A stretch of 64,000 nt of DNA from Bugula neritina (taxonomy: Eukaryota; Animalia; Bryozoa). The position numbers and the translations under genes were made by a program. How positions within the stretch are numbered: the first letter of the stretch is position 1; every line of letters starts with the position of its first letter. Below, in pieces: positions 1-64,000 of this stretch. The notes under the pieces were generated by a model that had not been told where the DNA came from, ran no database searches, and was given only the letters and a program-made list of their open reading frames with translations. The stretch spans positions 4,930,662 through 4,994,661 of the forward strand of contig OZ037770.1 of the NCBI GenBank assembly GCA_964035545.1, in the 5' to 3' direction.

Positions 1-1130
1 CACATAACTTCCTAGAATATAAAAGTAATTTTAGGAGGTGCAACATAAAATGAGAGGACAACTATTTTTGAATTGAGTTTGTAAGACTAAATTCCTACTT
101 GCTCATTATAGTTGTAATTGTGAAAAGCTGGTGCGAAGTCTACAAGGGGTGGATTGTTTTCAAATCAATGCATTTTAATTTATTATAAACATTTCATCTA
201 AACCAAAAGATTTTAGTATTATCTTTATGATATGTAAGTATATAAACTATGTAGTTAAGAAATTGTACTTTTGAATACATATTGCTGCTAAAAATATGTG
301 TATAGGCATCAACCCCCTTGATATCCACCACTAGTTGTTATTAGTACTTCAAGCTACTAGCAGTCTTTTAACCAATCGAATTGAATTGGTTATCACATGC
401 AGCCAATCGAATCTGTACATATTAGCTCACCAGAGTAGGTGAACATTCGTGATCACTGCCACTCACTGACTCCCGTCGAGCCGTGATAGGACTTAAAATG
501 TCCAGTAGAGGAATAGATATACTGGATGTGAAGCTTGCTATGTTAATTATAATCAGCAAAGTACTGAATCAGATCACATCTCAGATCAAGTCACAGTTCA
601 AGACAATTATGGCAATGCATGACTTTATATAGTGTTTATTGAATTGAAAATACAGTGTAACCAATGAATTGCTCTAACAGCATTTATCACAGTTTCTATA
701 AAAGTTTTTTTTGTAATCATAGTACCAAAAACTCAAGCAACAGATAGTTCAACTGCTTGCTATAAAGTTATTAAATAAAGTTTATTGATTCTATACTTTA
801 TAAAACTTTATAAAACATATTACACCACATTACACCAAGAGGTCTAGTCGATAATTGCAATAATACGCACTTGCTCAAAACTTAACTCATTCCAGAACAT
901 TTTTGAAGTCAAGTTGCATATAGTCAACACTCTAACTAAGTCCACAGGTGAGTTGAATAAAATCAGCTTGAATAAACTCTGAAAATTAGTAAGTCATTTA
1001 GTTGTCGCATGCATAAAGAAGGCAGACAACTTAAAAATAGTTCTTAGGTATTTCATGAACTACACATTGCTACGCTTCGGGCCGTCATATACCAACCCTC
1101 TAATCTACTTGAAAGAGAAAGGAAACTTAC

Positions 1131-2084
1131 TCGTCTATGGCCTCCATTACCATTAGAACAAATGTGCCACAGTTGGCTTTAGCCAGTTTATCAATATTAT
1201 ACCTAACATCGGCTATAGTCACACCCCCAACAAACTGGTCATAGAACAAAGGTTTTACAACGGCATAAGACAGTCTTTTACCCAGAATTCTCTGTGTCCT
1301 TTCAAATATCTGTAACAAAATAATTGCTGCTCAAGACTCTACAATTTTTTTCCAACTGAGACATAATATATGTACAGAACTAACAATATTCTATAACATT
1401 GTTCTACCTTCGTATTATGCCTGTTTAAATTACTGAGTGAAGCACATCACCAATTGATGTGATGGTAAAGGTAACTGATATTATTGACTTCCATAATATT
1501 GCTAAAGAATATTTTATTCACTTTTTTGTTTACTTTGTTTTCTATAAAATTGCATAATAATTGGCGAATTTCCAAGTCTTACTGGTTAAGAGTTGTATGC
1601 TCCTGCCACTTATCACAATATTATATTGAGTTATGAGAAGCACACTGAGACGTAAGTTATAATAAACTGTCATATCACATTGTGCATGAATTTTACAACT
1701 TCACTATAATAAGATAATGATGTGCAATATTATACAAAGTTGTGGTGTTTTGTAATACAATACCCTATATAGTTTACATAATAAGTTTCAAAAGTAACAT
1801 AAAGCGAGACTTAGTATGTAACACATAACCTCTGCTGATCTGCTCACAAACGTCCTGTTGGAACAGACTCTGAAGACTGTGAGAGCTCTCACAATCTCCC
1901 ACAATGACTTCTCTTTGAAAGCTTGCTTGTGATCAGTGAAATCCAAATCTACAACTGGAGATGTCACTGTATCTTCTGCAACTGTTTCTTGGTTGATTAA
2001 AACTGCCTTTTGCTGACGGGGCAAGACAGTTGATAGATATTTCTGCTGCCGCAAAGGTCGGGCAGAGAGCTTGAGAAAAGACAT
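1131..2084 (-). CDS. PRODH: Proline/hydroxyproline dehydrogenase (PRODH/PRODH2 family), first two coding exons (2084-1830, 1309-1131); gene continues leftwards, later exons not resolved
   Basis: Exon 1 has an Arg/Leu-rich mitochondrial-type leader, then DFTDHKQAFKEKSLWEIVRALTVFRVC. Exon 2 reads RILGKRLS...FYDQFVGG...LMVMEA, matching the PRODH N-terminal motifs (AF.SKS..EL.RAL.V..LC; FYG.FVAG). Splice sites: GAG|gttatg, ttacag|ATA, GA|gtaagt. PRODH versus PRODH2 cannot be decided. Confidence 0.8.
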
Positions 2085-2936
2085 TACTGGACAAGTCAAA
2101 GTCTGAGTGCAAATTAAACTTGTTTTACAAAACAATGTTGTGGGAGAATCTAATGTCAGCTGTCAAGTGTGGTTACTGCAGAGTGTGTTGTACTGTGGAC
2201 AGTAAACTTCTAACACTCAGTTTGATTGGCCTAACAGGAATATCTGGTCAGTTACTTGCAACAAACCGGACACTGTGTAACATATTAATATAACACTGAA
2301 GTAAAGATTTACACAATAATCTAATTGTAATATTATTTGCCTACATCAGTCTTGGTATATTTAGCTCCCTTCCAAGGACTGCATTGTGCAAACGATTTTC
2401 TCATTGGTGCATGGGGACTGTGTCTTTAAGGACACAAATCCATTCAAACGGTTCTATCAAATGAAAATGATGCGAAGCTGATTTATGTATCGATGCCCTT
2501 TAACCTTTTGGTGCGAAGCCCTTCAATCAAGTCGGATAAACTCTTTTGTCGCAGAGGCAGAGATCGGTAATCGTACTGGCTCTAGTTACATAGTTACAGG
2601 ATGTAAGCAATAAAATTCTCCAACTACGACTAAAAACTAAAATGTTATTTCACAACCAATTTGAACAAACTATTTCGTGTATTTTAGCTGCCATTATTTT
2701 GAATAATTATTTGTCACTGTGAATCTTCGTAATTTTTCTGTGATTGTAAAGAATTAAACTTCCAATGGCTAAAACAAGCCAACGGCTAGTTTGAAAGTAG
2801 GTTTCATTCTGAAAACTGTTAGTAAGCCTTTATTTTGCACCATGAAAAGTAAGGCATTCATCTGGTAAAACCTCTATAATTTGAAAAAAAAAGTTTAAGG
2901 AAATGAATTTATTTTAGTAAAACCAAGATAGAGTGA

Positions 2937-3146
2937 TGTAATAGTATTATACTTAAAGTTCACTGAAATATCTTTATTTTGAAAGCACAACTAATCACTA
3001 CGAACACATTTCTAAGACAGACAACATATATTATATAAACCACAAAGATGAAGGAATTTAGGACATAAAGGAAAACCACACAACAGCTATAATAATATTT
3101 ACAAAACGGTTACACAACTGCATGATGCAATGTCATGCACATTACA
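2937..3146 (-). repeat. 3' LTR of element A
   Basis: Direct repeat of 6998-7207 with TGTAAT...ATTACA termini. Confidence 0.95.
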
Positions 3147-3205
3147 TTTCCCCCTGATCTTATCAGATCAAACAGATATATAATAAAACAAAAAGAAAAA
3201 AACGT

Positions 3206-6200
3206 TTAGTCATCTACATAAAAGTCTGCTAACCACCTAGGTGGCCGTCTATCTCTTACTGGTCGATCAATCACTTCGTCTACACTTTCACCTTCCTCAA
3301 CATTTTCACCATCCACAACTCTATTTGCATCTGCATCCTCATCAGCATTATCTGACCTCAGGTTAATTTCAATGTCTCCATGTACCTGAGATTGTTGTTT
3401 TGTACTGGATGAAACGTCACCACTTTCCCTGTTCCCTGCATTAGCCAGTCGGACATCACTTATATGTCGTGTCATACCATCTACCATCACCGCAGTGTTT
3501 GACACAACCCTGGTAATCATGCCCTGTGGCCATGCAGTTGTGCATTTAGAATTCACAGGTTTTACATAAACTTTGTCTCCTACATTGTAGGGGTTTTTTG
3601 TAATGTCTGTGGGCTTGCCTATTGTTGATGGTGATACTTTAGGCAGCTTTACATCATAACTGTATAAACTTTGTGAGGGTACTACATTGTTACTATTTGG
3701 GGTGTTGTTGTACCAAAATACCATATTTTCTATTGAAGATCTAGTTCGAGCTGCCATTCTTTTTATAGTCCTGTGATTGCGCTCTATGACACCATTCCCA
3801 GATGCTCTATAAGCACAGCTAAATATGTGCTGTACATCCCATTGCCTAAGTAGCTGTTCCAATCTGTCACTTCTGAAACATGGTCCGTTGTCTGACAGTA
3901 ACTCTGTTGGTGGACCACGTTGCTGAAACACCTTTAGTAGCTGATTTACCACAGAGTCAGCAGTCTCATTCTGCAACTTTATCCACACAGCGAATCTACT
4001 TGGGCCACAGTCGATAATAGTCAAGTATGGTACACGATTATAATGACTCACATCCATTGCCAGCCTATACCAATTCTTATTGACCTCCAGAACTCCTCTT
4101 TCCCACTGCACTGGAGAAGGATCAATACTCCTACACACAGCACATTCCTTGACTACTCTTTCAACTAACTCCTTGTCTATGCCTTCTCCGAATTTACATT
4201 TAGCTAAATAAAATGTTCTTTCAATGCCCAAATGATGCATTCCATGCAGCTTGGCTATTTCATCCTTCAGGTCAGCTACATCAGGAGTTGTCACACCTGC
4301 ACTTGCACAGGTTATTCGCTTACTAAGCCATGCTGAACTCACCCGTGTCAGAGCATCCGCCCAATTCTCAGCTGATTTCACTAAATGTATTTTTAATGAC
4401 AGCTTGTACTCTTCTATCAGTTCTGCTATAACACCTAACCTACGTTTCACAATCATCTCATTCATGCCATTAACTTTTGGTCTGACACTATCATTGATTA
4501 CAGATGTGACCCACCTGAATACTGACATTGAATCGGTTTTCACTACAATGTTGCATAGATTCCATTTTAAAGCCAGATTTAGGCCTTTTACCACAGCTTC
4601 TAACTCTGCTACATTAATGTGGGTGCAATCATCGGGTTTTCTCATCCACGAAGCATCCTCCACTATCTGGCCATCTATTTGCACAGACACCCCTATTGCC
4701 AAACTGCTTGCATCACACCATACAGTGCCTGTATCAGTATTAGCCACATGCCACTTTCCTTTCACAGGATCAGATTTTGCAACTCTATCTAATGTCTCTA
4801 ACAACATTTTTTGGACGTGGTCAGACACAGCACTATCCCACATATCTGATTGCGTTAACCTTTTCATAAAACTGCATGCTACCCTAAGCCACCCTGCTAC
4901 AGGAAAATGTCCAGTCAGTTTACCACACACCGAAAACAGCCCTCGCTTGCTTATGTTGCTATTTGACTCAAGAGATGGGAGCTCACCATCACGCTGCCAG
5001 CTATAACATGACATGCCACCTCTCCACCCCTCTCTAACCCTTAGCCCTAAAACTCTAGCATTACTCAGTTTCTCTGGTTCTTTAGTTACCAAACCAAACT
5101 TCAACAAATGATTTCGAACTACTTCTACCGAAACAACAGTCTCATCAACTATAATGTCATCTATATAACTATCAGTACCTTTGCGTATAGTGTCATCTTG
5201 AGCCAGGACTGTAGATAAAACTTTTGACATGATTTTAGGCGCCACATTTAAACCAAAACCTAACCTAGTCATTACATAGATCTTACCCTCATACCGTACA
5301 GCTTGGAACTTTTGCAAATCACTATCCACATGAAGTTGTAAGTAAGCTTTTCTTAGATCTAGCAAACTGGCATTGTCATCAAGTAACCTCCATTTCCTCA
5401 ATTTATCCTGACAAATGGCAGTGTCACCACTGGGCTTACTGTAGATGTATTTGTTGAGTTCTCTACTATAATCCATAACAGGTCGGACCTGGGTTGGTTT
5501 ATTTGGCTGGGCAGCAGCCATCAATGGTACAATTCCAGTGACTGTACCATGCAATTTATTGTCATACAATTGTAGCCATCCATCATTAATCCATTGCTGA
5601 ATCTGCTCATGGTAACTCTGTTTGAATTTGTCTTTTACAGCATACTGACCACATTGATTCTGTAATATTGGCTCACCATTTTCCCATTTCCACCTCACTG
5701 TCCATTTTTTACCATCAAATTTAGCATTAAAGTCAATGTCACTAACAAAAAGTTCACCTTTACTATCACTAGTTAATGTCTTATCAAATCTATCTACTCC
5801 TACACCTACACTAACAGCACTAACTTTACCTACTTCTGTTGTTGGTTCAACTGCAGGAAACATCACTTGCTTATTCCTAGTAATTGTCACACCACCTAAT
5901 TTGCTAATAGCATCCATTCCCAAAATTAAAGAGCAACCACCTACTAACATTGGAGCTATTAAACATTTTACAGAGAGACGACGATTTCTAACCTGCACTG
6001 CTAATTGAGCTTCACCCCTACATTTAGTTATTTGTCCATTTAGCATTAAAATCCTCCGTTCAGGACCACATGGTGCAACACCTATTTGATTACAAAATCT
6101 TTCTAACACTACTGATTGTTCACAACCACTATCTACTAGTGCTTTTATGCTCACACTGTTTACATTTAAAGTTATTAGTGGTAGCACCGAATCGTAATTT

Positions 6201-6259
6201 AGTTGTTGGGGTGAGCATCCGGTGCTGACACTGCCCCAGCGCCGTTTCCCTGTGGGCAA
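3206..6259 (-). CDS. pol: Pol of element A (protease, RT, RNase H, integrase), expressed by -1 frameshift
   Basis: Motifs ALVDSG (PR), LDLRKAY and YIDD (RT), CDAS..AELEA..TDS (RH), H-H-C-C plus D..D(35)E (IN). It overlaps gag in the -1 frame. Confidence 0.95.
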   Translation of the reverse strand: MPTGKRRWGSVSTGCSPQQLNYDSVLPLITLNVNSVSIKALVDSGCEQSVVLERFCNQIGVAPCGPERRILMLNGQITKCRGEAQLAVQVRNRRLSVKCLIAPMLVGGCSLILGMDAISKLGGVTITRNKQVMFPAVEPTTEVGKVSAVSVGVGVDRFDKTLTSDSKGELFVSDIDFNAKFDGKKWTVRWKWENGEPILQNQCGQYAVKDKFKQSYHEQIQQWINDGWLQLYDNKLHGTVTGIVPLMAAAQPNKPTQVRPVMDYSRELNKYIYSKPSGDTAICQDKLRKWRLLDDNASLLDLRKAYLQLHVDSDLQKFQAVRYEGKIYVMTRLGFGLNVAPKIMSKVLSTVLAQDDTIRKGTDSYIDDIIVDETVVSVEVVRNHLLKFGLVTKEPEKLSNARVLGLRVREGWRGGMSCYSWQRDGELPSLESNSNISKRGLFSVCGKLTGHFPVAGWLRVACSFMKRLTQSDMWDSAVSDHVQKMLLETLDRVAKSDPVKGKWHVANTDTGTVWCDASSLAIGVSVQIDGQIVEDASWMRKPDDCTHINVAELEAVVKGLNLALKWNLCNIVVKTDSMSVFRWVTSVINDSVRPKVNGMNEMIVKRRLGVIAELIEEYKLSLKIHLVKSAENWADALTRVSSAWLSKRITCASAGVTTPDVADLKDEIAKLHGMHHLGIERTFYLAKCKFGEGIDKELVERVVKECAVCRSIDPSPVQWERGVLEVNKNWYRLAMDVSHYNRVPYLTIIDCGPSRFAVWIKLQNETADSVVNQLLKVFQQRGPPTELLSDNGPCFRSDRLEQLLRQWDVQHIFSCAYRASGNGVIERNHRTIKRMAARTRSSIENMVFWYNNTPNSNNVVPSQSLYSYDVKLPKVSPSTIGKPTDITKNPYNVGDKVYVKPVNSKCTTAWPQGMITRVVSNTAVMVDGMTRHISDVRLANAGNRESGDVSSSTKQQSQVHGDIEINLRSDNADEDADANRVVDGENVEEGESVDEVIDRPVRDRRPPRWLADFYVDD

Positions 6260-6966
6260 TTCCTACTAATATGCCCCCAAGCCTGACAATTATAGCACTG
6301 AATGCTCCATCTTCTGTATTGTTGATGATTATTGGCATTCCGATTAGCATTCATGTTCCCATTTTGACTTTTTCCAGTGTTACAGCTCCAAGCTGAATGG
6401 TGTGGTGAAAAACATTTAAAACACTTTCTAGTAACATTCCTACCAGCAGCACAGGGTGTCAAAGTGTCTACAGTTGCTGTTGATAACATTATCCTAGCTC
6501 TACCAACTAACTCTTCTAAGCTCAACTTTTCAACAGCAGCGACAGATTTTATTTGTGTAGCAACATCCACTGGCAAACCAGCAATAAATGCACATTTCAG
6601 TAAAGGCTCAGGAGTTTTCTGACCTATCAGTGTTACTAGCCTTCTCAAGTCAGCTACATAGACATCTACAGCCTCACCTTCTTTTAGACTTCTTGATCTA
6701 AGTTGATCGTAAGCACTGTAACTGCTCTCACAGAATGACGTCATCAGTTCAGCCTTTAACTTCGGAAAGTCTGATTTAACATCCTCTGAAAACTGTTTAT
6801 ACACAGCAAACGCTGGACCTGCCAAGAATAATGGCAGAAACGATGCAAGATCTTCTACTTTCTGTAACTTTGCTACTAGCTCCAGCTTCTCACACCACTC
6901 AGTAAAGTCTCCACTAACCGAACTGTCCTCATAATTTTTCACTAGATCTGACACCCTGACTGCCAT
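6199..6966 (-). CDS. gag: Gag of element A, with two CCHC zinc knuckles
   Basis: 255 aa ORF containing CFKCFSPHHSAWSC and CYNCQAWGHISRNC. Confidence 0.92.
   Translation of the reverse strand: MAVRVSDLVKNYEDSSVSGDFTEWCEKLELVAKLQKVEDLASFLPLFLAGPAFAVYKQFSEDVKSDFPKLKAELMTSFCESSYSAYDQLRSRSLKEGEAVDVYVADLRRLVTLIGQKTPEPLLKCAFIAGLPVDVATQIKSVAAVEKLSLEELVGRARIMLSTATVDTLTPCAAGRNVTRKCFKCFSPHHSAWSCNTGKSQNGNMNANRNANNHQQYRRWSIQCYNCQAWGHISRNCPQGNGAGAVSAPDAHPNN
6205..6250 (-). promoter_or_regulatory. -1 ribosomal frameshift signal of element A
   Basis: Canonical slippery heptamer G GGA AAC (6250-6244) in the gag frame. It is followed by a TGGGG...CCCCA stem enclosing an AGCA-CCGGA-TGCT hairpin. Confidence 0.75.
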
Positions 6967-6985
6967 ATTTCTACCACTGATAAAT

Positions 6986-6997
6986 GCCGAAATAGCT
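6986..6997 (-). promoter_or_regulatory. Non-canonical primer-binding site complementary to nt 1-12 of tRNA-Phe
   Basis: The + strand reads GCCGAAATAGCT directly abutting the 5' LTR. This is the 5' end of metazoan tRNA-Phe(GAA) (GCCGAAATAGCTCAG...). No TGG-type PBS is present. Confidence 0.7.
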
Positions 6998-7207
6998 TGT
7001 AATAGTATTATACTTAAAGTTCACTGAAATATCTTTATTTTGAAAGCACAACTAATCACTACGAACACACTTCTAAGACAGACAACATATATTATATAAA
7101 CCACAAAGATGAAGGAATTTAGGACATAAAGGAAAACCACACAACAGCTATAATAATATTTACAAAACGGTTACACAACTGCATGATGCAATGTCATGCA
7201 CATTACA
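6998..7207 (-). repeat. 5' LTR of element A
   Basis: Direct repeat of 2937-3146. Confidence 0.95.
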
Positions 7208-7844
7208 AGTGAGTGGCGTAAAGTACCATGAAGTAGTAGCACTAACTCGATATTAGCCATATCTGTCGGCAATATGCCGCTGCAGGAGTGCGTGTTTTGC
7301 TAGCTGAATGGTCTCAGAGACAACTTTGCACGAATTGCCTGTAGCACTGTGTTCCTTTTATTCTGTTTAACCTGGGCAGGAATATTTGTGAAAAGGTAGT
7401 TAGTGTGCTGTAAAAGCTTAATATAAATTAACGATAAAATTTTAATGCAGCAACTTGGATATATGACTATGAAGTTCTATTATACACCTAAATATTGACT
7501 GAAGAAATTATTGGCTATAATGAAATTTTTGTGTTTAGTGCTTTTATTAAATATCCAGGTTCAAAATAACCACCTTTGTAATTCATGCTGTTTTTAAAAT
7601 AATTACAACAACATAGCTTTTTTGCATCAGTTTTGGGTTGCTTGTTCTTTATCCTAAATGTTAACTATAATCTATAAAAATCAGTGTCAGCAAAATATGG
7701 TGGTATCATCACTGCGGGCAAGAAGTGCTGCTTCATCAATTTCTGTTTAACTTTGATACTGTATGCTATTATGTGATAAAGTCTCAGAGTTTGACTGTTA
7801 GTGCTGGGTATTACTATCTACTGCCACAACCACTGTTACAGAAC

Positions 7845-8148
7845 TACTACCACTGCTACTACCAATGCTACTACTACTACCATTGCTACTACGACTGCTA
7901 CTACGACTGCTACTACCACTGCTACTACCACTGCTACTACTACTACCATTGCTACTACTACTACCATTGCTACTACGACTGCTACTACCACTGCTACTAC
8001 CACTGCTACTACTACTACTGCTGCTACTATTACCACTGCTACTACTACTGCTACTACTACTACTACTAATAGTACTAGTACTACTGCTGCTGCTTCTACG
8101 ATTACTTTGATTACTGCCACTATGACTACTGCTGCTGCTACTACCACC
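7845..8148. repeat. Degenerate (ACT/CTA)n trinucleotide low-complexity tract
   Basis: Runs of ctactaccactgctactac; gives spurious poly-T/V/L/Y ORFs in all frames. Confidence 0.9.
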
Positions 8149-8219
8149 AGATCAAAATTGTTATTGACACATTGTTCAATACAGGACTACAAAGTGAACT
8201 ACACAAATTTATGAAATAA

Positions 8220-8598
8220 TGTTATAGTTTTCAGATTTAGGGTTGATGTGCCACCAAGAGAGTCTATTTATCACTAGAGAAACTTCACCAGTTATTTCGT
8301 GTAGATATCGTTATATTTAATACAAGAATACATAATAAAAGTCCCATGTACAACAGTAATGATACGCACGTCTATTTAGTTTACAGCACTATCCTCAACT
8401 ATACATTATAAAAAACACGATACATTATTTCAAACCAGTTACACATCTAATCTATTTCACACTCTAGCTTCGACTGAGTTAGCAGCGGGAAACTACAATT
8501 GCTGCTAACTATCAACTACGCTAATTGGCTATCCATTGTTCCGGGTCAATTACGCGACCCTACATGTTGTGCTGCTGGTAGTTCCACGAACCACCACA
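8220..8598 (-). repeat. 3' LTR of element B
   Basis: Direct repeat of 15399-15777, TG...CA termini. Confidence 0.95.
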
Positions 8599-8874
8599 CC
8601 GCCCCCACCAGCAGAAAGCCATCTTTCTGATATATATATAAAAAACATTCAATAGTAATTGCATACATCAGTGGACAAAAATAATACATAATATACAGGA
8701 AGACACAATAATAGACAGAGTCACGGTAACGATCCGTTGCATACAATTGGCCAGCTATAGATAGACGAGGAATACTAGCTAGCTGTGGTAGTAGACAAGG
8801 ATTAACCTGTCTAGCAGTTAAGCATTTACACGAGTTTGGTTCCTCACCAAATGTGGAGTATTCTGGGTAGCATA

Positions 8875-9696
8875 CTAGAGTCCTTGTTGGGCACGCCGGT
8901 GCTTGGCTTGGCATGTACGCAGTTTCCGTTTCATACGGCATACGGATCCCTTGAGCTGGAAGAGTCCTGTTGTAGTGTTAAGTAGGTCTGGTGCCAGCTG
9001 GGTGAACTCTTCTTGTAATCGTAGGAGGCGTTCTTCTACTGTGGCTAGTCGTACCGGGTCGGGGGACGGTGTCCGTCTGCGGCGTAAGGGTGGACTGGGG
9101 GACCTGGTCCGTCTCTTCGCCGGGGTAGGGGAGATCTCTCCTTCTTCTGGATATGTAGTTTCCTCGGGGGTGTATGTAATTTGAGGGCGGTCAGACACCA
9201 ACGGGGATTGTTGGCGGGCGTTGTCTAACACACGTTGGAACCCCGAGGATAGAACGGCTAATAGCATGGCCTTCTTTACCAGAGGTCGTATATATGTGAG
9301 GAACTCCGGGTACAGCTTAGCGTCGACCACATAGTTTTCTCCAGGGAAACAGCCCGCTGCTCTGTGTTTGGTGACGGGGTAGGGATATACATCATTGTAC
9401 CCGCAGGGGCAGAAGGTCAGTAGGAGGTGAGCATTGACGTGTAGTTTAAGGGAGCGGTGAGAGGCGCAATCTTCACCACAGATCTGGCATCTCGTCCGTC
9501 CTCTGGACCCCCAGGCTGTTTCTATTTCTTCTTCGGTTTGTGGAGACACCCACCGCCAACGGCGGCGTAGTGGTTCAGGCCAGTCACCACTAGCCTGGTC
9601 CTCCGGATACGGAGCGGGAAGTGTTCTATCCCGTACCCTGGTTGTAGTGGGTCGAGTGTAATCTGAAAAAGTTTCAGCAGTGTTAGTACAGTACAC
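8875..9696 (-). CDS. ORF3 of element B: zinc-finger, Arg/Ser-Pro-rich, coiled-coil protein (not Env); probably expressed from a spliced mRNA with acceptor at 9662
   Basis: CQICGEDCASHRSLKLHVNAH (C2H2), CPCG..H...C, KRRTRSPSPPLRRRRTPSP and a C-terminal heptad region. It is open in both related elements and has no signal peptide or TM segment. Confidence 0.75.
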   Translation of the reverse strand: MYCTNTAETFSDYTRPTTTRVRDRTLPAPYPEDQASGDWPEPLRRRWRWVSPQTEEEIETAWGSRGRTRCQICGEDCASHRSLKLHVNAHLLLTFCPCGYNDVYPYPVTKHRAAGCFPGENYVVDAKLYPEFLTYIRPLVKKAMLLAVLSSGFQRVLDNARQQSPLVSDRPQITYTPEETTYPEEGEISPTPAKRRTRSPSPPLRRRRTPSPDPVRLATVEERLLRLQEEFTQLAPDLLNTTTGLFQLKGSVCRMKRKLRTCQAKHRRAQQGL

Positions 9697-9975
9697 TGCC
9701 GTGTTGTCAGCTTGAACAGCTTGGCAACTCCTAATTCAGTTACCTCGTAGAGATTAATGATAGTGAATAGTCAGATAGAACCGTATTGCAATGAGATTAT
9801 AAAAATCTCTAAGTCAAACTGAGTTCTTACTACGGTATTCCACTAACCTATCTCCAGCTCGATTGACTCAGTGAGTCAGAGCTGAGCGATGCAATCTAGT
9901 TTCGTATTACGATATAGTTAACTCACCCCACGATCTGTTGTCGTAAGACATACTGAATATGTGAAATGGTTTGAA

Positions 9976-12900
9976 CTACTGCTTAGAAACACGTCTACTC
10001 CTGACTGCATCAGCGTATGAAAAGATCGAGCAACGTGGTTGGGGTGCGTGATTAAGACTTTGTGCACCCGGCGGATGAATTTTATTTCTATTTCCGCCGA
10101 TGTAAAAGTTGATATTTTCGTGGTGTTGACAACTCCCACATTTGCTCGATTCTTTTCTCGTACGGTTTTCCCCTAGACTTTCATGTGTGCCGCTTTTAAC
10201 GCAGTCACATACGAAGTCCTTCAAGTATGCGGGGGGTTGCCTCGTACGCTGTCCCCTTTCTAGGGGGGGTGACACGCTTGCCGGTTCGTTAGTAGGGGCC
10301 TCTAATGGCGTCTCTACTTCACCGTCAGCAGTCACCTCTTCTTGTTCTCCGGATGGAGCCCCTCCCTCCGTGGGGGTTTGCACTTCCGGAACCGGCTCGG
10401 TTTCTGGAAGTGATGGAATCAGACTTGGCGGTGGCGGACACGCTTCTGTTGGCAGAAGCTGCCGCTCCTCTCTCACCAAGTTTTCTTCCCGCGGTATGAC
10501 CACTTCGTATTCAGGTCCATGCCGCCGTCGCCCGCGCGTTGTTGTCTGCCTTCTGGGCTCTAACAACGGGGGGGCTTCTCCCACTCCGCCGGGGCTAGCC
10601 CAATACGGTTTCAAGCGAGACTCATTCTGGATAGACACCTGTCCTGAGCGCTCAATCTTGTACGTATGATTGGGCATAGCCTCGACGACCACGTAGGGGC
10701 CTACGAACTTAGGCTTCAGCTTATCAGCCTGTCCGCGGCGCCTACGGTAATTGACCATCCACACCTTATCTCCCCTTTGATAGAGAGGGGGTTCATCGGA
10801 ATCTTCGTGCCGCACCTTCCACTGCTGTTGACGCAGTATATCGTGTGCGGCCTTCATCCGTTCCACTAGTTCACTGGCATACTCGTGAACCGAGTTGTCT
10901 TGCTCTGGAACGTGATAGGTGAGATGGTCAGGGACACGAGTCTCTCTCCCGAGCATCAAGAGGTTTGGGGTCTCACCAGTACTGGTGTGTGGGGTGCTAC
11001 GGTATGCACGCATGACTTGTGGCAACACCGTATCCCATTCCTCTTGACCTCGTCCAAGGAGGAGACTCCGGAGCGCATCACCTAGCATCCGGTTGTTGCG
11101 CTCCACCACCCCATTACCTTGAGGGTGGTAGGGGGTGGTCCTGCTCTGATTTACTCCCCAGAGGTGGCAAAGGTCGCTCATCAGTTGAGACTGGAATTGA
11201 GCGCCTTGATCAGAGTGTATCTGTTCGGGAAGCCCAAAATAACAGAATACATGTTGGTCTAGTGCCCTGGCCACTGTTGGGGCTGATGCATCTGGGATGG
11301 CCAGAGCATCCGCCCACCTAGTAAAGTGGTCGGTTAGTACTAGGATCCAATTATTGCCTCTGGGGGTCAGGGGCATGGGTCCGACCAGGTCTACAGCGAC
11401 TACTTGCCAGGGCCTGCCAGCATATAGCCTCCGCCGTCCTGCTTCACCAGGGGGGCGGCTATGTTTACTGGCCTGGCAGATCTCACACTGTTTGACTCTG
11501 AGCCGGACGTCACGCTCCATCTGCGGCCAATACCACCGGAGTCGTAATTTGGATATCACTCGCTTGACCCCTGCGTGGGCCTGCTTGTGAGTATCCCAAA
11601 TCAACTCACGGCGGATGGCTGTGGGGCAGACTACCCTCTTCCTCTCCGGGTGTCTGCCGCTGGCAGCTAGAGAGATGGTTAGCAACCCATCCTGCCCGAT
11701 CCGCAGCGAGTCCCAACGCTGACAGTATAGCCGGAACTCGGCGCATCCCTGTCTTATGCGTTCCTCGCTGGGTCGTCGCCCTTCCCGTTTGGCCCGGTAT
11801 ATGTCTGCCACGACTCCAGGCAGTTCTTCTTGGAGCTTCTTCAGCTCTCGAACATTACCGGCCAGTACAGGGTTGGCGCGGAGGTTTTGCACATCCTCCG
11901 GGGACTCATCAACTCTCTGCCTGAGTTGACCTTGATCCCAGTCAAACGGTGCTCCGTGATGAGCCAGCGTCTCCAACTCGCATCGCGGGGGACCTCCATC
12001 CCTCCTCTCGATGTTGAGACACTGTTTGCAACCTCCGTCAGGTCGGCGACTCAACCCATCCGCATTGCTGTGTCTCTTGCCCGGTCGATGTTCGATCCGG
12101 TATGAGAATTCAGCTAGGATTTCGAGCCACCGGGCGACCTGACTAGAGGGCTCTGCTCTCTTGCACAGCCAGATCAGCGAGGCATGATCCGTACGCAGCC
12201 GGAACTTCCTGCCATATAGGTATGGTCTGAAGTGCTTCACTGACTTGATTACTGCCAGCAGCTCCTTGCGGGTAGTGCAGTAATTTCGTTCAGCGGGAGA
12301 GAGAGACTTGCTGTAGTAGGCTACTACTACTTCTCGGCCTTCCTGCACTTGTGACAGCACAGCGCCAACATTCTGGTCACTGGCGTCCGTGTCTAGGATG
12401 TACTCCAGAGTGGGGTCTGGGTAGGCCAAGATGGGCGCCGTTAGTAGGCAACCCTTGAGGCGGTCGAACGCTTCTTGTTCGACTGGGGTCCACTGCCACG
12501 TCACTCCCTTTGCGGTGAGCCGGTTTAACGGCTGGGCTATGCCCGCAAAGTCTGGTATGTATTGCCTGTAATACCCTACCAGCCCCAAGAAAGCCCGGAG
12601 TCCGGTCAAGTCTTGGGGGGTGACCCAGTCTTCTACCGCCCGTACCTTTTCGGGATCCGTTGCCACGCCGTTTCGACCGACAACGTGCCCCAGGTACTTG
12701 ACCTCCGGCTGCAATAGAGCGCATTTGGAAGGTTTGAGCATGAGACCGGCACCTCGGAGTCTCTCGAAAACCTCCTGCAGACGACTGACATGTGTCTCGA
12801 AGTCTGGAGAGATTACGATGACATCATCGAGGTAGACCAGCAGTGTCTTCCAATGGAGTCCGCTAAGGACTTGTTCCATCAGCCTCTGGAAGGTGGCTGG

Positions 12901-14550
12901 GGCGGAGGTTAACCCGAAGGGCAGCACCTTCCACTTCCACAAACCGTCCCGTGTGATAAACGCCGCTTTCTCTTGGGCGTCGGGACTCAGAGGAACCTGC
13001 CAATAGCCGCTTAGCAAGTCTAACGTACTGAAGTACTTGCTGCCGGCTAGGGCGTCCAATGACTCGTCAATACGAGGTAGAGGGTAGGCGTCCTGTATGG
13101 TTACGCTATTGAGTTTGCGGTAGTCCACACAGAACCGCCAACTGCCGTCTTTCTTCCGGACCAGTACGACTGGCGAGCTCCACGCACTATGGGCGGGCTC
13201 TATCAGTCCCCGGTCCAGAAGATCCCGTACTTGTCGGCTAACCTCCTTCTCTTTCTCCGGCCCCAGCCTGCGTGTGGGCTGCCGGACAGGAACTGTCCCT
13301 GCAGTCAGCGGTATTTCGTGTCTGACAATTCCAGTCAGCCCCACGTCATGCTCTCCGCTGCTGAACACTTCGCCGTAGTCGCGTAGTAACTTAGCCATAG
13401 CTTGGCGTTCTCTGTTACTCGCGCAGCCGCCACTGGCTGTTTCGTATAACTCCCGGAGATGTGTTGGGACTGCCCCTCGTCCCTGAATAGGGTGTCGAGG
13501 GGGTGCCTCCGTCGTGTCACCCAGCGACGGGCCCACGTCCTCTTCCTGGACGGAGTGGAACCGGCCCAGCATTGACCCAGCTGGGAGCTCAATGGGCTCA
13601 GTAAAGGGGTTGACACACTGCACTAAGACCTCCCCTCGCTCAGTTAGTCGGTTTAGACTACTGGCGAGTTGGATCCTTTCGTGCGCGCCTTCAACGACCC
13701 CGAGCCTGGCTATCCGGTTGCTGTTCACTCGGCAGTGGATAGTAGCTCTGGAGCGTCCGGGTACGGTGCAGTTTCGAACTACCTGAACACCGCCCACCAG
13801 AAGACGCCCAAACTTATCCACACAGGCGAGTTCTCGCCCGCCCATCAGCACCACCGACTTACTAAAGTCGATTCGGCATTGGTGTTGCTTCAAGAAGGGC
13901 ATGCCGAGGATAGCATCTTCCTCCAGTTGACCTATGATAAAGGTCTCCTGTACAGCCTGATCTCGGACACGCCCAGGGAGCTCGATAATACCATAAAAGG
14001 GGATACATGACCCGTCTGCCAGGGTGCCATGTTCTCCAGTATACGGTCGTACTCTATCCCTGTCCCGGCGGGGCAGTGCCTCAAAGACTCTACGACTGAG
14101 AAGGTTGGTAGTACAACCGGAGTCGAGCAGGAAAGTGACGGCGTTGCCGGCCACCTTTCCGGGTAGGAAATAGCTCTCTCCATGTGGTTGTACTTTCACC
14201 CCCCCCGCATGTGTTGTCCTGGGTTGACAGGATGGCGGGGGTTTCACCCGTGGTTTACGGGGCTTCCGGCGGCGAGGTTGGTGCCGGCGGGGTTCGGGCC
14301 TCTCCACTGGGCCTTCTGGCTCCATTTCAGTGGCGGGCTCCTCTTCCCGAGGTAACCGGTGAAACCGGTTAGTGAGTGGCAGGGAGAAGGTACTTGGCCG
14401 TTGTGCGGGCCTACTAGTCCTGCGTGGTACCTGCCACTCGGGTGGAGCGTTTCGTCGTGTCCGTACGGACAGACGACGGCGTTTCCCACCATACTCCTTT
14501 AGTTGCGGCCCGCGGGGAGGGAGTGTGTCCGCGGGCCGTGACAGTTTAAC
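9976..14550 (-). CDS. pol: Pol of element B (PR-RT-RH-IN), entered by -1 frameshift at GTTAAAC near 14550
   Basis: Motifs FLLDSG, RFCVDYR, YLDD, DTDAS, H..H..C..C, DLVG..SDQG..E and KFVGPY. The -1 frame is open from the slippery site into the listed 1449-aa ORF. Confidence 0.95.
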   Translation of the reverse strand, partial: VKLSRPADTLPPRGPQLKEYGGKRRRLSVRTRRNAPPEWQVPRRTSRPAQRPSTFSLPLTNRFHRLPREEEPATEMEPEGPVERPEPRRHQPRRRKPRKPRVKPPPSCQPRTTHAGGVKVQPHGESYFLPGKVAGNAVTFLLDSGCTTNLLSRRVFEALPRRDRDRVRPYTGEHGTLADGSCIPFYGIIELPGRVRDQAVQETFIIGQLEEDAILGMPFLKQHQCRIDFSKSVVLMGGRELACVDKFGRLLVGGVQVVRNCTVPGRSRATIHCRVNSNRIARLGVVEGAHERIQLASSLNRLTERGEVLVQCVNPFTEPIELPAGSMLGRFHSVQEEDVGPSLGDTTEAPPRHPIQGRGAVPTHLRELYETASGGCASNRERQAMAKLLRDYGEVFSSGEHDVGLTGIVRHEIPLTAGTVPVRQPTRRLGPEKEKEVSRQVRDLLDRGLIEPAHSAWSSPVVLVRKKDGSWRFCVDYRKLNSVTIQDAYPLPRIDESLDALAGSKYFSTLDLLSGYWQVPLSPDAQEKAAFITRDGLWKWKVLPFGLTSAPATFQRLMEQVLSGLHWKTLLVYLDDVIVISPDFETHVSRLQEVFERLRGAGLMLKPSKCALLQPEVKYLGHVVGRNGVATDPEKVRAVEDWVTPQDLTGLRAFLGLVGYYRQYIPDFAGIAQPLNRLTAKGVTWQWTPVEQEAFDRLKGCLLTAPILAYPDPTLEYILDTDASDQNVGAVLSQVQEGREVVVAYYSKSLSPAERNYCTTRKELLAVIKSVKHFRPYLYGRKFRLRTDHASLIWLCKRAEPSSQVARWLEILAEFSYRIEHRPGKRHSNADGLSRRPDGGCKQCLNIERRDGGPPRCELETLAHHGAPFDWDQGQLRQRVDESPEDVQNLRANPVLAGNVRELKKLQEELPGVVADIYRAKREGRRPSEERIRQGCAEFRLYCQRWDSLRIGQDGLLTISLAASGRHPERKRVVCPTAIRRELIWDTHKQAHAGVKRVISKLRLRWYWPQMERDVRLRVKQCEICQASKHSRPPGEAGRRRLYAGRPWQVVAVDLVGPMPLTPRGNNWILVLTDHFTRWADALAIPDASAPTVARALDQHVFCYFGLPEQIHSDQGAQFQSQLMSDLCHLWGVNQSRTTPYHPQGNGVVERNNRMLGDALRSLLLGRGQEEWDTVLPQVMRAYRSTPHTSTGETPNLLMLGRETRVPDHLTYHVPEQDNSVHEYASELVERMKAAHDILRQQQWKVRHEDSDEPPLYQRGDKVWMVNYRRRRGQADKLKPKFVGPYVVVEAMPNHTYKIERSGQVSIQNESRLKPYWASPGGVGEAPPLLEPRRQTTTRGRRRHGPEYEVVIPREENLVREERQLLPTEACPPPPSLIPSLPETEPVPEVQTPTEGGAPSGEQEEVTADGEVETPLEAPTNEPASVSPPLERGQRTRQPPAYLKDFVCDCVKSGTHESLGENRTRKESSKCGSCQHHENINFYIGGNRNKIHPPGAQSLNHAPQPRCSIFSYADAVRSRRVSKQ

Positions 14551-15365
14551 GCCCCCTGGTATTGGGGTCGTCCTTTCTGTCCCTGGTCCTGATCAGCGCT
14601 ACTCCAGCCCTGTCCCACAGACGTTGGGGGCATCCGTAAGGCCTGACCGGGGCCAGCACTGGCCAGAATGGTTACCAATTGTCCCAGCATCTCTACCATG
14701 CGGTCCACTTCGGCTTCCAGCGGGAGGGCTTCGGAGCCTGTCGTAGCCCTGGCAGCGCTGACTCCAACTACTGGGGGGTTCCTTTGTGCCCGATGCATTT
14801 GGGTAGCCAACAGGTAAGCTTCTCCAGCCTTCAGGGCATCCTCTATTCTGGTTATCCCTTTAGCTCGTAGGTGATGGTCTAGGCCCAGGTCGTTTAGGGA
14901 CTGGACAAAGGCGTCATAGGTGTAACGCTCTTGGTGTTGTGCTGGCAGATCGCTATATGCAATCTGCGCCAGCTTCTTCACCGTCGCGGCATGTTCCTGC
15001 AGCGAGGTCCGCGGGGTGCGGCACAATCTCTCCAGCTTGGTCCTAGCGTCTATGACGGAGGTGCCAAAACGGGCCCGCAGCGCAGCCAGTATGCCGTCTA
15101 CGTCCGTTCCCACTCCGTACGGCTTGGCTTGCTCCGTCACCGCTCTCCGCAATTGAATGAGGGCCACTCTATGCGGCCATTGAGCAACCTCCATTACCTC
15201 TCTAAATTCTTGTATAAATTGTTCGACATCTTCCGACCCAGTAAAGGTGGGAGCTTTCAAGCAATGTCTATAAGCTTCTTCTGCCTCACGATTTACAGGA
15301 TTAACAGCATTTCTACGCTCACCTTCTACTGGGGGTGGTTGCATTCTAGCATTTTCAGTCTCCAT
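14499..15365 (-). CDS. gag: Gag of element B (no recognisable CCHC knuckle)
   Basis: 288 aa ORF right after the PBS; LKAPTFTG.E.VEQFI.EF core shared with element C gag. Confidence 0.88.
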   Translation of the reverse strand: METENARMQPPPVEGERRNAVNPVNREAEEAYRHCLKAPTFTGSEDVEQFIQEFREVMEVAQWPHRVALIQLRRAVTEQAKPYGVGTDVDGILAALRARFGTSVIDARTKLERLCRTPRTSLQEHAATVKKLAQIAYSDLPAQHQERYTYDAFVQSLNDLGLDHHLRAKGITRIEDALKAGEAYLLATQMHRAQRNPPVVGVSAARATTGSEALPLEAEVDRMVEMLGQLVTILASAGPGQALRMPPTSVGQGWSSADQDQGQKGRPQYQGALNCHGPRTHSLPAGRN

Positions 15366-15379
15366 CTTTGATGTACACT

Positions 15380-15397
15380 ATCCCACCGCTGCCACCA
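15380..15397 (-). promoter_or_regulatory. PBS of element B, complementary to the 3' end of tRNA-Leu
   Basis: TGGTGGCAGCGGTGGGAT 1 nt after the 5' LTR, complementary to ...ATCCCACCGCTGCCACCA. The same PBS is in element C (35657-35674). Confidence 0.88.
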
Positions 15398-15398
15398 C

Positions 15399-15777
15399 TG
15401 TTATAGTTTTCAGATTTAGGGTTGATGTGCCACCAAGAGAGTCTATTTATCACTAGAGAAACTTCACCAGTTATTTCGTGTAGATATCGTTATATTTAAT
15501 ACAAGAATACATAATAAAAGTCCCATGTACAACAGTAATGATACGCACGTCTATTTAGTTTACAGCACTATCCTCAACTATACATTATAAAAAACACGAT
15601 ACATTATTTCAAACCAGTTACACATCTAATCTATTTCACACTCTAGCTTCGACTGAGTTAGCAGCGGGAAACTACAATTGCTGCTAACTATCAACTACGC
15701 TAATTGGCTATCCATTGTTCCGGGTCAATTACGCGACCCTACATGTTGTGCTGCTGGTAGTTCCACGAACCACCACA
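15399..15777 (-). repeat. 5' LTR of element B
   Basis: Direct repeat of 8220-8598. Confidence 0.95.
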
Positions 15778-15836
15778 ATAATATTTTATTTTGGTTCACT
15801 TTGCATATAGAAAATATAAATACTAATGAAATGGGT

Positions 15837-16899
15837 TCAGAGATTAAACTTCCTACGGCTGGTATCCATTTCATGTCTCTTGTGCATCCATTCATATTCA
15901 CCGAACTTGGAGTCAAACGTCCCTTTCTGAATGGAACGTAGTTTGAGTGTGAATCTTGGGCCAAGCTCGTGCAAACCACACTTCTTCTCATTGCGGAACT
16001 GAAAATGATATACAGTAGTAGTAGTAGAGCAGTGTTTGAACTATACATTATAAAATATAAAATAATTTATACAATAATACAGCAGCTTTAGCTAACATAA
16101 TAATGATAATTTGAAGTAAAATATTTTATATAATACACAGATATCTATTCAACAAGAAAATACTGATCTCCAATGGTATCTGGATTATTGAGTACACACT
16201 TGATATCTCCAGTTTTTAGCTAGTTTCACAATTTAGTTGCTAATGTATATTTTGTTTGTCCCCTTCTAAGAAAATTTTAATAAATACAACGAAAGTATGA
16301 GGGTTTTATCAAAATTTGATTGAATTCCCATGTTTGAACCTAACTTTTTAATGAATTAGGAGATGAGGACCACAACGAAAAAACCATCACGGTTTGTATA
16401 AATATTGAGCTAATATTACAACAAGTATGCAGCATTTTAAGGTTGGAACTTGGAACTCCCAACTCCAAATCCGAGAGTCCCTCACTACTGTACTCAGTTA
16501 CATGCATCACGGAACTGCTTGTAGAATGATTCAACTAAAACCATCATTAGCCTAAGTTCTAGTTCATTATTTCTTGGGAGGGGGGACTGGGGTGCTTGAT
16601 ACATTTAATTCAATCTAAAGGAAAGATGCTGCCTTTCTCCACTACTTCTAAACCAATGGGGTTTCCCTACCACAACTAATCTAATAACAACTGTCCCTCA
16701 CCTGGTATCTGTGATGTCTAAAGAAGATGAAGTCTCTTTGATTGTGAAATGTGATGACCCTGCGACCATTGAACTAAGGGTCATGCGGGAACAGCGGGGC
16801 AAACATCCTTCCCACGGTCAGCCCTAGCCTTGTGTTGAAGTTGTTGAGTATTACCTCTGGAAGATGGGACGTCGTCTCCCCAGCCTTCTTTATTTCAGT
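15837..16899 (-). pseudogene. RPF1: RPF1 (Brix-domain ribosome production factor 1), last two exons (16899-16702, 15998-15837), with a premature TAG
   Basis: Manual translation: [65 protein letters not shown] / [53 protein letters not shown]. Canonical phase-0 splice sites. TAG at 16776-16774 replaces the conserved Gln. AATAAA at 15790-15785. Upstream exons not found. Confidence 0.85.
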
Positions 16900-17239
16900 C
16901 TGAAACAAGAAACATCATAGCAAATAGCTGTGGAGATGCTGGATTACTCATTGTTTATGTTTACCCTTAATATAACTATAGGTAGTCCACCAGTATGTCT
17001 CACATGTTAGCTGAAACAAATCTTTACATGGATAAGTCCATACTATACAGTGTGATAACATTGTATTGGCCATGCCCATTCCCTTATATTATCAATATGC
17101 AGTCAGCTACATACTATGACCTTGTTACATAATAGAATACAAGTATGTCAGGCATCAGACCAACTAAGCAACAGGAAGTAACAAGAGAGGACAACATCAT
17201 ATTGAATCAAAATCAATATCAACACTCAATATTCCCCTA

Positions 17240-17380
17240 AAAAAAAACTCACGCAAGTTTATAGTCGCTATCCCTGTGAGAAACCCCTGATAGAAAGGGT
17301 TTTTGTTAGAACGGGCTGAGGACATGTTCAAATGAGGCACAGGAGCAATTATGACTGGATGCTCTTCCTAACATCACCAA
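17240..17380 (-). mobile_element. 5'-truncated SINE, same family as 31453-31675
   Basis: Reverse complement matches ggtgatgttaggaagagcatccagtcataattgctc...actataaact...gagttttt; flanked by ~37-bp imperfect direct repeats. Confidence 0.75.
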
Positions 17381-19113
17381 TCAAAATTAATGTCAACATC
17401 CAATATTCCCCTAAAAAGATGGAACTAAACTAAATTGTGCTCTTCTACTTTCATGACATTCAGTCAAAAATTCAATTTTGTCGAGTTGAAAATTTCACTG
17501 AGTTGAATTGCATTGGAAAAGCCACTCATCAATTTTTTTTCACTTGCCACAACTTAATTGGCCGATTTTAGAATAACAATCAATGGGGAAGATAACTCTT
17601 TGTAGATATTGATATTCAATGATGACTTTAGAGACTGGATGACATATTTATAGTATTTTTATAATTATATTGGCATTAATGCTGTCAACTTGACAAATTC
17701 ACTACAGTTTCAAATGGCATCAACTAACTAACTTAGAAAGGGAGTTTCCACATCAATATGATTTCAATGGGTTTCAGTTTTTAACTATAAAGGGGTACTC
17801 AGCCGAGTGAAATTGACTGAAACTCAGTAATTTAATATATTAAAAAAATTAAAGAACTTAGGCTATCTCCATTTCTCTACTACTGCTCCTAAATGCTTTA
17901 TAAGTTTAGGTTTAGAAGTAAAAGGTTAAGTCCTTCAAAGAAAGTGACTTATTTAACTATACGACTTATTAGAACACAGGTTATTCTGAATTTCCAAATG
18001 ACTGCCCCTACTTTGAGATGAAACCCCAGGTACTGGTCACCTTAGCCTACTTTTCAAACATGTCTCACTACAAGAGGGGGCCCAGGTAAGAGCCCAGAGT
18101 GAAACTGATAAACTGAGTTGTGGGAAACAAGGAAGTTTCATTCTCTCAGACTGGGAGAGTAGCAGCTCAAACTCACATGAAAACTGACCAATGGAAAACC
18201 AGAAATCAAAGAGTATTAGCCTGTGAATGTACCTGAGTGTAATTTACTGGGTTGGAGCTAAGGCTAACAAATATATTCCAACTACAAACAATTATTGCTG
18301 AAACCACTGAAGTGATGCTACAGCATAGAAAGTGTAATCAACTATGTGAAATATCAACAGAGAAGTAATACATCGTAATTAAATTTAAATAAGTTTGTGC
18401 CATCCACTACTTTTACTGTCATTACAGAGCTTGGTAACCTTGCATTAATCAAGAAATAGCGTATTATGTACGTTTTATCTATATTGTTCTCCACTAGAAA
18501 AGATAAAAACCTATGACTTAAGCATAGAATTCTTTTAAGAGAAAACAAGAGTCAATATCTGGTTAGTATCAAGGAAACAAGGACTATGATATTGTAGACT
18601 TTTGTTTAGTGGTTTGTGCAGTGCTACATGATAGAATGAATAATTAGTCCATGATAGTGCTACTTTAGTACTTATATAAAGGCTACTAGCATTGGGAGTG
18701 ATCAGTCAGTGAGCGACTCAGATACTCAGTGAGTGAGTTTATTAAATAGTAATTCAAACAACCTGCAGGACCCATTCACTGATTAAACTAATGGATATCC
18801 AAGCCAGTTAATGAATTACAGAATGAATATACAAATATCTCATTTAAATCAAGACTCAAATCAGTGTAGGCCTGTCAGAACAAGTCAACAAGTGAAAACC
18901 TCACAGCTAGAAATCTACAGAATAATTCCGAAGAGTATAAAATGTCTCTATATGTAACAGGAAATGAAATAAACTCATGTCACGGAATACCAATATAATG
19001 CACTTTCCTTTGCAAGGGAAATGAAACCCTGACTTTGATATTCATAAGAGCAACATTTCTAACATAAGTGCAATGAGTATACAAGAGTGTATGTAGAGAT
19101 ACAAATATTTTAC

Positions 19114-21343
19114 CTCCTGAAACAAAAGAGACAGGTGAGCAGCACAGCCACAATGATAATAACACACAGTGCTACAGCCAGTGCAGTGATTATCATATCT
19201 CTCTGAGTTAGACCTCCACCACTACCTCCTTTGTCAGTTGTTGATGACGTATCTACATCTAGAGTCACTGCAAACAGAAACATTAAAATATCATAATTTT
19301 GTGAGTTCTGTAGAATCATTCAGATACAGAAAAGCATATTTTCAAACCACTAATAAATTCTTGATAATTATTAATAACCAATCACTGCCAACTATGAGTA
19401 TTCAAGTTTATCCTAATCATTAAATGGAATAGGAGCATTAGCTATATACACTGCTCCCTCCATATCTCACAGAAATTTTTTACAAAATTTCACAGGTCAC
19501 AGGCTTGGACCATTATTTTGTGGCTTATGTATATGTGTGTAGGGAGAAAATGTGGTATGGATCCATGAGTTAAATCTGGCATTCTACTAATTCGCAAATT
19601 GAGGTTTCCAGACCTGCAGCTTAGTGAGATACAGAAGAACCAGTGTTTTTAGTGTTAATCAAGAATAGAAAAGAGCCGTTAATAAAGCAGAGCTAACTTT
19701 TAGTCTGTCCAGTCATCTCAGCCTTCCGTGATGTAGCTTGAGTTGCCGACAGAGTATTGGTTGAGCTAGCGGGTGGATTACTTGAGGCCCCTACAGTTGA
19801 TATTAATAGCTGAGGTTACAGAAAGCTATGGAGAGGTTCACTCAAATAACACATGAGATACACAAAACATGCATAGAGACACACAGAGGAAGAAAAGAGG
19901 TTCTAACCAGAAATACTTACTACTGGTTGATGAAACTGTATATCTTTTGGTATACAGTCCTGGATTGTTAATAGCATCATTACACCACATTTCCATTGGA
20001 TCATCTGTGAATATATCAATAATTAAATACATGATATAGCAGGATAAATCAGTTTGTATCAAGTATTATTACAGTTAAGAATAATCAACTAGCTCAAGAA
20101 TAAATACCAATAAATAAACTCACTTGATGTTAACTTAACATGGGCTCTAGACTGACCACTTAGCTGAATATTGTCTGCAAACACAACTGTGAACATATTA
20201 AGATTTACACCAAATTCATGGGTTCTGTTCATCGATAAATAAACGGGATTGTCTGGAGGTGCATCAGACCAACCATTCTGACCAGCTGGTTTGTACAAGA
20301 AATACTCATTTTTAAAAAAATGAGCCATTCTTTGTCTAATAAGAGTTATGTTTTGTGTAAAGAACTGCTGATTGGCTGGTTTGAAGTCACATGAACAAGA
20401 TATCTTTCCTGCTGCTGTGTCAGGTGAAGGAGTGGTTAGAAACACAGACTGACTGGATGGTATAGTTTCATATCTGTCTTCACATATGTCCAAGGTGTAG
20501 TCTAAACAAACAAACAAAATTATTTTAATATGCAATAATACATTATATGATTTCATGGAGGATTAAACTTTTAATATATCCATCAAACACAAATACAACT
20601 TATGCATATATAAATCATTTGACACACTCAGCTATGAAACTGAATAAAAACACCATCATGAATGGTTACAGTTTGCTGAACTGTGAACGGCTACGGCATC
20701 ATTTACTAAAATAAAATTTATTAACATTGACTTCAGTATATCCATAACTATCTGACTTTAATATATAATTTAGTAAATCAAGCAAGTATCAGGCAATGAA
20801 AACCAAATCAATACCAGATTTGATGCAGGAAAACTTCACCCTCAGTTCCTTAGCTTTAGGATATCCTGTCTCACACTCTTCTTTAGGTACTGTAATATTT
20901 ATTCCTTGAGGTCCTATGGAACAGCTCTGTTTAGCATAGCAGTTGGCTCTGATTCTGTCCTCATTCTGACACACACTGTGTTGGCCATCCAGATATTCAG
21001 AGTTTCCAAACACTGGGCAGACCAGCAGATCACATGGTACAGTACCTGAGTAATTTTCTAGTGATATGATTTCTATCACTGAATCTTGTGGACAGGATAT
21101 GTTTGCAGATCGCGAGAGTTCTCCTGAGTTTTCATCAAAATTATAGGTTTGTGTTTGAGGAGCTACAGAAGCAAAAAGAGGTACAATGTTATTTATTCAT
21201 CACCTACAAGTTTATAACAGAACTCCAAAAAGTTATCACTAAGCAAGTATATCTGAAAAACTAAACTTACCAGAATTTGAAGTTGCAGCTTGCAGAATTA
21301 TCAAAAAGTAAACACACAGCAGAGCAAAACCCCAAGCAGCCAT
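19114..21343 (-). CDS. Type I single-pass membrane protein: signal peptide, SUEL/Gal-lectin-like domain, second Cys-containing beta domain, S/T-rich stalk, TM helix; cytoplasmic exon(s) unresolved
   Basis: Phase-consistent exons: 21343-21271 (MAAWGFALLCVYFLIILQAATS), 21162-20815 (ISCPQDSVIEI...C...CYAKQSCSI...C..GYPKAKELRVKFSC), 20501-20124, 20004-19921, 19790-19698 (S/T-rich), 19267-19114 (TM IITALAVALCVIIIVAVLLTCLFC-FRR). All introns GT-AG. Confidence 0.75.
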
Positions 21344-23289
21344 CTTCTACAAATTAAAAAGATGGTGAAATGAGTGGTTGAGAAAAGTTATTAAAGAAAC
21401 ATAATGATTAAAATATTTAGTAAAAAGATCAATATTCTAGCCCCAAAATAAAATAGCCATCACAGCTATTCTGAAAATTAAAATATTCTTCAACAGCAGA
21501 AGCTGGTCATTTCACGACATCGTTTTATAGGCTTCTTGTGAGGACATGTTTCAGCCTAGACTAGTATACGCTATTATTAGTAAAGTTATTCTCTCATATT
21601 ATATCCCATAATTGCAGGATATGCTGCCTCACAGACTACTTACATTGATAAAACTGAAACATTCCCACAGCATTTTAATAGTAAGTCATCACCTAGGAAG
21701 GGTGTTGGTAGCCTCCCCTCCCCCAGAGGAAAACAACAAAACTGTCATAAAAAACTGGAGAACTTTATTAAAATATATTAAATCCAACTTAGTTTTTAAT
21801 CATTGATGGTGACTTTTCATGGCGACTTTGAAACAAGCAAAATTGAGAGACTTTTTCTAATTATTTCTTCAATTTTAATCTAAAGAAAATCTGAGAAAAT
21901 GTATTTTTATAAACTAATTCTACTTGCAGCCTATACTTGATACTTTACTTTAACATAAATAAATAAATATGCCTGAGCAAAGTTCAAATCTATGTTTAAA
22001 TTTATTATCACCTCCACTTATTAGGCAGAAGACAGGAAGCAGGGGTTTGCATTGTTCAGTGACTAGTCAATATTTCAAAGGCTCATTTGACATTTCCACT
22101 TGAACATTTTCTTTCTAGTGCTTTAATTCTGTTTTTGAGCAGTTCATATTTTGCATTACAGCCCAGAACAATTTGCTTAACCTAAAGCTAAATGCCTGCA
22201 TAGATTCCACATTGCATTAGGCTCAGTATATATGCATCCAATTATGTTGGCAAAGAAAGCTTGATTTATAAATCCCCATTAAAAGTAAAGCCTAGTTACA
22301 GAAAATTATTTTAAAATTTATTCTATTTCTATAACTTATTATTGCAACATCTAACTTAATTTAAATAACAACTTGTTTTAGAACTTCCATTTTCAAAGCA
22401 ACAGAAATTCAGAATATTGTTTTGAGATACCTACACAATAGTTTATCTATCAATTTATTCACTAGAACAAATTAAATACAAAATCACAATCAGCAGAGCT
22501 AATCACAGCTAATAGCATACTATGCTTTATAACGCTGACTATGTTTTCAACAGTAGCAGAAGATACTTATATTGATATTTACAATGAGCAAAAATTTAAA
22601 TTATGCCCTAAAAATCAAAAGACCAGGCTAGACCTAACTATCACTTGTAGTCAATTATTATAATTATAATGATAATTATGTCAATGCTACAATTCAAGCT
22701 GTTAATATTATTATTATTATTATCATACTAATACTCATTATAATAATCAACTATAAAGAAAGGTATAGTCATTGGGATTGTAACACTAACAGCCATACTT
22801 ATACTCCTAATAACAATGGCAATGATATTCATATTAAATTTGATAAGATACATAACTTTGTGAACACTAAAAATTAATAGTAAGAGAGAATAATTTAAAC
22901 TTCAAATTATATATAACAATTAACATGAAAACTTACTGATACTAAAACTAATACTAATATTACAATCATAATGATAATCATAATACCAATATTATTAAGA
23001 AAGTCATTATTAATTTGGAGATCATTATTGATTATTCAATATGAATATGAATATCACTATGAACACCGGAATACGTTGACAATCACAATGACACTGATAC
23101 GTAATTTTGAAGAGCAGAATGAATATGTTGTCAAAATCAAACTCAATGTGTTTTAGTATGAGTTTCATTCCTAGTTCTACTTTAATATTAGTAACCTTAA
23201 AACTAAAAGAGAGCGAGTTCAGGAACAAATAACGCGTAATAATCACACATAATTATTATGTGTTATTATATTTAATTTTATTACGCGTT

Positions 23290-23530
23290 ATTTGTTACTA
23301 TTACTATTAGTATTACTATTAGTATAAGTATTAGTATTATGATAATAGTAATAGTAATACCATTGGCAATAGTGAGTAACACTAGTAATAGTAATACTAA
23401 AAGTAGGAGTGTAGTACAACTACTACTAGACCTAGTAGTACTAGGTTTAGTAGTACTAATACTACTAGTAGTACCAGTACTAGTAGTAGTACTAGTACTA
23501 GTAGTAGAGTACAGGTACTGAGTAGTACTA
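23290..23530. repeat. Low-complexity (TAG/ACT)n tract
   Basis: agtagtactagtagt runs. Confidence 0.7.
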
Positions 23531-26500
23531 CATCGAGACTGAGCAGTGAAAACTGATGGTGATATGTACATATTAAAATATAAACTTATCCAAGTGATTA
23601 AATTACTTTGGTCAAATATTAATAAAATTATTAGCGACGCTAACCATTTATTTTTAACTTTAGAGTGCAACACTAACTCACCCACTGCCACTGTGACACT
23701 GACTGGAAGCAGCTACATTCTGTTGCAAAATGAGAAATGAATTAAATATTGTCGGTTTCAGCGGCTAGAGCGGCAAGAGTCAGCAATCAAAATGTATTGG
23801 ATGCAGTGGGGGAGGGAGTGAGGTGCCGCTTAGTACACAACGATATTTTATGGATTTACTACTACGTCTGAGGCCTATTTTAATAATCGATTGAAAATTA
23901 CGACTTTGCTACAATACCATAAAACTAGGTGATCGATGGAAGCACAACTCTTATTTTAACAAACGGCAATTTCGTGTACGTCGTAAATTACCCTGTTCCC
24001 TGTAATCTGAAAATATTATAACAATATTATTATAGAGAGATCTGAATAATTTATAGACCCAAAAGTTGTAATTTTTTATTTTTTCAATTATATTTTTTTT
24101 TCAAATATTTTTTTTATAATTGTCACTACCCCAATTAGAAAACTTAAAACTTGTTTTCGAAACAGAGTAGAGACGACTCTGAACATAATTGCTATGATAC
24201 TAGACAGCAGTAGATGCCATCATATGCAATTTGTATAATTTCCCCGATAATATCGAAAAAAACATATTGCAATCTAAATATTGTTTTTATTATGACCATA
24301 AATATTATTAGACGTCAAAATAGAATAATTACGCACTATAATTTAAAAAAACTGTTTGTAGCTGTAGTGCTTTTATCACAATAACTTTCTCACATTCAGC
24401 TCTTTCCAGCCTTAGTTTATTAGGTCTCAGATGACTTATTCGATGGCGATAGTAATGTGGTTACTAGTTAATCGCTAACTCTAAGTCTAATAGTTATTTA
24501 TTATGCTACATTTTACTCTATAACACAGGCCACAGCTGTTTCATTTTCTTAATTACTGCACCTACCTTAGGCGAGCCATAACATGACAATGCTACCAAAA
24601 TAGAGAGGTTAGCCCAGATTCCCTACAGAAACCTGGATACAGCCGGCAAATGCTGGCCTTTGAGGCACACTCTTGACAAGTAGATGCTGAAGAGGGAGAG
24701 CTGTCTCGAATACATCAAAGGATCCACCAGTCGCAATCACTGCAGCTGCACCGGCCTCCACAGAAATCTCCATATTGCTAGAATTGGTGCGAGGTGTGCA
24801 GGCTGGAAGGCCAGTGCATCCCATCAGCAAGTCAATGTGCTGAAAGACTGGTTCAGCATTCTAACTCAGGACCTAAAGCATTGTATGGAGAATTTAGACG
24901 ATTCTGATGGCAGTCCCTGCATCTGGAGCAAGAAGTACTGCAGAGGCCGCACTCATTTTTATACACACAAGCATGATGTTGTAATACTGTTAGATTCTAT
25001 TGGTTATCTTTTGTTAATGCAGGTGGCTGGCTATATTATGTAGCCAGGTACTTTCTTTGTCTAGTTTCTTCTCCTGTTATATAATTAGAGGGCCTGATTG
25101 TGACCTTTCTTATTCAGTTGTGTTTTTTAATACCGTGTTTATACTCTAGCGCAAAAAAACAAAAATAGCTTAAATTAAAGATATTTATATAGTGTACTAA
25201 CTTAAGTAAAATAACCCACATGTTCAAAGGTTTATCAGCCTAACTCAACCCGCACGTAATTCTTGCGTATTACTAAGACGCCAAATTACTACAATATCTC
25301 ACAAAAATTTCGATATTTTAGTGAATTTGCTAATTAATACTGTTGTAGTTTTGTGCACTATTCTTTAGGGTGTTATTGCGTGCTCAATAAATACTGCATA
25401 TCACTGTGAGGTTATGTGAAGAACCGAACCAGTTGATTATTTAACGAGAGAACTGTATTAGAATTTCAAGTACGCACTTGCAATAAAAAGTCATATATAT
25501 ATATAAGTATAAAAAAGAAAAGAGTACAATTAGTAAAATGTTGCACAAGGTTAACCTGTCTACTTAACTACCATCGTCTAGACTGGTGTAGATACTGGAC
25601 GGCATTGTTTATATATGAGGGGTTGATCTTGATTGGATTAATTTAAGGTTCTGGTGTTGTCACCATAAAGGGTGATACGGTGCCACACAGGGAAGCGCTA
25701 TAACTAGCGGAGTTGTCCTCCTTGAGACAATAGTTGCACCATAATATATTGTAAGTCTGTAGCTGGGGCACTGAAGGGTGTGCTTCCCTAAACCACTGCA
25801 ACATACTATTAATATTAGCTAGTGTTCTATTTCTTACATTATCTTTTTTAACCTATATATAATTTACTTGTAGTTATAGTTTATTTTCACTCAGATCTAG
25901 AGTTTTGTCTTAGACCTCAACTGTCTAGCTTCTGCACTGCATTCATGCAGCTGGATGAAGTCATATAAGTATTTTGTACCAACATGACTCTGGAGTAGCA
26001 AATCTATAGCAACTGAATAATTTCTTCTTATAAACAGCATGCATACTTTATTATTATATTGTTTAGTTGTTATATTGTACTATTACATATAGTATCATTA
26101 TAATGTTATAGTATTACTGCATAATGCATAGCATCCTTTTATTATAGCATTGTTATATAGTATTATTTTATAGTTTTGTTATGTAGTAATATTGTATTGT
26201 ATTATTGTGTACAATTATGATATAGTACATATTATAGTTGTAGTAACTCTTTATTGAGTACAGCTGCATGCATTGTAATAATATAGATATTTTGTATATT
26301 ATTGTAGAAGATTATGATAGGCTACAGGGTATCATTATGTAGTAGTCTGGTCAACTTTGTTCTGTTTTGATATTATATTATATTATATTAGTCTTCATAA
26401 GTATTTCACTAAGTCTGCCCTTCTTTTTCACATAAAAATGTGTGTGATGAGTTTAAAATATTTAAAATCATATAGTACTTTTCTATAAGACAACATTATG

Positions 26501-26906
26501 GTTAAAGTTCTGTTGATTAGTAAAAGTATTATACAGTTAGTTGAACAAAATATTATTATATAATATGTTGCATGCTTGTGAGCACTCATACATAACCTTA
26601 AATGTTAAATTAAGTACAAATGCATAGTGTATGATTATATACAGTAATCATATATTTGTGTGTATTAGTATTGCATTCATTTAATACTATACTCTATTTT
26701 ATTTCAAAATATGTAGAAATTTATTGCAACTAAAACGTAATTCCACATGCAAGTGTTATGATATCATAATATATTTAGTACTGAAAAATTTCATTCGGTA
26801 TTAAAGACCTATATTTGCTATCATTACATGTTTAGTATTAAGAATTAACATGGTAAATCACTTACCTCTCGTTTGTACTGACAATAGAACTATAATATGT
26901 TTTTAG

Positions 26907-27250
26907 GTTATGGGATCTACAGGAGTTACAGATACTAGACATATCAGAGAATAACTTCACCAGTCTATACCATCTTCAGTGTGCAGACTGAAAAAATCTG
27001 CTAGAACTCAAGTTAATCTTCAATGACTGCATGACATCGTTGAATCAGCTGAGATACTATACTGCTAACACATCTTAGTTCTTTATACTAGGTGGTTGTA
27101 ATGCTCTTACAGCTCCTCCACTATAAACCTGTAAGAAAGAGGGTTAAATGCTGTGAGACAATACTACACACATTTGGCTAAAGGAGCAGGTAGAAATATT
27201 CCATTCGCTACAATAACTGTATTGTGAAAGACCAGCTTGCAGAGCACTAA
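26907..27250 (+). pseudogene. Decayed paralogous fragment of the LRR-Roc exon of the 42.5-61.8 kb gene
   Basis: ttcaccagtct..ccatcttcagt, gctcttaca.ctcctccact, gctgtgagacaatactacaca...ttggctaaaggagcaggtagaaatattccattcgctacaata align to 56440-56750, with frameshifts and stops; preceded by a ttttag acceptor. Confidence 0.85.
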
Positions 27251-28271
27251 TAGCAAGTGGTGTCTGCAGGCTGATAATGCTTGCACATATTAGGCTTATT
27301 TTACCATTGTATAAGTATATGATTTCACCTGTGAAATTTGCCTGGTTTACCTAGCTTATGATGTCATTTCCTGTCACTTTACACTCTTGCAGTGTTTCAT
27401 TTCACTGTATATCATATAATGATTATTTTAATTGATTTGTTTGTTTTGTTTGTTTGATTTGTTTTGATTATTTCAATTATATATAATTGTTATCTAGCTA
27501 TTATAATAATTCAACGTTATTTACTAGTTATTTATATCTCACCTACAATCTCAGCGCTTATAGTTTACTAAATTTTGCTTATATTATTACGGTTCAATTA
27601 TTTTTGACCAATATATAATGCAAACACCTGTTCTTTATTTTGAAGGTAATTAGTTGTAATGCTTTTTCTCCGTTAGTCATCAGCATTATTGCCTTTTTCT
27701 ATTTTTTCATCTAAAATTCAATTTTATACTCTATGAATAAATTGTATGTGTTTATTATGAACCAAGTCATTTATGAGTTCTAATAATTACACTCAAACGT
27801 AGAACTTTGTTTAGTTTTGAAAGAAAAATTTATTGTCTAAAAGTTTGAAGCTAAAGAAACTAGTAAAAAGTTTCGATCTTTCATGGCAGCTGGTTGATAG
27901 AACATTTCAGCTGTAAAACGTACATTTAGGTTGGATAATAAACTTATTATAATTGGCGTGTTTACAATTCTACAAAAAAAGGTAAAAGTGTGGCTATACG
28001 TTGTGTGACAGCTATAGTTAATGCCAAATACTTGAATAAATAAAATTCAGTTAGTTTGCACAATTTTTTAACTATGCTTATTTCTCCCTAAAACTTTGTT
28101 AATTTAGTGGTAAACAATTTTCTATAGCAGCATATTCTATTGAATGCATAGAAAGGCAAAATATTCTATTGATCTAAAGAACATAATTATACTCCGATAT
28201 GTGATACAGTATAAATATTATACTTATTTATATGATTGACAAATGAATACAGCTGCGTAGTGAAAAATAAT

Positions 28272-28330
28272 TGCCTGGCTGGGATTCGAACCCGTGACCT
28301 CTGGCTAACAAGTACACCACTGGACTTCTA
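28272..28330 (-). mobile_element. tRNA-derived SINE head fragment (B-box)
   Basis: Minus strand GGGTTCGAATCCCAGCCAGG; no complete cloverleaf. Confidence 0.5.
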
Positions 28331-31300
28331 TAGGTATATTCACATGCAACACTACACATAGATGTGGTTTAAAAGTTTTTGAAAGTATTGTTGATATCCA
28401 TTATAATAATGAGTATTGACATAGTTTAGTAAAAGCAGTATTCAGTGACCAATTTTGATAATGTCTCTCTATGTGTTCAAAGTTGCATTTTATGTAACCG
28501 TTTCAGAATGAAATTTTGTTCAGTAGATGCACAGATTTTCAAATTTTACTAGTGGTTATACTTTTACATATTTCATTGTCCTAAATATTATAATATGGAT
28601 ATACAATATATGTATCATTTACTAAAGAAATATTACTTTGAGACCTACAAATATTATTGATATAATCGTGACCTAACGTCATATATATCATAATTCACTC
28701 TTAATTGCCTGCCACCAGATTTGTTGGAAAAAGAATTAGCATGAAGTTCAGCATAAAGTTATTAGAGGCTATAATATGGATTACGTATTAATTCATTAAG
28801 GAGAAAGGATAGGCTGAGTCAAACGCTGCAGTTGTGTTTTAAACTATATACTATGTATTTATTATCACAAAGGGATCATCAGGTGAGCAGAAGTCCTCCA
28901 TATTTCAAGTTGATAAATTTTGTGTGGAGTAATACCGATGTCAGATTAACAGCTGTATTTGAATGTTTGACATTTGCACATGTAGAATGCTACATTGTAG
29001 TATAATACCATATTACAATAGTATATTGAATATTATAGACAGTGACTAGTGAGATAGTTGTCTCCCCTAATGCATTCCAATACAATCACCAGCTTGCAAA
29101 AATAGAACAAATCACACATAACTCTTAAATTATTAATGAATACAATAATATAACTATATTAAACTATTATACTATTAATTATTGGCACAGATAGATGAAA
29201 ATAATGAAAACTGTTTTTAGCCGGGAGAGGAAAACTCTACAGTGCAAATAATAGATAGCGTATTGTTTCTAACCAGCGTGAGTAGTTGCTTTTCTTTGCC
29301 GTTTCCGACTTACTTCCTAGTTGACTAGAGTCACAAAATTCCTAACTCGTTAAATTTTAATCCACCATTCCCTGTTATGATAGTTTCATTTATTTTTTTC
29401 AAGTTGCTGTATTAAATAATTAAGTTACGTGAGTGTGAATTATAATTATCTTTAGTGGCACGTAATCGTTTTGGTTTTCAGGTTATATTATCTAATACTA
29501 ATAGTAATACTAATACTAGTAGTTATACATCATGTATAACTATTAGTATTAGTATTACATGTTCATTTCGATATTCATATTCATATTGAATTTGATATAC
29601 ACTTACTATTAGTCTTCCACTTACGCTACGGTATACGTATGAGTTATAGTTTGTGTTATACTTAAAGCAATAGCTTATCATTATGATTATGATTATCATC
29701 ATCATTATAATAGAGTGGTTATGGTTTAAGTTATACTGATAATCACTTTGACTTTAAGTTTATCAATATCATTATGATTATTGTTATGGCGTTAGTATTA
29801 CTATTAGTATTAGTAAAAGTATTAGGCTAAAAGTAAATATACTGATAATCGTAACGGTTAAGTTAAGCTGATATTCATATACTCATACTGTTTTGTAATA
29901 CTAACAATGAATAACAGAATAAGTGATAATATCAGTAATGATGACGGTAGTTTTGTTGAAAATCAATATCATAATGATGAAATAACAATAACATATTACA
30001 AGCATTAATAATTGTCACTATAGTCTATAAACCCCTAGCAATAGTATTGCTATAACTATTAGGTATCATTATTAAATCTAATGATACTAATAAGCAACTT
30101 TTAATATAAATATGAATATATAATAATTTGATGTTAACTATATATCCATGACCAAAATGATAATGTAATACTGATACTGATAATAATATACTAATTAAAT
30201 AAAACTCTGGATATCAGTATCAATATGAATATGATTGTTTATGATATTGTGATGTAATATTTGTGTTAGTATGCATGTAGTAATATTTATTGATATTTAT
30301 GATAATTAATGACTATTACTATGCTAGTTCTTAGCTTTATTGTTTATATTAAGCCTAATGACTATGCTGATTATTATATATTATATCTACACAAGCGCAG
30401 TACCCACGGCAACACCCATAGGCGATTATGTTTAATAGTTATGATTAAACTACGCCACAATATTTTGAATTAGTTTGATATTATTTTGGCAATAACCAAA
30501 TTCATAAACAAAGCCACATGTTGATAGTGTAATTGTTTTTTAAACTTACAATTGGTTCTTCTTGCAGTGTTTCTTTAAGGTTTTTACTTTAATATATGTC
30601 AGGAAGTTTGCCATTTGCATCTGCATGTAAAATTACATAATTTTTAACATAATTTAAATGGTTTTATAATCTTTTAGTGAATTAGTGAGCTCTTGTACTT
30701 GGTTTTCACAAATATTGTTATTCTAGATATACTCTAACATTAGTCAGATTGTATTTCAGTAATTAAATGAATCAAGCTGTTTAAGTATATACAGCTATAG
30801 AAGTTTCATCACTGCTTCTTAGCCTGGTTTTAGTTATTATACTTTGTTAGAGGTTGTTGTGTAGCATTCCTAGTTGGTTTGAGTTATGTTTAGGTATGCT
30901 TTAGCTACTTTGCTTGTCTCAATACGATATAGTACGTTATTGTTTAACATCTATTTGTTTAGTAAAATAGAATATTTGATGAAACTTGTGTGAAAAAGCA
31001 AACTAAATTAGCTCAGTTTTCTGAGTGTTTTGTATGTTTGCTAAAGTTTAGTTTTGAGGCTATTGTTATAGCCAGGGTTTAAGTTGTTTTTATGTAATGG
31101 TTTTCGATACTTTTCTATCTGTACAGGTTCTATATAATTTATTTTGGTGATTTCTTAATATTTAGTATAAGTTGATTTAATTAACGACCATTCATTAGTA
31201 TTTCTAATTCATCTTCATTTAGAGGCGCAGCTTTTTTAAAATTTTATGTTTCAAACATATAACTTATTTCACCTGCCAACAAAATAGCTTTATATATTAC

Positions 31301-31452
31301 TAAGAATGGTCCATCAATTTTTTGCGATAGGAAAAACATGAAATATGTGCTTAACAATGTGTTTAATCAAAGTGTATGTATATTTCTACCAAATGATATA
31401 ATTACCTTAAGGATGTTGTATTTGCATAAATCACTTTATAAATCAGCTATAT

Positions 31453-31675
31453 GGCTGTAGCTCTGCATGGTCTAGGGATTACAGCGTTTGCCTATAGTAA
31501 GCACAAAGTCTTGGGTTCGAGCCCAACAAAGGCCATTGGTGATGTTAGGAAGAGCATCCAGTCATAATTGCTCTTGTACCTCATCTGAATAAGTCCTTAA
31601 CACTATTAAACAAAAACCTGTCCCATCAGGGGTTTTCTCCAGGAATGGTGACTATAAACTCGTATGAGTTTTTTA
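31453..31675 (+). mobile_element. tRNA-derived SINE (A box TGGTCTAGGG, B box GGTTCGAGCCC, central AGGAAGAGCATCC motif resembling the Meta-SINE core)
   Basis: Pol III boxes, a second copy at 17240-17380 and a T-rich end. The Meta-domain assignment is from memory of the motif only. Confidence 0.7.
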
Positions 31676-32054
31676 TATGACTATGGCTGTGCTATAGTCA
31701 TATAGTAATTACTATGCTATATTACTTGGCTCATCCATTACTTTTTTGTTTTATGGTTTGCTTCTCACAGAGATAAGTCTCCTTTCTATAGATGACTGTA
31801 TGTGCTTGAATATAAGAAAAGATGTGTAACCTGATGGTTCAGCCTTCAACTGGTGGATATCTACATGTAGGTATGTGTTTTAATTTATCGATACTATCAA
31901 CTACTGACTTGGCTGATTATCACTGTAAATAATTAGGGGGACAAATCATTATTCCCTGAACCCATTGCTCCGAAGGTTCATTAGTCCGAAAATATTTGCC
32001 TATTACGCACGAAATGAAACCTATAAAAGTTTTATTTTATTAGACGACCACACA

Positions 32055-32810
32055 CACAGGATAGTTAAGGGCAACCTTTTAGTTCTAGCTGCTATGCTGA
32101 TGATGCATTGTTATCATATAAGAATTCAGTCCCAGTAAAATAAAATCTTACCTAATTGTGCTAGAATCAAAATTTAAAAACTATGTTATAGATAGCTTTC
32201 TTCCTTAGCGCGGTTTTTTATGGAATTTTTAATTTTCCATGTTTTGGCTAAGCTACAGACAAAAAACTATTTATTTTCTCCTATTTTTAGCTGAAAAAAC
32301 ATCATGTCAGTCCCAGTAAAATATCTCAGCAGGAAAACATAACATCTGGAAAAAGAAAACACTGTTGGAATCCTGAGATATTTCTGCAGCGCAATTTTTG
32401 TAATGTTTCTGATAGCTTTTTTAGATTTTCTATAAATTAGTGATTTATAGGCTGAAAATGAGATAATTTTTCTTTACTGATAAGCACTGCGCATCACTTC
32501 AAGCTTCAGTGAACGCGTAGGGATGAGAAGATATTGGCTTGTCCATTACTAATTACAGACCTGCTAGCCTACAAGCTAGTGAATAGCTTGGTGTGTAATT
32601 CATTTATAGAGTAGCCACAATGGAATGTTGGTATACAATGCAGCCCTAATTGAGCTTGCTGTTTATTGGTCATAGCCTAATATCAGGCTAAACATACACA
32701 GGCAGGCAACACGCATGCCACCCACAGAACAATATTATAGCAAGAACCTAGACTACATTGTGAGCTAAATTTATGATATTCTTAGTAAGGATGCCCTTAA
32801 CTATCCTGTG
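32055..32810. mobile_element. Non-autonomous TIR DNA transposon (CAC termini, Chapaev/CMC-like)
   Basis: 24-bp TIRs CACAGGATAGTTAAGGGCA(A/T)CCTT with 1 mismatch; CACA on both flanks (candidate 4-bp TSD); no ORF. Confidence 0.75.
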
Positions 32811-32814
32811 CACA

Positions 32815-32826
32815 CATATATATATA

Positions 32827-32892
<66 letters not shown>
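32815..32892. repeat. (TA)n microsatellite (others at 33237-33343 and 34621-34684)
   Basis: Pure TA runs. Confidence 0.95.
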
Positions 32893-32896
<4 letters not shown>

Positions 32897-32900
32897 CAAT

Positions 32901-32945
32901 CTGTGGACAGCAGCTGTTTCGGGGTGTGTCCCCTCATCAGCACAG
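32901..32945 (-). ncRNA. Minimal type I hammerhead ribozyme, copy 1 of the retrozyme-like unit
   Basis: Minus strand CUGUG-CUGAUGA-GGGG(acaca)CCCC-GAAACAG(cug)CUGUC^CACAG: all core nucleotides and three stems present, GUC cleavage triplet. Confidence 0.82.
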
Positions 32946-33172
32946 AACAGAGTACCATGGCCCACACCTTCGCAATAGTAGAAACTTATGTTTCTACTAA
33001 AGCATATTTAAAAGGTGTGTAAACTCAAGCCAGAGAGCTCAAGTGACTCTAGGGGTCACCTAGGAGTCACGAGCCTTGCAAAATGCTAGCAGCTTGAGTT
33101 TGTGACCATGGTGAGAGAGCTCAATCACTGAATGTCATTGCTGAGCATTAAGTGAGAGCATAATACCTCAAT

Positions 33173-33217
33173 CTGTGGACAGCAGCTGTTTCAGGGTTTG
33201 TCCCCTCATCAGCACAG
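33173..33217 (-). ncRNA. Minimal type I hammerhead ribozyme, copy 2
   Basis: Same fold, 272 bp from copy 1; stem II GGGG/CCCU. Confidence 0.78.
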
Positions 33218-33235
33218 AACAGAGTACCATGGCCC

Positions 33236-33342
<107 letters not shown>

Positions 33343-33343
33343 T

Positions 33344-34600
33344 ACCAAGCAACTGTGGATACTGCCGAAAACGAGCCTGCAACATACATTGGCCTAAGTG
33401 AAGGTTTGAGTATGATTTGCAAATCTTTAAAATATTCCATTTTAAGCTGAATTTTGTTTTGTTGTCTTTTAAATTCCAGATGTGTCTGCTGAGTTGCGTG
33501 CTGTTAGCTTTATCTGCATGTAGGAAAGAGGCTTTGTGGTTATTGAATCTGGTTTTGAAGGTAGTCGAACAGAGTCCTATGTATGAATGGCTGGAATTAT
33601 TGTCCTGTCTTGTTACAGTTGCTTGGTATATTACGTCTTTGTATAAGCATTTACCATTTAGTGGACAGTGGGAAGGTTGTTTGCAGTTACATTGTGTGTC
33701 ATTTAGTTTAGTAGCGGTAGTAGGGGTGTGTGCGGTTTTAAGTTTGTGATGGTTCGAGCCATCAATAATATTTTTCATGTTGGGCATGCATGAATAGCTA
33801 ATTTTTATAGTTTTCCTATTGAAAATTTTACTTAGTTGGTTGGATGGTGGAAAGCATTTGTCGATGATTTGAAGAAATTTCTTCCCTATTTTGGTTTTTA
33901 CTGTTGAACTAAAAGGTGGGTTGTACCACAATATGTTTCTGTTTCTATTTCTATTATTGTTGTTGGATTTGGGTGTCGGGTTATATTTTAATTTATAGTC
34001 ATATCCACTGTTTGATAGTGCTTCTTGGTACGGTTGTATGGTGGTTTTAAACTCTTCTTCATTGGAGGATAGTGAGCTAAGTCTTCTATTTATATTTTCT
34101 GGTATGTTTTTCAATACTGCAGGTGGGTGGTCGCTTTGTTTGTGAACGTAGAGGATAGTGTTTCCAGGTTTTGTATAGGGTTTATAGGATTGGTTAGTCA
34201 AGTTGAATATTTTAAAGATTTGCAAATCATACTCAAACCTAACCAATAGATGTAATTTATGCAACTATGAGAAGTATATAATTTTAAAACAACCGGAATT
34301 ATCTTCCCTCAACAAACGAAAAGAGCTTTCCACCACGTGTCGACATAAACGCAAATTTTTACTTGCGCACTTAACAGACGCTAGTTAAAACATTCCAGCG
34401 TAGTAATACACTAACAATACTAATTTCAAAACAAAATCACTCAAGCGTACACACAACGACCTGATGATCGTAGCTCGCACTACGTGAAACAATATTGTAG
34501 TCAATAGAATGAAGATCTAAGTTTATTTTCATATCCAAAATTGTATTAGTACCAAATATAAATACTCTATTTTTCGAAATATTGAGTTCTTTTGATTCAT
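33344..34600. mobile_element. Truncated, internally inverted Penelope-like element (RT C-terminus plus GIY-YIG endonuclease)
   Basis: Minus-strand ORF has YTKPGNTILYVHKQSDHPP, WYNPPFS, KISYSCMPNM, CNC...CPLNGKC, VIYQATV...YIGLCSTTFKTRFNNHK. The C-terminus (CKSYSNLTNRCNLCNYEK...LNKRKEL...CRH) continues on the + strand at 34203-34388. Flanked by TA repeats. Confidence 0.9.
34458..34502 (+). ncRNA. Minimal hammerhead ribozyme in the Penelope 3' UTR/pLTR
   Basis: GAC-CUGAUGA-uCGUAG(cucgca)CUACGu-GAAA-CAAUAUUG-UA^GUC; the palindromic stem III is typical of PLE hammerheads. Confidence 0.75.
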
Positions 34601-34614
34601 TTTTAATTATAGAA

Positions 34615-34687
<73 letters not shown>

Positions 34688-35686
34688 TAGAAATAGTAAA
34701 ACAAGGTAACCCCTTGATTAGTACTACAGAGTAGGGTATACAGACTACAAATCCCTGTCTGTAGCCTTGTTATCCAATGAGATATAGTGCGCATCTATAG
34801 GTATGCTGAAGGGTTGGTTCAGCATGGAACAATGACAGACCAACTGTGATTGTTTCTGTAGCAATTTTATTTTCATTGTAAGTATAATTATAAAAGAGTA
34901 TATCAACTTCCAAGCTAAGGATTGTCTTTATTTATCTTTCTACAGGCTTTCTAGTCGCTATAATTCATGTTTGGTCTCGTTAACTATCTTGTATAGCTAG
35001 TGTGTATTACTACTACTATTGAATGCTCTTGCATTGTTACACTTATTTAACTTTACCTATATGATTGTATCTAAATTTTTTTATCCCACTATATAAATGA
35101 ACGAAATAGTCTAAAAAGTCCTTCGAAATGAGTTCTTCTCATTTTCCGCAAACTGCCTCAAGTCAAATAAAAACTATCATCAATCCGTTTGAGTTATCAC
35201 TTATTCAAATTTACAAATATGTTTAATGCAAAAGAATATTAGTGAAGAATATATATTTATATATAATAAATTATGTAAGTATTTGAGAAAGTAGTCAAAA
35301 CCCCTGAAATAAATTTGTTCAACCTTTTAATGAAAAAATTCATGAAATATTGTGGTGGTTCGTGGAACTACCAGCAGCACAACATGTAGGGTCGCGTAAT
35401 TGACCCGGAACAATGGATAGCCAATTAGCGTGTTTGATAGTTAGCAGCAATTACAGTTTCCCGCTGCTAAGGCAGTCGAAGCTAGAGTGTCAAATAGATT
35501 AGATGTGTAACTTGTTTGAATATAATGTATCGTTTTTATAATGTATAATTGTGTGTAAAATATACTCGTTCACTCGACTTATCCTGGTGCAGTTCTATAG
35601 CAAATAAATAGACTCTCTGGATAGCACATCAACCCTAAATCTGAAAAACATAACAGTGGTGGCAGCGGTGGGATAGTGCATCCAAG

Positions 35687-36640
35687 ATGGAGACTGAAAA
35701 TGCTGGAACTTAACCACCGGCAATAGAAGGTGAGCGTAGAGACAATGCTGTAGAGACAATGCCTGTTAACCATGTAGTAGAAGAGCGAAGGGTTCCGCGA
35801 GAACTAACTGAAGACCGCTACCGGTTAAAGGCGCCCACCTTCACGGGTGAAGAGGAGGTGGAACAGTTTATCCAAGAGTTTAGCGACGTAATGGACGTCG
35901 CCCAGTGGCCCCCTAGGGTGGCCTTGCTGAAGCTTAGAATGGCATTGATGGACAAAGCCAAGCCTTATGGGCTGGGCGTAGACATTGATAATATCTTTGC
36001 TTCTCTGCGGGCCCGCTTCGGCCTCTCTGCTACAGATGCCAGGGCCCGATTGCAGAGGTTGCGGCGTGATCCCCGCACCCCGCTGCGGGAGCACGCCGCC
36101 GCGGTCATGAAGCTGGCACAGATCGCGTACAGCAGCTTGCCCCCAGTCAACCGCGAGAGGTATACCCTCGACGCTTTCATAGCATCTGTCGACGATCTGG
36201 GTCTCCACCATCAGTTTCTAGCTAGGGGAGTCACTACCGTTGAAGATGCTCTGACTGAGGGGGAAGCTTACCTCCTAGCTAACCAAATGCATAAAAGTCG
36301 CGGAAGCTCCCGTCAAGTGGAGATAGACCGCGCAGACACGGCCGCGGGACAAGGGGAGGAAACCCCCGCCGCGGCTGCCGTGTCCCAGTTGGCGACGGCA
36401 TCGAAAGTCACTCAACTGACAGACATGCTAGCCAAGCTGATAGCAACTCTGACACCACGAACCCCAGTGAGTACCGCCCCTGAGCCCATGCGGCCACCGG
36501 CGCCGCCACAGGGAGAAACAGTCAGTTTTTGCTGGGAGTGCGGAAATCAAGGGCATTTCCGCCGATACTGTCCCTTCCTAAATCAGGGGTTAAACTACCG
36601 CGGCCCGCAGATGTTCCCACCTCCTGCGGGCCGACGATGA
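35687..36640 (+). pseudogene. gag: Gag of element C (early nonsense codon; CCHC knuckle CWECGNQGHFRRYC)
   Basis: ATG at 35687 is homologous to element B METENA; in-frame TAA at 35711; ORF 35759-36640. Confidence 0.85.
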
Positions 36641-39600
36641 AACCCCCAGGGAAGAAGAAACGCAGGTCACCCAGACAAATACCGCGTACTGGCGACCAAC
36701 AGTGGCAACAGCCACGACGGACCAGCAAGGGGCTTCGCCCCGTGGCTGCCTTTTCTATGCCTCTTCACAACAGATTCACAGGGCTACAAGTCCAAGAATC
36801 TGGATGGGAGCCCACAAAGGTAGCCGGGAATCTAGCCTCGGCACCCCCGAGGCCTACCTACCACCGCCCCAAGAGACTTCCTTCGCGACCCAAAGCGAGG
36901 GAGGTACTCCCTGCGAGAGTAAGGCCTGAAGAGAGAGTTCAGGTGCAGCCCCATGGGAACAGCTATTTCTTGCCCGGTAAACTGGAAGGCAAAGCTGTTA
37001 CGTTCCTCATTGATTCGGGCTGTACCACAAACCTCTTAAGCCGCCAACTCTTCGACACCCTCAGTGCTAGGGTCAGGGGCGAGATGGAATCATACGAAGG
37101 GGAATACGGCACCCTAGCTGACGGGTCGTGCCTTCCCTTCTATGGTATAATTGAGCTCACGGGACGAGTCCGTGATCAAACGATCCAAGAGACATTCATC
37201 GTCAGTCAGCTCAAGGAGGATGCTATCCTCGGGATGCCGTTCCTAAAAAGGCACGGATGTCACATAGATTTTAGCAGATCTGCCATGATGATGTCCGGCG
37301 GGAACTCGCCTGCGTCGACAAGTTCGGCCGCCCTCTAGTGGGAGGTGTGCAAGTGGTACGCAACCGTATCATACCAGGCCGCTCCCGGGCTACCATTCAC
37401 TGCAGGGTGAATAATAGCCGGATCTCTGGACTCGGGGTAGTTGAAGGCGCGCACGAAAAGATCCAACTTGCCAGCAGTCTGAATCAGCTGACTGAGCAAG
37501 GGGAGATCTTAGTGCAGTGCGTCAACCCCTTTACCGAGCCTATCAAGCTCCCGGCTGGGTCGATGCTGGGCCGTTTTCACTCTGTTCAGGAGGAAGACGT
37601 AGGCCCGTCGCTGGGTGATGCGACAGAGGCACTCCCTCAGTGCCCTACTCAAGGGCAAGGGGCAGTCCCCGCACATCTCCGGGAGTTGTATGACACAGCC
37701 TGTAGCGGCTGCGCGGGACGGTTTGTGGAAGTGGAAGGTGCTGCCTTTCGGGTTGACCTCCGCCCCAGCCACCTTCCAGAGGCTGATGGAGCAAGTCCTC
37801 AGCGGGCTCCATTGGAAGACACTGCTGATCTACGTCGATGATGTCATCGTGATCTCCCCAGATTTCGAGACACATGTCAGTCGTCTGCAGGATGTCTTTG
37901 AGAGACTCCGAGGTGCCGGTCTTAAGCTCAAGCCTTCTAAGTGCGCTCTATTGCAGCCAGAGGTTAAGTACCTGGGGCACGTTGTCGGTCGAAACGGCGT
38001 GGCAACGGATCCCGAGAAGGTACGGGCAGTAGAAGACTGGGTCACCCCCCAAGACTTGACCGGACTCCGGGCTTTCTTGGGGCTGGTAGGGTATTACAGG
38101 CAATACATACCAGACTTTGCGGGCATAGCACAGCCGTTAAACCGGCTCACCGCAAAGGGAGTGACGTGGCAGTGGACCCCAGTCGAACAAGAAGCGTTCG
38201 ACCGCCTCAAGGGCTGCCTACTAACGGCGCCCATCTTGGCCTACCCAGACCCCACTCTGGAGTACATCCTCGACACGGACGCCAGTGACCAAAATGTTGG
38301 CGCTGTGCTGTCACAAGTGCAGGAAGGCCGAGAAGTAGTAGTAGCCTACTACAGCAAGTCTCTCTCACCCACTGAAATTACTGCACTACCCGCAAGGAGC
38401 TGCTGGCAGTAATAAAGTCAGTGAAGCACTTCAGACCATACCTATACGGCAGGAAGTTCCGGCTGCGTACGGATCATGCCTCGCTGATCTGGTTGTGCAA
38501 GAGAGCAGAGCCCTCTAGTCAGGTCGCCCGGTGGCTCGAAATCCTAGCTGAATTCTCATACCGGATCGAACATCGACCGGGCAAGAGACACAGCAATGCG
38601 GATGGGTTGAGTCGCCGACCTGACGGAGGTTGCAAACAGTGTCTCAACATCGAGAGGAGGGATGGAGGTCCCCCGCGATGCGAGTTGGAGACGCTGGCTC
38701 ATCACGGAGCACCGTTTGACTGGGACCAAGGTCAACTCAGGCAAAGAGTTGATGAGTCACCGGAGGATGTACAAAACCTCCGCGCCAACCCTGTACTGGC
38801 CGGTAATGTTCGAGAGCTGAAGAAGCTCCAAGAAGAGCTGCCTGGAGTCGTGGCAGACATATACCGGGCCAAAAGGGAAGGGCGACGACCCAGCGAGGAA
38901 CGCATACGACAGGGATGCGCCGAGTTCCGGCTATACTGTCAGCGTTGGGACTCGCTGCGGATCGGGCAGGATGGGTTACTAACCATCTCTCTAGCTGCCA
39001 GCGACAGACACCCGGAAAGGAAGAGGGTAGTCTGCCCCACGGCCATCCGCCGTGAGTTGATTTGGGATACTCACAAACAGGCCCACGCAGGGGTCAAGAG
39101 AGTGATGTCCAAATTACGACTCCGGTGGTATTGGCCACAAATGGAGCGTGACGTCCGGCTCAGAGTCAAACAGTGTGAGATCTGCCAGGCCAGTAAGCAT
39201 AGCCGCCCCCCTGGTGAAGCAGGACGGCGGAGGCTATATGCTGGTAGGCCCTGGCAAGTAGTCGCTGTAGACCTGGTTGGACCCATGCCCCTGACCCCCA
39301 GAGGCAATAATTGGATCCTAGTACTAACCGACCACTTTACTAGGTGGGCGGATGCTCTGGCTATCCCAGATGCGTCAGCCCCAACAGTGGCCAGGGCACT
39401 AGACCAACATGTATTCTGTTATTTTGGGCTCCCCGAACAGATACACTCTGATCAAGGCGCTCAATTCCAGTCCCAACTGATGAGCGACCTTTGTCACCTC
39501 TGGGGAGTAAATCAGAGCAGGACCACCCCCTACCACCCTCAAGGTAACGGGGTGGTGGAGCGCAACAACCGGATGCTAGGTGATGCACTCCGGAGTCTCC

Positions 39601-40686
39601 TCCTTGGACGAGGTCAAGAGGAATGGGATACGGTGTTGCCGCAAGTCATGCGTGCATACCGTAGCACCCCACACACCAGTACTGGTGAGACCCCAAACCT
39701 CTTGATGCTCGGGAGAGAGACTCGTGTCCCTGACCATCTCACCTATCACGTTCCAGAGCAAGACAACTCGGTTCACGAGTATGCCAGTGAACTAGTGGAA
39801 CGGATGAAGGCCGCACACGATATACTGCGCCAACAGCAGTGGAAGGTGCGGCACGATGATTCCGATGAACCACTTCTCTATCAAATGGGAGATAAGGTGT
39901 GGATGGTCAATTACCGTAGGCGTCGTGGACAGGCTGATAAACTGAAGCCTGAGTTCGTAGGCCCTTACGTGGTCGTCGAGGCTATGCCCAATCATACGTA
40001 CAAGATTGAGCGCTCAGGACAGGTGTCTATCCAGAATGAGTCTCGCTTGAAACCGTATTGGGCTAGCCCCGACGGAGTGGGAGAAGCCCCCCCCGTTGTT
40101 AGAGCCCAGGAGGCAGACAACAACGCGCGGGCGACGGCGGCATGGACCTGAATACGAAGTGGTCATACCGCGGGAAGAGAACTTGGTGAGAGAGGAGCGG
40201 CAGCTTTTGTCAACAGAAGCGTGTCCGCCACCGCCAAGTCTAATTCCATCACTTCCAGAAACCGAACCGGTTCCAGAAGTGCAAACCCCCACGGAGGGAG
40301 GGGCTCCGTCCGGAGAACAAGAAGAGGTGACCGCTAACGGTGAAGTAGAGACGCCATTAGAGGCCCCTACTAACGAACCGGCAAGCGTGTCACCCCCCCT
40401 AGAAAGGGGACAGCGTACGAGGCAACCCCCCGCATACTTGAAGGACTTCATATGCGACTGCGTTAAAAGCGGCGTGTATGAAAGTCTAGGGGAAAACCGT
40501 ACAAGAAAAGTATCAAGCAAATGTGGGAGTTGTCAACACCACGGAAATATCAACTTTTGTATCGGCGGAAATAGAAACAAAATTCATCCGCCGGGTGCAC
40601 AAAGTCTTAATCACGCACCCCAACCACGTTGCTCGATCTTTTCATACGCTGATGCAGTCAAGAGTAGACGTGTTTCTAAGCAGTAG
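36589..40686 (+). pseudogene. pol: Fragmented pol of element C
   Basis: ORFs 36529-37338 (LIDSG), 37338-37841, 37615-38412 (YVDD), 38421-40151 (IN) and 40096-40686; near-identical to B pol from RT onward. Confidence 0.92.
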
Positions 40687-40966
40687 TTCAAACCATTTCA
40701 CAAATTCAGTATGTCTTACAACAACAGATCGTGGGGTGAGTTAACTATATCCTAATACGAAACTAGATTGCATCGCTCAGCTCTGACTCACTGAGTCAAT
40801 CGAGCTGGAGATAGGTTAGTGAAATACCGTAGTAAGAACTCAGTTTGACTTAGAGATTTTTATAATCTCATTGCAATACGTGTTCTATCTGACTATTCAC
40901 TACCATAAATCTCTACGAGGTAACTGAATTAGGAGTTGCCAAGCTATTCAAGCTGACAACACGGCA

Positions 40967-41782
40967 GTGTACTGTATTAACACTGTTGAAACTTTTTCAG
41001 ATTACACTCGACCCGCTACAACCAGGGTACGGGATAGAACACTTCCCGCTCCGCATCCGGAGGAGTATGCTAGTGGTGACCGGCCTGAGCCACTACGCCG
41101 CCGTTGGCGGTGGGTGTCTCCACAAACAGAGGAAGAAATAGAAACGGCCTGGGGGTCCAGAGGACGGACGAGATGCCAGATCTGTGGTGAAGAATGCGCC
41201 TCTCACCGCTCCCTTAAACTACACGTCAATGCTCATCTCCTACTAACATTCTGCCCCTGCGGGTACAATGATGTGTATCCCTACCCCGTCACCAGACACC
41301 GAGCGACGGGCTGTTTCCCTGGAGAAAACTACGTGGTCGACGCTAAGCTATACCCGGAGTTCCTCACACTTATACGACCTCTGGTGAAGAAGGCCATGCT
41401 GTTAGCTGTTCTGTCCTCGGGGTTCCAACGTGTGTTAGACAACGCCCGCCAACAATCCCCGTTGGTGTCTGACCGCCCTCAAATTACATACACCCCCGAG
41501 GAGATTACATATCCAGAAGAAGGGGAGATCTCCCCTACCCCGACGAAGAGACGAACCAGGTCCCCCAGCCCCCCCTTGCGCCGCAGACGGACACCGTCCC
41601 CAGACCCAGTCCGCCTAGCCACAGTAGAAAAACGCCTCCTACGATTACAAGAAGAATTCACCCAGCTGGCACCAGATCTACTTAATACTACCACAGGACT
41701 CTTCCAGCTAAAGGGATCCGTATGCCGTATGAAACGGAAACTGCGTACCTGCCAAGCCAAGCACCGGCGTGCCCAACAATGA
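40967..41782 (+). CDS. ORF3 of element C (zinc-finger, RS-P-rich, coiled coil), intact
   Basis: Near-identical to 8875-9696; acceptor actttttcag| at 41000. Confidence 0.75.
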   Translation: MYCINTVETFSDYTRPATTRVRDRTLPAPHPEEYASGDRPEPLRRRWRWVSPQTEEEIETAWGSRGRTRCQICGEECASHRSLKLHVNAHLLLTFCPCGYNDVYPYPVTRHRATGCFPGENYVVDAKLYPEFLTLIRPLVKKAMLLAVLSSGFQRVLDNARQQSPLVSDRPQITYTPEEITYPEEGEISPTPTKRRTRSPSPPLRRRRTPSPDPVRLATVEKRLLRLQEEFTQLAPDLLNTTTGLFQLKGSVCRMKRKLRTCQAKHRRAQQ

Positions 41783-42499
41783 CTCTGGTTCTGCTGCCGG
41801 AATAATCTGCAATTTCATCCTCTTGGGGGAACCCAGGACCTCGTGCAAATGCTTGACTGCTTGACAGGTTATTCCTTGTCTAATACCACAGCTAGCCGGT
41901 ATTCCTCGTCTATAGCTGGTCAATTGTAGGTAACAGATTGTTATAATGACTCTGCCTATTATTATGTCTCTTCCTGTATATTATGTATTATTTTTGTCCA
42001 CTGATGTATGTAGTTACTAATGAATGTTTTTTTTATATATATATCAGAAAGAGGGCTTTCTGCTGGTGGGGGCGGTGTGGTGGTTCGTGGAACTACCAGC
42101 AGCACAACATGTAGGGTCGCGTAATTGACCCGGAACAATGGATAGCCACTTAGCGTGTTTGATAGTTAGCAGCAATTACAGTTTCTCGCTGCTAAGGCAG
42201 TCGAAGCTAGAGTGTCAAATAGATTAGATGTGTAACTTGTTTGAATATAATGTATCGTTTTTATAATGTATTATTGTGTGTAAAATATACTCGTTCACTC
42301 GACTTATCCTGGTGCAGTTCTATAGCAAATAAATAGACTCTCTGGATAGCACATCAACCCTAAATCTGAAAAACATAACAATATGCAGGTATATCCATAT
42401 ATTTTGTTACTTATTCATATATAATCTATGTTTTAGATAGAGCTGTTGCGCCTTAGCTGATACTTATCACCAATCAAGACAAGCTACTAATTGGTAGCC

Positions 42500-45400
42500 A
42501 TGGCAACGGCTGGTGAGTGAAGTTAAATACTATTTTATTCACTTATATATGGAGAGTAGAAATATTTAACCTCTGAAGCTATGTTGATGTTATGCCCAAA
42601 CCATTTAATATATATCTATAAAACTATTTGATTATCATTACTTCCTATAATACTGTTTTATGTCACTAATTAGCGTAATACTGTGAAAATAGAACAATAG
42701 GTAAAATTATGCTAGCAGTTGGGTTAGAGTTGTCTTATCTCAACATAATAAACACTGAGCTATAAACTATATATTGAGTGATTATTTCGAAATAATTTAT
42801 TACTATAGAATAAAATATATGTTATATAGTTATATACAGCTATGAAAACTGAAATCCACCATATCATAAATATATTCAAGGGGTAGATGGCAGGTGTTAG
42901 AATGATAGACACCACCTGCTATAAGCACTGTGTAATAATCACACTATCACTGTATGGTGTTACAGAGAATATGAGAATCTGGTTCAGACATTCGGGTCAG
43001 CCTCTTGTAAGCTGGGAGGATGTACTGAAAGGTACTACCAAGTCATATGCTACTGCTGAGGTAAAACGTGAAGTTGGGAGATATGATATCACAGCTCTGA
43101 AACTGGAGGGGACAATTTCAAGTAACATTGGAAAGATTGCTGGTAAAGCCAGGTGTCTATGTGTTTCTAACCTCAATGACAGAGCAAGTCTGGACAAGTT
43201 AGTGTCTATTACAATAGCTGTATAATTGCTAAATGAGCTCATTTGTGTTATCAATTCAATAATAACAGATAAATTTTGCAGTTACTATTAACAGATAGCT
43301 GTATTTTACTGACAATCATGCACAATTATCAAATCTTTCTTAGCTTCTTGCCTTAACCACTTTAACTATCCATTGCTAAAATGATACACTATATATAGCA
43401 ATACTTGGTAAGCATTATATCAACATGTGAATTTTTGAATGTTTGAAATAATAACAGATTTCGCAAACCTCTCAGGTAGAGTAGATAATTTACAGCCCAC
43501 CATATTCATTATGTTTAAAAGCACAAAGCTATAGATTGTGATTTGCTTGAGATTATATTGTATTAGAGTTTCTCAAAACTTGAATATAACCATGTTTTAA
43601 TCATTTGGCATCACATACTCTAATGTTATAAACCTTAGTTAACAAATAATGTAGCACCCACTTGTACTTTACTAGTATCTATTTCTCATTAAATGCTTAT
43701 TAGCTTTCTGTATTTTACCCCGAATACACCTTGTCGGAATATATTTGTTTCTTGGATATTTTACTTGATTGGATATACAAGTAGTATATACAGTATATAA
43801 CATTATCCTGATACAGTGGATTACATATATTATGTACCTTTTATTACAGTTTATGTCAGCTGACTCAGTTAGAGAAATTAGACATAGGATGGAATTTTCT
43901 CTATACAGTACCAGAAGTTGTGTCATCATTCACATCACTTAAAGAGTTGAACATGTGGAGCTGTAAATTATCTAATCTACCTGAGAGGTCTGTTAGTCAC
44001 AATACTCTTTCTGTGTCAGAAATTCAATCACTCACATCTTTACATGCTTGTCAATTATTGCTAGAGTATATAATCCTACATTGTTATGTTCGAAGGCCTT
44101 ACAATTTTTTTTTAGTAGTTTTTCACATCCTGTGAATAACCCAGTTTCAAGGTATGAGATTGTATGGTATTATGCCACAAGACCTTTTTGTAATTTATAA
44201 CAAACAGCCATCTATAGTTTACTGGCAATCATGCCAAGTTTCGAATCTTTCTTAGCTTCTTGCCTTAACCACTTTACCTATCCATTGCTGGAATGATTTT
44301 GTTTTCTGCATTTTTACCTGGCTGACTACGCTTCAGCAATATAGTCTATACAGTGTATATTATTATCACACAGTAGACTACATATCTCTTACCCTTTATG
44401 ATTATACAGTCTATGTCAGCTGACTCAGTTAGAGGAACTATACATAGGATGGAATCCTCTCTACACAGTACCAGAAGTTGTGTCATCATTCACATCACTT
44501 GAAGAGTTGGATATGTGGGACTGTGATTTATCTACTCTACCTGAGAGGTCTGTTAGTCACAATACTCTTTCCGTTTCAGAAAGTCAATCACTCACATCTT
44601 CACATGCTTGTCAATTATTGCTAGAGTATATTATCCTACATTGTTATGTTCGAAGGCCTTACAATATTTTTCTAAGTTTTCTAAAGCATAAAGCTATAGA
44701 TTGTAATTTGTTTGAGATTATATTGTATTAGAGTTTCTCAAAACTTGAAAATAAACTTGTTTTAATCTTTTGGCATTACATACTCTAATGGTATAAACCT
44801 TCCTTAACAAATAATATAGGACCCACTTGTACTTTACTAGTATCTATTTCCCATTAAATGCTTATTAGCTTTTTGTATTTTACCCTCAATGTGCCTTGTG
44901 GGAATGAATTGGTTTCTTAGATATTTTACCTGATTGGATATACAAGTAGTATATACAGTATATAATATATTATCCTGATAGAGTGGATTACATATATTAT
45001 GTACTTTTTATTACAGTTTATGTCAGCTGACTCAGTTAAAGAAGCTGAACATAGCAAATAATCCTCTCAACACAGTACCAGAAGTTGTGTCATCACTCAC
45101 ATCACTTAAGGAGTTGAATATGTTGGACTGTAAATTATTTGCTCTACCTGAGAGGTTTGTGGAGTCTTTTTTTTATTTCAAACATTCAATAATTCACATT
45201 TTGATATAATGCTTACCAAGTATTGCTAAATAGTGTACCATTATGTACCGTTAAAAAGCACAAAGCTGTAGATTGTAATTTGCTTGAGATTATATTATAT
45301 TAAATTTTCTCGAAACTTGAAAATAACCATGTTTTAATCATTTGGTATTACACACTCTAATGGTATAAACCTTCTTTAACAAATAATGTAGCACCCACTT

Positions 45401-48400
45401 GTAGTTTACTAGTATCTATTTCCCATTAAATGCTTATTAGCTTTCTGTAGTTTACTTTGAATATGCCTTGTCGGAATAAATTTGTTTCTTGGATATTTTA
45501 CCTGATTGGATATACAAGTAGTATATACAGTATATAATATTACCCTGATACAGTGGATTACATATATTATGTACCTTTTATTACAGTCTATGTCAGCTGA
45601 CTCAGTTAGAGAAACTAAACATAAGATGGAATCCTCTCAACACAGTACCAGAAGTTGTGTCATCACTCACATCACTTGAAGAGTTGAAAATGGAGAGCTG
45701 TAACTTATCTACTCTACCTGAGAGGTTTGTGGAACACAGTCCTAAGTTATTCAATAATTCAACATTTCACATAAATTTATATGCCTACCATTTCTTTCTA
45801 AAGTGTATATAACCCAATTCTGCTATGTTAAAAACTCTAAAATGTTTCTTTTTTAAATTATCTCGTAGTTTGCCATAACCTTGAAATATCATCAGTAATT
45901 TATGGTTGTATAACATTGAATATTATTATGCCACAAGACCTTTTTGCAATTACATGTAATTAACAAACAGCCATCTACAGTTTACTGGCAACCATGTCAA
46001 TTATCGAATCTTCCTTAGCTTCTTGCCTTAATCACTTTGACTATCCATTGCTGGAATTATTGTGTTTTCTGCATTTTTTACCTGGCTGACTACGCTTAAG
46101 CAATATAGTCTATACAGTGTATAATATTATCACACAGTAGACTACATATATCTTAGCCTTTATGATTATACAGTCTATGTCAGCTGACTCAGTTAGAGAA
46201 ACTAAACATAAGATGGAATCCTCTCAACACAGTACCAGAAGTTGTGTCATCACTCACATCACTTAAAGAGTTGAATATGGGTAGCTGTAACTTATCTACT
46301 CTACCTGAGAGGTTTGTGGAACACAGTCCTAAGTTATTCAATAGTTCAACATTTCACATAAATTTATATGCCTACCATTTCTTTCTAAAGTGTATATAAC
46401 CCCATTCTGCTATGTTAAAAACTCTAAAATGTTTCTTTTTAAAATTATCTCGTAGTTTGCCATAACCTTGAAATATCATCAGTAATTTATGGTTGTATAA
46501 CATTGAATATTATTATGCCGCAAGACCTTTTTGCAATTACATGTAATTAACAAACAGCCATCTACAGTTTACTGGCAACCATGTCAATTATCGAATCTTC
46601 CTTAGCTTCTTGCCTTAATCACTTTGACTATCCATTGCTGGAATTATTGTGTTTTCTGCATTTTTTACCTGGCTGACTACGCTTAAGCAATATAGTCTAT
46701 ACAGTGTATAATATTATCACACAGTAGACTACATATATCTTAGCCTTTATGATTATACAGTCTATGTCAGCTGACTCAGTTAGAGAAACTAAACATAAGA
46801 TGGAATCCTCTCAACACAGTACCAGAAGTTGTGTCATCACTCACATCACTTAAAGAGTTGATTATGTGGAGCTGTCAATTATCTGCTCTACCTGAGAGGT
46901 TTGTGGAGTCTTTTATTATTTCAATCATTCAATAATTCACATTTTGATATAATGCTTACCAAGTATTGCTAAATAGTGTACCATTATGTACCGTTAAAAA
47001 GCATAAAGCTATAAATTGTAATTTGCTTGAGTATATATTATATTAAAGTTTCTCGAAACTTGAAAATAAACATCTTTTAATCATTTGGCATTACATTTCC
47101 TATTGCTATAAAACCTTCGTTAACAAATAATATAGCACCCACTTGTAGTTTACTAGTATCTATTCCCCATTAAATGCTTATTAGCTTTTTGTATTTTACT
47201 TTGAATATGCCTTGTCGGAATAAATTTGTTTCTTGGATATTTTACCTGATTGAATACACAAGTATAATATACAGTATATATAATATTATCCTGATACAGT
47301 GGATTACATATATTATGTACCTTTTATTACAGTCTATGTCAGCTGACTCAGTTAGAGAAGCTGAACATAGTGAAGAATCCTCTCAACACAATACCAGAAG
47401 TTGTGTCATCACTCTTATCACTTAAAGAGTTGAATATGAGGAGCTGTGAATTATCTGCTCTACCTGCGAGGTTTGTGGAACACAGTCTTTCTGGTTTCAA
47501 ACATTCAATAATTCACATGTTGATATAATGCTTACCAAGTATTGCTAATTAGTATGTCACTATGTATTGTTGAAAAGCATAAAGCTATAAATTACAATTT
47601 TCTTGAGGCTATATGATATTAGAGTTTCGCAAAACTTAAAAATAAACATGTTTTAATTATCACACATTACATTTCCTATTGCTATAAAACCTTCTTTAAC
47701 AGATAATATAGCACACACTTGTAACTATAGTTACTAGTATCTATTTCCGATTAAATGTTTATTGGCCTAGCTTTTATATTTTACTTTGAATATACCTTGT
47801 CGGAATAAATTTGTTTCTTGCATATTTTACCTGATTGAATACAGAAGTATAGTACATACTCTATATGTGACCAGTCGCGACAAAACCGGGGATGTGGCGG
47901 CGTTTATTAAGTGTAGTAAATGAAGGTTTAATTTGGAAATACTTAAATTTGAAATTAATTTCCAATTTTTAGATTTTAGACTTTTCTAGTGCAAAAAAAT
48001 CTAAGGATTTCAAAAATCATACTTTCGTAAGCATTTGATGATTCCTTCAGCTCTAAAATTGCATTTAACGTTGGTAACTAAGGCTTTCAATTTTTTAAAT
48101 GATGAAAAAATTGCGAAGTTATCGATTAAAGAAAGAAGACAATTTTAGTCACTTTCATAGCATGAGATCTTGCGAATTTATTTTTTATCAAATGAATTTA
48201 GCTTACACCTCTCTCTTCGTACTGTCAGAACCATCATATTTAAAATCGAAGGCTAGTTTTAGTTTTTCATCGTGTTCCATCCAAAGTTAGCTTTTAAGTT
48301 ACTGAGCTGTTTTGCCCTTTGGTGATAAATGCTGAACTTAATCTTTATCTTTAGCGTTCAAGCTTGAAAACCACAACAATACAGGTAATTATACTCAAAA

Positions 48401-51400
48401 CAATCATTTACGCTACTAACTTAGAATTGTTGCCAGGATTATTTGTAGTTATCAATTTAATAATATTTATACTATGACTAGGAGTAGGAGTCTGTCTTAG
48501 TCTATTCTATTCTATACTACTACTAGTAACTATTTAAATGACTTTCACTATGACTCACAGTTTGAGGTACGGTTACTCATAATGATAATCATAATGACTA
48601 TTATTCATGATTTACTGATACTGGTATTTGGTAGTAAAACCAAATGTAACTCATTAATAATACTAATAGTAATAGTATAACTTATAACTATAAGTATAAG
48701 TAATTAATAATTATAAATTCACTATTACCATTAGTATTACTATTACTTATTACTTATTAGTATTACTGTATTATTATTTGGGTCTGACTCTGAGTTTTGC
48801 CTTTGCTATTAAAACTTGATACTCATACTGATAGTATTATATTTATTGATTTATTCTATAGTTAATATTTCAATTTACATTAGACTTACTCTTACTCTTA
48901 GTTACTTTTAGCCTCTGTCTTAGATTTTGTCAATACAGTTACTGATTACTATTACTATTAGTATTAACATTTGGCCTACTAGTACTAGTCAAACTACCAG
49001 TTCCTTTTGTGATTTTTAAATTAGCTCAAAGTTTGATTTAAAATATAATGATAAAATCTTTATCACATTATGCAGGCTTACAGTTAGTGTTACTATCAAA
49101 ACTCAATTGATAATCATATTTATATTCATAAAAGCATCACCTATAATTAAATTGAAATGATAAATGTGACTAAATGTAAATGATTATAATGATGAAATAT
49201 TAATGCGAGTTCATGATGATTCTATAGTTGACTTGACTTAGTTTTTCAGTAACTTACTTTTAGTCTTATTTAGTGAGTAGTAACACTAACTGAATGCATA
49301 AATAGTCTAAACTTTTTAATTTTATTATAAGATGAGCAAAAATTTATTCATATTTTAAAGTAATTCATTGAATTCAAATTGATTTTATAGTAAATGTCTT
49401 CAATAGGTTCAGTTGCACTTAGCTAGCTTTTTTACTCAATTAAATGCCCGAGTGGTTAATAGTTATCTAAAGACATTGCTTCAAAATTGCCAATTGCAGA
49501 TATGCTAGATATTCAAGTGCATAATGTGTAATTTTACTGATAATACTATGTTAATATAGAATAATCCGATATTCTGTACATTTTAGAAAATGCACTTGTG
49601 AGGGCATTAGAGTGAAGACTTATACCTACACAACTCTACTACCTATCAATCTAATACTTCTAATGTAGACACTCCGAATTATGGCTTGCAAGGTTATGGC
49701 TTCTGCTTATTTCATTCATAAAAAGGTTTGCAGTCTTTTAATGATGTGCTTGAAAATTATCAAGCATTTTTTTAATTTAAATTGTTCTGTTTAATTCAAT
49801 AAATTTAAACGTTGATGAAATGCAGGATCACAATTAACTACTGCCATAATAGTACTACAAGAGTGTTCAGCCAACTAAATTTTTATAATATAACTGGGTA
49901 TAATTTCTAATCAAGCTACCGTTTCCTTTTGTTATTTAAAAAAAAGTCAACATTGTACTTTCAGCTCTGGAATAGACAATAAGTGGGTAGATTTGCAGAA
50001 TGGAGGTCAAGTAGCAGCATCTATAATTGCTAGAAAATCAACTGATGATAGTGATGAAGCTTTTGCCACATACATGATGTTATGTGTCCATACTCCGTAA
50101 ACTCATATTATGAAGACCAAGAAAGTAGAAAGATGATAAGTGCCTTCTCTGCAAAAACCGTAGAAGCTATCTAATTTTCTTTTCTTGATAAGAGTTAATT
50201 CAAGCATAATGGTTGTATCCAGGCTGGATTTTTTACTGCATTCAATTGGTTTTTTAAAATAATGTATTTGATGTTTTTTTTAAATGTGAATATTAATGCC
50301 TAATAAAACTCAAAAGTTCGAATAGCTGATTTTTGTTTATAATATTTTCAACATCTCAGCCAAATCAATTGCTAAATTTAGTTGCTGTTAGAGATTATAA
50401 AGATATTTATAAATGAACCTCGCATGATCTCATAATAGTCAAATAATTTTCTCATAAGTGTTCTACTCATAAAGCAATAATTATGAAACAGCACAGCTCA
50501 ATAGCTGCAGTTTGATATATTACAGAATATATTAGAGGAAAGGGAGGTATTCAATGTATAAGAGGAAGCAGCTGCCATTTTGTTTTATATGATTTCCTGC
50601 TGACTTGGATGCCTAATTTAAATATCTCAACACACAAACTTGCTGAAACATCTTCTTTGCTGGAATTGTTAAACCTTTCAACCATTAAACAAAGTAAAAA
50701 GCAAATTGGCAAATAAATTAGACAAAAAGTTTGACGGCCATATTTGACCTAATTTCATGTTGAGGCAGCATGAAATTTAGTTTAACAGAAAGCCCAAACT
50801 TTCACAATTATTTTGATACCAAATTTGTCACTATTCCTGTTATACAAAGACCCGTTGCTAAGGCTTGTAAATTGTAAACAAATAATTCTCAACTTATTCT
50901 AGAGTTGCCAACTTTAAACGCGATTTTCTCGAAACAGTAATTTAGAAATTCTAAAAACGTTGAGGTTTTTAAATACTGATATCTCGAGTTCTACTTATGC
51001 TAGAGACTTCAAATGAAGTGCAAAATGTTCAGAAAAGTCTGCTCTATCACTCTATAGTGATAACTAGATATCCAACATTTTATATACATCCCTTGCTTTG
51101 TGGTGCCAGGTCACATATACAGTATAATATAATATTATTCTGATAGATTGGACTATATATATGTACATTTTCTATACTTTTTATATTACAGCTTATGTCA
51201 GCTGATTCAGTTAGAGAAACTACACATAGCAGATAATTTTCTCTACACAGTACCAGAAGTTGTGTCATCACTCACATCACTTAAAGAGTTGTATATGTGG
51301 AACTGTAAATTATCTACTCTACCTGAGAGGTTTGTGGAACACAGTCTTTCTTGTTTCAAATACTCAATAATTCACAGGTTGATATAATGCTTACCATGTA

Positions 51401-54400
51401 TTGGGAATTAGTATATCACTATGTATTGTTGAATAGCATAATGCTATAAATTATTATTTTCTTGAGGCTATATGATATTAGAGTTTCTCAAAACTTGAAA
51501 TAAATATGTTTCAGTTATCTGGCATTAAATTTCCTATTGCTATAAAACGTTCTTCAACAAATACTATATAGCACCCACTTGTGGTTTACTAGAATCTATT
51601 TCACATTAAATGTCTTTTACTTTGAATATGCCTTGTCGCAATAAATTTGTCTTTTTTCTGCATGTTATACCTGATTGAATACACAAGTATAGTAGACAGA
51701 GTACGTACTATTATCCTGGTACAGTAAATTACATATATTATGCACTTTATATTACAGTCTATGTCAACTGAATCAGTTAGAGAAACTAGACATAGCAAGT
51801 AATTCGCTCTACATGGTACCAGAAGTTGTGTCATCACTCACATCACTCAAAGAGTTGGATATGTGGAGCTGTACATTATCTACTCTACCTGAGAGGTTTG
51901 TGGAACACAGTCTTTCTTGTTTCAAACACTCAATAATTCACACATTGATATAATGCTTACCCAGTATTGCTAATTAGTATGTCACTATGTGTTGTTGAAA
52001 AGCATAGAGTTATAAATTACATATTTCTTGAGGCTATATGGTATTAGAGTTTCTGAAAACTTGAAAATAAATATGTTTCAGTTATCTGGCATTACAAATT
52101 TCTTATTGCTATAAAACCTTTTTAACAAATAATATAGCACCTACTTGTAGTTTACTATAGTGTGTATTTCTCATCAAATGGTTATTAGAGCCTTCTGTAC
52201 TGTACTTTGAATAATATGCCTTAGAGTAATAACTTTGCTACTTGGATATTTTACTTGATTGAATATGCAGTGTTTGTTATGATACAATAGATTAAATATA
52301 TCACATACTTTATATTACAGCCTGTGCCAGCTGACTCAGTTAGAGAAACTAAACATAGGAGGGAATCCTCTCAACACAGTACCAGAAGTTGTGTCATCAC
52401 TCACATCACTTGAAGAGTTGAATATGGAGATATGTAACTTATCTACTCTACCTGAGAGGTTTGTGTGCCACAACAAATTTTATATATCACTTTTAACATT
52501 CAACAATTGTTATTTTGAAGCAGAATTTCAACACAGTAAGTACTACATTGAGATGTATATACTTTTTCTCTGCAAACCTCCATATGAATCTTCCCGTTGC
52601 TGGGCATATTGTCAATTAGCACACTATCTAGAAGTTTCCTCTGCTTCACAAGTTATTTTATAGTATTTCTATATCTTTTTGAATATTTCCCATGATAGGT
52701 TGACTGGGCTGTTTTTCAGAAGTCGTTTTAATAACTCTTTTCATTATATTATAACTATAGCTACTTCTGTACACATAATTGGTATATATTATATTATTAT
52801 TATAGTAAAACAGTTTCTTATTACTGTCTGATTGAATGCACAAGTGCTATATACAGTACATAATATAATCCTGATACAGTGAATTACATATATTGTGCGC
52901 TTTATATTACAGTCTATGTAAGCTGACTCAGTTAGAGAAACTAGACATAAGTGGAAATCCTCTCAACACAGTACCAGATGTTGTGTCCTCACTCACATCA
53001 CTTAAAGAGTTGGATATGAGGAGATGTAACTTATCTAATCTACCTGAGAGGTTTGTGTGTCACAGTCTTTCTTGTTTCAAATACTCAATAATTCACAGGT
53101 TGATATAATGCTTACCATGTATTTGGAATTAGTATATCACTATGTATTGTTGAATAGCATAATGCTATAAATTATTATTTTCTTGAGGCTATATGATATT
53201 AGAGTTTCTCAAAAGTTGAAAGTAAATATGTTTCAGTTATTTGGCATTACATTTCCTAATGCTATAAAACCTTCTTCAACAAATACTATAGCACCCACTT
53301 GTAGTTTACTAGAATATATTTCACATTAAAATCTTATTAGCTCATTCGCTTATTTAACTTTGAATTTGCCTTGTTGCAATAGTTTTGTTCCTTGGATATT
53401 TTACCTGATTGAATAGACAAGTATAGTATACACAGTATATAATATTATCCTGATACAGTAGATTACATATATTGTGCGCTTTATATTACAGTCTATGTAA
53501 GCTAACTCAGTTAAAGAAACTAGGCATAAGTGGTAATCCTCTCAACACAGTACCAGAAGTTGTGTCATCACTCACATCAATTAAAAAGTTGGATATGTGG
53601 AGCTGTGGATTATCTACTCTACCTGAGAGGTTTGTGTCATCCTAATGTTTGAAACATTCAATAATTCACATGTTGATATAATGCTTATACCAAGTATTGC
53701 TAATTAGTATGTCACTATGTATTGTTGAAAAGCATAAAGCTATAAATTAGAATTTCTTTGAGGCTATATTGTATTGGAGTTTCTCAAAACTTGAAAATAA
53801 ATATGTTTCAGTTATCTGGCATTGAATTTCCTATTGCTATAAAACCTTCTTCAACAAATACTAAAGCACCCACTTGTAGTTCACTAGAATTTTTTTCACA
53901 TTAAATGTCTTTTACTTTGAATATGCCTTGTCATACTAAATTTGTGTTTTTTTTTTCATGTTATACCTGATTGAAGACACCAGTATAGTATACGGAGTAC
54001 ATACTATTATCCTGATACAGTAGACTACATATATTACACACTTTATATTACAGTCTGTGCCAGCTGACTCAGTTAGAGAAACTACACATAAGAGACAATC
54101 CTCTCAACACAGTACCAGAAGTTGTGTCATCACTCACATCACTTAAAGAGTTGGATATGAACAACTGTAAATTATCTACGCTACCTGAGAGGTTTGTGTC
54201 ATCTTAATGTTTGAAACATTCAATAATTCACAATTTGATATAATGCCTACCAACTACCAAGTAGTGCTAATTATTATGCCATCATGTATCGTTGAAAAGG
54301 ATATAGCTACAATAGATTACAATTTTCTTGAGACTATATGACATTAAAGTTTCTCAAAACTTTAATTAAATAAACATGTTTTAATCATCTGGCATTACAT

Positions 54401-57400
54401 TCTCTATTGCTATAAACCTTTCTTTAACAAATAATTTAGCACCCACTTGAAGTTTACTAGAATATACTTCACATTAAATGCTTATTAGCTTTCTGTATTT
54501 TACTTTGAATTTGTTTTGTTGCAATACATTTGTTTCTTGGATGTTTTATCTACTTGAATATGCAAGTATAGTATACAGAGTACATCCTTTAATCCTGATA
54601 CAGTGGATTACATGTATTATACACTTTATATTGCAGTCTATGTCAGCTGACTCAGTTAGAGAAACTGGACATAGGATGGAATCCTCTCAACACAGTACCA
54701 GAAGTTGTGTCATCACTCACATCACTTAAAGAGTTGGATATGTGGAGATGTAACTTATCTACTCTACCTGAGAGGTTTGTGTGCCACAACAAATTTTATA
54801 TATCACTTTTAACATTCAATAGCTATTATTTCATAGCAATATTTCAACACAGTAAATACTACATTAGGATGCAAACCTGCAAACCTACATATGAATCTCA
54901 CCGTTTCTGGGGATATTGTCAATTAACACACTATCTATAGAAGTTTCCTCAACTTCACAAATTATTTTATAGTATTTCAATATCTTTTTTGAAATGCTTA
55001 CCATGATAGGTTGACTATGCTTTTCTTCAGAAATCGTTTTAATAACTCTTTTCAATATATTTTAACTATAGCTACTTCTGTATACAAAATTAGTTTTTAT
55101 TATATTATTTTAATAACATATTATCTCATTATTTTCAAATTAGTCAGAAAACCACTTCCTTATATTTTCAATGACATCATATATCACATACTTAACTCAA
55201 TAAACTGTATTGTGTAAGGCTCATTAGTAACAATGCATGGTGGATTATATAGTATGTTTTACTTAAATAATCACATTTGAGGTACAAATATTTCGACATG
55301 AAAGATCTGACATTATATTGCTAACCTAAGAAGAGAAAACAAATCATATATTGCCACTTTGTTTTTTGCATGCTCTACTTTAGTTGTCTCTCTCAACTCT
55401 TGGTGTAGTAGAAGCCAATTTTTATTCTATTCCTGTTCTCAAATAACCAATGAATATATTTCTTTATATCTAATTCACATTTTTAAGTGACTAATTAACT
55501 GGCCTTTAAAAGTGTAACATGTTCCTTGCAAGACGATGACTTTCCAGAGTTGTATTCTATCATAGTGAAATAATTCACAGCTTCTACTTTCTGTCTAAAA
55601 ATATGCTGCATTTATTAGAATACTTAGTGGGAAGTTGTGTCAGAAGTATTTTTTTTTATTGAAACTACTTTAATGCCTTGCGTAGGTGTTTCAGAGCTGT
55701 ACTGTGTTCCTATTTGATGATAAATTACATGTATTATGGCACATAAAACAATATTCCTTATAATTATAACATCCATATAGTAGAATATCAGTGTGAACAG
55801 TTACTCAGTGATCAGAAGTGTCAGAAGTATTTTATTTTTACTTCACATTACTTTAATGCCTTATGCAGCTGCCACAAAGCTGTAGCCTACCATGTTCCTA
55901 TTTGCTGATAACTGTATCATGGCACATACTAGAAATTTTCTTCTCTGTATTATAAAATATTATTCCTTCTAGTAGAATACTTGTGTGAACAGTTACTCAG
56001 TGATCTGCCATATAGAAAAAGATTTCTGTATGATAGTATTCTGTCTAGGGTGTGTTTTTATGACAGTACTTAGTACAAATGTAGCACTTTTCTTACCAAA
56101 TATACTTATAATTATACTGTTATATATATCTCTATGAAATACTTAAAACTTTATGCATCGTATATATATAACATGATACCCGTACATAATTGTAACTTAG
56201 ACATACTTGTTTTCTTTCCTAAATTAATGTACTAATTCAAGGTATTGTATATAAACTTGTTATAGCAACTGCAACTCAGTACTATATTATGTGTAATTAT
56301 TGTTATACTAATATTGGGTATCTTTATGAAAACTATTATATCAATTATCTGTATAGTTAGGTCTAATAATAGAAATATTATATATTGTTAGAATACAGAG
56401 ATTAAAGAAGTTACAGAAACTCAACATTTCAAGGAATAAATTCACCAGTCTCCCATCTTCAGTATGTGCATTGAGCAATCTGCACATACTGAATATATCC
56501 TACAACGAATTTATGGAATCTTTGAGCCCTGAGATACTACAGCTAACACATCTTAGGACCTTCGATACATATAGCTGTGATGCTCTTACATCTCCTCCAC
56601 TGGAAGTCTGTAAAAGAGGACTCGATGCTGTGCGACAATACTACACAGACTTGGCTAAAGGTGCTGGTAGAAATCTTCCATTTGCTACAATAGTGGTGTT
56701 GGGGAACACCATGGCAGGTAAAACCAGTCTAATCAGAACATTACAGAGCACTGACAAGAAAAGAGTTTTAACTGACAGAAGTCCTAATGCAGAGTATGAT
56801 GAGACCACAAAAGTGTTCAATGTGGAAGAGGTGGAGGTGGATGGTACAACTCTTCGTCTCATAGATATGGGAGGCCAGGAGGTCTACCATATCACATACC
56901 ATTTAACACTGAGACAGAATTGTGTACCAGTAATTGTAGTCAACATGGAGCAGTATGATCAGATTTCGAAAATGTCTACAGACAGAGAGGCTGTGAGAAA
57001 GCTGGCTTTTGACTTCATGTCTCACCTCTATCTCGCTCATCCAACTCTTGGCCCACCTAAGCTTGTTTTCACACACAAAGATAAGTTTCCGAGTGAAGTT
57101 TTCCAACGGCTTCGAAAAAAGTTTCTTAAAGTTTCTGAGAAGTTATGCAAAAATATTCTTGAAGAAGAGAACAGTTTGGAAGGTGACTTTGCTCGAATTC
57201 AACATTTCACTGCATCAAACGGAAAAGTGTTCTCCAATGACAACATATATGAAGTTGGGAAATTTGACGAGTACAAGATATTTGAATCGATTAAAAAATC
57301 TCTTCTTCAAAGTTGCCAACACTTTGTGAAGCCACTTCCAAAAGTCTGGGAGGATGTCAACAACAACATTTTGTCATTACAGACCTCACATAACACCTTT

Positions 57401-60400
57401 GATGAAATATTGGCTATGATAAACGAAAAGCAGGATAACATTGAAGCAAAACACTTGGATACGATTATCATGTACATGCATGATTGTGGCAAAGTTCTCT
57501 GGTATAAACATATTGATGCACTCAGGCCATACATATTTCACAAGATCACGGAAATTACCAAGCTACTCTGTGTCTTGTATCATCATGATCCAGACGTCTG
57601 GCAAAGTAGAGTTGATCAGTTCCAACCGTATTTTTCAATGGAAGGAGTGAGGATTGAAAAACAAGAATTTGAAGAGTTTGTGAATTCCTTTAGAATCAAT
57701 GGCTTGATGATGAAATCTCTTCTTGTATATTTGATTTGAAAAGAAACTTCGTTCACTGGTGAAAATGATGTGAAAATTGCTGTTTGCTTGCTCAGAACAT
57801 TCCGTTTATTGTATGGCCCTTTGAATAATGATTCTGAAGATCCGTACTTCATAGTCCCTCAGTTTGCCAAAGAATCCTACAGCCTCTCCTACACTCCGCC
57901 AAAGGAGCTGATGCTTTATACCGAAACGCAGTTTAATGGTCTGGCATTACCACAGCATGTCTACCATCAGATGACGGTTGGTTTGCTGGAACTATTTGCT
58001 GACAATTCTGCCACAATACAGGTGAAGAGAAATGGAGCAAATGTCTATCAAGATAAAATATATACACAGCTGATACATGACTATGAATCTAAAAGAGTTT
58101 TGCTCTACGCGTCATCTGATGCAAATAATATCACCAAAGCGTGGGAAAAACTCATTTCAGTCAACAACAACATCCTCAGACATGTTATGGAAACTTGGAC
58201 TGCCAGTCGTCCAGTCACTGCCTGCATCTGTGCTCACTGCTTACTGCTAGGTGTTCTGTGCCCTAAAAAGTCTATTCATCCTAAATGGTGTTTTCGCTCC
58301 CTGATGAAACCTACACCAGTTGTCAAGAAGTGCAGCGGATCTTCAACAATCTTGTGCAATAATGAGGAGATCCCAAGAGCTCTGATTTTTCCATGTATGT
58401 ATCACTAATATTGTTTATTACTATGATTTTATAAATGGAAACTTTTGCCTACTACATAAATGATTTTCTTTACTACAAACTCTAAACAAAACCTGCTAAA
58501 AAATTTTTAAATTTGAAAATAATCAAACAAAAGGCATTATATCTCGTGTTGTAACATTCTTGCAGTGGTTCTGTCTCAACTTATGTTTAGCTACCATTTA
58601 AGTTGATTACAGTATACATAATATGTGAGCTGGTTGTAGTATATGTAGACTGCACTGTTTTATTCAGGTGAGGCATTGTCTGAGAAAGAAACCGATGAGC
58701 TCGTGAAGCTATTGACTCAACTCAAACTTCGTAAACAACAGAATGATGCAACCAGAATTGGTATATCTGTATAATACTCACTTTATCAACCTTTAATGTT
58801 ATTAAAGAATTCAGAGATCTCAATACATGCAGCAGTTCGTTTACTCTGACTAGAATTTTTAGAAAACTGATTGTTTTTGTCAAGCGATCAAGGAAATGGC
58901 AATTTTGCTATTCTTCTGTTTTTTAAATCCTGGTGTTAGCCAATCAAATCATGTGACTGCAGATGATGATGATGATCTGAGTGATCTCTCTGAAGATGAT
59001 GACAATCTGTATCCTGATGAAGACAATGAGAAAGACATGAAGTTGATACAACCCAACCTAAAGACTACCAGAAACCTGAGGATTAAGAATCTTTTCTCAA
59101 ATGCTGAACAGGTTGGTGCATCAGTTTAGGGTCATATGTTCACCTTATTCGTTAGATTCTTATGCTTGTATAACCTATTCTTAGACAGAACATTATAAAC
59201 ACATGCATCTGTAGCAAAATGATACTATTTACTGTTAGCTTTATTATTAGGCCATGTGTGCCTCAAACATGTTTAACTAGATTTACAAATATGTCAACTA
59301 ATACTATCATTTTTAGTATATTTTTATCCAGGTGTTCAGTATGACCAGAGAGAGAGGAAGAGCTCTGATAATAAACAACAAGAACTTTGTTGAAAGACCA
59401 GACTTATGCAGGGAAGGTTCAGATGCTGATGTTGAGAATATGTCTCTCATGTTGAGATCTCTCAAGTTTGATGTTGAGACACACTCAGACCTGACAGCAG
59501 AGGTATGTTGTTATGGTGAAAACAATGCGAGCACTATTTAACCATCAAGTAGATTTTCGTATATAATGTCTTGTTTGTTCTTTAACCAAATATTTTGTAA
59601 AGTTTGTAGTATATTTTAACAAAATATTTTTTTTCACATTCACTGAATTATATCTTTAATTGTACTTAAGAATTTTTCTAAAGCTGCATTGAAAATTTTG
59701 GGTCTTGTTAGTTTTTGCTCACTTTTTGGTTTTTTGTTAGGTTGATGAGAAAACTTTTTGCTCACATTGCATATGAGTCAGCTTACTTCATTTAGTACAC
59801 ACCAGGAAATTATGACCTAACATTAAAGTTTACTCATAATCCATTGAAATTTACCATACATGGTATATTTATGTGCTGATTTTAACTACGCATAACAGAA
59901 AAGGTTAGCTAGGAGGGGATTCCCCAACATTAAAGCACAGGTCATTGTCATATGCACTTATTATTTTATATGTGCGGACCGTTACGAAAAAACTGTGACT
60001 GTCTGCAAGTCCAAATTAGCTAAATAATTAAGAAAGACATGGGAAATTAAGCATAATCAAAAATCATCTTGACTATTTAGTTGTATTTATTGATATGCTA
60101 TTAGTTTTAGGCAAAAACCTATAAATATTAGCACCTAAATTGAAAAAATAGCTAAAACTGGAGATTTCGAGTGTGTACTAAATTAAGTAAAATGACCCAT
60201 AACTCTATAGCAATTATTTGACACTTTAAATGAAGTAAATTTGTTTGACTGTTTAAATTCGTTTTCAAATTTGTAGGAAATGCTGTCTGCTGTGAAGTCT
60301 GAGGTGAAAAAGGGGAAACACAAAGAGTTTGGATGTCATATACTGGTTGTTATGACTCATGGTAGAGAAGATAACTGTATCTATGGAACTGACCTCGAGA

Positions 60401-61781
60401 AGGTCAACCTCACTGACCTGTGTGATTTGCTCACTCCTTTGTATTTCGATGGAACAAATAGAAAACCTAAGGTTGTCATACTAGAAGCCTGCAGTGGAGG
60501 TAGTTTGTAGTATAAATTTGAACTTTTAGTTCAATGGTTGAACTAGTAAATACTCCCTGTCAGAAACTAGTCATCTAATTAATTGGCGCTTTAACATGAT
60601 TCATAGTTTGGATTGCTTGAGCAACTGGGTGTCTTGAGATTGTTTAGCTCACAATATTAAGGTCGTTGTTATGTATGTGTTACAGCAAACATTGAAGTAA
60701 GCCCAGACAGATCTGGTCTTGCAGCAGATCAAGAAGAAGAAACTGAAGCTGCCTCTTCTACACCTTCTGAAGCTAATGAAGAAGACAATGATGAATATCC
60801 TGAACCGCCAAGAAAAAGAATTAGACTCATTAGACCAGTCTCACCACCAGAACCTAGAATAGAAGAGTGTAGAACTGTACGGGATATAGATGATCTTCTT
60901 GTTCTGAAGAGTAGCGTCTGCTGTAAGTATAGCAAGAGAAAGTTGTTCATTGGTTTGATAAATGTGCAGCTACAGTTTTTTTCAATCTAAAAGTCTGTTT
61001 CCTAAATTTAATCTGACCATGCTATATGTAATCTTTTTCTTGTTCTTCGTAAATTGCGAGTTAATGTTCAAAATCAAACAGAATTTAGAAAATTTCAGGC
61101 TTGCTTTGTCTACACCATGCTTTGAGTTTCATTTAATTTTATTGCAGCATCAAAGAGACATCCTGAGTATGGATCTCCTATGATTAGAGCTCTAGTATCT
61201 TCAATCTACAAACATGCCTGTCATCGTGATCTCTACACCATCTTTCAGCAGGTGAGTTTAAAATGATAATTTTGTCAATTTCTACTTGTATATAGAAATA
61301 TTTTTATGTTTAGCTGTGTGATAATTTACAATTTGCATGTCCAATGAATAAAATATAATGTAAATTAGGTAGCTTCTTAAAACGTGCTCGTATTTTTACT
61401 AATTTATATTTCTCCCACTGTGCCTGTTGTAAAGGTTAAAGCCCAACCTCAAGCTTTTCTTTAATATATTCTATAGTGGTAGCAGACAACTCTCAGGATC
61501 TACTTGCTTAGATTGAATATGAATAGGAAAGCCTAGTTTAGCAGCTGAAAGTTGTACCTTATCACAGCTATAAGTAGTTAGTTAGAACACAGTCTTACTA
61601 GTCATTACTTACTCTACAGGTGGACACTAAACTAGTGAAAAAACTGTATGCAGATGAAGATTCAGAGAGAAGCAGAAATTTGGTTGCAATCTGGAATACC
61701 CTTCCATTCAGTAAAAGACTTTACCTGTTTCCTGGCTTCGATGGGTTTAATAGAGAGGACAACTCCTCACTCAGCACATAA
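42500..61781 (+). CDS. LRR-Roc-COR-caspase (ROCO-caspase) gene, 24 coding exons, ~1757 codons; one in-frame TGA at 57737-57739 (null allele, pseudogene or base error)
   Basis: Exons: 42500-42512 (gccATGG), 42966-43152, 14 LRR exons, 56392-58394, 58668-58760, 58963-59111, 59332-59502, 60277-60499, 60686-60922, 61148-61251, 61620-61781. All introns are GT-AG with matching phases. Total 5274 nt, divisible by 3. Confidence 0.85.
43383..43508 (-). pseudogene. Inverted partial LRR cassette (3' part of exon plus donor and intron)
   Basis: Reverse complement reads AAT ATG GTG GGC TGT AAA TTA TCT ACT CTA CCT GAG AG|gtttg (NMVGCKLSTLPE), followed by the standard intron module ttcaaacattca...ttcacatgttgatataatgcttaccaagtattgc. 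Confidence 0.85.
43850..54774 (+). repeat. Array of 14 symmetric 138-nt LRR cassette exons (2 x 23-aa LRRs each) with homologous introns
   Basis: Exons 43850-43987, 44410-44547, 45017-45154, 45587-45724, 46174-46311, 46761-46898, 47333-47470, 51192-51329, 51758-51895, 52321-52458, 52913-53050, 53492-53629, 54054-54191, 54637-54774. Consensus SLCQLTQLEKLxIxxNPLNTVPEVVSSLTSLKELxMxxCxLSTLPE. All phase 2-2 with no stops. Confidence 0.95.
47864..51117. mobile_element. 3.25-kb non-autonomous TIR DNA transposon inserted in the intron between LRR cassettes 7 and 8
   Basis: Imperfect ~32-bp TIRs (TATGTGACCagtcgcgACAAAaccgGGGATGT versus TATGTGACCtggcaccACAAAgcaaGGGATGT), TA flanks, and the intron module resumes on the far side. 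No intact transposase. Confidence 0.75.
56392..58394 (+). CDS. Large exon: last LRRs, LRR C-cap, Roc GTPase, COR and Cys-rich region
   Basis: LTSPPLEVCKRGLDAVRQY cap; G1 GNTMAGKTS, G3 DMGGQEVYHITY, G4 THKD; COR PLPKVW...YMHDCGKVLWY; CICAHC. ORFs 56471-57739 and 57770-58408 are in the same frame, separated by a single TGA. Confidence 0.92.
59332..61781 (+). CDS. Caspase (peptidase C14) domain exons
   Basis: RGRALIINNKNF...REGSDAD, VMTHG, KPKVVILEACSG, DDLLV, SKRHPEYGSPMIRAL, KRLYLFPGF. Confidence 0.92.
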
Positions 61782-62599
61782 ATCCAATATGAAACTGCGC
61801 AAATTTTAGTTTAGTCGTTGAACAAAGTTCTATGACATTTTACTCTACTTGCAGAGTGAGCTTGCGTGTATGGGGATAAATAATCATAGCTGACAGCTAA
61901 ATTATCTACATGAATCGAAGAGTTCTTACTTTTATATTTTACCTTGGATATAAACCTATATGTTGATTACATCTATATCATTAAATTTCCTTGTGATGTC
62001 ATTTCCTATCACATAATCATATTATTATATAATATTTTGTCTTCTCACATTACCGTTACATAATCAGTTCACTTCGGAGTTAGTATTTGTGTTTCTATAT
62101 AGTATTTTATGCCGTATAGTAGTTATATTAACACTTAAATAAATATTTTTTGCCTTGTAAAACATTAACCATTCCTGCTTATTATATCAGTTATATGGTT
62201 TTTAGTCTTTGGTTATCATTTATATTTTGATCTAACATTAAGCACTGACTATGTTGTTTCGGCACATGTTCTAATGGCTATGGTAATATTATTATCATAA
62301 TTATAGTAGCTTGCTAGTATATATTGAAGTTTGCTCTTTATATTTTATCAATAAATTTTATTCAAATATTTTATATAAAAAATTTCAATTGCTTTTAAGA
62401 TTTCAAGTCTGGAAAATTTTACTTCAATAATCTGTGATTAAAGTAACGAGTACATTATTTACAAATAATGGTTATAAAATTTGTCATTTTCTTATCTGCA
62501 TCTGCAAACCAATCATTTTTCAACTAAGCTAATGAAACGACAGCATCATTTTTCACTTAATGCTATTAAGACACTTTGTGCAGATATGACTCATTAGTT

Positions 62600-64000
62600 T
62601 TAGAAGACATATCATTTAGGAGAAGGTAAACTTCAATCTCAACCCTCCGCTGCCAACCAAAGGAAAGGCTTAATCTGACAGTTCATGCAACGACGCTGGT
62701 GCCGAACTGTAACTGCTCCTGTAGGTACGCCAGCGACGTGGAGAGTGGGGACATGCTACACGGGCAACAGCCTGTTTTCCGTATGATCAATGCCCAGGCA
62801 CACACCTGCACACCACCATCCTTTTCTCACTGGAGAGAAAACTCCGGATTTGCCTTCTGCGGAAACACAACATGTGGAGCGGTTATAAGCTGAAGCTCAA
62901 TTTGTGTAGAGCAAGGCACCAGGTGTTGCTTCTGACGGTGGAAGAGGTCTCTAGATCTCGCTGGACAGTTACCACTCGCAATAAGCTGGGAAGCCTCCAG
63001 CCAGTTAAGTGATCTTCTGCCACAGTCCGCCTTCCTCATTGGGCGCAAAGGAAAAAGAGGACAACCGAACAGCAGACTGCAATCTTTTACGGGGCAACGA
63101 AAAATTGAAAATAAGAGACCAGGTCCTGAATTGAAATGTTTGAAGGTCCGTACTTTGCTAACTTTTCTATTTATCAATTTACAGAACATCAAAGACACCT
63201 GAAAATCATCCATCATAAACGATGAATTCAAGAGAATAAGCGTCGACATTACTACCCTTCAAGAAACGCAACTAGCTAATAGTGGCACTCTATAGAAAAT
63301 TACTACACATGTTACTGGCGGGAAAGAAGTTCTAATTAGCCAAAAGTGTATCAAGTTGGCTTTGCAGTGAAGAACAGTTTCTTGAGTATGGTAGAGCCAT
63401 GTACTAGCAGCTCATTGCATAAGAGCAATGTATAAGGGCATCAAGATGGCAACGGGACTAATCCATAGTAAGATGCCTCCTCTCAAACCTTCCACTGGAG
63501 AAGTCATCACCAAAAAAGGAAAGCAGATAGAGAGATGGGTAGAACACTAGACCCACCTGCACTCTCACCAGAAAGTTGTGTCTTCCTCTGCTCTTGATGC
63601 AGTTGAATGTATGTATGTCCACTATTGATGATTTTGATGACGAAACCACTGTAGATGACCTTGATAACGCCATTGATAGTTTGTCCTAAGGCAAGACACC
63701 TGACAGTGATGGAATATCTCCTGATCACATCAAGCGCTGCAAAACTAATCTTTTACATTCCCTGCATGAAGTTCTTTGTCAGTGCTGGGAAGAAGGTGCT
63801 GTGCCACAAGACATGAGAGATGCAAACATCACCAAACTTTACAAGAATGAGAGAGACAAAAAAAAGATCTCAACAATTAAAGAGGCATCTATTTCACTGC
63901 TCAGCATTGTTGGCAAAGTGTTTGCCAAAGTCATCCTGGCTCACCTACAGATACTAGCTAAACGGGTCTACCTGAGTCGCAGTGTGGTTTAAAGAGCAAA
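62600..64000 (+). mobile_element. Decayed RTE-clade LINE (5' UTR, APE remnant, start of RT); runs off the window
   Basis: PQDMRDANITKLYKN...ISLLSIVGKVFAKVILAHLQILAKRVY and an LQETQL endonuclease remnant, with many stops, frameshifts and deletions. Confidence 0.85.

Follow-up and report, generated by a model that had tools for sequence, protein, structure and literature searches.

A probably disabled LRR-Roc-COR-caspase gene of Bugula neritina and its family of bryozoan paralogues

Introduction

Bacterial systems composed of leucine-rich repeats (LRRs), an AP-GTPase, a COR domain and an effector have been listed by Kaur et al. (2021) (PMC8195603), e.g. OQX07365.1. Their domain order is that of the bryozoan proteins described here, a caspase-like domain is one of at least 24 effectors, and a role against invaders is predicted (PMC8195603). 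In amphioxus, "LRRs-caspase" shortcut proteins were noted by Zhang et al. (2008) (PMC2575513), who proposed the same function that is considered here, with Roc-COR unrecognised. The first-pass annotation of the present locus knew of no characterised animal protein with this architecture, a view which is overturned by the amphioxus proteins and by a sponge example with extra domains (PMC8195603); given these and the bacterial precedents, the architecture is not unprecedented. Brown-algal ROCO proteins are candidate immune receptors according to two reports (PMC11378527; PMC3341825), and alternative splicing of their LRR exons has been demonstrated (PMC11378527). Among Roco proteins with a described nucleotide cycle, CtRoco is monomerised by GTP (PMC11052575) and DAPK1 is inhibited by GTP (PMC6337361). 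No functional test of the LRR-Roco-caspase design was found in the searchable literature.

Results

Gene model of the window copy

The window, a stretch of 64,000 nucleotides from contig OZ037770.1 of B. neritina, holds a gene on the + strand with its ATG at position 42500, modelled with 24 exons, 5,319 nt and 1,772 codons (Table 1). All introns are GT-AG and phase-matched. The LRRs, Roc, COR, acidic linker and caspase dyad of the first-pass annotation were each found in their place on this strand, with the motifs GNTMAGKTS, DMGG and THKD in Roc and THG and EACSG in the caspase. Each LRR cassette encodes two 23-residue repeats, which gives 28 LRRs, and about three further LRRs open the large exon. 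Domain searches were run per exon, the joined protein (with X at the stop) having been built solely as a phase check; Pfam detected Roc (9.9e-8), COR-A below the cut-off (1.4e-3), and Peptidase_C14 (PF00656) on two exons. The Pfam search of exon 2 returned no match, and many of its homologues in the genome precede a Roc exon by 3-39 kb. PDB matches of caspase exon 2 are caspase-8 and ancestral caspase-3/6/7. A "Cys-rich segment" that had been listed as a module of its own dissolves into COR-B, as the CxHC stretch aligns within this domain and forms its end. Judged from sequence, the acidic inter-subunit linker is a candidate for cleavage at its Asp sites. Transposons are abundant in the region, which is also prone to duplication, and paralogue clusters are tandem.

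Table 1. Features of the locus, in window positions
Feature	Position	Strand	Basis or remark
Ty3/gypsy-type LTR element, 7,030 bp	35351..42380	+	ends 119 bp upstream of ATG
LTRs of this element	35351..35655 and 42076..42380		99% identical
Coding exon 1: ATG, phase 1 donor	42500..42512	+	spliced model; first exon of Watersipora P0093 likewise short and phase-1
Exon 2: N-terminal cap region preceding the LRRs, phase 1 to 2	42966..43197	+	52 genomic homologues
14 tandem LRR cassette exons, 138 nt, phase 2-2	43850..54774	+	82-97% nucleotide identity
LRR cassette starts	43850, 44410, 45017, 45587, 46174, 46761, 47333	+	
LRR cassette starts (continued)	51192, 51758, 52321, 52913, 53492, 54054, 54637	+	
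Insertion of about 3.2 kb in the intron after LRR cassette 7	47866..51115 (bounds approximate)		imperfect terminal inverted repeats
Large exon: final LRRs, Roc GTPase, COR-A, COR-B with CxHC segment	56392..58394	+	Pfam Roc; AlphaFold model of homologue
Premature TGA, codon 1175, end of COR-A	57737..57739	+	1,632 nt and 7 junctions upstream of last junction
Helical linker exon, phase 1-1	58668..58760	+	RNA joints; helix in orthologue model
Acidic linker exon, phase 1-0	58963..59111	+	RNA joints; low pLDDT in orthologue model
Caspase exon 1: S1-pocket Arg, R-x-G-S-x-x-D	59332..59502	+	PF00656 2.2e-10; 101 genomic homologues
Caspase exon 2: catalytic His (THG) and Cys (EACSG)	60277..60499	+	Pfam 1.4e-7; 134 genomic homologues
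Acidic caspase inter-subunit linker, candidate Asp cleavage sites	60686..60922	+	sequence; RNA joint 60922>61149
Caspase small subunit, second S1 Arg, SKRHP..GS motif	61148..61251	+	weak Pfam match 0.054; paralogue dN/dS 0.16
Last exon: caspase C-terminal strand and TAA	61620..61781	+	RNA joint 61253 to about 61629

Evidence for a single transcript and polypeptide

The LRR-Roc-COR-caspase fusion is confirmed. In RNA-type contigs from three studies the Roc-COR exon is spliced on through the linkers into the caspase exons (joints 58394>58668, 58757>58962, 59109>59330 and 59500>60275), and these four joints are absent among those listed for the DNA-like run X14; the comparison with reads covered 56300-62100. 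The RNA contigs differ by several percent from the window and are probably transcripts of paralogues. Single proteins of the family running from LRRs to caspase are present in RefSeq for Watersipora subatra and in GenBank for B. neritina, labelled "MFHAS1 homolog" or "CASP8", and one Watersipora model has intron phases identical to those of the window gene. That ROCO and caspase are separate genes would agree with RefSeq, where one Watersipora locus is split into two; yet the linker exons there are in phase and without a stop. On the RNA joints, the full-length database proteins and the in-phase linker exons we reject the two-gene reading and uphold the earlier claim of a single transcript and polypeptide.

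Fold and class membership

An AlphaFold model of P0001, a homologue with 91% identity, superposes over residues 2-600 on LRRK2 1305-1857 with Z 26.0 and rmsd 4.0 (473 aligned). As in ROCO proteins, Roc is directly followed by COR-A and COR-B (Pfam Roc; P0001 model), and the nucleotide motifs G1, G3 and G4 are intact in the window. The THG/EACSG dyad aligns with that of caspase-8, as in family C14A. The caspase fold (p20, linker, p10) is seen in the model of the Watersipora family member P0093, with TM 0.84-0.89 to caspase-9 chains. Two S1 arginines are present in the motifs R-E-G-S-D and S-K-R-H, which we take to correspond to the S1 positions in caspase numbering, and specificity for Asp is predicted. 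Scans of window pieces and of P0080, P0093, P0194 and P0266 returned no death-fold match (CARD or DED prodomain), in agreement with the first-pass view that adaptor and death-fold domains are missing.

The core is a Ras-like Roc and not a STAND ATPase, and the LRRs are N-terminal, so that the family does not belong to the NLRs; by analogy, its working may be NLR-like. Genome-wide searches, exon by exon, found NACHT and NB-ARC nearly undetectable, few CARDs and three weak gasdermin matches; such searches give lower bounds, and NLRs may be less scarce than this suggests. The proteins share variable LRRs, AP-GTPase, COR and C-terminal effector with the conflict systems of Kaur et al. (2021), but this is an animal gene, and effector swapping among paralogues is not seen, a caspase being present at 94 of 95 loci. 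As in brown-algal ROCO genes, the LRRs lie on symmetric phase-2 exons and their exposed residues are diversified.

The paralogue family

The genome contains about 95 Roc-COR loci on at least 8 contigs, with a caspase exon downstream in 94 of the 95. Sequence-level statistics refer to 20 loci (19 on contig C6, one on C7); the closest paralogue is 97% identical to the window copy. DMGG and THKD are kept in 20/20, and the P-loop has minor variants in two. dN/dS of 0.16-0.41 across Roc, COR and caspase indicates purifying selection, and mosaicism is seen at exon level.

In the LRR cassettes, pN is 0.31 at exposed codons versus 0.04 at the rest, with pS of 0.12 overall, and amino acid change is concentrated at the exposed x positions (permutation 0/20,000). 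Local dN/dS at the exposed codons is about 1.3 only, because pS is raised there as well (0.26); at six LRR codons, chosen post hoc, it is about 2. The size of the family and the variation on the exposed LRR positions fit the immune-receptor role first suggested, and its members, mostly intact, look like one-piece immune receptors. Bryozoans routinely recycle polypides, and the proteins may instead be a developmental or housekeeping death switch (polypide regression, metamorphosis) controlled by the concentration of GTP or by an endogenous partner, the expansion being largely neutral tandem turnover. DAPK1 is a death ROCO that is no receptor, and the transposon-rich, freely duplicating region would suit this idea; we consider it very unlikely, as neither neutral turnover nor a fixed partner would focus change on the ligand-binding LRR face.

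The notion of a tethered caspase effector stands in part: the catalytic dyad is kept in 13 of 19 sampled paralogues, while about a third of the sample (6/19) lacks the Cys or His and is dead. These losses, the reading E/Q-A-C-S-G at the QACxG position and a Watersipora copy without the second S1 Arg may suggest that the caspase is mainly a scaffold or decoy, or a non-killing signal (one substrate, NF-kB-type), in sensor-adaptors like the amphioxus ROCO-CARD/Death proteins. We hold this to be improbable: besides the retained dyad, the first S1 Arg is present in 19/19 paralogues and the second in all 17 with that exon aligned, the caspase exons are under purifying selection, and caspase-8, -9 and -10 deviate from QACRG too.

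Lesions of the window copy

The first-pass annotation merely hinted at a stop, which is now placed as one in-frame TGA. The codon is AGA in the 7 closest sampled paralogues and a stop in 0/19 aligned. The TGA falls at position 382 of the 600-residue Roc-COR, and since the monomeric RocCOR-deltaC structure corresponds to model residues 21-425, COR-B is lost; a complete COR is thus not encoded by the product of this copy. Moreover, a young LTR element with a 4-bp ATAT duplication lies between the conserved 5' sequence and the coding exons, and its flanks match paralogue sites about 70 bp apart.

The window copy is therefore probably a null: the TGA takes out COR-B and caspase, and with the LTR insertion before the ATG the fusion protein cannot be made. 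At most, an NMD-prone message and an LRR-Roc-COR-A stump with neither dimerisation domain nor caspase would result, as birth-and-death evolution would lead one to expect. The TGA could be an assembly error, being a single base in a gene with a 97% identical paralogue. Pattern scans of metagenome contigs for the stop returned none and then chance matches only, among the records compared, which were neither gut-derived nor unlabelled. An intact copy in the living animal, the TGA being an error of assembly or confined to one allele, seems a long shot to us, and so does a separation of ROCO and caspase into two genes, with the LTR insertion and its target duplication as a second, independent lesion and the Roc-exon-to-linker joints of three studies. 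For experiments the copy in the window is ill suited; there are intact paralogues nearby.

Discussion

Initiator caspases are activated by dimerisation. We hypothesize that the window locus was disabled recently and belongs to a bryozoan family with LRRs, Roc, COR and caspase in a single chain, and that intact members act as NLR-like sensors in which a Roc-COR dimer activates the tethered caspase, and we give this slightly better than even credence. Intact members would sense non-self or danger in the cytosol and combine, in a single polypeptide, the tasks that an NLR or apoptosome shares with an initiator caspase. The resting protein would bind GTP and be monomeric, and its caspase, held by the flexible acidic linker, would likewise be monomeric and inactive. 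A ligand bound to the concave side of the LRRs would favour GTP hydrolysis and the COR-B dimer, either via an LRR-Roc hinge or by clustering of several receptors on a repetitive ligand. The COR-B dimer would let two caspase domains meet and become active, with cleavage of the inter-subunit linker after Asp, and the active caspases might cleave executioner caspases or a gasdermin. Paralogues with Cys changed to Ser may be FLIP-like dampers or heterodimer partners.

The original proposal that ligand drives Roc-COR dimerisation is too simple, the best-studied Roco being dimeric in the absence of GTP and monomeric when GTP is bound (PMC11052575, PMC6337361). Because GTP monomerises this protein, activation is more likely to proceed via hydrolysis or clustering, and GTP is probably the off state, by analogy with a nucleotide-oligomer cycle taken from a bacterial Roco of 14-15% identity.

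The same protein and dimer mechanism might serve an allogeneic (colony fusion or rejection) or symbiont-derived (Endobugula-type) ligand instead of a pathogen. The colonial host, the hypervariable LRR face and the tandem clusters would suit such a ligand, and cell death in bryozoan allo-incompatibility is mentioned in PMC8195603. We think this unlikely: some 95 loci, spread over 8 or more contigs, do not resemble one histocompatibility locus, the same design is present in solitary amphioxus, and the model is without evident signal peptide or membrane segment, so that recognition at the cell surface is unlikely.

A bolder extension of the non-self sensor hypothesis, which we find doubtful though not far-fetched, is that the leading class of cytosolic receptors in bryozoans is the ROCO-caspases, which would have displaced NLRs and Apaf-1 from that place. 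About 100 one-chain receptors would owe the diversity of their LRR faces to duplication of cassettes, to gene conversion and to combinatorial splicing, would be tuned by dead-caspase partners, and would fire via a Roc-COR monomer-dimer cycle, with independent origins of the design in bacteria, amphioxus and bryozoans.

In this gene, a rapidly changing surface for recognition is encoded together with a GTP switch of the LRRK2 type and a protease of cell death, all within a single protein. If our hypothesis is true, GTPase-switched receptors form a class in animals next to the ATPase-switched NLRs, and do so in a phylum in which immunity has hardly been studied. The family would then also provide a natural reporter for a question long debated for LRRK2, namely which nucleotide and oligomer state of Roc-COR switches the effector on, since a caspase that needs the dimer would read the Roc-COR state directly.

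Comparison with known systems

In amphioxus the Pfam order LRR-Roc-COR-A-COR-B-caspase is shared by 12 or more clusters, drawn from three species of Branchiostoma and from two hybrids (e.g. B. floridae XP_002614028.1, XP_002601186.1 and XP_002591605.1), which may be the "LRRs-caspase" models of 2008. Caspase introns lie at matching positions in amphioxus and bryozoan genes and may be ancestral to the caspase subfamily. In amphioxus, however, LRRs, Roc and COR share one exon, whereas bryozoan LRRs lie on many cassette exons; the caspase motif is QACRG as against EACSG in the window; and several effectors, the caspase among them, replace one another, such swapping being seen solely in amphioxus. 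Related ROCO proteins of amphioxus and Lingula carry CARD, Death, GT4, OTU and caspase as immune-type effectors. Identity between amphioxus and bryozoan proteins is about 20% in Roc-COR and 29% in the caspase (26% to mammalian caspase-4), and the two fall into separate clades of an unrooted tree; the caspase tree holds no broad references, and the donor subfamily is not placeable from it.

The top Atlas match is a cyanobacterial COR-CHAT, and bacterial Roc-COR forms a separate branch. Compared with the bacterial systems, the bryozoan family has a metazoan-type caspase, spliceosomal introns and one effector type on about 95 paralogues, with its diversity in the LRRs. The metazoan caspase matches, the introns and the tree lead us to reject both a metacaspase of bacterial type and a recent transfer of the fusion as a whole.

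The LRR-Roc-COR family of brown algae has likewise expanded; its LRR exons are of phase 2 and stand in tandem, and they show shuffling and diversifying selection. These algal exons have 72 nt and one repeat each, as against the 138-nt two-repeat exons here, and the algal genes have no caspase. MFHAS1/MASL1, LRRK1/2 and DAPK1 share the Roc-COR fold (Z 26 to LRRK2); the bryozoan family differs by a C-terminal caspase in place of kinase, WD40 or death domain, and by its massive expansion. With the NLR inflammasome and the Apaf-1 apoptosome plus caspase-1/-9 it has in common the logic of sensor repeat, nucleotide switch and induced-proximity caspase, but it uses a GTPase and not a STAND ATPase, places the LRRs N-terminally, and carries the caspase in cis, free of death-fold adaptors.

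Gene structure and domain composition

The ROCO-caspase model runs from an ATG at 42500 to a TAA at 61781 (24 exons, 5,319 nt, 1,772 codons), with introns that are all GT-AG and phase-matched throughout, which bears out the first-pass annotation in its proposal that phase-consistent exons join LRRs, Roc, COR and a caspase. The model contains 14 LRR cassette exons of 138 nt (phase 2-2, two 23-residue LRRs apiece), a single 2,003-nt exon with the last LRRs, Roc and COR, and, 3′ of this big exon, two linker exons followed by five caspase exons. The window gene was searched exon by exon, and Pfam matches on the separate pieces comprise LRR, Roc, COR-A (weak) and Peptidase_C14; the joined window protein served solely for the phase check, and evidence at whole-protein level is supplied by natural proteins in the databases.

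For a natural homologue that shares 91% identity with the big exon, an AlphaFold model (pLDDT 92.7, pTM 0.91) matches LRRK2 Roc-COR along its whole length (Z 26, 473 residues), and also aligns with LRRK1 and prokaryotic Roco. The family thus has a complete COR, and the Cys-rich segment named separately in the first-pass annotation is, by alignment of this homologue, the end of that COR. The caspase exon bearing THG and EACSG matches caspase-8 and an ancestral effector caspase. In a model of Watersipora XP_067948342.1 (residues 440–1413), Roc-COR is followed by a helix and a disordered tether, and then by a caspase fold with TM 0.84–0.89 against caspase-9.

Features of the window surrounding and interrupting the gene
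Feature	Position	Strand or place	Remarks
LTR retrotransposon-type element	3209-7020	-	observed
LTR retrotransposon-type element	8216-15777	-	unbroken 1,538-codon pol frame; RT, RNase H and integrase matches
Two open frames, 135 and 157 aa	20092-21196	-	Cys-containing, CUB-like in appearance; possibly exons of another gene; no Pfam match at 1e-4
LTR element, 7,030 bp	35351-42380	+	LTRs 99% identical; ATAT target duplication
AT-rich insertion, about 3.2 kb	47866-51115	in LRR intron	imperfect terminal inverted repeats, TA-rich flanks; no long ORF
Degenerate LINE-like fragments	62600-64000	downstream of gene	from sequence reading; no Pfam match at 1e-4

The LTR element with the unbroken pol frame and the 7,030-bp element belong to one family (LTR similarity 77–93%). 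Inside a caspase intron, 59790-60200 is a high-copy repeat, where contigs of both DNA and RNA runs reach very high depth.

Roc and caspase on one transcript

The joint 58394>58668 (GT..AG) is present in contigs of all three RNA-type runs, from three studies, and further joints in such contigs are 58757>58962, 59108/59109>59329/59330, 59500>60275, 60922>61149 and 61253>about 61629. The listed joints of the DNA-like run include none of these, and in the RNA-type runs intron depth falls almost to zero at 58434-58627. The runs are presumed to be RNA, and their contigs were taken from 88% identity upwards with many differences, so the splicing evidence applies to the family and not to the window copy; no single RNA-type contig bridges Roc to caspase.

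Database proteins retrieved via their Roc-COR or their cluster combine LRRs and a C-terminal caspase in a single chain, in RefSeq for Watersipora subatra (XP_067947674.1, 1,419 aa; XP_067948342.1, 1,413 aa) and in Bugula neritina (KAF6024315.1, KAF6038145.1). Homologues from these two species point to a cheilostome bryozoan, probably Bugula, as the source of the window. The XP_067948342.1 gene model has the exon order and phases of the window gene. RefSeq divides one Watersipora locus into an 'MFHAS1 homolog' and a caspase, and the linker exons there are in phase (1,1,0,0,1,1,0), as in the window. At family level, joints across linker and caspase exons, in agreement with these single proteins, sustain the earlier claim that Roc and caspase share one transcript.

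Lesions of the window copy

The assembled sequence has an in-frame TGA (57737-57739) at residue 382 of Roc-COR, which is 600 residues long; the last exon junction lies 1,632 nt and seven junctions further downstream. COR-B and caspase are thereby lost from the product, and the message of this copy should be subject to NMD. The seven closest paralogues sampled have AGA at this codon. The 3′ end of the 7,030-bp LTR element lies 119 bp upstream of the ATG; in paralogues, about 70 bp separate the sites that match its left and right flanks. Since the big exon diverges by about 1% from the nearest paralogue, both TGA and insertion are young. As read from the assembly, the two lesions have probably broken the window copy.

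A diversified paralogue family

Searches of the 216-Mb, 321-contig assembly, in which the window is G000:C6:4930662-4994661, gave at least 95 scored matches to the Roc-COR exon (173 candidates). Long open frames are present in nearly all; contigs C6 and C1 hold clusters of matches, and others are dispersed over C2-C8. By coordinates paired by hand, a caspase exon follows on the same strand, 2–17 kb downstream, in 94 of the 95. Exon 2 and the Roc exon are separated by about 3 to 39 kb, depending on the locus, and 752 cassette candidates were found genome-wide, so LRR number probably varies. Related caspase exons (39–46% identity) cluster at G000:C9:9322755-9412877 and C2:30512948-30549371 with no Roc match scored nearby; these could be either free caspases or ROCO-caspases of greater divergence.

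Pooled pairwise dN/dS among 20 paralogues is 0.27 for Roc, 0.25 for COR and 0.16–0.41 for the caspase exons. One sampled locus (L004) is 8% distant from the window in Roc-COR and 1% in caspase, and another (L002) 7% and 21%, respectively; such exon-to-exon switches in similarity point to exchange between paralogues. Both catalytic residues, His and Cys, are kept in 13 of the 19 paralogues having the catalytic exon, with Cys replaced by Ser in five and His by Leu in one; non-proteolytic signalling by the caspase domain is a rival to the proteolytic reading. A Watersipora copy (L021:15887-15999) is without the second S1 arginine, which hints at altered substrate specificity.

Across the 14 cassettes the framework hardly changes, and variation sits at the x positions of xxLxLxxNx. 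The 12 exposed codons show a pN of 0.313, vs 0.043 elsewhere (overall pS 0.116), an excess reached in 0 of 20,000 permutations (bootstrap interval 0.08–0.31); cassette pairs are non-independent, and pS at exposed codons is also high (0.26), giving a local ratio of about 1.3. The youngest pair differs at four exon positions, all in exposed codons, and at 4/449 intron bases. Because all cassettes are phase 2-2, any subset is predicted to be skippable in frame. Allorecognition or symbiont control are rival roles for a family with such variable LRRs.

Proposed mode of action

Architecture, splicing of members, selection pattern and the presence of caspases with and without the catalytic dyad are established for the family. 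In the best-fitting scheme, the GTP-bound monomer would be the off state of the tethered, dimer-requiring caspase, and GTP hydrolysis or ligand clustering would switch it on. A developmental death switch is a further rival reading of the protein. The suggestion of an NLR-like receptor holds in part: the single transcript and polypeptide stand, and membership tests place the gene among ROCOs and caspases and outside the NLRs. In the way it works, the ROCO-caspase may resemble an NLR.

Six-frame genome searches, run exon by exon so that counts are lower bounds, gave one weak partial NACHT match, four CARD matches and no NB-ARC match, which suggests a genome poor in NLRs. Three weak gasdermin matches (G000:C2:2048552, 4286293 and 4312189; E 8e-6 to 4e-4) are possible substrates.

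Relatives in other lineages

The first-pass annotation knew of no characterised animal protein of this architecture. Branchiostoma floridae XP_002614028.1 (LRR-Roc-COR-A-COR-B-caspase) was recovered by a profile search against 1.84 billion representatives. At least 12 amphioxus clusters share this order amid relatives with a terminal GT4, OTU or Death; Lingula relatives bear CARD. Amphioxus 'LRRs-caspase' proteins with QACXG were already reported by Zhang et al. (2008; PMC2575513), who suggested that these couple pathogen recognition directly to apoptosis and did not name Roc-COR. Of the three groups distinguished in a Roco review, none has a caspase (PMC6337361). Our literature search, mostly of papers outside subscription, returned no paper on a bryozoan ROCO-caspase family or a functional test.

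The bryozoan-like proteins fall into a single clade (SH-aLRT 100) of an unrooted Roc-COR tree, in which amphioxus caspase-bearing members are interleaved with members carrying other effectors. In amphioxus LRR, Roc and COR lie within one exon, but caspase introns occupy matching places in the amphioxus and bryozoan genes. Independent origin of the bryozoan and amphioxus fusions is the simpler reading, and a single old fusion followed by many effector replacements the less simple one. Shuffled phase-2 LRR exons are known from brown-algal ROCOs (PMC11378527).

The amphioxus (P0210-P0241) and Lingula (P0144/P0189) database proteins combine LRR-Roc-COR with interchangeable C-terminal GT4, OTU, Death, CARD or caspase domains. 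Kaur et al. (2021; PMC8195603) list a sponge protein with APGTPase, COR, DED, TRADD-N and caspase, and describe bacterial LRR-AP-GTPase-COR proteins with caspase as one of their effectors; the effector interchange in amphioxus and Lingula parallels these bacterial systems.

Follow-up and report, generated by a model that had tools for sequence, protein, structure and literature searches.

A hypervariable array of LRR exons in the bryozoan Bugula neritina belongs to a predicted LRR-Roc-COR-caspase gene

The window, a stretch of 64,000 nt of the Bugula neritina genome whose first letter is position 1 of all plain coordinates given below, contains an array of 14 leucine-rich repeat (LRR) exons, here called cassettes. 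A sequence-only reading of the region stopped at this array; a Roc-COR module, a caspase and a premature stop lie downstream. Given the Roc-COR and caspase exons that follow the cassettes, the gene is classified as LRR-Roc-COR-caspase, and by its predicted exon structure the array is its sensor arm. At a probability of about 0.65, we read the product as a cytoplasmic protein of a large bryozoan family, with cassettes exchanged in the germline and kept under selection, working as an NLR-like immune receptor in one chain. There is good support for the array as a recognition surface, diversified in the germline, of a gene that joins sensor, switch and protease; its function is what we infer.

Cassettes measure 138 nt each, reside on the + strand, are stop-free, are flanked by CAG and GT, and are in phase 2 on both sides. 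Cassettes 1 to 7 start at 43850, 44410, 45017, 45587, 46174, 46761 and 47333 (block 43850..47470), at a spacing of 560–607 nt; cassettes 8 to 14 start at 51192, 51758, 52321, 52913, 53492, 54054 and 54637 (block 51192..54774). The same 14 stop-free exons had been listed in the sequence-only reading, and its lists of x residues in the first and second repeat match ours letter for letter. It had likened them to the exons of Ectocarpus, with one repeat each; here each exon encodes two 23-residue LRRs, the nearest solved structures of which are Leptospira LRR proteins and SHOC2. Variation had been placed at the x positions of an almost fixed framework. The first part stands, as eight codons, picked by motif position (5, 7, 8 and 10 of LxxLxLxxNxL in each repeat), hold 59% of the nucleotide diversity (permutation p 5e-6), with pN 0.43 at these concave-face codons vs 0.05 elsewhere; the framework diverges by 6% at the nucleotide level, and so is not wholly fixed. 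In the translated cassettes 21 of 45 columns are invariant, and the seven x columns named earlier feature 5–7 residue types each. A single-sequence fold of the LRR region of a homologue from the bryozoan Watersipora (pLDDT 69) puts strands on xLxLx in cassette-type repeats, shifted in the first two repeats.

The gene model was built by exon-wise searches and a phase check of the joined exons. Every splice site is canonical, phases agree, and about 1766 codons are interrupted once only. All exons reside on the + strand. A putative first coding exon (42500..42512) has an ATG in a GCCATGG context, a GTGAGT donor, and a frame matching the next exon. The latter (42965..43197) encodes an N-terminal cap and ends in phase 2; it is matched 52 times in the genome, ahead of cassette arrays, and a loose end in run X7 links the end of a cap-like exon to a cassette. 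Downstream of the array, a 2003-nt exon (56392..58394), assigned by Pfam and by matches to PDB 6hlu and LRRK2, encodes three LRRs, a Roc GTPase (GNTMAGKT, DMGGQ), COR and a Cys-rich tail. Roc scores 9.5e-8 in Pfam (32.7 bits vs a cut-off of 27), P-loop and G3 motifs being present. The predicted COR is weak but consistent: COR-A is found at E 0.0014, under the curated cut-off but right after Roc as expected, and at 1.6e-5 in homologue P0085. Two acidic linker exons (58668-58760, 58963-59111) have canonical splice sites and a continuous frame. They are followed by caspase large-subunit exons (59332-59502, 60277-60499; Pfam Peptidase_C14 1.4e-10 and 2.6e-7), matching caspase-8 and ancestral caspase, and by the inter-subunit linker and small-subunit exons (60686-60922, 61148-61251, and 61620 to a stop near 61780), assigned by the KRHP and LFPG motifs. 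Caspase hallmarks are in frame: the His-Gly and Cys dyad, large and small subunits, and S1 arginines (REGS, THG, EACSG, KRHP, LFPG). The active site reads EACSG instead of QACxG, the first residue being Glu in the window gene and Gln in Watersipora. A Pfam search by exon found no NACHT or NB-ARC STAND ATPase in the window gene.

The copy in the window carries an in-frame TGA inside COR (57737..57739, + strand); with the ATG at 42971 as codon 1, it falls at residue 1169 of about 1766. The homologues have AGA at this site in 7 of 7 cases checked, and nearly all of 94 paralogous Roc-COR exons are open over more than 630 codons. The lone TGA is therefore attributed to a nonsense allele, a young pseudogene or an assembly error; the copy, cut off before the caspase, may alternatively be a decoy. 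If the TGA is real, the caspase of this copy is untranslated.

Other elements surround the gene. Two related Gypsy-type LTR retrotransposons reside in opposite orientation at 8200-15800, with an open 1449-residue pol frame, and at 35350-42380. The latter is frameshifted, has LTR segments 99% identical, and comes to an end about 120 nt ahead of the probable start codon of the Roco gene. A third, unrelated Gypsy-like element (gag and a 1017-residue pol) lies at 3206-6966 on the minus strand. Penelope/GIY-YIG-like and LINE-like retroelement fragments, judged by motif appearance only, are found at 33254-34264 and 62600-64000. Minus-strand exons at 19000-25100 probably encode a single-pass membrane protein that has a Thr/Ser-rich stalk and, near 19190, a membrane segment. 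The start of the large LRR-Roc exon recurs at 26853-27234 in a decayed, frameshifted form with 75% identity; cassettes were not found nearby.

Since cassettes are in phase 2 on both sides, they may be gained, lost or exchanged with no frameshift. Duplication and shuffling, as had been proposed, are borne out by incompatible site pairs (56 of 153 informative pairs) and by mosaic introns. Introns 1 and 2 have a common 5' half (95%); the 3' half of intron 1 resembles introns 4 and 5 (94%), that of intron 2 intron 3 (93%). Introns 4 and 5 are 99% identical, which denotes, as judged by sequence identity, a recent duplication. Exon similarity tracks neither flanking intron (Mantel tests not significant), and cassettes resemble one another more than their introns do. 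An inverted remnant (43380..43508, - strand), made by a cassette 3' end, its donor and downstream intron, sits in the intron preceding cassette 1 and is 88% identical to 45115-45242 reversed. Taken together, the mosaic introns, the greater likeness of the exons and the inverted remnant point to remodelling of the array by germline unequal crossing-over and gene conversion. The remnant was also considered as a Dscam-like docking site; no second copy of its junction was found among the 40 best genome places scored, and it is taken as a local inversion. Intron 7 measures 3.7 kb because of a 3.2-kb insertion (47871..51116) with short inverted ends (TGTGACC/GGTCACA) and no long ORF, probably a non-autonomous DNA transposon. 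Closely spaced or shortened cassette copies lie directly upstream of the large exon in paralogues L006:1082, L017:86 and L023:210-519, and are further signs of array turnover.

Selection was analyzed with our own GY94-type site models, fitted to the 14 short cassette sequences. Models allowing positive selection are favoured (2dlnL 76.7 for M1a vs M2a, 79.7 for M7 vs M8) and place 14.5% of sites at an omega of about 13; posteriors are at least 0.98 for codons 11, 13, 14, 36, 37 and 39, and just 0.45 for codon 34. As cassettes recombine, the test was checked against 76 data sets simulated with no positive selection, each block of 1, 5 or 15 codons being given its own tree. The statistic reached 23.9 at most, and a recombination artefact is thereby ruled out. 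Divergence is 0.40 at x codons, 0.21–0.25 in flanking introns and 0.06 in the framework (framework pS 0.10), so that the x positions, predicted earlier to be diversifying, exceed both the framework and the introns. Across 30 paralogues the same positions are also the most variable ones of the large exon's three LRRs, and in an apparently orthologous cassette from another sample all four x sites of the second repeat differ. Diversifying selection on the concave-face residues is, at the level of codon comparisons, well supported.

Similar genes are numerous. In the 216 Mb of genome searched, at least 94 Roc-COR exons were identified, mostly clustered on C6 and C1, and a caspase exon resides 2–17 kb downstream on the same strand in all of the 30 closest paralogues (best 30 of at least 94). 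A 22-nt framework word has 354 genome sites, vs 2 for a control word, setting the cassettes at no fewer than 354. Counted from coordinates alone, which gives lower bounds, the cassettes of neighbouring genes number from at least 4 to at least 15 per gene; paralogue C6:6032092-6131204 has more than 20 across about 95 kb, with sub-periods of 343 and 442 nt. Cassettes of 47 residues occur in other clades of the family. Genes at C1:32.79-33.67 Mb and 35.22-35.49 Mb have Roc-COR just 40–54% identical to that of the window, yet carry near-exact C6-type cassette words (a 22-mer, one change allowed, has 51 sites, and an exact 15-mer has 19 on C1). Those at 32.79-33.67 Mb have a cap exon in common with the window gene, and closer Roc-COR relatives (about 67%) carry a different cassette type. 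This distribution suggests either exchange of sensor modules between distant paralogues or strong nucleotide constraint. At C7:5.07-5.11 Mb and 7.58-7.71 Mb near-identical caspase exons and distant cap-exon matches were found, with Roc-COR absent among the matches listed; the cluster possibly consists of LRR-caspase genes devoid of the GTPase. A NACHT search of the genome gave one partial match only, a lower bound because introns split domains.

The invertebrate origin assumed for the array agrees with its named homologues, which all come from the bryozoan Watersipora subatra (31–41% identity) and are labelled 'MFHAS1 homolog' at NCBI. XP_067947674.1 and XP_067948342.1 are full-length LRR-Roc-COR-caspase proteins, and one Watersipora gene also features phase-2 two-repeat exons variable at the same positions. 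A protein of the brachiopod Lingula, the next relative examined, has a C-terminal CARD-like domain. No description of an animal Roco-caspase fusion was found in a literature search of incomplete coverage.

In the mechanism that we propose, all or most cassettes would be spliced in tandem into one LRR solenoid of about 31 repeats. Symmetric phase-2 exons would let germline crossing-over and conversion add, remove and exchange cassettes with no frameshift, while selection would diversify the concave-face residues. Ligand binding by the LRR would change the nucleotide and dimer state of Roc-COR, and this change may bring two caspase domains together, leading to proteolysis and cell death. The same machinery might instead serve allorecognition or chimera control, the variable LRR sensing polymorphic self and non-self proteins between colonies or zooids and killing at the contact zone, as fungal NLR incompatibility genes do. 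The animal is colonial, fast turnover and selection fit equally well, and bryozoan allo-incompatibility by cell death is mentioned in PMC8195603. However, about 90 paralogues on several chromosomes suit pathogen surveillance better than one histocompatibility locus, and the predicted protein is cytoplasmic, neither a signal peptide nor a membrane segment having been seen in it; this role is considered unlikely.

Runs X7 and X8, guessed to be RNA, were inspected over region 51800-57790; their contigs come from another sample, and are not assignable to a paralogue of origin. Depth reaches hundreds to thousands on exons but drops to almost nothing in most introns. GT..AG joints, absent in X1 and X2, lead from cassettes 9, 11 and 13, at their ends, to the start of cassette 14. 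Exon-biased depth and cassette joints indicate that the family is transcribed and that cassettes are spliced to cassettes, which excludes a strict Dscam-type array of mutually exclusive exons. Cassettes are thus tandem exons of one gene. A reading in which combinatorial alternative splicing or somatic cassette rearrangement creates an anticipatory repertoire could draw on the symmetry of the exons, which allows skipping, on joints that seem to skip cassettes in X7 and X8 and on skips from intron to intron in X1, and on the alternative splicing later reported for brown-algal ROCOs (PMC11378527). But joints that run backward have as much support as skips, and at least one third of the records fit two places; this denotes cross-mapping of paralogues, and the skips are not credible. 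The inverted remnant, unrepeated in the places scored, provides no shared docking site. All cassettes are intact exons with canonical splice sites inside one gene, rather than parts of an incomplete germline gene as in VLRs, and neither recombination signals nor, in the pooled contigs inspected, read evidence of somatic assembly were found. The single test of cassette order between individuals, in which the array at C1:22.72 Mb and its orthologue on a contig of another sample are collinear (8.4 kb, 91%, five cassettes), also speaks against rearrangement, but concerns a dispersed gene of another clade and says nothing on the C6 cluster. The anticipatory repertoire postulated earlier thus finds no support in what was seen, namely germline tandem exons joined to each other, and the combinatorial reading is quite unlikely. 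Its boldest form, in which some 90 one-chain LRR-Roc-COR-caspases largely replace bryozoan NLRs and zooids or cell lines re-mix exons by splicing or somatic recombination into an anticipatory repertoire heritable by budding, is a highly improbable speculation.

A developmental or housekeeping scaffold, serving for example zooid turnover, with repeats varying by drift, conversion or local hypermutation, would agree with the evident conversion and with the raised synonymous divergence of x codons (0.25 vs 0.10), but is largely refuted and very unlikely: structural codons 12, 15, 33, 35, 38 and 40, next to x codons, show zero synonymous change, which rules out regional hypermutation, codon 11 varies at its first two positions only, and simulations of neutrality plus recombination never came near the observed statistic.

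Lamprey VLRs are surface or secreted proteins; their germline gene is incomplete and is filled in somatically with non-exonic cassettes that flank it. LRR cassettes and a hypervariable concave face are common to both, but the bryozoan germline gene is complete and spliced, and its product cytoplasmic. With NLRs (NACHT or NB-ARC plus LRR) the gene shares sensor-switch-effector logic, clusters, birth and death, and diversifying selection; in contrast, the switch is a Roc GTPase and not a STAND ATPase, and the domain order is reversed. Bacterial LRR-AP-GTPase(Roc)-COR-effector proteins, predicted counter-invader systems with at least 24 effector types including caspase (PMC8195603), similarly combine a fast-evolving LRR, a Roc-COR switch and a C-terminal effector, but the bryozoan gene is intron-rich, has a metazoan-type caspase (matching caspase-8 and ancestral caspase), and belongs to a family of about 90 genes. 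The LRR-Roc-COR core is also found in animal ROCOs of the MFHAS1/MASL1 type and in those with TIR, Death or CARD domains (TIR or Death in Aplysia, PMC9334734; Lingula XP_013419969.1). These have adaptor domains or none, whereas the bryozoan chain has a catalytic caspase and an LRR made by exchangeable cassettes.

The gene also resembles brown-algal LRR-ROCOs (PMC3341825, PMC11378527), in LRR-Roc-COR, equal-length symmetric repeat exons, inverted intronic remnants, tandem clusters, pseudogenes and positive selection on the concave face. In Ectocarpus each repeat has one 72-nt exon, inverted copies lie in introns, selection acts on the concave face, and somatic recombination was merely hypothesised (PMC3341825). 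The parallel drawn earlier holds for exon exchange, inverted remnants and concave-face selection. In contrast to the 24-residue, one-repeat exons of Ectocarpus, those of Bugula measure 138 nt, encode two repeats and are in phase 2, with 47-residue versions in other clades and in Watersipora; caspase is not described in the algal proteins. The likeness is probably convergent. The family would be a case of ROCO GTPases evolving like immune receptors in an animal, apparently independently of brown algae, with a caspase effector in the same chain. The latter makes testable the long-open question of what Roc-COR dimerisation does, as protease activity would serve as a simple read-out. Bryozoan immunity is little studied, and a candidate receptor family with mapped selected sites is now at hand.
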